NCBI GenBank assembly: GCA_041082215.1
Contig: JBDOIF010000024.1
Coordinates: forward strand, 1 to 36,958
Source: Anaerolineae bacterium
GTDB taxonomy: Bacteria > Chloroflexota > Anaerolineae > B4-G1 > DUEL01
Direction of reading: 5' to 3'
DNA length: 36,958 nucleotides
The notes under the pieces are model-generated. The model saw only the letters and a list, made by a program, of their open reading frames with translations. It was not told the origin of the DNA and did not search any database. Positions 1-36,958 of the stretch are shown here, piece after piece; positions within the stretch are counted from its first letter, which is position 1; each line of letters begins with the position of its first letter. A program made the translations under genes and the position numbers.

Positions 1-34
<34 letters not shown>

Positions 35-37
35 GGA

Positions 38-2098
38 TTGGGGCTGGGACTGGCCCTCAGCAGCTTCTTCTGGCTGCCGATGCTGGCGGAGCTGGACGCG
101 GTCCATCTGAGCGTCGTCGGCGCGGGCCACTTCGATTTCCGCAACCATTTCGTCCCTCTGGGGGAGCTTCTGGCTCCGTCCCGCATCATGGACCTGGGGG
201 CTGTCGCTCCCCGCTATCGCTTCAACCTGGGGCTGGGTCAGTGGGTGCTGGCGCTGGTTGGGATCGGGGCTGTGTTTGTCAGACGTCAAACGTCAAACGT
301 CAATCGTCAGACGTCAGACGTCAATAAGTGTCGAACATCGGGGCTCTGGGCGGCGCTGGGGATGGGGCTGGTCTTTCTCATCACCCCTGCTTCCCGCTTC
401 GTCTGGGAGGCGATCCAGCCGCTGGCCTACCTCCAGTTCCCCTGGCGGCTGCTGGGCCCGACGGCGCTGGCCCTGGCGGTCTGTGCGGCAGCAGGCGTGA
501 CAGTGCTGCCGCCGCCCCGCTGGCGGCCGGCAGTGGCAGGCGGGATGACCCTTGTCCTCCTCCTCCTGGCCCTGCCGACGATGTTCCCCCTCCCCTGGGG
601 GCCGGATTTCGGCGACACTTCCCCCGTCGGGATCATCCGCTTCGAGCTGGAAGGGAAGGTGGTGGGCACCACCTCCACCGGCGATTTTCTCCCCCGCATC
701 GTCGAGACCGGCCTCCACCCCGAACCCAGCCTGATCGCCTCCTATGAGGGGCCGGGACCGGTGGACAAGGTCAACCGGGCCACGCTTCCGGAAGGGACGG
801 AGGTGAGGGTGCTGGAGCACGGGCCAACCCTCGACCGCTTCCACGTCACGGGCGAGCACAACTTTGTCTTTCGCCTCTACACTCTCCTCTTCCCCGGCTG
901 GCATGCCTATGTGGACGGCCAGGAGGTGGAGATCGAGCCGGGGCTGCCGGAGGGCTTCATCACCTTCTGGGTATCCCGGGGCGAGCACGAGGTGGTGGTC
1001 CGCTTTGAAGATACGCTCCCACGCCGTATCGGCTGGTGGCTATCTGCTGCAGGGGCAGTGGGGCTGCTGACAGCATCGGCGATGGTCCGGTCCCCGGCGC
1101 GAAAAGAGATGGGGACCGGAGTCTCCCGCCTGGAAATGGCCTGGATCGGTGGGGCAATTGTGAGTTTCTTTCTCTTCAAGTTTCTGCTGGTGGACCCCCA
1201 TCCGGCCTGGTTCCGTTACACCTCCCCGACGGGTGAGGCATGGGCGGCTCAGCACGTCCAGCGGGCGACGCTGGGCGGGGAGGTGGAGTTCCTGGGCTTT
1301 GACCTGCCCCGCCGTCGGGTCCGCTCCGGGGAGGAGCTGATGGTCGTCCTCTACTGGCGGGCGCTGAAGCCGCTGGAGACCAACTATCAGTCCTTTGTCC
1401 ACCTGACCTATCCCCCCGCCATCTCCTGGGGGCAGTCAGATGCCCTCAACCCTGGCGGGCTGCCGACGACCCGCTGGCCGCTGGACCGGTATGTCTGGGA
1501 CCTCCATCGGGTTCGGGTGCGGCCGGGGACTCCGCCGGGGGAGTACCGGTTGGAGGTGGGACTATATACGATGTCGGACGGGCGGCGGCTGGCGGTGGCC
1601 GGCCCGGATGGGACATCGGTGGGGGAGAGTGTGGTGCTGGAGGTGCCGGTGGAGGTGCTGCCCGCTGCCCGCCCGCCGACGGTGGTCGGGCTGGAGATGG
1701 ACGGGGAAGTGGGGGCGGCCTACGCAGGCCAGGTCAAACTTCTGGGTTATGCCGGGCCGGAGGGGGAAACGCGGGCACCAGGGTTTCTCCATCTCACACT
1801 CTTCTGGCAGGCGGTGAGGGACCATCCGGACGATCTGGTGGTCTCAGTGGCGGTGGTGGATGGGGAGGGGGAGGTGGTGGCCCTGGCCTCCGGTCCTCCG
1901 GCGGTCGGCCGCTATCCTACAGGCCGCTGGAGACGTGGGGAGATCGTGCGCGACCCCTACGCCTTCTGGCTGGGTCCCGATTTTGAGCCGGGCATCTACA
2001 CAGTCGGAGTGGTGGTGCATCGCGGGGATCGTCCCCTCACCCCTGAGGGCATGGAGGATCCCTTCCTGAAGCTCTTTGATGTGGAGGTGCGACGATGA
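38..2098 (+). CDS. Multi-pass membrane protein, GT-C/YfhO-like (6-pyruvoyl-tetrahydropterin synthase-related membrane family) with C-terminal extracellular Ig-like repeats; 5'-truncated
   Basis: 686-aa ORF with several hydrophobic helices, the motifs LALSSFFWLP, LQFPWRLL and FPGWHAYVDG, and two C-terminal 'LYW...YxxFVH/PxxRWxxG' beta modules. The true start lies upstream of the window. Confidence 0.7.
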   Translation: MGLGLALSSFFWLPMLAELDAVHLSVVGAGHFDFRNHFVPLGELLAPSRIMDLGAVAPRYRFNLGLGQWVLALVGIGAVFVRRQTSNVNRQTSDVNKCRTSGLWAALGMGLVFLITPASRFVWEAIQPLAYLQFPWRLLGPTALALAVCAAAGVTVLPPPRWRPAVAGGMTLVLLLLALPTMFPLPWGPDFGDTSPVGIIRFELEGKVVGTTSTGDFLPRIVETGLHPEPSLIASYEGPGPVDKVNRATLPEGTEVRVLEHGPTLDRFHVTGEHNFVFRLYTLLFPGWHAYVDGQEVEIEPGLPEGFITFWVSRGEHEVVVRFEDTLPRRIGWWLSAAGAVGLLTASAMVRSPARKEMGTGVSRLEMAWIGGAIVSFFLFKFLLVDPHPAWFRYTSPTGEAWAAQHVQRATLGGEVEFLGFDLPRRRVRSGEELMVVLYWRALKPLETNYQSFVHLTYPPAISWGQSDALNPGGLPTTRWPLDRYVWDLHRVRVRPGTPPGEYRLEVGLYTMSDGRRLAVAGPDGTSVGESVVLEVPVEVLPAARPPTVVGLEMDGEVGAAYAGQVKLLGYAGPEGETRAPGFLHLTLFWQAVRDHPDDLVVSVAVVDGEGEVVALASGPPAVGRYPTGRWRRGEIVRDPYAFWLGPDFEPGIYTVGVVVHRGDRPLTPEGMEDPFLKLFDVEVRR
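278..326 (+). repeat. Heptamer tandem repeat (GTCA[G/A]AC-like) x7 inside a coding sequence
   Basis: gtcagac gtcaaac gtcaaac gtcaatc gtcagac gtcagac gtcaata; read in frame as RRQTSNVNRQTSDVN. Confidence 0.9.
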
Positions 2099-3105
2099 GG
2101 GAGATGAGCAAGAGGGAGCGACTGGAGGCTGCGATCGCGGGTCTCCCTGTGGACCGTCCTCCTGTTGCCCTATGGCGGCACTGGCCAGTGGATGATCAGA
2201 CGCCGGAGGGGCTGGCTGAGGCCACGCTCTACTTCCAGCGGGAGTTCGACTTCGACTTCGTCAAGGTCACACCCTCCAGCTCTTTCTGCCTTCGCGGTTG
2301 GGGAGTGCGGGATGAGTGGCAGGGGAACATGGAGGGGACACGCACATATATCTCCCGTCCGATCCAGCGGCCGGAGGACTGGACGTACCTGCGGGTGCTG
2401 GACCCCCGGGCCGGTTCGCTGGGGGATCAGTTGCGCTGCCTGGAGCTGCTGGGGCGGGCCCTGGGGGAAGAGGTCCCCTACATCCAGACGATTTTCAGCC
2501 CCCTGGCTCAGGCGAAGAATCTGGCGGGGGAGGAACGGCTGGTGCTCCACCTCCGTCGCTATCCCGATGCGGTGCGGGCAGGGCTGGAGGCGATCACGGA
2601 GACGACGGTGCGTTTCGTGGAGGCAGCCCGGGCCTGTGGGATCTCCGGCATCTTCTACGCCGTTCAGCAGGCCCGGTACGACCTTCTGAGTGAGGCGGAA
2701 TATCGGGCTTTTGGGCGGCCTTACGATCTGCGGGTTCTGGCAGCGGCGGGGGGGATGTGGCTGAACATCCTTCACCTGCACGGCGCCGAAGTCATGCTGG
2801 ACGATCTGGCCGATTACCCGGTGCAGGTCCTGAACTGGCATGACCGGGAGTCCGGCCCCTCGCTGGCGGAGGGGAAGCGGCGGTTCGGCGGGGCGGTGTG
2901 CGGGGGGTTGTCCCGATGGGATGTGGTGGTCCGTGGTGGGGCGGAGCAGGTGAGGATGGAAGTGGCAGACGCCATCGCGCAGACCGATGGGCGGCGCTTT
3001 ATTTTAGGGACGGGGTGTGTGGTGCCGATTGTGGCCCCGTGGGGGAACCTGCGCGCGGTGCGGCGAGCAGTGGAGGAGAGGCAGGATGGTGGAGCGAGAG
3101 CTTGA
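2095..3105 (+). CDS. Uroporphyrinogen decarboxylase (URO-D) family protein
   Basis: N-terminal MSKRERLEAAIAGLPVDRPPV, TIFSP, ILHLHG and C-terminal RRFILGTGC, all typical of the URO-D/methyltransferase TIM-barrel family. ATGA overlap with the upstream gene. Confidence 0.85.
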   Translation: MREMSKRERLEAAIAGLPVDRPPVALWRHWPVDDQTPEGLAEATLYFQREFDFDFVKVTPSSSFCLRGWGVRDEWQGNMEGTRTYISRPIQRPEDWTYLRVLDPRAGSLGDQLRCLELLGRALGEEVPYIQTIFSPLAQAKNLAGEERLVLHLRRYPDAVRAGLEAITETTVRFVEAARACGISGIFYAVQQARYDLLSEAEYRAFGRPYDLRVLAAAGGMWLNILHLHGAEVMLDDLADYPVQVLNWHDRESGPSLAEGKRRFGGAVCGGLSRWDVVVRGGAEQVRMEVADAIAQTDGRRFILGTGCVVPIVAPWGNLRAVRRAVEERQDGGARA

Positions 3106-3484
3106 AATAGCGATCCGTCGTCACCTGGATCGGGAGGGAAAGCTGCCGTGTGCGGCGGCGTTTCGGGCAGCCGAGGAGGCGGGTGTGGAGCCTGCCGAGG
3201 TGGGGCGGGCAGCGGACGAGCTGGGGATCAGGCTGAACAGATGCCAGCTCGGCCTTTTCGGCTACGGTCCCAAGGCGGAGGGGCGACACAAGATCGTGAG
3301 CCCCGCCGAGGTGGTTGACCCTGGCCTGGCCCAGGCCATCCAGGATGGCCTGTCGGGGGGACAGTTGTCCTGTCGGAAGGCCTGGGATATAGCCGAAGCG
3401 CTGGGGATTCCTAAAATAGAGGTTGCCGCAGCGGCGGAAGCCCTGGAGGTCAAGATCGTCCGCTGTCAGCTAGGAGCTTTCTAG
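3086..3484 (+). CDS. Small hypothetical protein with an internal duplication (two LxC...CQLGxF units)
   Basis: ATG at 3086 after GGAGG-rich sequence. LPCAAAF...RCQLGLF and LSCRKAW...RCQLGAF form two homologous halves. Confidence 0.75.
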   Translation: MVERELEIAIRRHLDREGKLPCAAAFRAAEEAGVEPAEVGRAADELGIRLNRCQLGLFGYGPKAEGRHKIVSPAEVVDPGLAQAIQDGLSGGQLSCRKAWDIAEALGIPKIEVAAAAEALEVKIVRCQLGAF

Positions 3485-3492
3485 CCGGGCGC

Positions 3493-4191
3493 TCAGCGGC
3501 CGTGCTGTCGGAGGGTGCGGGCGAAGATAGCTTCCTGCTCCGTCCGTTCCCTTTTTCTGGGCTCGGTCTGTCGCTTTCGGCGGCGGCGCGCCTCTTCCTG
3601 GGCCCTGCGGAAGGCCATTTCCATAGGAGTGGGCAGGGCTTCTTCTTCCTCTTCGCCAGGGGTGACCTCTGCGACATCCTCCATGGTCAGATCAATCCGC
3701 TTTTTGCGCGGGTCCACCCGGAGGATACGGACCTGGATCTCGTCCCCTTCGTTGAACAGCTCGGAGGGGTGGCGGAAGTAGCGGCCGCCCATTTCGCGCA
3801 CGTGGAGGAGGCCCGGCCGCTCGGCGCCGAAGTCCACGAAGAGGCCGTACCGCTCTATCCGCACGACGCGGCCGACATAGGTTTGCCCTTCGCTGAGCTC
3901 CCGCCATTCCACGTCGGGGGGTTTGACCATAGTGAGGCCGATCCGGCCCTGGCGGGGGTCAACGTGGCGCACCCACACGGTGACGCGGTCGCCTTCTTTG
4001 ACCACATCGGAGACGCGGTCCACTTTCCGGTCGCTGAGCTGGGAGATATGGATCAGCCCGTCCTGTTCCAGGCCGATATCCACCACGGCGCCGTAGAGCT
4101 CGATGCGGCGGACGGTCCCTTCCAGTTGCATTTTAGGGCGGAGTTCTTTAATAGAAGTTGGCTGGGTCTGGCCGGTTTGCTCTTGACTCAC
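3493..4191 (-). CDS. S1 RNA-binding domain protein (two S1 domains, charged C-terminal tail)
   Basis: Two S1 motifs (YGAVVDIG..DGLIHISQL; YGLFVDFG..PGLLHVREM). GTG start with GAGGTG Shine-Dalgarno. Confidence 0.9.
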   Translation of the reverse strand: MSQEQTGQTQPTSIKELRPKMQLEGTVRRIELYGAVVDIGLEQDGLIHISQLSDRKVDRVSDVVKEGDRVTVWVRHVDPRQGRIGLTMVKPPDVEWRELSEGQTYVGRVVRIERYGLFVDFGAERPGLLHVREMGGRYFRHPSELFNEGDEIQVRILRVDPRKKRIDLTMEDVAEVTPGEEEEEALPTPMEMAFRRAQEEARRRRKRQTEPRKRERTEQEAIFARTLRQHGR

Positions 4192-4255
4192 GTTTCACCT
4201 CTGGGAGGTAGCAAGTTGTGGCCCGGTCTGAAGGGACCGGGCGTTACGCGGTGAA

Positions 4256-4284
4256 ATTATACCGTTATCGTTCGATTCTGTCAA
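4256..4284 (-). promoter_or_regulatory. Consensus sigma70 promoter of the S1-domain gene
   Basis: Minus strand TTGACA (4284-4279), 17 nt, TATAAT (4261-4256). Confidence 0.85.
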
Positions 4285-4417
4285 GCGGCGCCGCTTCGCA
4301 TAGTCATTACAGCCCCCTTTGCTTCGTGTAGTCATTGCAGCCGATGATCTTTCTGCCTTTTGGCTGCTTTTCTCTCCGAGTGCTTATTCAGGCTATGCGA
4401 AGCAATAACTCCTGCCG

Positions 4418-5254
4418 TCACCAGGCGGCGTTGGGGAAGGTGCAGATGCCAGCATGAACGCCAACCCGCTTGTACATGCGGACACCCCCAAAAGGCTCGC
4501 CCAGTATCCCGTCGTGGATGGCCCAGCTCCGGCCACGGACAGTCGCCTCCGCCCCCGGCTGGCGGAATGGGGTAGAGCCGTCCAGCCGGCGGTGGAGCAG
4601 GCCGCCAGGGGCAAACTCCTGATGGATCCATTCCATCTTCCCCCGACCCATGGTGTAGGCAAAGCCACACCGTTCAAAGAGGATGGCATTGTGATAGGCC
4701 AGCGGCTGGATGTGAAAGCGGTCATGCCCCAGCCAGACCACAAATTCCTCAAAGCGGGGGATCAGCCGCCGGGTCAGCCGCGCCCCCCGTCGCACCTGAG
4801 CGGGCGCCAGCCCGGCCTGCATGGCCCGGACCTCCTCCCCGATGTTCCGGCAGTCCAGCCCGAAATTGGTCGGTCGCCCGTCTGGCATCCGATCCACGTT
4901 GAACCGCTCCGAGTCGGGATCATTGACGGTGAAAAGCAGCACTTCAAGCTGATTGTTGGGCGTATCCGCCAGCTCCAGATAGAGGACAGGGTCCTCGGCA
5001 TCCCAGCGGTGCCGCAGGGAGATCGCCACAGAGCAGGTAGCTGGCTCACAGACGCAGGAGACCAGGGGACGTCCCTCCCGGTCGGTCAGGGAGAGGGGGA
5101 TGCCGAACTGGAGCAGGGCCTCGGGGGGGATCAGCCGCCGGTAGATCGCCTCCTTCTGGGCCGGCGGCAGGTTGTTGATCTGACGGATCGAGACCAGCCG
5201 CTGGCCTTCGACGACCAGGGGAAGAGTATTTATCGCTCCCACCGCTCTTTCCAT
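4418..5254 (-). CDS. Conserved hypothetical protein, coupled to smpB
   Basis: The protein-like part of the 368-aa ORF starts at ATG 5254 (or GTG 5242), overlapping the smpB 3' end. Motifs [26 protein letters not shown] and [13 protein letters not shown]. Confidence 0.7.
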
Positions 5255-5691
5255 TCCCGCCGCATCTCCCTTTCGGCGTCCCGCCGGGCGATCGCTTCCC
5301 GCTTGTCGTATTTCCGCTTGCCGCGGGCGAGGGCGATCTCTACCTTGGCCCGACCACCCTTGAGGTACATCCGCAGGGGGACAAGGGTATAGCCCCGCTC
5401 CTGCATCCGGCCGATCAGCCGGTTGATCTCCTTCCGGTGCAGAAGGAGCTTGCGCGGGCGACGGGGGTCGTGGCCATGCCGGCCTGCCGGGTCGTAGGAG
5501 GCGATATGGACGTTGACCAGCCATAGTTCGCCGTCGCGGGGCTGGACGTACCCGTCCCTCAGGTTGACCTGCCCGGCCCGGACCGACTTGATCTCCGTGC
5601 CCATCAGGACCAGGCCAGCCTCATAACGGTCCTCGATGACGTAATCATGGGTGGCCTTCCGGTTGGTAGCCACGACCTTAATGTCGCTCAC
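5230..5691 (-). CDS. smpB: SsrA-binding protein SmpB
   Basis: [48 protein letters not shown]. Confidence 0.98.
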
Positions 5692-5692
5692 C

Positions 5693-6955
5693 TCATTCCC
5701 CTGTTCGCAGGTACTGGATCGCCCGCTCGAGCTGGGGGTCCTGACCCGGCTCCAGCTCCTCCGGCATTGCCACCTCGATGTCGGGCGTCAGCCCCTTGCC
5801 GTGGATGGCCACGTCGCTGGGGGTGAACCAGCGAGCGATGGTCACCCGCAGCTCCGATCCGTCGGAGAGCCGGTAGGGGCGCTGTACAGACCCCTTGCCG
5901 AAGGTCTGCTCGCCGATCAGCACGCCCCGTCCCCGGGCCTGGATCGCTCCGGCGACGATCTCCGAGGCGGAAGCGCTGCCCTGGTTGACCAGGACAATCA
6001 GGGGGAGGTCCTCCACAGGCCCACCGCTGTGGGAACGGTAGACCTGCTCGGAGCCGTCGGAGGCCCGCTCGATCAGGACAACGCCGTCGTCGAGGAAGAG
6101 ATCGGCCACCTCCACCGCCTGGTCCAGCCATCCGCCGGGGTTATCCCTCAGGTCGAAGATCACCCCCGATGGGTTCTGGGCCAGCAGTTCGTCCAGCGCT
6201 TCCTCCATCTGGGAGGCCGCTGTGGCGCTGAACTCCTGCAATCGGACGTAGGCGATGTCCCCCTCCAGCATCTCCGATTCAACCAGAGGGATCTCGATGC
6301 GGGCACGGACCACCGTCACCTGAAAGGTCCCCTCCTGGCCTGGCCGCTCGATCGTCAGCGTGACCGAGGTCCCCGCAGGCCCCCGGATGAGAGCGATCGC
6401 CTCGTAGATTCCAAAGCCCACGATGGATTGTCCGTCCACTTCCAGAACCCGGTCCCCTCCGTGAAGGCCAACACTCTCCGCAGGCGATCCGGGGATCACG
6501 CTGACGATCTCCAGCTTGCCGTCCTCCGTCATACGGACGAAAGCGCCGATCCCCTCAAAGGTGCCGGAGGCATCTTCGTTCATGATGGCTGCGATGTCTG
6601 GTTCGATGAAGGAAGTGTACTCGTCCCCCAGCGTTTCCAGCATTCCCCGGATAGCGCCGTAGGTGACGGTCTGCATATCCGGCAGCTCGCCATAGTAGTC
6701 CCGCTGCAGGATCTCCCAAACCTCCCAGAAGAGCTGGAAGGTCTCCTCCTCGGGACGGGATGGGGTGGGGGGGGGCAACGAGGGTGGTGTGGAAGGTGTA
6801 GGGGAGAGGAAAGTCGCCGGTTCGGTGGAGGGGGCCAGGCGGGTTGTCACCAACTGCGACGCGGCAAATCCGGCGACAAAAGCCACAACGGCGGCAAAAC
6901 CTACAAGAGACAGGACAAGCAGAATTCGGACCCAACGCCACGATCGTTCTTGCAT
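5693..6955 (-). CDS. S41A family carboxy-terminal processing protease (PDZ plus S41), paralog 1
   Basis: N-terminal anchor, PDZ (FEGIGA), DLRDNPGG, catalytic SASASEI and TFGKGSVQ. Confidence 0.95.
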
Positions 6956-6958
6956 TTC

Positions 6959-8146
6959 TCATTCACCTGATTGGAAGTATTGAACCCCCCGGTCCAGCGG
7001 CGGATCCTGCAAGCCGTCGGCCGGAGGGGTGGGGATGTCGGGGGCAAGGCCCTCGACGCCGACGGGCTGGCGGTTGGGCAGGAGCCAGACGGCGGTGGTG
7101 ACGTGGAGGACGGAGCCGTCGGAGAGGGTGTAGATGAGCTGCACGGACCCCTTGCCGAAGGTCTGCTCGCCGATCAGCACGCCCCGTCCCCGGGCCTGGA
7201 TCGCTCCGGCGACGATCTCGGCTGCGCTGGCGGTGGAGCCGTTGACCAGGACGACCAGGGGCAGCCGGGCGGCGAGGCCGTCTGGCTGCGCCGTGAAGGT
7301 CTGTTCCTCTCCCCCGCGGTGGGCCTCATACAGGACGACGCCGCCGTCCAGGAACAGGTCGGCCACCTGGACCGCAGGCTGGATCAGCCCGCCGCCGTTA
7401 TCCCGCAGGTCCAGCACCAGCCGGGAGATGCCGGCGGCGAGGAGTTCTTCCAGCGCCCGGGTTGCCTCTTCGGGGGTGCGGTCGGTGAAGCCCGTGATGT
7501 GGAGATAACCGATAGTCGGGTCCTGATCCAGCACCCGGTAGGAGACGCTGGGCACCTGGATCTCGGCCCGGGTCACCTGCAGGTCGAACGGCGGGGTGGG
7601 GGGGCGGGAGAGGGTGAGGGTCACGGTTGTACCCACCTCCCCCCGCAGGCGGACGTGGATCCCGTCCAGCGACTCCGTGATGACGGAGGAGCCGTCCACA
7701 GCGAGGAGCACATCTCCTTTCCGGACCCCGGCCTGTTCGGCGGGGGAGCCGGGGTAGGGGGAAAGGACTACCTGTCCTTCCGCGTCGCGCCAGAGGTCAA
7801 CGCCGATGCCCCCATAGGCGCCGGCGAGCCGGTCCCGTTCGATCTCGCCCGGCTGGGGCTCAAGGAAGATGGTGTAGGGGTCGTTCAGCAGGGCCAGGAC
7901 TCCGCGGATGGCCCCGTATGTGCGCTGGCGCGGGGGCGGGAGCTCGCCATAGAAATTTTGTTCTACAATATCCCAGGCCTCCCAGAAAAGCCCCAGCGGG
8001 CGGTTGGTCGGGCGCTGGGCGAGGAGCCGCTGGGTCAGGACGCCGCCGAGGCAGGAGAGGAGGAAGATGGCAAGAAGCAGGAAGGCAGGATAAGGAAAGA
8101 GCCATCTGGGGCGGGTTATTGAATCGTGCATTGGTTTGTCGGTCAT
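6959..8146 (-). CDS. S41A family carboxy-terminal processing protease, paralog 2
   Basis: [32 protein letters not shown]. Start placed at ATG 8146, just downstream of a -10 box; the exact start is uncertain. Confidence 0.93.
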   Translation of the reverse strand: MTDKPMHDSITRPRWLFPYPAFLLLAIFLLSCLGGVLTQRLLAQRPTNRPLGLFWEAWDIVEQNFYGELPPPRQRTYGAIRGVLALLNDPYTIFLEPQPGEIERDRLAGAYGGIGVDLWRDAEGQVVLSPYPGSPAEQAGVRKGDVLLAVDGSSVITESLDGIHVRLRGEVGTTVTLTLSRPPTPPFDLQVTRAEIQVPSVSYRVLDQDPTIGYLHITGFTDRTPEEATRALEELLAAGISRLVLDLRDNGGGLIQPAVQVADLFLDGGVVLYEAHRGGEEQTFTAQPDGLAARLPLVVLVNGSTASAAEIVAGAIQARGRGVLIGEQTFGKGSVQLIYTLSDGSVLHVTTAVWLLPNRQPVGVEGLAPDIPTPPADGLQDPPLDRGVQYFQSGE

Positions 8147-8162
8147 GGCTGTTCTCGTGGGT

Positions 8163-8190
8163 ATTGTAACACGGTACAGGAGGGATGCAA
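8163..8190 (-). promoter_or_regulatory. Putative promoter of the S41-S41-smpB operon
   Basis: Minus strand TTGCAT, 16 nt, TACAAT; divergent from the recombinase promoter. Confidence 0.5.
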
Positions 8191-8270
8191 CTTCACAGGC
8201 TGAAGACAAAGAGAATCTCCGTGACCTCCGTGTCGCCGTGGCTGCTCAAGAGCCAGTCTGGCGGAGGCAC

Positions 8271-8299
8271 TTGACAGAATCGGCGGCGCAGTGTATAAT
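8271..8299 (+). promoter_or_regulatory. Perfect consensus sigma70 promoter of the tyrosine recombinase gene
   Basis: TTGACA (8271-8276), 17 nt, TATAAT (8294-8299). Confidence 0.9.
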
Positions 8300-8324
8300 T
8301 CGTATAGTTTACCTTATACGAATC
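8297..8324. other. Palindromic lox/dif-like recombinase-binding site
   Basis: Perfect 9-bp inverted repeats ATTCGTATA (8298-8306) and TATACGAAT (8315-8323) around the asymmetric 8-bp spacer GTTTACCT, about 70 bp upstream of a tyrosine recombinase gene. Confidence 0.75.
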
Positions 8325-8393
8325 AAACCTACCAGCTCGGGCAGAGGGAAGAGGGGCCTGCCCCACCCCACGCCGGGGCAGTCAGGAGGCAGG

Positions 8394-9437
8394 ATGGAAG
8401 GATCGCAGGAGCAGGAAGGGGAACAGGGGGGCAAGGGGGTCAGAGGAGCCGGCCCCACGGTCGAGGGGGCGGTGAGGGCCTATCTGGAGGAGGTCGCGGC
8501 CAGCCGGAGCCCCCTCACCCACCGGGCCTACGCCCAGGCGGCGGAGCGTTTCCTGCAGGTGCTTCGGAAGCATGGTTTGAGGCCGGAGAGCACGGCCGTC
8601 TCTTCCGTCTCGCCGGAGTGGATGGCCTGGTACATCGAGGCCCTCCACGATTCCGCCGTTGCCACAGAGCGGCTCTTCCTCACCGCCCTGTTCGGATTCT
8701 TCGAATACGTCGCCGCCGAGGGCTGGGCGCCGGTCAACCTGCCGGCCCTCAAGCGGCTCCGCCAGCGCCGCGCCCGTCGGGAACCCACCCGTCTGCCCCC
8801 CTTTCCCCGCCAGGAGATCGAGCGGGTGCTGGAGACGGTCCATCAGGCCGCCGCCGCGCCGGTCGAGGATTTGCAAGAAAAATTGCGAATATTGCGCGAC
8901 CGTGCCCTTCTTTTTGTCCTCGCCGATACCGGCCTGCGGGTTTCCGAGGCCTGTTCCCTCACCCGCGGCCAGCTCGACTGGAACGAGGCGCGGGCGATCG
9001 TGCTGGGCAAGGGGAACCGGGAGGCGGTGGTGCGCTTCTCCGCCCGCTCCCTGCGCCACCTGCGCGCCTATCTGGACGCCCGCGCCGAACTGGACGGCGC
9101 CCAGGGCCGCCCCCTTTCCAGCCTGCCCCTCTTTGCCCGCCACGACCGGGGGGCCGGGAGGCGGGTTCTCCCCCTCTCCCCCCGCTCCGCCGAGAAGATC
9201 GTCGAGGGATGGGTGGTGGCAGCACTGGGGCCGGGGGCGCGGGGGACCATCACCCCCCATACCTTCCGCCACTACTTTGTCACCGTGGTCCTCCGCGGCA
9301 CCGGCGGCAACATCCGCCTGGCCCAGGAGCTGGCCCGCCACCGGTCCATCACCACCACGCAGCGGTACACCCACCTGAGCGATGACGAGCTGGACCGGGG
9401 GTATGAGGAGGTGTTCAATACGGGAAAGAACGGCTAG
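8394..9437 (+). CDS. Tyrosine recombinase/integrase (Xer-like)
   Basis: Complete catalytic set: TGLRVSE (R), GKGNR (K), HTFRH (HxxR), LARH (H), TQRYTH (Y). N-terminal core-binding domain (SPLTHRAY). ATG 8394 after AGGAGG. Confidence 0.95.
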   Translation: MEGSQEQEGEQGGKGVRGAGPTVEGAVRAYLEEVAASRSPLTHRAYAQAAERFLQVLRKHGLRPESTAVSSVSPEWMAWYIEALHDSAVATERLFLTALFGFFEYVAAEGWAPVNLPALKRLRQRRARREPTRLPPFPRQEIERVLETVHQAAAAPVEDLQEKLRILRDRALLFVLADTGLRVSEACSLTRGQLDWNEARAIVLGKGNREAVVRFSARSLRHLRAYLDARAELDGAQGRPLSSLPLFARHDRGAGRRVLPLSPRSAEKIVEGWVVAALGPGARGTITPHTFRHYFVTVVLRGTGGNIRLAQELARHRSITTTQRYTHLSDDELDRGYEEVFNTGKNG

Positions 9438-9449
9438 GTAGATGCGGGT

Positions 9450-9477
9450 TTGCGCTTCGGCCTCAAAGGTGTAAAAT
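9450..9477 (+). promoter_or_regulatory. Putative promoter of the four-gene cassette
   Basis: TTGCGC, 16 nt, TAAAAT in the AT-richer intergenic region. Confidence 0.45.
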
Positions 9478-9506
9478 AGAAATAGCCATTCAGTACCCCT
9501 TTCTTG

Positions 9507-9558
9507 ACCCTCGCCCCACCCCCCCTGGCCGGAAGGTGTTAGGGGGAGAGGTGAGGGT
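9507..9558. repeat. REP-like imperfect hairpin (ACCCTCGCC...GGTGAGGGT)
   Basis: Terminal inverted repeats. Related CCCTCACC elements occur near 30862 and at 35641-35733. Confidence 0.55.
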
Positions 9559-9593
9559 ATAGAAAATAGCAGAACAGAGCTATTGGAGGAGAT

Positions 9594-10031
9594 ATGAGAG
9601 AGACCTCGAAGGCCCCAGAGCGTCCATTGACCGAGGCCGCCCAGGTCCTTTCCAGGATCGCCGAGGAGCTAAGCCGGGTGAGCACCAGGCTGGCCGCCCA
9701 GGCGGAGGACAACAGCCCTGAGGCAGAGCTCCTGGGAGAATCTCAGAAAACGCTGACAGCCCTGTCTGAAAAACTGGGTCAGTGGGAGACCCGGGAAGGG
9801 GATACCGCCGCCAAACAGACAGCTCAACTGCGACACCGCATCCTGCAGGACCTCCTGCGCCGGGGGCCAGCCCTTCCTATCGAACTGGCGGCAGCAACCC
9901 TTTCTCTCCCCGAGGAGATCCAGCCCGTCCTGCAGGACCTGGCCCGGGAAGAGCTGATCGAGATTCGGGAGGTAAGGGGGGGGCATCTGGTCGCCCTCAC
10001 CGTCAGAGGACGGCAGGAAGCCAGCCGGTAG
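9594..10031 (+). CDS. Hypothetical protein: N-terminal coiled coil plus C-terminal winged-HTH-like domain
   Basis: GGAGGAG SD. C-terminus ILQDLLRRGPALPIELAAATLSLPEEIQPVLQDLAREELIEI..VALTVRGR follows the MarR/wHTH pattern. Confidence 0.7.
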   Translation: MRETSKAPERPLTEAAQVLSRIAEELSRVSTRLAAQAEDNSPEAELLGESQKTLTALSEKLGQWETREGDTAAKQTAQLRHRILQDLLRRGPALPIELAAATLSLPEEIQPVLQDLAREELIEIREVRGGHLVALTVRGRQEASR

Positions 10032-10041
10032 GAGAGCCTCT

Positions 10042-10668
10042 ATGGCTGCAATCATCTCCCTGGGGCCTTATTTCCTCGTTCTCCTTCTGGCTGTCGCCTG
10101 GGTCCTGGCCGAGATTGTGCAGACCTTCCACGGCGATGTATCCCGTGCCTTGAAGAGCCGGTGGACTGCCCTCTTTATAGGCCTCAACATAGCCTTTGCC
10201 CTCCTGGCCTACCTCACAGTCCGGCTTCTGGCCCCTGCCTCTACGGACCCCTGGCTCCTGGCTCTGGTCGCCGGTGCCGGCTGGCAGGCCCTCCTTCGTA
10301 CACGCATCAATTTGCTCCAGCCTATGACCTCTGGTGAAGAGGGAGCGGTCTCCCTTTCCCTGGCCGATCTGTACAACCGCTTTCAGCAATTCTGCCGGAG
10401 TCAGATTGACCAGACCCTGGCGGGCGAACGCATCCGTCTCCTCGAACAAGCAACCCGGTTCCCTCCCGACGCCCTGGCCCAGCAGGTGCGCCTGTTCGCC
10501 CACGCTTCTGTCCTCCGTTCCCCCGAGGAGGTGGAGACCTACATGGCGAAACTGCAGGACAAGCCCCTCCAGCAGCAGAGCCTCCTGCTGGCCTCCTACC
10601 TCCTCCGGGAGGGCGGCTATGACCTTTTCCGGGAACGGCTGAGAGTGATGGAAAAGAATGCTCGATAG
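10042..10668 (+). CDS. Hypothetical membrane protein (about 3 N-terminal TM helices plus a soluble helical domain)
   Basis: Hydrophobic segments YFLVLLLAVAWVLA, ALFIGLNIAFALLAYL and WLLALVAGAGW; AGGAG SD; 10-bp gap from the previous gene. Confidence 0.8.
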   Translation: MAAIISLGPYFLVLLLAVAWVLAEIVQTFHGDVSRALKSRWTALFIGLNIAFALLAYLTVRLLAPASTDPWLLALVAGAGWQALLRTRINLLQPMTSGEEGAVSLSLADLYNRFQQFCRSQIDQTLAGERIRLLEQATRFPPDALAQQVRLFAHASVLRSPEEVETYMAKLQDKPLQQQSLLLASYLLREGGYDLFRERLRVMEKNAR

Positions 10669-10692
10669 CCTCCACCCAACTCAGGAGGAAGC

Positions 10693-11949
10693 ATGTCTGC
10701 TACGAGCCTTGAAGAAGCCCTGAACACCTTCCATCCGGCGCCGCTGCGGAGTGAGGAAGAGCTGAATCTATACTACGTTGAGCGGCCCCTAAGCCCGCTG
10801 GACCGGATGGCCATCCAGCTCCGCAGCCGCCAGCGGCTCAAGGTGCTTTTTACCGGCCATCGGATAGCCGGCAAGACAACGGAGTTGAACCGACTGACTG
10901 CCAATCTGGTAGATTCCCATTTTGTAGTACACTTCTCCGTCCTCGATACATTGAACGCCTACGATGTGCACTACGCCGATCTGATGCTGGCCCTGGCCAC
11001 ACGCCTGTTTCAGAGAGCAACAGACGAGAGGCTTTTCCCCAGAGGCGTCGGAGCACTGGTTCAGGAGAAGCTGCTGGAAGATGTGTTGCTGTGGCTGGAG
11101 AAGCGGATTGAAGGGCTGCAGTTTATCCCCTCCCCCACCGAAATGAGCCTGAGCGGCCGCGTGAACTTTCTGGCGGTGCAGATGGAAGCCAAGCTGAGTA
11201 CCGAGGCTGTAACCCGTCAGGCACTGCGGGAGAGGGTCTCCATGCATCTTTCCGAACTGGTCGAAAAGACCAACTATGTCGTTGGCGAGGTCGAGCGTAA
11301 GGCACAACGGCAGGTGCTTTTCATCGTAGAGGATATTGACAAGCTGGACCTGGCCAACGCCCGTGACCTTTTTCTTGAGCATGCGCGCTCCCTCACCGCC
11401 GTCCGTGCTTCCATCATCTACACCTTTCCTGTTGCCCTGCGGTATTCACCAGACTTTCCACACGTTGCCGCTAACTTCGACCGGCACTTCATTCTGCCCA
11501 ACGTCCGCCTCGTTGACCGGAAGGGTAACCCGGATGCCCAGGGGCGTCAAACGCTGGAGCAGGTTTTCTATCGGCGAATAGACAGAAACCTGGTCGAACC
11601 GGAAGCACTGCGCAGACTCATAGAGGCCAGCGGCGGGCTGGTTGGAACGCTGGTGCGGCTGGGAGGATTGGCAGCAGAGCATGCGCTGGTGGATGGGAAG
11701 CAGACCATTGACAGCGAAAGCGCTGAGCATGCCATTGCTGAAATACGGGGCGACCTGCGGGCTTTGCTGCGCAAGGAGGATTATGAGGTCCTTCGGCGCC
11801 GGCTGGCCGGCGAAGAGCTGTTCAACGAAGAAATCGTGCGCGAACTGCTCTACACCGGTTGTCTTCTGGAATACCATAATGATGAACCCTGGACCGGCGT
11901 ACATCCTATTTTGCAGCCTCTGCTGAAAGAGTGGAAAGAGCGACCCTGA
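10693..11949 (+). CDS. P-loop (AAA+/STAND-like) ATPase
   Basis: Walker A GHRIAGKTT, Walker B LFIVEDIDK, ASGG motif, C-terminal LLEY..W.GVHPIL; AGGAGG SD. Confidence 0.9.
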   Translation: MSATSLEEALNTFHPAPLRSEEELNLYYVERPLSPLDRMAIQLRSRQRLKVLFTGHRIAGKTTELNRLTANLVDSHFVVHFSVLDTLNAYDVHYADLMLALATRLFQRATDERLFPRGVGALVQEKLLEDVLLWLEKRIEGLQFIPSPTEMSLSGRVNFLAVQMEAKLSTEAVTRQALRERVSMHLSELVEKTNYVVGEVERKAQRQVLFIVEDIDKLDLANARDLFLEHARSLTAVRASIIYTFPVALRYSPDFPHVAANFDRHFILPNVRLVDRKGNPDAQGRQTLEQVFYRRIDRNLVEPEALRRLIEASGGLVGTLVRLGGLAAEHALVDGKQTIDSESAEHAIAEIRGDLRALLRKEDYEVLRRRLAGEELFNEEIVRELLYTGCLLEYHNDEPWTGVHPILQPLLKEWKERP

Positions 11950-13190
11950 CCCGCCCCACCCTGCCCGGTGGTGTTGATCCGTTGCAGTTAGTGCCGTCGC
12001 GCGAGTTCGATCGGCTGGCCCTGTTGCTCTCTCATTCCGAACAGGGAGCCTGGGTTTTCTGCCTGTATAACACCGCCCCGGTGCGCGATGCGATCGTGGA
12101 GGCGTTGCGCGCCCGACTGGACCCCCTGCCGGTCTATGAGTTCACTCTTTCCCCCCAGCAACCCAACCCTCGCGATTACCTGCGGCATCTTCCGGCCGAT
12201 GCCGCCAGCCGACGGGCGGTTATCTTTTTTTATGACGCCTGGCGGGCTTTCGACAGCGGCTTTTTTGGCTATCTGGATCTGCAACGAGAGCAGTTTATGA
12301 AAGCGCCTCACAGCCTCGTCTTCTGGATCCACGATGCCGACCGGGCCGCTATCGCCCGCCATGCCCCCAACTTCTTCTCCCGCCATGCTGGCGTTTTCGA
12401 CTTTCGGGTGACGATACCCGAGCAGGTGGAAGCCATCCGGGGATTCTGGGTAGCCCAGCCCATCGGGTGGGATAGCGTGGAGGAGAGGGATCGGCAGGAG
12501 CGATTGTATGTGGGGTTGCTGGCCGAGTATGAGGCCGATGAAGAGCCAGATCAGGCAGCCATCGCGGAACTGCTGGGCAAGCTGGCCAATATCTGGTACT
12601 TCAGCGACCGCCTGGAGGAGGCGGGAGGAGCACTGCAACGTAGATTGGAGCTGACGAGAACGCTGGAAGATCGGAGCGGGGAGGCCAATACCCACCTTGC
12701 GCTTGGCCAGCTTGCCATCCGGCGCTACGATCTGGACGGGGCGCTGGAGCGGTACGAGGAGGCGCTGCGGCTGTACCGGGCCGTGGGCGACCGGCTGGGG
12801 GAGGCCAACACGCTGAAGGCCATCGGCGACGTGCTCAACTTCCGCAAGGAGCTGGACGGGGCGCTGGAGCGGTACGAGGAGGCGCTGCGGCTGTACCGGG
12901 CCGTGGGCGACCGGCTGGGGGAGGCCAACACGCTGGGTTCTATGAGCCGCCTGGCACTTCAAAAGGGGGATAACGACCAGGCCCGCGCCCTGCTCCAGCA
13001 GGCGGTGAGCCTCCATACAGCCATCGGTAGCCGATATGATGTCGCCGTTGACCTGGGCAACTTCGGGCTGGTCCTGCGGAATATGGGCCGCATGGAGGAG
13101 GCTCGCCCCTACCTTCTACAGGCAGCAGAGGTTTTCGAAGCTATCGGCCTCACCGAGAGGGCGGAAAAACACCGCCAGGCTGCAGGATAG
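11931..13190 (+). CDS. Tetratricopeptide-repeat protein with an N-terminal alpha/beta (possibly degenerate NTPase-like) domain
   Basis: 40-aa TPR units (ALERYEEALRLYRAVGDRLGEANTL). N-terminal LDLQREQF..LVFW..HAPNFFS..VFDF. Overlaps the ATPase 3' end by 19 bp. Confidence 0.88.
   Translation: MERATLTRPTLPGGVDPLQLVPSREFDRLALLLSHSEQGAWVFCLYNTAPVRDAIVEALRARLDPLPVYEFTLSPQQPNPRDYLRHLPADAASRRAVIFFYDAWRAFDSGFFGYLDLQREQFMKAPHSLVFWIHDADRAAIARHAPNFFSRHAGVFDFRVTIPEQVEAIRGFWVAQPIGWDSVEERDRQERLYVGLLAEYEADEEPDQAAIAELLGKLANIWYFSDRLEEAGGALQRRLELTRTLEDRSGEANTHLALGQLAIRRYDLDGALERYEEALRLYRAVGDRLGEANTLKAIGDVLNFRKELDGALERYEEALRLYRAVGDRLGEANTLGSMSRLALQKGDNDQARALLQQAVSLHTAIGSRYDVAVDLGNFGLVLRNMGRMEEARPYLLQAAEVFEAIGLTERAEKHRQAAG
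12732..12935 (+). repeat. Intragenic 120-bp-period duplication (84 bp identical) encoding TPR units
   Basis: 12732-12815 is identical to 12852-12935. Confidence 0.95.
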
Positions 13191-13297
13191 AGCCTGCCCC
13201 CCCACTCATCACGGAATACGAAATACGCAATACGCACAGGCTGCAGGATAGAGCCTGCCCCCCCACTCATCACGGAATACGAAATACGCAATACGCA
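13176..13297. repeat. Perfect 61-bp tandem duplication containing AATACG(A/C) heptamers
   Basis: 13176-13236 is identical to 13237-13297 and includes the last codons and stop of the TPR gene. Confidence 0.95.
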
Positions 13298-13304
13298 ACC
13301 CGCC

Positions 13305-14324
13305 TCACCTCTCCCTCCCCACCAGCTCCAGCGCCAGTTCGCGCAGGCCGTCGGCGGCAGGTCCCCGGAGGGCAGCAGCCCCCAGCGCCGCCAGCGCCCG
13401 GTCGGTCAGCTCCCGCGCCTGCCCCTGCGCCCACGCCTGGCTCCCCGCCTCCTCCAGCAACGCCACCGCCCGGCCCACGTCCTCCGGCGAAAGCCCCCCC
13501 TGAGCCAGCAACGCCCGGAGCGGCCCGCTCCGCTGGAGGCCGTGGAGGATGGGGAGCGTCTTCTTCCGGCGAAGCAGGTCGCTCCCCACCGGCTTCCCCG
13601 TCACCTCCGGGTCCCCCCAGATGCCCAGCAGGTCGTCCTGGACCTGAAAGGCCAGCCCCAGGTTATGCCCGAAATCCCGCAGCCGCTCCCGCTGCCCCGG
13701 CGGGCTACCCGCCACCAGCGCCCCCAGTTCGCAGGCGGCAGCCAGCAGCGCGGCGGTCTTCCCCTCCACCATCCGCAGGTACGCCCCGGTGGAAACCTGC
13801 TCTCGGGCCTCGAAAGAAAGGTCCAGGAACTGCCCCTCCGTCAGCCGGAGGCAGGCCTGGCTGAAAACCCTCAGGGCGGCAACGACCGTCCCTTCCGGCA
13901 CCCCCCGATCGCTCAGCCGGAGGAGGGCGATGTGGGAAAGGGCGTAGAGGGCGTCTCCGGCGTTGAGGGCCTGGGAGACCCCCCACAGCGCCCACAGGGT
14001 CGGGCGGCCCCGGCGGGTCCGGTCGTTGTCCTCGATATCGTCGTGGATGAGGGAGAAGTTGTGGAGCAGCTCGACGGCGGCGGCGGCGGGCAGCGCCTGC
14101 TCCCATTCCCCGCCGCATGCCTCGCAGCTCAGCAGACAGAAGACAGGCCGTAACCGCTTGCCCGCCCGACCGCCGGTGGGCCGGAGCTGCTCGTCGGCCC
14201 AGCCCAGGTGGTAGTGGAGGTAACCGTAGAGGGGGCGCAGTTCGGGGTCGGATGCAGCGACCACCGCCTGCATCTCCGCTTCCAGAGCGGGGAGGTAACG
14301 GTTGAAGAAGGGTTGGAGGGTCAT
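13305..14324 (-). CDS. Polyprenyl diphosphate synthase (GGPP/FPP synthase family)
   Basis: [45 protein letters not shown]. Confidence 0.95.
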
Positions 14325-15412
14325 GGTGGCTCGTTACTGGTTGCTGGTTGCTGGTTGCTGGTTGCTGGTTGCTCGTGGCGGATCAGGGGGGTGCGGGAGA
14401 GGGCGGCCAGGTCGCGGGCGCCGGCGGCGAACATGGCCACGCGGAGCTGGGCGATGATGACGGCGATGGCCCGGACAGCCGCCCCGGCCGATTCGGCGGC
14501 GGCCAGAAGCAGAGGCCGGGCAATGCCGCAGGCCGTCGCGCCGAGGGCGATGGCCTTCGCCACCTGGATACCGTCCCGCACCCCTCCGCTGGCGATCAGC
14601 GGCAGGTCGGGGACGGCCTCCCGGACCTGCCGGACCGCCTCAGCGGTGGGGATGCCCCAATCCCGAAAGGCGGCAGCCACTGCCCGCTGGTGGCTATCCT
14701 GCGCCCGGTGCATCTCCACCTGACTCCAGGAGGTCCCCCCCGCCCCCGCCACATCGAGCGCCGCCACGCCGGCGTCGGCCAGCCGGCGGGCCACCCCGGC
14801 GGAAAGCCCCCACCCCACCTCCTTGACCACCACCGGCACCTCCAGCGCCCGGCAGACCCCCTCGATCTTCCGCAGCAGGTCGGAGAAATCGGTCTGCCCC
14901 TCCGGTTGCAGCGCCTCCTGAAGGGGGTTGAGGTGGAGGATGAGGCCGTCGGCCTCCACCATCTCCACCGCCCGCCGGCAGTGGTCGGGGGTATAGCCAT
15001 AGTTGAGCTGCACCGCCCCCAGATTGGCCAGAAGCAGGATGTCGGGCGCCACGTCCCGCACCTGATAGGAAGGGATCAAAGAGGGATCCTCCAGCGCCGC
15101 CCGCTGCGACCCCAACCCCATCCCGATCCCCATCTCCTGTGCGGCCTGAGCCAGCCGGCGGTTGAGGACCCCCGCCTCGGCGGTGCCGCCCGTCATCGGG
15201 GAGATCAGGAGCGGGGCGGAAAGCCGCCTGCCCAGAAGCCGCACCGATGGGTCCACCGACCGGAGGTCAAACTCCGGCAGGGCGCAATGGGGAAGCCGGT
15301 ACTGCTCGAAGCCGGTGGTGAGCCTGTCGAACGAGACGTCCTCTTCCAGGGTGATACGGATGTGGTCCGCTTTCCGTTGCCGGTGCACATCCCCCTCGCA
15401 ACTTCCACCCAC
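14321..15412 (-). CDS. fni: Type 2 isopentenyl-diphosphate delta-isomerase (FMN-dependent)
   Basis: [49 protein letters not shown]. Start uncertain (GTG 15412 or 15388). Confidence 0.95.
14326..14374 (-). repeat. Heptamer tandem repeat (CAGCAAC)n in the 3' end of fni
   Basis: Seven GTTGCTG-like units on the plus strand, encoding the tail [16 protein letters not shown]. Confidence 0.9.
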
Positions 15413-15434
15413 AGGCGGTGTTGTGTATAGTAGC

Positions 15435-15463
15435 ATCATACCAGCGGGGAGGGGGTTTGTCAA
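15435..15463 (-). promoter_or_regulatory. Promoter of the fni operon
   Basis: Minus strand TTGACA, 17 nt, TATGAT. Confidence 0.75.
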
Positions 15464-15480
15464 ACACCGCGCCTCACCGC

Positions 15481-15508
15481 TTGACAATTCCTCCCCGGCA
15501 GATACAAT
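15481..15508 (+). promoter_or_regulatory. Promoter of acpP (divergent from fni)
   Basis: TTGACA, 16 nt, TACAAT. Confidence 0.7.
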
Positions 15509-15540
15509 ACGTCTCGTTCCAAATCCCCAGGAGGTGAAAG

Positions 15541-15777
15541 ATGTTTGAGCGCGTAAAGGAGATCATCGTCGAGCTGCTCGGAGTGGAGCCGGAGAAGGTC
15601 ACGATGGATGCCCGCTTCCGGGAGGACCTGGGGGCGGACTCCCTCGACCTGGTCGAGCTGGTGATGGCCTTCGAGGAGGAGTTCGGCGGGACCATCTCCG
15701 ATGAGGAAGCCCAGCAGATCAAAACGGTGGGCGACGCCGTCCGCTACATCGAAACGCGGATGACGGTCGGCAGATAG
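15541..15777 (+). CDS. acpP: Acyl carrier protein
   Basis: [21 protein letters not shown] phosphopantetheine motif; AGGAGGT SD. Confidence 0.98.
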
Positions 15778-15803
15778 GGCGCGGTCGGTCGCAGGGTCAA
15801 TCC

Positions 15804-15843
15804 GGGTCACCGACTTCCCTCTTGCAGGTCGGTGGCCTTTTTT
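15804..15843 (+). terminator. Rho-independent terminator after acpP
   Basis: GGTCACCGACT/GGTCGGTGGCC stem followed by T6. Confidence 0.8.
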
Positions 15844-15912
15844 GTGGCTCAGCCGGGCAGCCTGTACGGACTGCTCGGAGAATCAGATCAACTTCTAATG
15901 AGGAGGTTTCCG

Positions 15913-16638
15913 GTGAAAAGGCTCACTCTCTTGCTGACTATTCTTCTGGTGCTCCTGGCGGCCTGTGCGCAGGCCACCCCGTCTGCACCGACCCAGCCAC
16001 CTGCCCCGACGGCGACGCCTCGCCCAACGGACACGCCAGCCCCAACCCCTTCTCCAACCTCTTCGCCGACCCCGACGGGACCGATGGTCCTGACCAGCAG
16101 CGCCTTTGCTAACGAGGGGGACATCCCTCTGCGCTACGGGCAGCGGGAGTTCCGGGTTGCTGTTATGGTAGGAGGGGAAGAGCGGACTTTTGCCTGCTTC
16201 AACCCGCCGGAGAGCGAAAACATCTCCCCCGATCTTGCCTGGACGAACGTCCCGGCCGGAGCCCAAAGTCTGGCGCTGATCATGGTGGACGATCTCCACT
16301 TTGCCTGGTCAGACATACCTGCTGGCACATTCTTCATCCACTGGCTTGTCTATAACATCCCGCCAGCGGTGGCAGGACTGCCGGAAGGGATCCCCGGCGA
16401 CTCCCTTACTCTGGCCGATGGCTCCATGCAGGGCAGGAACGACTATCCGGAACCCTATGACCTTGGTTACGGGGGACCCTGTCCGCCGCCGGAGAGACAT
16501 CTCTACATCTTCACGCTGTACGCTCTGGACACTGTTCTTGACCTGTCACCCGGCGTTGATTACTATACGCTCATGGGTGCGATGGAGGGGCACATCCTGG
16601 CGCAGGCCGAACTGAAGGGCTATTTCAGCGGGGAATAA
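15913..16638 (+). CDS. YbhB/YbcL (PEBP/RKIP-like) family lipoprotein
   Basis: GTG after AGGAGG; lipobox LAAC; Pro/Thr linker; SPDLAW, FIHWLVYNIP, GYGGPCPP..H.YIFTLYALD. Confidence 0.9.
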   Translation: MKRLTLLLTILLVLLAACAQATPSAPTQPPAPTATPRPTDTPAPTPSPTSSPTPTGPMVLTSSAFANEGDIPLRYGQREFRVAVMVGGEERTFACFNPPESENISPDLAWTNVPAGAQSLALIMVDDLHFAWSDIPAGTFFIHWLVYNIPPAVAGLPEGIPGDSLTLADGSMQGRNDYPEPYDLGYGGPCPPPERHLYIFTLYALDTVLDLSPGVDYYTLMGAMEGHILAQAELKGYFSGE

Positions 16639-16677
16639 ACGACCCTGCAGATGCTAAGGGAGGTAGGGAGGGAGGAT

Positions 16678-18012
16678 ATGCCGGAAGAACAGCACCAGCA
16701 TGGGGAGGCCGGAATCGTCCGGGAGGAGGTTGAGCGGATCATCCGCACGGCGCGGATGCTGGGGGTGGAGGTGGACGAGACCGACGTGGCCCAGTGGCTG
16801 ACGGCGATGGCGGCCGTGCAGGCAGGCGGAGGGTGGGCCGTTGACGAGGAGGCCGGGGTCTATGGCCACCGGGTCACGCTGCTGGACTTTGATCGGGAGA
16901 CGCTGGAGCGGTACCGGCGCATCGCCGACATCGTCCAGCTCCCCGACCGGCCCAACGTGGAGACGGCGGTCAGCCTGGCCGGCAGCGCCGCCCAGGGCCG
17001 CATCCAGAAGTACCCCGGCGACTGCGATTACTTCGAACGGGTCAATATTAAAGCCCCCACCCGCGAGGAGGCCTGCCGCGTCCTCGGCGACCTGATGCGG
17101 GAGAAAGCGCTGGCCTTCTTCAAGGGGCCGAACTATGAACTGATCGAGGTCAAGTTCGGCACCTGGAAGGCCGACGTGGTGAAGGGGGGGCGGCGTATCA
17201 GCGCCGGCTCCCCTATCTCCTGGGAGCCGGAGGAGGTGAAAGCCGGCCGGATGGAGGTGCTCCGGGCGGACGGGGAGCCGTGGACGGTGAAGTGGGAGTA
17301 CGGCTGTCTCGATCCCGGCTGGTGCAAGATGGACTGGGTGATCGCCGAGCCGGAACTCGGCCGGGTGGTCAACGCCAGCAATATGCTGGATGTGACCTGG
17401 GAGACGCCGGAGGGGGAGATCATCCCCCTCGATGGCTTTCTGGACCCCTACTTCCAGGAGGTCTACCTGGAGGCGGAATCGGTGCCGCTGTTTGCCAAGC
17501 TGGCGCAGCGCATCTCCCCCCAGGCGCTGGAGGAGTATGTGCGTCAGTTGACGGCCGAGGTGCGTAAATATACGCGTCAACATGCCAACTACGGCAAGGC
17601 AGCCAAGCGACTCTACAACATTTTCCGCCTCACCGGCAGGCACGAGGCGGCCGCGCTGATCCGGGAGATGTTCGACGAGCCGGCCGCGCTGCTCTACCAG
17701 GTCTGGTCGCTCCTGGATACCATTGAAGACGCGTCCCGCCCGGACTCGTCGCTGGACCGGCAGACAGTGGTTCGGCAGATGGACGAGCTGATCCGGGACG
17801 TGGTCGCCTGCTGTGATGGGCCGCAGGAGACGGAGATGGTGATGACCCTCCTCCGCCTGCGGGACGATTTGACGGGGTGGGACTCGCTGGACGAGGGAAG
17901 GGGAGAGGCGATCGCCGCATCCCGGGCCAGGGTGGAGGAAATGGTCAACGAGTACTTCCGGGAGAAGCTGGTGGCGATACCGGAGGTGGCCGAGTTCCTG
18001 AACGGGCTGTAG
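16678..18012 (+). CDS. Hypothetical protein with a Pol-beta-superfamily nucleotidyltransferase motif
   Basis: ATG 16678 after [20 protein letters not shown] fits hG[G/S]x9-13DhD; helical C-terminal half. Confidence 0.7.
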   Translation: MPEEQHQHGEAGIVREEVERIIRTARMLGVEVDETDVAQWLTAMAAVQAGGGWAVDEEAGVYGHRVTLLDFDRETLERYRRIADIVQLPDRPNVETAVSLAGSAAQGRIQKYPGDCDYFERVNIKAPTREEACRVLGDLMREKALAFFKGPNYELIEVKFGTWKADVVKGGRRISAGSPISWEPEEVKAGRMEVLRADGEPWTVKWEYGCLDPGWCKMDWVIAEPELGRVVNASNMLDVTWETPEGEIIPLDGFLDPYFQEVYLEAESVPLFAKLAQRISPQALEEYVRQLTAEVRKYTRQHANYGKAAKRLYNIFRLTGRHEAAALIREMFDEPAALLYQVWSLLDTIEDASRPDSSLDRQTVVRQMDELIRDVVACCDGPQETEMVMTLLRLRDDLTGWDSLDEGRGEAIAASRARVEEMVNEYFREKLVAIPEVAEFLNGL

Positions 18013-18081
18013 GGAGACACAGGGACGCGGGGGCGCGGAGACACGGGGACACGTCTCCGCGATCTCCGTGTCTCTGTGTCT
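18013..18081. repeat. Octamer repeats (GGAGACAC/GGGGACAC) followed by inverted copies, between convergent genes
   Basis: ggagacac agggacgc gggggcgc ggagacac ggggacac, then gtctccgc..ctccgtgtctctgtgtct; can fold back and may act as a terminator. Confidence 0.7.
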
Positions 18082-18712
18082 ATTTTTTCTTTGGCAAAAA
18101 TGCGCCGACGAGGGCCAGCGCGCATCCCAGCCCGCAGGCTACCACCCCCCACCCCACCCCGACCGGCGCGCCGTACAGCTCGGCGAAGAGGGGGCGCACC
18201 CCGACCAGGGCCGCGATCCCTCCCGTCAGCCCTCCCACCGCCAGCGCCGCGGCCAGCCCGTCCAGCAGGCGGGTCGGGAGGCGGCGGGCCAGAGGGGAGA
18301 GGAGCGCCAGGAGAAAGGCCCCGGCCGCCAGCAGAAGCTGCCCCCGATACTCGGGGTCCCGATGGGCAGTGAGGATGGCCGGGTAGGGCGGGAGCGCGAG
18401 CAACGCGACCAGCGCCGCGGCAGCGGGACAGAGCCAGCGGACGGCGCGGGCAGGCCGACCGCAAAAGGCCGGCGCCAGCGCCAGCAGCAGCGCAGAGGTC
18501 AGCAGCGGCAGCAGAAACCCCTCCCGGAACAGAGGAACCGCACCGGCACGGACCTCCGGGAAGAATTTGGAGACCTCGAAGAGGTCGAACCCTCCGACCG
18601 TCAGGCCGGCCGCCCGGTGGGGGATCCACGGGGCCACGGCCCCCACCCCTCCCAGCATCGCCCCCACCGCCAGCAGGGCCGAAGCCATACTTCTGGACTT
18701 TTTCCCCTGCAC
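18080..18712 (-). CDS. Hypothetical integral membrane protein
   Basis: About 6 hydrophobic helices; GGAGG SD; upstream TTGCGA-N16-TATAAT (18776-18749). Confidence 0.75.
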   Translation of the reverse strand: MQGKKSRSMASALLAVGAMLGGVGAVAPWIPHRAAGLTVGGFDLFEVSKFFPEVRAGAVPLFREGFLLPLLTSALLLALAPAFCGRPARAVRWLCPAAAALVALLALPPYPAILTAHRDPEYRGQLLLAAGAFLLALLSPLARRLPTRLLDGLAAALAVGGLTGGIAALVGVRPLFAELYGAPVGVGWGVVACGLGCALALVGAFLPKKK

Positions 18713-18804
18713 TCTTTCCTCCAGCCCGAGAAGCTGGAACGCACCGTGATTATACCGGAAGACAGTGCAATCGCAAACGCCTGCCGGGACGGGTTACTCC
18801 TCTA

Positions 18805-18831
18805 TTGACAAAGCGCTATTTATGGTATAAT
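18805..18831 (+). promoter_or_regulatory. Putative promoter of the extracellular nuclease gene
   Basis: TTGACA, 15 nt, TATAAT, with an extended -10 (TGnTATAAT); the spacer is short. Confidence 0.6.
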
Positions 18832-18902
18832 AGAAAATATAAAGCAGTCCCTATCCAGGCGGGGAAAAGGGGACTCATCAACGCGGAAGAAAGGAGGGCA
18901 AC

Positions 18903-21900
18903 ATGGCAGCCAGGACTGCAGGCTTTTCAATTGTTTCTGCACTTTTGATCGTACTCCTCACCGTCGTCCCCTCACAGGCTGTGCCGATCCCCCCACCACC
19001 GCCCCCGCTGATCAACGAGTTCGTCTTTAACCACGTCGGGACCGATACCCACGAGTTCGTCGAGCTGTTCGGCGCTCCCAGCACCGACTACTCCAGCTTT
19101 GCCATCCTCCAGGTCGAGGGGGACGACAGCGGCGCCGGGACGGTGGATACCGTCTTCTCTGTGAGCAGCACCGACGCTGGCGGCTTCTGGACAACCGGCT
19201 TCCTCAACAATGTCCTGGAGAACGGCACCGTGACGCTCCTGCTGGTGGAAGGCTTCACCGGCAGCACGGGGATGGACCTGGATGCGGATAACGACGGCGT
19301 ACTCGACCTTGCCCCCTGGGCGCGCATTGTGGACGACGTGGCCGTCACCGACGGCGGGAGCAACGACCGCACCTACTCCGCCGTGACGCTTGGCCCCGGC
19401 TTCGACGGAGTTTCCTATACCCCCGGCGGCGCATCCCGCATCCCCAACGGCTCCGACACCGACACGATAGCCGACTGGATGCGCAACGACTTCGACGGGG
19501 CCGGCCTGCCCGGATTCACCGGCACCCCCGAGACCGGCGAGGCGCTGAACACCCCCGGCGCGGCCAACGCCGGGGCAACCCCGCCAGGCCCGGAGGAGGT
19601 CCCCATCCACGATATCCAGTACACCGACGACCCCTCAGGCGCTTCCCCCTATGAGGGCCAGACCGTCACCACCTGGGGCATCGTCACCGCCATCTTTTTC
19701 GACGGCAGCGTCCACATCTTCATCCAGGACGGGGCCGGGCCATGGAGCGGCCTCTTCCTCTACGAGCCGGTCAGGTACGTGCCGGATAGAGTCCTGCACC
19801 CGGGGGATCGGGTGGAGGTGACCGGCCAGGTGAGCGAGTACTACGGCCTGACGGAGATCGCCGGGGGTGAGGTGACGGTCCTCTCCAGCGGCAACCCGCT
19901 GCCCGACCCCGTCGTTCTCCCTACAGGCGGGGTGGCCCAGGAGCAGTGGGAGTCCGTCCTGGTCCGTGTGGAGGGCGTCCTGGTGACGGACCCGGACCTG
20001 GGTTACGGTGAGTGGCTGGTGGACGACGGCTCCGGCGGGGTGCGGGTGGACGATATGGGCGATTACACGTACATCCCCGGCGCAGGTGACCGCCTGGACT
20101 TTGTCCAGGGGCCGCTCTACTACTCCTATGGCGACTTCAAGATCGAACCCCGCAGCAACGACGACATCGGCGTCGCCCCACCGCTGGTCTCCATCTGCCA
20201 GATCCAGGGCAGCGGCTTTGCCTCCCCTTACGTCGGCCAGACCGTCCGCACCCAGGGGCTGGTCTTTGCCGACCTCGACCAGACCGGCAAGCGGGGCTTC
20301 TTCATCCAGGCCCCCAACTGCGATGGCGACCCCACCACCTCCGACGGCATCTTTGTCTACAAAGGGAACCGGACGAACGTGGTGAGGACGGGTGACCTGG
20401 TGGAGGTGCGGGGCGTGGTGCAGGAGTATTACGATCTCACCGAGATCAGCACCCGCCTGAGCGACATCACCATCCTTTCCAGCGGCAACCTCCTCCCCGA
20501 GCCGCTGGATCTCAACCCACCGTTCGACAATGCCAGCGCGCGCGCCTATCTGGAGTCACTGGAGGGGATGTACGTCCGGATGGACGACGCCCTGGTGGTC
20601 GGCCCTACCAGCTACTATGATGAGACCTGGGTGGTGCGGAGCGACCTGGGGCTGAAGCGGGTCTTCCAGGACGACCCGGCCGGCACCGGCGAGGTCGTCG
20701 GCGTGGACGACGAGGGCCTTTTTGAGATCACCCCCGAGGCGAAGGTGGGCGATCGGGTGCTGGGGCTGGTCGGCGCGCTGGATTACACCTTCGGCGCCTA
20801 CAAGATGCAGCTTCTGGCTGCGCCTTCCCTCCTCCCCGCCCCTGATCCGCCCAGGAGGGGGGATGTGGACGGAGACGGCGACCTGGACCTGGACGACCTG
20901 CGGATCATCCACAGCTATCTGGGGAAGAAGGTCCCCCCCGCGCCCGAGCGCGCTGACCTGAACGGAGACGGGCGGATCACCGGCCTGGACATCGTCATCT
21001 TCCTCCGGCTGTGGCGACAGACGCTCCTTGCACCGACGGAGTTCAGCGTCGCCACCTTCAACCTGGAGAACCTCTTCGATACAGTGGATGATCCGGATAG
21101 GGACGATCCGGTGCTCTCTGCCGACGAATACGAGCTGAAACTGGATAAGCTGGCCGAGGCGATCCACGACGAGCTGGGGGAGCCGACGCTCATCGGCGTG
21201 CAGGAGGCGGAAAACCTGGCGGTGCTTGCCGACCTGGCGGCCCGCCCCGAGATCGAGGCCGAGTACAGTGCTGTGCTGGTGGACGGCCCCGACAGCCGCG
21301 GCATTGACGTGGGGCTGCTCTACCGCACCGACCGGGCCACCGTCCTAGGCTATGAGGCCCGGCAGGGCTGCACCACCCTGGTGGATGGCCTCGGGCCGGA
21401 CGGGAACGGGAACCCCCAGAATCCGGTCAACGAGATCACCTGTGATAGCGATGGAGACGGCGTACTGGATGGAAACCGGCTCTTCTCCCGTCCGCCGCTG
21501 GTGGTGCATCTGAAGGTCCGCAGTGGCTATCGGCACTGGGGTCACGGTCGGGAGCAGGAGCTGTGGCTCATCGTCAACCACTTTAAGTCGAAGAGCGAGG
21601 ATACCCCCGACGTCCAGTACACCCTGCCCCGGCGGATCGAGCAGGCCCGGTTCGTGGCCGGGCTGGTCGAGGAGATCCTGGACGCCGACCCGCAGGCCGA
21701 TGTGATCGTGCTGGGCGACCTGAACGATTACCCGGACTCCGAACCGCTGGCGGTCCTTGCCAGCGCCGGCCTGAGCGACCTGCTTCTGGAAGTGGACAGA
21801 CCGGAGCGGTATACGTACATCCACCAGGGGGTGTCGGGGGTGCTGGACCACGTGCTGATCAGTCGCGACCTGAAGTGGGAGTTCCAGAGCGCGGCTCCGG

Positions 21901-22007
21901 TGCACATCAACGCCGACTACCCCAGCGCCTGTGAGGACCTTGCCGATACGGCCCGTCGCAGCTCCGACCACGATCCGGTGGTCGTCCGTTTCCGGATGGG
22001 CCACTGA
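18903..22007 (+). CDS. Secreted ExeM/NucH-like endonuclease (lamin-tail-like domain, OB folds, dockerin-like insert, EEP catalytic domain)
   Basis: Signal peptide; LINEF..EFVEL; IHDIQ and ICQIQG OB repeats; ATFNLENLFD, GVQEAEN, VNHFKSK, GDLND, LDHVL, SDHDPV. Confidence 0.92.
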   Translation: MAARTAGFSIVSALLIVLLTVVPSQAVPIPPPPPPLINEFVFNHVGTDTHEFVELFGAPSTDYSSFAILQVEGDDSGAGTVDTVFSVSSTDAGGFWTTGFLNNVLENGTVTLLLVEGFTGSTGMDLDADNDGVLDLAPWARIVDDVAVTDGGSNDRTYSAVTLGPGFDGVSYTPGGASRIPNGSDTDTIADWMRNDFDGAGLPGFTGTPETGEALNTPGAANAGATPPGPEEVPIHDIQYTDDPSGASPYEGQTVTTWGIVTAIFFDGSVHIFIQDGAGPWSGLFLYEPVRYVPDRVLHPGDRVEVTGQVSEYYGLTEIAGGEVTVLSSGNPLPDPVVLPTGGVAQEQWESVLVRVEGVLVTDPDLGYGEWLVDDGSGGVRVDDMGDYTYIPGAGDRLDFVQGPLYYSYGDFKIEPRSNDDIGVAPPLVSICQIQGSGFASPYVGQTVRTQGLVFADLDQTGKRGFFIQAPNCDGDPTTSDGIFVYKGNRTNVVRTGDLVEVRGVVQEYYDLTEISTRLSDITILSSGNLLPEPLDLNPPFDNASARAYLESLEGMYVRMDDALVVGPTSYYDETWVVRSDLGLKRVFQDDPAGTGEVVGVDDEGLFEITPEAKVGDRVLGLVGALDYTFGAYKMQLLAAPSLLPAPDPPRRGDVDGDGDLDLDDLRIIHSYLGKKVPPAPERADLNGDGRITGLDIVIFLRLWRQTLLAPTEFSVATFNLENLFDTVDDPDRDDPVLSADEYELKLDKLAEAIHDELGEPTLIGVQEAENLAVLADLAARPEIEAEYSAVLVDGPDSRGIDVGLLYRTDRATVLGYEARQGCTTLVDGLGPDGNGNPQNPVNEITCDSDGDGVLDGNRLFSRPPLVVHLKVRSGYRHWGHGREQELWLIVNHFKSKSEDTPDVQYTLPRRIEQARFVAGLVEEILDADPQADVIVLGDLNDYPDSEPLAVLASAGLSDLLLEVDRPERYTYIHQGVSGVLDHVLISRDLKWEFQSAAPVHINADYPSACEDLADTARRSSDHDPVVVRFRMGH

Positions 22008-22029
22008 TGCCCCTGGCATAGCAGCAACA

Positions 22030-22069
22030 GGAGGGGGCCTGCCATCCCTGGACAGGGCCCCCTCTCTTT
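22030..22069 (+). terminator. Probable terminator hairpin after the nuclease gene
   Basis: GAGGGGGCCTG...CAGGGCCCCCTC followed by TCTTTG. Confidence 0.6.
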
Positions 22070-22101
22070 GTTGTATTTCTGCGTTCCTGCGTCTCAGTGT
22101 C

Positions 22102-22911
22102 TCAGCGCCGTCCTGTCCACTCCTCCGCGCCGTACTTCTCCTCCTGTAACCTGCGGGCGACCTCCTGCTCCCAGGCCGTCAGCCCCCCTGGCTCCAGGCG
22201 CAGGTTGAGGGCGCGGGCAAATCCTTCCGCCATCGCTTCGGCCGCTTCCTCCCAGGAGACCCGACGGCCCAGGACGGCCTCCAGCGTGGTGGCACGAGCG
22301 CGCACCCGGAGGGGATCGGCCGGTGGGATCAGGAAGGGGCAGATGCGGGCGATGTCCCCCCAGAGCGGGACCGCGCCGTGCTGCAGGAGGGCTCCTCGCC
22401 CCCGCATCTGGGCGCTCCCGACCAGTTTGCGTCCTCCCACCGTGATCTCGAAGAGCGCCGGCGCCTCAAAGCAGACCGGTCCGGCGGCGGGCAGGTGCTG
22501 TTTGCTCTGGTGGGCAGCCGCGTTACCTATTCCCAGGAGCCGGAGCGCCTCCAGCAGCCCCTGGCTGAGCTGTTCGCAACTGGTCAACACATCGCCGCGG
22601 ACGCGGGGGTCCCTTAGCGGCGCGGCCACGCTGTAGGTCAGCTCGTCGGTGTGGAGGATGGCCCGCCCGCCGGTAGGCCGCCGGACCAGGCCATACCCTG
22701 CTGCCCTGAGCGCCTCCCGGTTCACCTCCCTCACCGACTGGTGGCGGCCCAGCGATAGGCACGGGGGCTCCCAGGCGTACAGCCGAAGCGTGGGCAAGGA
22801 CCGCCCCCCGGCCACGGCCTGCCAGATTGCCTCGTCCACTGCCATCTGGAAGGGGCCATCGGCCGGCGCGGTGTAGATCAGGCGCCAGGTAGCGTGGGGA
22901 TAGGAGGCCAT
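22102..22911 (-). CDS. Lipoate-protein ligase A / LipM-type octanoyltransferase
   Basis: MAVDEAI, TLRLYAW..CLSLGRHQ, VRRPTGGRAILH, KLVGSAQ, LQHG. ATG 22911 lies just below a -10 box (near-leaderless). Confidence 0.93.
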   Translation of the reverse strand: MASYPHATWRLIYTAPADGPFQMAVDEAIWQAVAGGRSLPTLRLYAWEPPCLSLGRHQSVREVNREALRAAGYGLVRRPTGGRAILHTDELTYSVAAPLRDPRVRGDVLTSCEQLSQGLLEALRLLGIGNAAAHQSKQHLPAAGPVCFEAPALFEITVGGRKLVGSAQMRGRGALLQHGAVPLWGDIARICPFLIPPADPLRVRARATTLEAVLGRRVSWEEAAEAMAEGFARALNLRLEPGGLTAWEQEVARRLQEEKYGAEEWTGRR

Positions 22912-22919
22912 CGGATTGG

Positions 22920-22948
22920 ATTGTAACATCCGCTTCGGGAATGCGCAA
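22920..22948 (-). promoter_or_regulatory. Putative promoter of the lipoate ligase gene
   Basis: Minus strand TTGCGC, 17 nt, TACAAT. Confidence 0.55.
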
Positions 22949-23084
22949 GATACAGCGAACAGGAGGGATCCCTGCCCTATTCGCGGCATTCGCTTCCATT
23001 CGCGCCATTCGTGTTTCCCCAGGTCCGGCCCGGGCCATGGACATCTCGCCCCCAGACTGAGATACTCCTACTCGGCTGAGCCTG

Positions 23085-23112
23085 TTGACTTCGCCCCGCA
23101 TCGGGTTATAAT
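23085..23112 (+). promoter_or_regulatory. Putative promoter upstream of the 151-aa ORF and radical SAM gene
   Basis: TTGACT, 16 nt, TATAAT. Confidence 0.65.
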
Positions 23113-23121
23113 AAGGATACT

Positions 23122-23577
23122 ATGCCTTATCCCCAACTCCCCCCAGGCCTTGTCTCCGGGATCGCCGGGAACCTCCGATCCCTTCTCACACTGCCGGTAC
23201 TGACCGGGCTTTCCAGCGCCGTCGGCACACGTGCCGATCGCTCCCGGGCCCAGGCCTGCGCGATGCTGGCAGCCGGGCAGCGGCAGCTCCGCCGTATCCT
23301 CTCCCAGGTCCCCAGCCTGCGCCTGCCGGTGAAGCTCCCCCCCCGACCTCCTGCAGGCAGGTCCCCAGAGAAGCGCCCGGAGGGCCTCGAGGAGGGTTTC
23401 ATCCGGGCATTCCTCGAGTTCTGGATTGGACTGATCCTTCTTCTGGTCAGCAGATATAGTCTCAGCCTTCCCCACCTGCCGGGTCGGGGTGGCGCCCGGC
23501 GAGGACCACCTGCTCCCTATCTCACCCCTCAGTTGCTCCTTTCCCCTCTCCTCTGTTTTTCCCTCCGTTCCGTTTAA
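23122..23577 (+). CDS. Possible hypothetical protein (151 aa)
   Basis: ATG 9 nt after TATAAT; fills the intergenic gap; one hydrophobic segment; no recognisable motif. Confidence 0.4.
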   Translation: MPYPQLPPGLVSGIAGNLRSLLTLPVLTGLSSAVGTRADRSRAQACAMLAAGQRQLRRILSQVPSLRLPVKLPPRPPAGRSPEKRPEGLEEGFIRAFLEFWIGLILLLVSRYSLSLPHLPGRGGARRGPPAPYLTPQLLLSPLLCFSLRSV

Positions 23578-23648
23578 CCCTGCTCTTCCTGTCCAGTTTC
23601 CGCATATAGAACTGCGGATAGATGCTTTATTGCAAAGGAGGGAAAAAC

Positions 23649-25247
23649 ATGAAGGTCCGATTGATCGAGCTGAAAGCTCCCGGATTGAACGTTTTCGACC
23701 GGGCGCGGCTGCCCCGTCTGGGCCTCCCGCTGCTGGGTCAGCTCCTGGCCGGGCGGGGCCACGACGTGCGCATCTATGTGGAGACGCTGGCGCCGGTCAA
23801 CTGGGAGGATGTGGGGGGGGCCGACCTGGTCGGCTTTTCGGCCCTTACAACAACCGCGCCCGCCACCTACAGGATGGCCGACCGGCTCCGCTCCTCCGGC
23901 ATCCCGACCGTCATCGGGGGACCCCACGTTACCTTCGTGCCGGAGGAAGGGCTGGCCCACTCCGACTTCGTCGTGCGCGGGGAGGGGCAGTTCACCCTCC
24001 TGGAACTGGTGGAAGCGCTGGAAGGGGGAACCGGCTTCCAGGAGATCGCCGGTCTTTCCTACCACGACGCGGACGGTGAGGCCTGTCACAACCCTGATCG
24101 GCCCCCCTCCTCTCAGGAAGCCTTCGTCGCCCTCCCCTCTCCAGCCCTGCACCTGATCGTGGGCCACGAGCGGATGACCAACGTACCGATCATGACCCAG
24201 TGGGGATGCCCCTATAACTGCGACTTCTGCTCCGTCATCCGCATGTTCGGCCGTCGGGTCCGTGCCCGCCCCATCGAAGCTGTGCTGGATGAACTGGAGC
24301 AGTACCGGGGGCGGGGATCGGTCTTCTTCTATGACGACAACTTCGTCGTAGATAAAGAGCGGACCCGCGCCCTGCTGACGGAGATGATCCGGCGTGGCCT
24401 GACCCCCTCCTGGTCGGCCCAGATGCGGGCGGATGCGGTCTACAGGGACCGCCAGAGCCGGGAGCTGGACCGGGAGCTTCTGGAGCTGATGCGGGAGGCG
24501 GGTTGCACAATGGTCTACTGCGGCTTCGAATCGGTCAACCCGGCCACGCTTGAGGCCTACAACAAACGCCAGGAAGTGGGCGACATCCTCGAGAGCGTGC
24601 GCGCCTTCCACGCCTACGGCATCCACGTGCACGGCATGTTTGTGCTGGGTGCGGATACCGACGACAGGGGCATCTTCCGACGGACCGTGGACTTCGCCCT
24701 TCAGAACGAGATAGATACCGTCCAGTTCCTCATGCTCACTCCATCCCCCGGCACTCCGTTCTACGAGCGCATCGCCTCCCAGGGCCGGCTGCTCACCGAC
24801 GACTGGAGCCTCTACGACGGCCACCACTGCGTCATCCGGCCGGCGCTGATGTCCCCCTACGAGCTTCAGATGGGGACCATACAGGCGATGGCCCGCTTCT
24901 ACTCCGTCCGCCGCGCGTTGCGGATGCTGGCTGCCAACATCACCCGGAGCTTCCCCTTCCTGATCACTCTGCTGTGGCGGGAGCGCACGCTGCGGTTCCG
25001 GCTCCCCCGTGTGGCATTGCTCTCCCTTCTCCCACCTCGCTGGCCAGACGTGCGGAGGATCCTGCGGGAAGCGGTGTCCAGTGAGACGTGGAAGCGGCTG
25101 CAGGAGATGGTGATGGTGCCCGCGCTGCGCCTCTATGGATGGATGCATATCCGGGCCTGGAAACGGCAGGCGCGGGAGCGGACCTTCCTCCAGGCCCTCC
25201 GCCGCCTGAGCCTGCGCTCGTCGGGCCAGGCGACTTCCAGACCGTGA
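23649..25247 (+). CDS. B12-binding-domain radical SAM protein
   Basis: [33 protein letters not shown]; CxxxCxxC motif GCPYNCDFC; FYDDNF; GFES. Confidence 0.93.
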   Translation: MKVRLIELKAPGLNVFDRARLPRLGLPLLGQLLAGRGHDVRIYVETLAPVNWEDVGGADLVGFSALTTTAPATYRMADRLRSSGIPTVIGGPHVTFVPEEGLAHSDFVVRGEGQFTLLELVEALEGGTGFQEIAGLSYHDADGEACHNPDRPPSSQEAFVALPSPALHLIVGHERMTNVPIMTQWGCPYNCDFCSVIRMFGRRVRARPIEAVLDELEQYRGRGSVFFYDDNFVVDKERTRALLTEMIRRGLTPSWSAQMRADAVYRDRQSRELDRELLELMREAGCTMVYCGFESVNPATLEAYNKRQEVGDILESVRAFHAYGIHVHGMFVLGADTDDRGIFRRTVDFALQNEIDTVQFLMLTPSPGTPFYERIASQGRLLTDDWSLYDGHHCVIRPALMSPYELQMGTIQAMARFYSVRRALRMLAANITRSFPFLITLLWRERTLRFRLPRVALLSLLPPRWPDVRRILREAVSSETWKRLQEMVMVPALRLYGWMHIRAWKRQARERTFLQALRRLSLRSSGQATSRP

Positions 25248-25251
25248 CCGT

Positions 25252-25692
25252 ATGATGGGGAAGAACTGGCGCAGGAGGGACCGGCCGTCCTGCCCCCCGA
25301 TCCGGGGGAGGACCCCTTCCCTCCTGCGCTGGCTGCCGGCCCTGGCCTGGATGGGGGTGATCTTCTATCTCTCGGCCCGCCCCGACCTCCCCTCTCCCCC
25401 TGAACCCTGGCTGGATATGCTGCTGGAAAAGGCTGGCCACGCTGCCGTTTACGGCGTGCTGGCCTGGCTCTACCTCTACGCTCTGCGGGGAGACCGCCCT
25501 GCCACCGACCGGCTCCGTCTCCTCAGCCTGGCCCTGGCGGCCGCCTATGGCCTTTCCGATGAGTTTCACCAGGCCTTCGTGCCCGGGAGGGATCCGTCGG
25601 TGGCGGACCTGCTCACAGATGTGGTGGGAGCAGCTCTGGCGCTGGCCCTGGAGCGTCGGGCGGCGCGGCTTCCGGCTCCTTCCCCTCGATAA
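25252..25692 (+). CDS. VanZ family membrane protein
   Basis: WMGVIFYLS, KAGHAAVYGVLA, YGLSDEFHQAFVPGR..SVADLLTD. Confidence 0.9.
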   Translation: MMGKNWRRRDRPSCPPIRGRTPSLLRWLPALAWMGVIFYLSARPDLPSPPEPWLDMLLEKAGHAAVYGVLAWLYLYALRGDRPATDRLRLLSLALAAAYGLSDEFHQAFVPGRDPSVADLLTDVVGAALALALERRAARLPAPSPR

Positions 25693-26386
25693 AGATCGGG
25701 CCGAACAGCCCTTCCTGCCACACCCGGACCCGGTCCTGCTTGATCAGCTCCAGCACCGCCAGGAGGGTCACGATCACCTCCACGCGGCTGGTCAGCTCGG
25801 AGAGCACATCCTGGAAACGGATGCGCCCCTGCCGGGCCAGCCGCTCCTGGATGTGGGCGACCTGCTGGGCGATGGTGACGGTGATGCGGGAGATGACCTG
25901 CTCCACAGGAGGGGCGGGCCGCGCATCCAGCGCTTCCTGAGCAGCGGCCAGCAGCCCTTCCAGCGTCACTTCACCCAGGTCGTACCAGGCCGGCGCGGCG
26001 ATATCGGGGTTCACCCGGACATAGGCCCGCCTTCCCTCCTCCTCCCACCGCGCCAGTTCCTGGGCCGCCTGCTTGAAGCGACGGTACGTCTCCAATTGCT
26101 GGACCAGGTCGGCGGCGATCTCGTCTACCTCATCCTTCACCGTTCGATGGTCCGGCAGCAGCGTCCGGCTCTTGATCAGCACCAGCTTCGCCGCCACCAC
26201 CAGAAAGGCGGTCAGGTCCGCTATCCCCCGCTGCCCCATCTCCTCGATCACCGCCAGGTACTGGTCGGTCACCTGGGCCAGGGAGATGGCGGTGATGTCC
26301 AGCTCCTCCCGTTCGATCAACTGGAGGAGCAGGTCGAGCGGTCCCTCGAAGACCGGCAGACGGACCGGGTAGGCAGCCAGCAACAC
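25613..26386 (-). CDS. scpA: Segregation and condensation protein A (kleisin)
   Basis: FEGPLDLLLQLIE, VTDQYL, FLVVAAKLVLIKSRTLLP, VIVTLLAVLELIK..Q.GLFGPI. Confidence 0.95.
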   Translation of the reverse strand: MLLAAYPVRLPVFEGPLDLLLQLIEREELDITAISLAQVTDQYLAVIEEMGQRGIADLTAFLVVAAKLVLIKSRTLLPDHRTVKDEVDEIAADLVQQLETYRRFKQAAQELARWEEEGRRAYVRVNPDIAAPAWYDLGEVTLEGLLAAAQEALDARPAPPVEQVISRITVTIAQQVAHIQERLARQGRIRFQDVLSELTSRVEVIVTLLAVLELIKQDRVRVWQEGLFGPIFIEGKEPEAAPPDAPGPAPELLPPHL

Positions 26387-26427
26387 TTTGTCTCCTTACG
26401 CTGTTTCTCTGTATTCTCCGTGGTTCC

Positions 26428-26799
26428 CTACCGGGCCACCACGAAGGCAATGGCGTATTCCCGTGTATGGGAGAGGCTCACTGCCCACTCGGTGAGGCCC
26501 AGCTCCGCTGCCCGCTCGGCGGCAGGGCCGTGCAGCGTGACCTCGGGCCGTCCCCGCCAGTCCCCCAGCACCTCCACATCCCGCCAGCCGATGCCGTCGG
26601 GGGCCAGCATCCGCATCCCGACCCCCAGCGCTTTGGAGACGGCCTCCTTCGCCGCGAACCGGGCTGCCAGCTCCGGCACCCGTCCCCGGGCGTAGGCCCG
26701 CTCGGCAGGGGTGAAGACCCGTTCCAGAAAGCGGTCCCCGTACCGGGCCAGCGCCCGCTCGATGCGGGGGATCTCGACGAGGTCAACTCCTACAACCAT
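26428..26799 (-). CDS. acpS: Holo-[acyl-carrier-protein] synthase
   Basis: [28 protein letters not shown]. Confidence 0.97.
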
Positions 26800-26815
26800 A
26801 GAGCTTGTTGCTGGT

Positions 26816-28087
26816 TTACTCGTTACCGGTTGGGGGGCCGGCGATAGCGAGGGCGTAGGCGTCGGGATCGAGCCAGGCCCGGGCCGCCGCCAGCACCCGC
26901 TCCGGCGTGATCTCCCGGATCAATCCTTCGTACCGCTGAAGGTAATCCAGCCCCAGGTCGTACAGCTCCATCTCCAGGATCGCCCGCGCCACTCCTTCGT
27001 TGGTCTCCAGCCGGATAGGGAGGCTTCCCACCAGGAAGGCCTGGGTGTCGGCCAGCTCGTCCAGTCCCACCGGCTCCTGGGAGATGCGCCGGATCTCGGC
27101 GCGGATGCTCTCCAGCGCCTTTTCCACATTGGTCGGATTGACGCCCGCAATGGCGGTCCAGGGGCCAGGACCCGGCCCGCCCTCGATCCGGCTGTAGGAG
27201 TAGTAGGCCAGCCCCTGCTCGTCCCGGACCCGGTCTCCCAGCCGCCCCATCATCCCGAAGACCCCCAGGATCGTGTTGCAGACCATCGCATCCAGGAAGG
27301 CCGGGTCGGTGCGGGCGGGGCCGGGGTAGCCCAGCACAATGTCCGCCTGGGTCTTGCCGGCGATAGGGACGAACTTGTGGACAATCTCCTGAGGACGGGG
27401 GGCGGGGGGAAGGGAAGCCCGCGTCGGTACCGCTCCCTTCCAATCGCCGAAGACGGCCTCCACCTGCGCCACTGCCTCCTCGGCCGTTACCGCCCCTACG
27501 ATGGCGACGACCATTCCCTGCGGGCCGTAGCTGTTCTGGTAGAAAGAGACCAGGTCGTCGCGGGAAATGCGAGAGACCGTCTCGATGTAGCCCGCGCTGC
27601 TGCGACTGTAGGGGTGTCCTTTGGGATAGGCCAGCTCGCGGAAGACCAGCGCCGCCATCCGGCGCGTGTCGTGGGCGCGCTCTTCCAGGTCGGTGAGGAT
27701 CTCTCCCCGCAGTTTTTCCACCTCCTGAGGGGGGAAGACCGGGTTGCGGAGCACATCCGCCAGCACATCCATTATGAGAGGGAGGTCCTCAGCCAGGCTC
27801 TTGGCCCCGAAGCTGGTATGGTGGATACCTGCCGAAACGCCAAAGCTGGCCCCGACCGATTCCACCTCTTCGTAAATCTGGTCGAAGCTTCGACGGGCCG
27901 TGCCCCGCGAGAGGGCGGAAGCGACAAAGGACGCCAGCCCGGCCTGCTCGTCCGCCTCGTCGTAAGAGCCGACCTGCAGGTAGCCGCTCACCACCACCGA
28001 CGGACTGGCATGGTTTTCCCGCACCAGCACCACAATGCCGTTGGGCAACTCCCGTCGCACGATGTCTTCTGGCCCTGGAATGGACAT
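26816..28087 (-). CDS. M16B peptidase, non-catalytic subunit
   Basis: [23 protein letters not shown] (no HxxEH), VRDEQGLAY (R/Y pair). Confidence 0.9.
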
Positions 28088-28101
28088 ATAACCTCCTTAG
28101 G

Positions 28102-28129
28102 CAATGATCAATGAGCCAATGACCCAATG
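28102..28129. repeat. CAATGA short repeats with nearby inverted TCATTG copies
   Basis: caatgat caatgag ccaatga cccaatga; complementary tcattg at about 28152-28166. Confidence 0.65.
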
Positions 28130-28159
28130 AGTATTTGCCGTAGCTTGTTGTTCATTGGT

Positions 28160-29431
28160 TCATTGTTCATTTGGAACATACCATCCGACGGTGGCGTTGG
28201 ACCGGCGGAGGTATTTCTCCGCCACGCGGCGCACCTCTTCCAGCGTCACCGCACCCAGCCGATCCAGGTACTGTTCGAACCAGAGATAATCGGCGAAGAC
28301 CTCGCTCCAGCCCAGCCAGAAGGCCTGGCCAGTGACCGACTCGCTGGAGTAGGCGAACTGGGCCTTGGCCTGTTTGATCGCCTTGCCCAGCTCCTCTTCG
28401 GTGATCGGCTCAGCCATCGCCCGCTCCAGCTCGACCCACAGCCGTTCCTCCACCTCCTGCGGCGTGCGGCCTGCCCGCACGGTGGCGGTGAGGGAATAGA
28501 CGAAGGGGTCCACGGTGGGGATCAGGCTGCCGGAGACCTGAGCGGCCAGCTCCGTATCCACCAGCGCCCGGTAGAGGCGGGAACTCTTGTTGGTCCCTCC
28601 GCCCCCGAAGATGGTCATCCCGCTGGCGCCGGTGAGCACCGAATCCAGAACGACCAGCGGGTAGAAATCGGGGTCGGTGGCGGGCGGGGCGTGGAAGACC
28701 AGTGTCAGGTAGGCGGTGTAGCCCTCCCCTTCCAGAACGACCCGCCGCTCACCGTGCTGGGGCGGCTCTGCGGGCCTGTGGGTGCGGGGGAGCTCCCGTG
28801 GGGGGATCGAGCCGAAGTGCTCGCGGATCCGTTCCAGCATCTCCTCGGAGCGGAAATCCCCTACCGCCACCGCCACTGCATTGTTGGGGACATAATAGGA
28901 GCGATAATAGCTGTAGAGGTCCTCCCGTGTCATCCCCTCCAGATCGCACATATGCCCCAGGGTCTCGTGGCCATAAGGGTGGACGCGGAAGGATGCAGCC
29001 ATCACCTCTTCGCCCAGCAGGAAGAGGGGATCGTTCTCCGCCCCCTGCCGCTCGCTGATGATCACTGTCCGCTCCGACTCCACCTCCTCCGGTTCGAAGA
29101 GCGCGCCGGTCATCCGGTCGGCCTCGATCGAAAGCTCCAGCTCGATCTTGTCGGCGGGGAGAGTGGCGTAGTAGGTGGTGAAGTCGTACCAGGTGGCCCC
29201 GTTCCACATCCCCCCCTCGCGGGAGATAGCCTTGTCGGCGGTGCCCTTGGGCCAGCGTGGGGTGCCCTTGAAGAGCATATGCTCCACCCAATGGGAGATG
29301 CCGGTGATGCCGAGATGCTCCCTGCCGCTGCCCACCCGGTACCAGATCCAGAAGCTGGCGACAGGAGCGGTATGGACCTCCTTCAGGAGGACGGTCAGCC
29401 CGTTATCCAGCCTTGTCTTGAAGACGCTCAC
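28160..29431 (-). CDS. M16B zinc peptidase, catalytic subunit
   Basis: WYRVGS, GISHWVEHMLFKGT (HxxEH), NGAT..D.T.Y, SER.VIISER. Confidence 0.95.
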   Translation of the reverse strand: MSVFKTRLDNGLTVLLKEVHTAPVASFWIWYRVGSGREHLGITGISHWVEHMLFKGTPRWPKGTADKAISREGGMWNGATWYDFTTYYATLPADKIELELSIEADRMTGALFEPEEVESERTVIISERQGAENDPLFLLGEEVMAASFRVHPYGHETLGHMCDLEGMTREDLYSYYRSYYVPNNAVAVAVGDFRSEEMLERIREHFGSIPPRELPRTHRPAEPPQHGERRVVLEGEGYTAYLTLVFHAPPATDPDFYPLVVLDSVLTGASGMTIFGGGGTNKSSRLYRALVDTELAAQVSGSLIPTVDPFVYSLTATVRAGRTPQEVEERLWVELERAMAEPITEEELGKAIKQAKAQFAYSSESVTGQAFWLGWSEVFADYLWFEQYLDRLGAVTLEEVRRVAEKYLRRSNATVGWYVPNEQ

Positions 29432-29466
29432 CTGTGACCTCCGTGTCTTTGTGGCAATCCGAAACC

Positions 29467-30780
29467 TTATGGCCCCTCGCCGTTATAACCCCGGCCGACC
29501 CCTCTGTAGATGAAGCCCAGGGTCCGCACCATCTCCGGATCGTAGATGTTCCGGCCGTCAATCAACACCGGCCGACGCATCAGCTCCCGCACCCGGGCCA
29601 GATCGAGATGCTTGAACTCGTTCCAGTCGGTCACCACCACCAGCGCGTCGCACCCCTGGGCCAGCGTATAGGGATCGGGGGCCAGTTCCACCTCTGGAAG
29701 CAGCCGACGGGCGTTCTCCATTGCGGCGGGGTCGTAACCCCGCACCCTTGCGCCCTCGGCGATCAGGTAGTGGGAGATGGTAATGGACGGAGCCTCCCGC
29801 ATGTCGTCGGTGTTCGGTTTGAAGGAGAGCCCGAGCAGCCCAATTGTCGTCCCGTGGAGATCGCCCAGCACGTCCCGGAGCTTGCGGACGATCATCCGGC
29901 GCTGGTCCAGGTTGATGTCCATCACAGCGTGGAGCAGTTGGGGGTGCCGGCCGTGGATGGCGGCCATATGGGCCAGCGCCTTCACGTCCTTGGGGAAGCA
30001 GGAGCCGCCATAACCGATCCCGGCGTCGAGGAAGTGGGGGCCGATGCGGGGGTCGTACCCCATGCCGGTGGCGACCTCTTTCACGTCGGCTCCCAGCGCC
30101 TCGCAGATATTGGCGATCTCGTTGATGAAGGAGATGCGGGCGGCCAGGAAGGCGTTGGAGGCATACTTGATCATCTCTGCCGTGCGCAGATCGGTGATCA
30201 TAATCGGGGCGCGAAGGGGAAGGTGGAGCTGGGCTACTTTCTCCGCCGCCTCCCGGTCCACCGAACCCAGGACAATGCGGGCGGGGTTCATGAAGTCGCT
30301 GATGGCGGAGCCTTCCCGGAGAAACTCAGGGCAGGAGACGACGGAGAATTCCACCTCATTTCCCCGCCGGGCGCGGATGATCTCGGCAACCCAGTCGCCG
30401 GTCCCTACAGGCACGGTGGACTTGTTGACGATGATGATGGGATGGTCGAGGACGTCGGCGATGGACTCGGCCGCCATACGGACGTACCGCAGGTCGGCCT
30501 CTCCGTCCACCCCTTCCGGCGTGCCCACGGCGATGAAGGCGAACTCGGCCTCTTTAAGGGCCTCGGCGTAGGAGGTGGTGAAGGAGAGCCGTCCCGCCCG
30601 CTTGTTCCGCTCGACCATCTCCTCCAGCCCCGGCTCGTAGATGGGCATAATGCCCTGCTTGAGCTTCTCGATCTTCTCTTCACTGATGTCCAGGCAGACC
30701 ACCCGATTGCCCAGGTCGGCAAAGCAGGCCCCGGTGACCAGGCCCACGTAGCCGACGCCGATGACGGTGATGTTCCTCAT
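29467..30780 (-). CDS. ugd: UDP-glucose 6-dehydrogenase
   Basis: [57 protein letters not shown]. Confidence 0.96.
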
Positions 30781-30962
30781 ACAGACTGCTCCTGTTTAGA
30801 AAGTGCTGGTGTAGAGCAGGCTTTTGCACCTTGACAAGTTATTACGCCAGTGGCCGGACAGCCCTCACCTCTCCCCCCCACCCCCTCCCCAGCCTGCCCT
30901 ACAAACAGGGAAATGATACCACAAAGCAGGATTTGCTCCAAATGGCACGCCATCTGACAGAG

Positions 30963-30999
30963 AAAAGCGCACGCCCCGGATATCCCGTAAGCGTGCGCT
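30963..30999 (-). terminator. Rho-independent terminator downstream of tRNA-Pro
   Basis: AGCGCACGC/GCGTGCGCT stem followed by a T run on the minus strand. Confidence 0.7.
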
Positions 31000-31002
31000 G
31001 CC

Positions 31003-31080
31003 TGGTCGGGGCGAGCGGATTTGAACCGCTGACCTCACGGACCCGAACCGTGCGCGCTGACCGAACTGCGCTACGCCCCG
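31003..31080 (-). tRNA. tRNA-Pro(CGG)
   Basis: Reverse complement CGGGGCGTAGCGCAG...CACGG-TTCGGGT-CCGTG...GGTTCAAATCC...CGCCCCGACCA; cloverleaf with encoded CCA. Confidence 0.97.
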
Positions 31081-31092
31081 ATAGACGGTTCT

Positions 31093-31120
31093 ATTATAAC
31101 CGATCCGGTCGTTTTGGCAA
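31093..31120 (-). promoter_or_regulatory. Promoter of tRNA-Pro
   Basis: Minus strand TTGCCA, 16 nt, TATAAT. Confidence 0.7.
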
Positions 31121-31142
31121 GGCCGGTTTCACAAATGGAGGC

Positions 31143-31237
31143 GTAGGGGCAACCGGCAGGTCGCCCCCCGTAGGGGCAACCGGCAGGTCGCCCCCCGTAG
31201 GGGCAACCGGCAGGTCGCCCGAAATGGTCGCCCCCAC
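31143..31237 (+). repeat. GTAG-type REP-like palindromes, 27-bp tandem x3
   Basis: GTAGGGGCAACCGGCAGGTCGCCCCCC at 31143, 31170 and 31197 (last truncated), plus a trailing half copy GGTCGCCCCCAC. Confidence 0.9.
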
Positions 31238-31315
31238 CGTGGGAGTGGTCAGTCCTTCCATTTTGCGCTATAATCTGATTGACGCGATGAAACCGGAAGC
31301 CGGGGAGAACCTGAG

Positions 31316-34204
31316 ATGTCCAAGCCCCTCCGCGTCCTGATCCTTGAGGATCAGGCAGATGATGCCGAACTGATCGTGTTCCAGCTCCATCGGGCCGGAT
31401 TCGATGTCGAATGGACGAGGGTGGATACGAAGGGGGACTTCCTCGCTCACCTGGACCCCCAGCTCGATCTGATCCTCGCCGATTACCACCTGCCCTATTT
31501 CAACGCGCTGGAGGCGCTTCAGCTCCTGCAGAGCCGCGGCCTCGACATTCCTTTCATCGTCGTCACGGGAGCGGTGGGCGAAGAGGCGGCCGTGGAATGT
31601 ATGAAATTCGGCGCATACGACTATCTGCTGAAGGACCGACTGACACGGCTGGGACCCGCAGTGCAGAGCGCTCTGGAAAAGAAAAGGCTCCGCTCCGATA
31701 AGCAGCGGGCGGAGGAGGAGCTGAGGGAGCTGGAGCGAATTGTCAACTGTAGCCCGGCCGTCGTCTTCCTCTGGCAGGCGGCTGAGGGATGGCCGGTGAA
31801 GTTCGTCTCCGAAAACGTCCAGCAGTTCGGCTATACGCCGGAAATGTTCTACAACGGCCGCCTCAGCTACGCGTCCATTGTCCATCCAGAGGACCTGGAA
31901 CGGGTGGCCGCTGAGGTGGCGCGGTACAGCGCGGAAGAGGGGCGGGAAGGTTTCGAGCAGGAATACCGCATCCTCACCAGCGACGAAAAGGTCCGCTGGC
32001 TCCACGACTACACCCGGATCCGCCGGAATGAAGATGGCCACATCACCCACTACCAGGGCATCGTCCTGGATGTTACCGAGCAGAAACGGGCGGAGGAAGC
32101 CCTGCGGGAGAGCAGCGACAGATTCCGCTCCCTGGTCGAGCACTCTCACGCCGGCATCCTCATCGTGGACGAATCGTACAGGTTCGTCTATGTCAACGAC
32201 GAACTGTCTCGAATCCTCGGCTACCCGCCGGAGGAGATCGTCGGAGAGGACTTCCGCAAGTTCCTCGACGAGGAGAGCAGAGAGCTGGTCGCGGACCGGT
32301 ACGTCCGTCGCCAGCGGGGGGAAGAGGTCCCCTCCTGCTACGAGTTCAACGTGGTCCGGAAGAACGGGCAGAAACGACGGGTGGAGATCCGGGTCAGCGT
32401 GATCACCGACCCGCAGGGAAATGTGCGGACGATCGGCCAGTTGCTGGATATAACGGATCGGAAGCGGGCTGAGGAGGCGCTTCACCATTACATCGAGCGG
32501 CTCACCACCCTGCGCGAGATTGACCGGGCCATCCTGGAGGCCCAGTCGCCGGAGGAGATCGCCGAAGCGGCTCTGATCCGCCTGCGAAGGCTGATCCCCT
32601 GCCAGCAGGCCTGTGTGATGTTGTTCGACCCGCCCACCAGTGAGCTGGAAGTGCTGGCCGTCCATATGAACGGCGAGACGCAACTGGGGACCGGGAAACG
32701 GATCCCGTTCGAAGCTTCCCGATTGGCCGGGACATATATCGCTGGGGACCTGGAAACTCTCCCATCGCCAGGGCCGCTTGAGGAGATGCTGCTGGCAGAG
32801 GGGATACGGGACTTCCTGAGCGTGCCGTTGATCGCCCAGGGCCATCCCGTCGGCCTGCTCAGCGTGGGGGCGGCGCGATCCCACAGCTTCTCTTCTGAAC
32901 ATGCGGAGATCGCCCAGGAGGTGGCCGATCAACTGGCGGTGGCTATTCAGAACGCCCGGCTCCTGGAAAGGGAGCGGCGGCGGGGGGCGGAGCTGGAGGC
33001 CCTGCGTCAGGCCAGCCTCCATTTAACCTCCAGCCTGGAACCCAAACCGGTCCTGGAAGCGGTCCTTGAGCATGCCCTCCGCCTGGTTGTCGCCGACGAC
33101 GCACATATTTTCCTTTACGACGGGGATCAGCTCACCTTCGGAGCTGCCCTGTGGGCGGGGGAACTGCAACAGGAACCCTTCGCCGAACCCCGTCCGGAGG
33201 GGCTGACCTATACGGTCGCCCGGACCGGCGAGCGGATGGTCGTCTCCAACGTAGATGAGCATCCCCTCTTCCAAAGCTGGAAGTGGGGTGGCGCGATCCT
33301 CGGACTGCCGTTGCGGGTGAGGGACCAGGTCGTAGGGGTGATGAACATCGCCTTCAACAGGCCCCACAACTTCACGGAGGACGAGCTGAGACTGCTGGAG
33401 CTCCTGGCCGACCAGGCGGCCATCGCGATTCAGAACGCCCGCCTGCACCAGCAGGTGCGCCGCCACGCTGAGGAACTGGCCGTCGCCCTGGCCCGCCTGC
33501 AGGAGCTGGACCGAATGAAGAGCGAGTTCATCCAGAACGTCTCCCATGAGCTCCGTTCCCCCCTGGCGCTGATCCGCGGGTATGCAGAGCTGCTGGATAA
33601 GGGGGAGCTGGGGGAGCTGGAACCTCAACAGCATGGTCCGATCGGGATCATCACCCGGCGGGCGCAGATGCTCAGCGAGCTGGTGGAGGACATCACGCTC
33701 ATCCTGGGGGCAGAGGCCCGTTCGCTGGAACGGGAGCCGGTGGCGCTGGACAGGCTGGCTCAGACGGCGGTCGAGGATTTCCGGGTTGTGGCCAGCGAAG
33801 CGGGATTGACGCTGGAGACGGAGTTCGCGCCCGACCTGCCACCGGTAGGCGGGGAAAGTATCTACCTGCGCCGCGTGCTGGACAATCTGCTCGGCAATGC
33901 GGTGAAGTTTACCCCTTCAGGGGGGAGGATCACCGTGCGGCTCTGGCAGGAGGGTGGGAATGTCATCCTCCAGGTGGCCGATACCGGCATCGGCATTCCG
34001 CCCGAACACCGCGACCGCATTTTCGAACGGTTCTATCAGGTAGATGGGAGCACCCGCCGCCGGTACGGCGGCATGGGCCTGGGATTGGCGCTGGTCAAAG
34101 AGGTCGTGGAGAAGCTGGGAGGAAGCGTCGGCGTGGAGAGCGAGGTGGGAAAGGGCACCACCTTTACCGTCATCCTCCCCGTCTTTCCTGAACCCGCCGG
34201 GTAA
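31316..34204 (+). CDS. Hybrid sensor histidine kinase (REC-PAS-PAS-GAF-GAF-HisKA-HATPase)
   Basis: ILEDQ..DLILADY..YDYLLK receiver; PAS/PAC units ending DVTE and DITD; two GAF domains ending AIQNARL; VSHELRSPL; NAVKFT, DTGIGI, GLGL. Confidence 0.96.
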   Translation: MSKPLRVLILEDQADDAELIVFQLHRAGFDVEWTRVDTKGDFLAHLDPQLDLILADYHLPYFNALEALQLLQSRGLDIPFIVVTGAVGEEAAVECMKFGAYDYLLKDRLTRLGPAVQSALEKKRLRSDKQRAEEELRELERIVNCSPAVVFLWQAAEGWPVKFVSENVQQFGYTPEMFYNGRLSYASIVHPEDLERVAAEVARYSAEEGREGFEQEYRILTSDEKVRWLHDYTRIRRNEDGHITHYQGIVLDVTEQKRAEEALRESSDRFRSLVEHSHAGILIVDESYRFVYVNDELSRILGYPPEEIVGEDFRKFLDEESRELVADRYVRRQRGEEVPSCYEFNVVRKNGQKRRVEIRVSVITDPQGNVRTIGQLLDITDRKRAEEALHHYIERLTTLREIDRAILEAQSPEEIAEAALIRLRRLIPCQQACVMLFDPPTSELEVLAVHMNGETQLGTGKRIPFEASRLAGTYIAGDLETLPSPGPLEEMLLAEGIRDFLSVPLIAQGHPVGLLSVGAARSHSFSSEHAEIAQEVADQLAVAIQNARLLERERRRGAELEALRQASLHLTSSLEPKPVLEAVLEHALRLVVADDAHIFLYDGDQLTFGAALWAGELQQEPFAEPRPEGLTYTVARTGERMVVSNVDEHPLFQSWKWGGAILGLPLRVRDQVVGVMNIAFNRPHNFTEDELRLLELLADQAAIAIQNARLHQQVRRHAEELAVALARLQELDRMKSEFIQNVSHELRSPLALIRGYAELLDKGELGELEPQQHGPIGIITRRAQMLSELVEDITLILGAEARSLEREPVALDRLAQTAVEDFRVVASEAGLTLETEFAPDLPPVGGESIYLRRVLDNLLGNAVKFTPSGGRITVRLWQEGGNVILQVADTGIGIPPEHRDRIFERFYQVDGSTRRRYGGMGLGLALVKEVVEKLGGSVGVESEVGKGTTFTVILPVFPEPAG

Positions 34205-34214
34205 AGCGCCACTC

Positions 34215-35510
34215 TCAGCCCGCCTCGCCTCTTTTCCCCAGAGCGAGGCCCCTGATCACCAGCCAGCCACCGGCAAATCCCAGCAGGCCGAGGACGGCCA
34301 GCCCTGCGATCTGGGCGATCAGTTGCCCCGGCCCGTCGCCGATGAACCCTGGGGCTGCCAGGAACCCGGTCACCCCCTGCCCGACGACGGTCCGGTACTC
34401 CTGAAGGCCGACGCCGTTCCACCCCTGTCCCCACCGTCCGTCGGCAAAGAGGGCGACGGCCAGCAGACCCCATAATCCCGGCAGGGTCGTCGTCGCCACG
34501 GCGGCCGTGCCGTCGTCGAGCCGCAGCCGGCGGTCCGTCAGATAGATGGAGAGGGGGAGGAGCAGCCCGGCCAGGGCGCCGACAACGAGGGACGCCCACG
34601 GGGGCAGGAAGGGGGCTCCCGCGGAGACCGCCACCAGCCCCGCCACACCTCCCCGGGCGACCATCAGCGGGTCGCCCTGCCCCTGGACCAGCCAGCAGTA
34701 CCCCAGGCTGGCCAGCGTCGCCGCTGCGGCCGCCAGCAGCCCGTTGACCGCCACCCGCCCGGGGTCCACCGCCGCGCCGGCCACGTGGAAGGGGGCTCCC
34801 AGCGACCATCCCAGCCAGCCCACCAGCGTCAGGAGCGCGCCCAGGTTGGCCAGCAGCGGCAGATGGGCAGGGGGCATCCGGGCCGGCTCTGCGGCGGGCG
34901 GCCTGCGCCCCAGCGCCAGCAGCCCCCCCAGCGCCACCGACCCGCCCAGCAGATAGACCACTCCGCTTCCGGCGTAGTCCACCAGCCCGTGGCCCCGCTC
35001 CACCGTCCGCCCCAGCGCGGCCAGCCACCCCCCACCCCACACCCAGCAGGCGGCGAGGGGGAACAGGATCGAGGCCACCACCAACCCCAGAAACGAGGTC
35101 TGCCAGCCCCGCGCCCGCTCTGAAAGGCTGAGCGTCGGCAGGAGGACAGCGGTGGCAACCATCGGGAGGTAGGTGGCGAAAAGGACCAGCGCCTCGGGGG
35201 TGTCGGCGTCGCCGGTGAGGGCAAAGCCGTCCAGGCCGATCACTCCCCAGTACAGCCCTGCCTCCACCCGATAGCCGACGAGCCGGTCCAGCCCGGCCAG
35301 GCCGGGGAGGTCGGAGACCACCGCCGCGCCGCCCAGGTGGAAGGCGAAGCCCACGGCGAAGTAGCCCAGGGAGGCCAGCGCCAGCGCCACAAGCCCGCGC
35401 GTCGCCGCCCGGTGCGCCCGGTCCGGCTCCATCCCCCCCCACCCCAGCAGGAAGAAGCCGACCGGAACCAGATAGCCCAGGACCAGAGGTAGCCAGGTCT
35501 CGGTTGCCAT
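34215..35510 (-). CDS. Ammonium transporter (Amt) family protein, atypical
   Basis: SLSER, WVWGGGWL, DYAGSGVV, GLVAVSAG, LDD..A; about 11 TM helices; both pore histidines substituted. Confidence 0.85.
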   Translation of the reverse strand: MATETWLPLVLGYLVPVGFFLLGWGGMEPDRAHRAATRGLVALALASLGYFAVGFAFHLGGAAVVSDLPGLAGLDRLVGYRVEAGLYWGVIGLDGFALTGDADTPEALVLFATYLPMVATAVLLPTLSLSERARGWQTSFLGLVVASILFPLAACWVWGGGWLAALGRTVERGHGLVDYAGSGVVYLLGGSVALGGLLALGRRPPAAEPARMPPAHLPLLANLGALLTLVGWLGWSLGAPFHVAGAAVDPGRVAVNGLLAAAAATLASLGYCWLVQGQGDPLMVARGGVAGLVAVSAGAPFLPPWASLVVGALAGLLLPLSIYLTDRRLRLDDGTAAVATTTLPGLWGLLAVALFADGRWGQGWNGVGLQEYRTVVGQGVTGFLAAPGFIGDGPGQLIAQIAGLAVLGLLGFAGGWLVIRGLALGKRGEAG

Positions 35511-35561
35511 TGTCGCCCCCGTGGAGTAAAATGATATCCGGTTGACCGCAGACAGGTTTCC

Positions 35562-35590
35562 ATCTTACCAGACTCTTTCGTTTTCGCCAA
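35562..35590 (-). promoter_or_regulatory. Putative promoter of the Amt-like gene
   Basis: Minus strand TTGGCG, 17 nt, TAAGAT. Confidence 0.4.
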
Positions 35591-35640
35591 ATCAGGGATG
35601 GAATGTAACTGCCTACCCCGGGGATTAATCGCTCCGCCTG

Positions 35641-35733
35641 GCCCTCACCCCACCCCCGCCCGCCTGCGGCGGGCACCCCTTCCCCTCTCCCGCCGCGCGG
35701 GAGAGGGGAGGGGGCAGGGAGAGGGGTGAGGGC
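35641..35733. repeat. GC-rich REP-like nested hairpin
   Basis: GCCCTCACCCC...GGGGTGAGGGC termini enclosing CCCGCC.GC.GGCGGG and CCCCTCTCCCG..CGGGAGAGGGG stems. Confidence 0.8.
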
Positions 35734-35760
35734 CCAAACTATCACCAGGTAGGTAGTACG

Positions 35761-36225
35761 ATGGAACAGCCCCTGCGCCTTCTGGCAGACGGAATGCTGG
35801 GCCGGCTGGCCCGATGGCTACGGCTCCTGGGATACGACACCGCCTATGAAAACGACGCCGACGACCTGGAGCTGGCCCGCCGCGCCCGCGCCGAGGGGCG
35901 GGTCCTTCTCACCCGGGACCGGGCGCTGGCGGCCCGGCGGGGCCTGCAGACGTTGCTGATCGAATCCGAGGCGCTGGAAGAACAGGTCCATCAGGTGCAG
36001 GAGGCCCTCGGCCCCCCGCCCCACCCCGCCCTCTCCCGGTGCAGCCTCTGCAATCTCCCCCTGGAACCGGCCGCTCCAGAAGAGGTGACGGACCGGGTCC
36101 CTCCTTACGTCCTGCGGACCTGCAGGCAGTTTCTCTCCTGTCCGGGCTGCGGCCGGGTCTACTGGGAAGGGACCCATCTGAAACGGATGCGGCAGCAACT
36201 GGAGGCCTTTCGCCGCCCGCGATAG
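35761..36225 (+). CDS. Mut7-C RNase domain protein (PIN-like plus zinc ribbon)
   Basis: LADGMLGRLARWLRLLGYD, LLTRD, RCSLCN, CPGCGRVYWEGTH. Confidence 0.93.
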   Translation: MEQPLRLLADGMLGRLARWLRLLGYDTAYENDADDLELARRARAEGRVLLTRDRALAARRGLQTLLIESEALEEQVHQVQEALGPPPHPALSRCSLCNLPLEPAAPEEVTDRVPPYVLRTCRQFLSCPGCGRVYWEGTHLKRMRQQLEAFRRPR

Positions 36226-36316
36226 TGGGGCGGGTTTGCTGCCCGACCGGGAGGAGGCGGCTAGCAAAGCCGCTCTATGGACTGTCAGGGGTTAGAAGAA
36301 AAAGGGGGCAAGCGGC

Positions 36317-36958
36317 TCAGCCACCGAGCGCCTCCAGGATGTGGGCGCGCAGGTCGGCGGGGAGGGAAGCAAGGGCCGTTTCCGCGGGGATGCCGGCCAG
36401 GATGGCCTGCAGGGCGCGGCCCAGGGCGGCATAGATGGGCTCGGGGGCGCGGGCCAGGCCGTCGCAGATCTGCCGTGCAAGCTGGCTGGCCCGGGCGTCC
36501 CCCCCTCGCGCCGCGCGCACCAGCGCCAGCAGGTCGTCCAGGGTGAGCACCTGGGCCTCAGCCTGGGCGAGCAGTTGGTCCACGGCGGCGACCCAGTGAG
36601 CCAGGCCGAGGGCGGCAAAGCCCTGGCGGGCTTCCTGCAGCAAAGGAAGCGCCTCTTCGCGCTGCCCGCGGGCCAGGGCCAGTTGGCCCAGGCCCATCAG
36701 ATAGACCGCCACGCCCTGCGGGTCGCGGATGCGGCGGCAGATCTCCAGCCCGGAGCGGTAGAGCCGTTCGGCCTCGTCGTACTGTCCCCGCGTGCGCAGC
36801 AGGTCGGCCAGGCTGGATTGGGTCACCGCCACCTCGCGGCTGTCGCCCAGCGCCTCGAAGACGCGGAGGCTTTCGCGGTAGAGCCGTTCGGCCTCGTCGT
36901 ACTGTCCCCGCGTGCGCAGCAGGTCGGCCAGGCTGGATTGGGTCACCGCCACCTCGCG
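36317..36958 (-). CDS. Tetratricopeptide-repeat protein, 5'-truncated
   Basis: 40-aa TPR units (GQYDEAERLYRESLRVFEALGD); the ORF runs off the window end. Confidence 0.88.
   Translation of the reverse strand, partial: REVAVTQSSLADLLRTRGQYDEAERLYRESLRVFEALGDSREVAVTQSSLADLLRTRGQYDEAERLYRSGLEICRRIRDPQGVAVYLMGLGQLALARGQREEALPLLQEARQGFAALGLAHWVAAVDQLLAQAEAQVLTLDDLLALVRAARGGDARASQLARQICDGLARAPEPIYAALGRALQAILAGIPAETALASLPADLRAHILEALGG
36755..36958 (-). repeat. Intragenic 120-bp-period TPR duplication (84 bp identical up to the window end)
   Basis: 36755-36838 is identical to 36875-36958. Confidence 0.95.

Follow-up and report, generated by a model that had tools for sequence, protein, structure and literature searches.

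A dif-like site beside a Xer-like recombinase gene: a probable single-recombinase chromosome dimer-resolution module in Anaerolineae

Analysis of the window (the whole stretch of DNA analysed, 36,958 nt) pointed to a 32-bp element at 8295-8326 that is, in all likelihood, a dif-like chromosome dimer-resolution site, with the adjacent gene encoding its dedicated recombinase. The two very probably constitute a one-enzyme dimer-resolution module at the terminus, previously undescribed in this heat-loving Chloroflexota group. An earlier note on this DNA had proposed that the palindrome is the cognate site of the neighbouring recombinase, possibly as a single-Xer module, and this proposal gained support from the linkage of the site to orthologs of the gene, its single copy, and the skew switch at its position. 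Single-recombinase dimer-resolution systems are known from few lineages (XerS, XerH, XerA, and XerL), and each of them is informative on how one protein replaces XerC and XerD and on FtsK control. The features of the window are listed in Table 1.

Table 1. Features of the window that bear on the proposed module
Feature	Position	Strand	Remarks
Three GGGTGGGG words, pointing right	6763..7601	+	starts 6763, 7027, 7594
-35 hexamer TTGACA of promoter P1	8271..8276	+	sigma-70 consensus match
-10 hexamer TATAAT of promoter P1	8294..8299	+	overlaps outer left arm
Candidate dif-like site, 13-6-13 parsing	8295-8326		32 bp; arms and centre listed separately
Left arm ATAATTCGTATAG	8295..8307	+	11-nt core 8297-8307
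Central region TTTACC	8308..8313	+	asymmetric; putative strand-exchange region
Right arm TTATACGAATCAA	8314..8326	+	11-nt core 8314-8324
First polar G-rich word, GGGGTGGGG	8361..8369	-	62 nt right of site, pointing at site; the C-rich motif of the + strand
Shine-Dalgarno-like AGGAGG	8384..8389	+	read from sequence
Xer-like tyrosine recombinase gene	8394..9437	+	347 aa; ATG 8394, stop 9435-9437
Twelve further GGGTGGGG words, pointing left	9514..36026	-	starts 9514, 11954, 14808, 17055, 18147, 18152, 18641, 30876, 35030, 35437, 35648, 36019

Re-reading of the window confirmed the sequence of 8294-8327 and the perfect 9-bp arms as they had been described: ATTCGTATA (8298-8306) and TATACGAAT (8315-8323) form a perfect inverted repeat with 8 nt between them, which can be extended to 14-nt arms at a complementarity of 86%. 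When up to three mismatches were allowed, the site pattern had a single match in the window, and 100 dinucleotide-preserving shuffles gave no match. The consensus of 24 sites from the same family was ATGATTCGGATAG-TTTAAC-TTATCCGAATCAT, in which the arm columns carried approximately 2 bits each, arm position 5 excepted. The central six columns were the least conserved and never palindromic. Since these six variable bases are bordered by an invariant G and an invariant T, a 13-6-13 parsing of the orthologous sites was preferred to 13-8-13, and a 6-bp exchange region is favoured over the 8-bp spacer that had been assumed earlier. In 22 of the 24 family sites the innermost base of the left arm was G and that of the right arm, taken from the lower strand, was A. 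Arm position 5 varied independently in the left and right arms, to the point of being unpairable in 7 of the 24.

The earlier note had also counted matches to loxP at 23 of 34 positions and 21 of the central 24, and this hand count on the quoted strings is arithmetically right and takes in both 8-bp inner arms. That the module descends from a phage or plasmid system of the Cre/loxP type, as such a count might suggest, is nevertheless scarcely conceivable: Cre did not appear among the recombinase's 12 solved-structure matches at E ≤ 0.001, in which XerA and XerD ranked best, the loxP-like T at left-arm position 5 was the minority base (6 of 24 family sites, with the matching right-arm A in 8 of 24), and the variable centre spans 6 bp. 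The likeness to loxP is superficial and reflects the variant of arm position 5 carried by one genus.

The open reading frame downstream of the site is complete, in agreement with the intact recombinase noted previously at about 70 bp, and its ATG follows the right 9-bp arm after exactly 70 nt. PF00589 was the only Pfam match of the 347-aa protein (88.7 bits), with no match to an arm-binding N-terminal domain, and the complete catalytic R-K-H-R-H-Y set (R182, K206, H289, R292, H316, and Y325) was invariant in 28 orthologs. Placement of the recombinase was based on scores against family models and solved structures. It remained below the cut-offs of the models for XerC (TIGR02224; 139.2 bits vs. 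335.15), XerD (TIGR02225; 123 vs. 329.6), XerA (NF040815; 117.1 vs. 220), and XerS (NF003462; 66.3 vs. 267), and no XerH family occurred among its NCBIfam matches. The closest solved structures by sequence were XerA (5hxy, 67.9 bits; 4a8e, 56.7 bits) and XerD, while solved XerH (5jjv) gave a weak match below both of these (27.5 bits, E = 1.8e-5).

The named relatives found by protein match belonged to Anaerolineae, a class of Chloroflexota, and went under the labels Thermoflexales, Thermoflexus, or Thermoflexia; among relatives of this group, Thermoflexus hugenholtzii is in culture (PMC8129789). Orthologs of the recombinase with 69-79% identity were present in 22 of 24 same-family genomes, the misses being G002 and G011. 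Two checks proposed in the earlier note, on the regions upstream of orthologs and on genome-wide copies, turned out in favour of the site. The upstream regions kept it, with conserved arms and a variable centre, and it occurred at a single place in the window's own assembly (3.53 Mb, 96% complete; 8+8 core with up to two mismatches), in 23 of 25 other family genomes (one place in each; pattern TTCGNATAG-N6-TTATNCGAA with at most one mismatch), and in the single-contig genome G221. As for the two genomes in which this pattern was missed, the contig of G018 ends 38 bp before the gene match, and G011 is 89% complete and gave no ortholog match either. Site and recombinase match were 34-786 bp apart in 23 of 24 loci, the window counted; in G002 the contig stops 20 bp past the site. 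In the two sister families within the order, 3 of 48 and 0 of 47 genomes carried the same pattern.

Among more distant homologs (41-57% identity), an 11-6-11 palindrome was located within 400 bp upstream of the gene in 14 of 33 loci, and no recognisable site was found within that distance in the other 19. The arms of these 14 palindromes differed from those of the family, and both arms had changed alike, as in GCTTTCGATAA-GTATTA-TTATCGAAAGC and ACTTCGCAAAA-N6-TTTTGCGAAGT. Such concerted change of both arms is what is predicted if one protein binds both. In three genomes of a sister family (G031, G033, and G035), whose homologs share 38-40% identity with the recombinase (33-35% by tblastn), no site with up to three mismatches was detected in about 3 kb of flank on each side. 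One weak site candidate was observed downstream of the homolog in G031. In G380, neither a recognisable site nor a skew switch accompanied the 49% homolog, which was left aside because it may be a paralog or belong to a different arrangement.

Integrases often adjoin their attachment site, so the adjacency of site and gene would also fit an integrated mobile element, with the gene as integrase and the palindrome as attachment site, an alternative raised in the earlier note. The DNA just past the gene is strain-variable, with contig C30 diverging just before the stop codon, and the contigs of relatives often end within a few kb, which would likewise be in keeping with an element. This origin is nonetheless highly improbable, given that one site per genome was found instead of two flanking copies, that the gene is vertically conserved across the family and beyond, and that PF00589 as the sole Pfam match leaves the protein without a recognisable arm-binding domain. 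Moreover, the genes in its neighbourhood are of the housekeeping kind (SmpB, two S41 peptidases, a polyprenyl synthetase, a lipoate ligase, a histidine kinase, and an ammonium transporter), and no phage or plasmid functions were found among the neighbouring genes of the window.

The distribution of canonical Xer genes bears on whether the recombinase would act alone. Searched for at E ≤ 1e-50, the canonical type turned up in 44 of 47 genomes of one sister family and in 31 of 48 of the other, frequently in two copies. Within the window's family it was found in 4 of 25 genomes besides the window's own and was not found in 21 of 25, these including genomes that are 100%, 97%, and 96% complete. 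The sister-family genera in which it was not found (g15, g17, and g19; 0 of 16) are the holders of the 36-40% homologs, and neither G221 nor G321 gave a match to the XerD model above 156 bits. This complementary pattern of canonical Xer and new module is what would be expected had the latter displaced XerCD and, as judged from these gene inventories, the adjacent recombinase appears to act alone in most of the family.

The window's own genome is among the minority that keep a canonical gene. Four PF00589 matches were found in its assembly: the window gene, the canonical gene on contig C100, a match containing a stop codon, and a weak match. Of the Xer-like genes, exactly two are intact and score well (C148 and C100). 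The C100 protein reached 291 bits against the XerD model TIGR02225 and exceeded the PRK00283 cut-off. A two-recombinase dif in this genome, in which the adjacent protein and the XerD-like C100 protein would occupy one arm each, could account for this pair of genes and for the innermost G/A difference between the arms. It is considered unlikely, as the same site is shared by the 21 family genomes in which the canonical type was not found, the arms are near-perfect inverted repeats that change in concert between clades, and the sites of the five genomes keeping the canonical gene were no more asymmetric than the rest. When the window's own genome was scanned for dif of the canonical kind, with a XerD-type arm, two poor matches came up; one resembles a promoter and the other coding sequence, and neither was credible.

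The position of the site relative to the replication terminus, a check also proposed in the earlier note, was examined by comparing the maximum of cumulative G-C with the site position on contigs. Five long contigs had a recognised site with at least 20 kb on both sides (G221, G010, G321, G190, and G029), and in four of them the distance between maximum and site was between 43 bp and 1 kb. The most extensive of these, G221, consists of one 4,403,799-bp contig with an ortholog (50% identity) at 2,387,125 and its sole site copy at 2,387,036. Over a contiguous 417 kb of it the maximum was at 2,386,059, about 1 kb from the site, and mean GC skew changed from +0.036 left of the site to -0.030 right of it. 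The maximum and the site were 69 bp apart in G010, a 77.7-kb contig of the window's family (54,501 and 54,432), 43 bp apart in G321 of another clade (164,155 and 164,198), and 215 bp apart in G190, of the same genus as G221 (160,287 and 160,072). These four contigs thus had a skew switch at the site. G029, a sister-family contig whose site (22,547) lies downstream of a 36% homolog, did not, its maximum being 13 kb away (9,289).

No skew switch at the site was seen in the short, noisy family contigs G015, G012, and G016, nor in the short contig of G354. The left-minus-right skew was positive in 7 of 8 family contigs. The skew of the window itself, a 37-kb contig and noisy in this respect, was +0.074 left of the site and -0.015 right of it, and the cumulative maximum was at 18,048, not at 8,299. 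In G221, dnaA is located at 3.07 Mb, at neither skew switch and 0.68 Mb from the site, and the second, origin-type switch was coarsely bracketed at 0.2-1.1 Mb by 20-kb samples. The sequence CP070639 was dropped from the terminus test; it is labelled a chromosome, but its N runs, its incoherent skew, and the lack of a DnaA match over the cut-off indicate a joined scaffold.

By eye, a C-rich motif was noticed on the right side of most family sites, at a distance of 35-60 nt, and this prompted an unbiased 8-mer scan of 370 kb in eight family contigs, each side being read toward the site. The word GGGTGGGG was oriented toward the site 99 times and away from it 8 times, and the 9-mer GGGGTGGGG 57 times toward and twice away. 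For the control words the corresponding counts were 30 and 20 (GGGCAGGG), 22 and 20 (GGGAAGGG), and 37 and 22 (GGGGAGGG), and the overall GC skew in the site-directed orientation was only +0.025 over the 370 kb scanned. The polarity of GGGTGGGG reversed at the site in all eight contigs (36 toward and 1 away on the left; 63 and 7 on the right), and an exact copy occurred at +51 to +63 in five of the eight. All 16 words in the window pointed toward the site, 3 from the left and 13 from the right, which places the polarity switch in the interval 7,594-8,361. Beyond the family, GGGTGGGG was also polar in G221 (20 toward, 4 away) with its reversal at the site, and in G321 different G-rich words were polar, e.g., GGGGAGGG (14 toward, 1 away). 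Genome-wide, only 68% of GGGTGGGG words lay on the majority strand of their contig, and their density was one per 4.0 kb compared to one per 2.3 kb near the site. Two genes with an FtsK gamma domain were present. In E. coli, FtsK is described as finding dif via convergent polar words (PMC3025954, available text), and by this analogy GGGTGGGG is probably a guide for FtsK to the site.

The overlap of the site with a promoter, as claimed in the earlier note, is real, the -10 box (8294-8299) reaching into the left arm. This promoter, P1, matches the sigma-70 consensus at 12 of 12 positions with a 17-nt spacer, and it was the sole promoter-like match within 7000-11000. A promoter matching at 11 or more of 12 positions was found directly 5' of the site in 14 of 24 family genomes, and the register of the -10 box relative to the site differed among orthologs (+1, -4, -8). 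In six of the 24 (G015, G016, G017, G023, G024, and G071), P1 was absent and the site intact; these genomes carry a second promoter about 50 nt downstream of the site, and in some of them extra genes lie between site and recombinase, which is then 385-725 bp off. The geometry also differed in more distant orthologs: in G321 the -10 box is within the inner left arm, and in G221 the site abuts the -35 box on its upstream side. The intact sites without P1 and the upstream position in G221 indicate a function at the DNA level.

The promoter overlap, which recurs in other clades and in other registers, together with the single copy per genome, would also suit a purely regulatory element for the recombinase gene, i.e., a gene-specific operator or a 5' mRNA hairpin involved in no recombination. 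We regard this as very unlikely. The site persists where P1 does not, in G221 it falls outside the transcript of the local promoter, and regulation alone gives no reason for a position at the skew maximum or for convergence of the polar words. As for a hairpin, the unpaired position 5 in 7 of 24 sites argues against selection for an RNA helix, and an Rfam scan of 8100-8500 at permissive thresholds returned only three chance-level matches, all with E ≥ 4. Overlap or contact between site and promoter that recurs with no fixed geometry is better explained by promoter occlusion through a protein otherwise employed than by a classical operator.

If the element is a dimer-resolution site, its operation can be sketched by analogy with Xer systems. 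One recombinase monomer would bind each of the near-identical arms, and the two sites carried by a chromosome dimer would synapse at the closing septum. The DNA pump FtsK would probably be directed toward the site by GGGTGGGG words convergent from both sides. Strand exchange across the asymmetric 6-bp centre would then yield two monomers. Since the site spans approximately -12 to +20 of the predicted P1 start, recombinase bound there should repress its own gene, which would amount to autoregulation.

If this reading is true, Chloroflexota would provide an example with many natural enzyme/site variants, and the location of the site inside the gene's own promoter would make the autoregulation idea put forward for xerS directly testable. 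We know of no FtsK-guiding word described for the phylum Chloroflexota, for which GGGTGGGG would be a candidate. The site could further serve as a practical marker of the replication terminus in fragmented Anaerolineae genome bins. A broader and rather doubtful idea is that XerCD has been displaced in Anaerolineae by a natural series of recombinase/site cassettes, each self-contained, with a palindromic site in its own promoter and arms co-evolved with the enzyme; the arm types of such cassettes may include TTCGGATAG, TTTCGATAA, TTCGCAAAA, and ATTCGATATAA. Were that so, and were the enzymes free of host factors, the cassettes could become mutually orthogonal, heat-stable tools of the Cre/lox kind. 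In such a series, GGGTGGGG beside the right arm only, together with the G/A arm difference, would be the way in which a one-protein system fixes the side of FtsK activation.

A literature search, with most subscription journals outside its coverage, yielded no description of an Anaerolineae module, and no word beginning with "Chloroflex" occurs in either a review (PMC5357621) or a classification (PMC8138268) that were searched for it. In the available text of Kono et al. (2011; PMC3025954), Chloroflexi are covered by three Dehalococcoides genomes only.

The XerC/XerD-dif system of E. coli resembles the window module in that XerC and XerD were the best family models of the recombinase and, by the available text on dif, in its two arms around a 6-bp centre and its one copy at the terminus with polar words converging on it (Kono et al., 2011; PMC3025954). 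The arms in the window are alike, however, whereas those of the E. coli type are distinct, and the scores stayed far below the equivalog cut-offs. Archaeal XerA/dif is also a single-recombinase system, and XerA is the closest solved structure by sequence, but the recombinase attained 117 bits where the XerA cut-off is 220, and its host is a bacterium with FtsK gamma-domain genes. Dimer resolution is likewise ascribed to a single recombinase, in lineages without XerCD, for XerH/difH of epsilon-proteobacteria (PMC5241119, in part) and XerL/dif of Legionellales (PMC9765430, in part); the similarity of the window protein to solved XerH is weak at 27.5 bits.

The closest parallel is XerS/difSL of streptococci and lactococci (Le Bourgeois et al., 2007; PMC1914069). 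As far as its available text goes, that system too has one dedicated recombinase, a site directly 5' of the gene in a single module at the GC-skew shift, and a lineage in which canonical XerCD has apparently been replaced; the window's family shares the directly upstream site and the conserved module by which that type is characterised there. The placement of difSL in or after the xerS promoter, with autoregulation, is offered in the same text as the authors' speculation. The two systems differ in that the window protein scored only 66 bits against the XerS model (NF003462, cut-off 267), belongs to a different phylum, and coexists with one canonical Xer, and in that difSL is described as atypical 31-bp imperfect repeats (PMC1914069), whereas the window site is a nearly perfect palindrome of about 13-6-13. 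Judged by family-model scores, the recombinase is none of XerC, XerD, XerA, and XerS, and the layout and logic of its module are those of XerS/difSL.

Immediately to the left of the site in the window were two adjacent paralogs of the S41 (C-terminal processing) peptidases, both with PDZ domains, and this pair was adjoined by the gene for SmpB. Beyond the recombinase gene, four co-directional genes had a lower G+C content (58–60%). PADLOC analysis of these four genes matched the TPR part alone, and a Pfam search with the 418-aa protein returned no match.

The 3′-terminal part of the recombinase gene was present again, with a protein 96% identical, on a 1.5-kb contig (C30) of the same assembly. 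Comparison of this contig (L060:1-400) with window positions 9290-9460 showed that divergence started approximately 17 nt 5′ of the stop codon of the window's recombinase gene, and that beyond this point C30 had another promoter, along with a variant form of the gene located downstream. The pattern suggests either strain heterogeneity or a variable region that begins at the end of the recombinase gene.

The surroundings of the site were also inspected in relatives. Members of one genus carried an additional coding sequence between site and recombinase, which, judged by eye, looks similar to a nuclease gene of a toxin-antitoxin system; its expression is predicted to depend on a second promoter that lies downstream of the site. 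Several relatives had short tandem repeats flanking the site (unit 7–9 nt), such as reiterated ACGAATAC-like or TTTACG-like units, likewise recognised by eye.

Features around the site in the window and at fetched loci (L) of the genomes compared (G)
Feature	Location	Strand	Detail
S41 peptidase paralog	window 5693-6955	-	
S41 peptidase paralog	window 6959-8209	-	
Four co-directional genes	window 9594-13190		145-aa, 208-aa, 418-aa and 419-aa TPR proteins
Inserted coding sequence	L005 (G022), L007 (G024), L008 (G023), L017 (G017)		
Tandem repeats near site	L003, L009, L016, L025, L034		
Symmetric relative of site	L051 (G029:C7:22547-22570)		
Symmetric relative of site	L052, L053 (G086)		

Further polar words were found in the single-contig genome of a distant relative (G221, C1:2200001-2617000), where GTCGGTGT occurred 73 times toward the site and 3 times away from it, and TCGGTGTC 47 times toward and once away. 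Both are pieces of one longer repeated word, and their polarity toward the site equalled that of the G-rich word, the octamer converging on the site from both sides. The record CP070639.1 (G121), titled 'chromosome', contained many runs of 100 N, and a coherent skew was not found in it, so that it has the character of a concatenation of contigs in no particular order.

In sister-family genomes without canonical Xer genes, a symmetric relative of the site was present, of the form TTCGCATAA-N6-TTATNCGAA. It occurred in two copies in G086, with no recombinase homolog found in approximately 3.6 kb of flank of these copies, and in G029 it was situated approximately 560 bp downstream of a 36% homolog of the recombinase.
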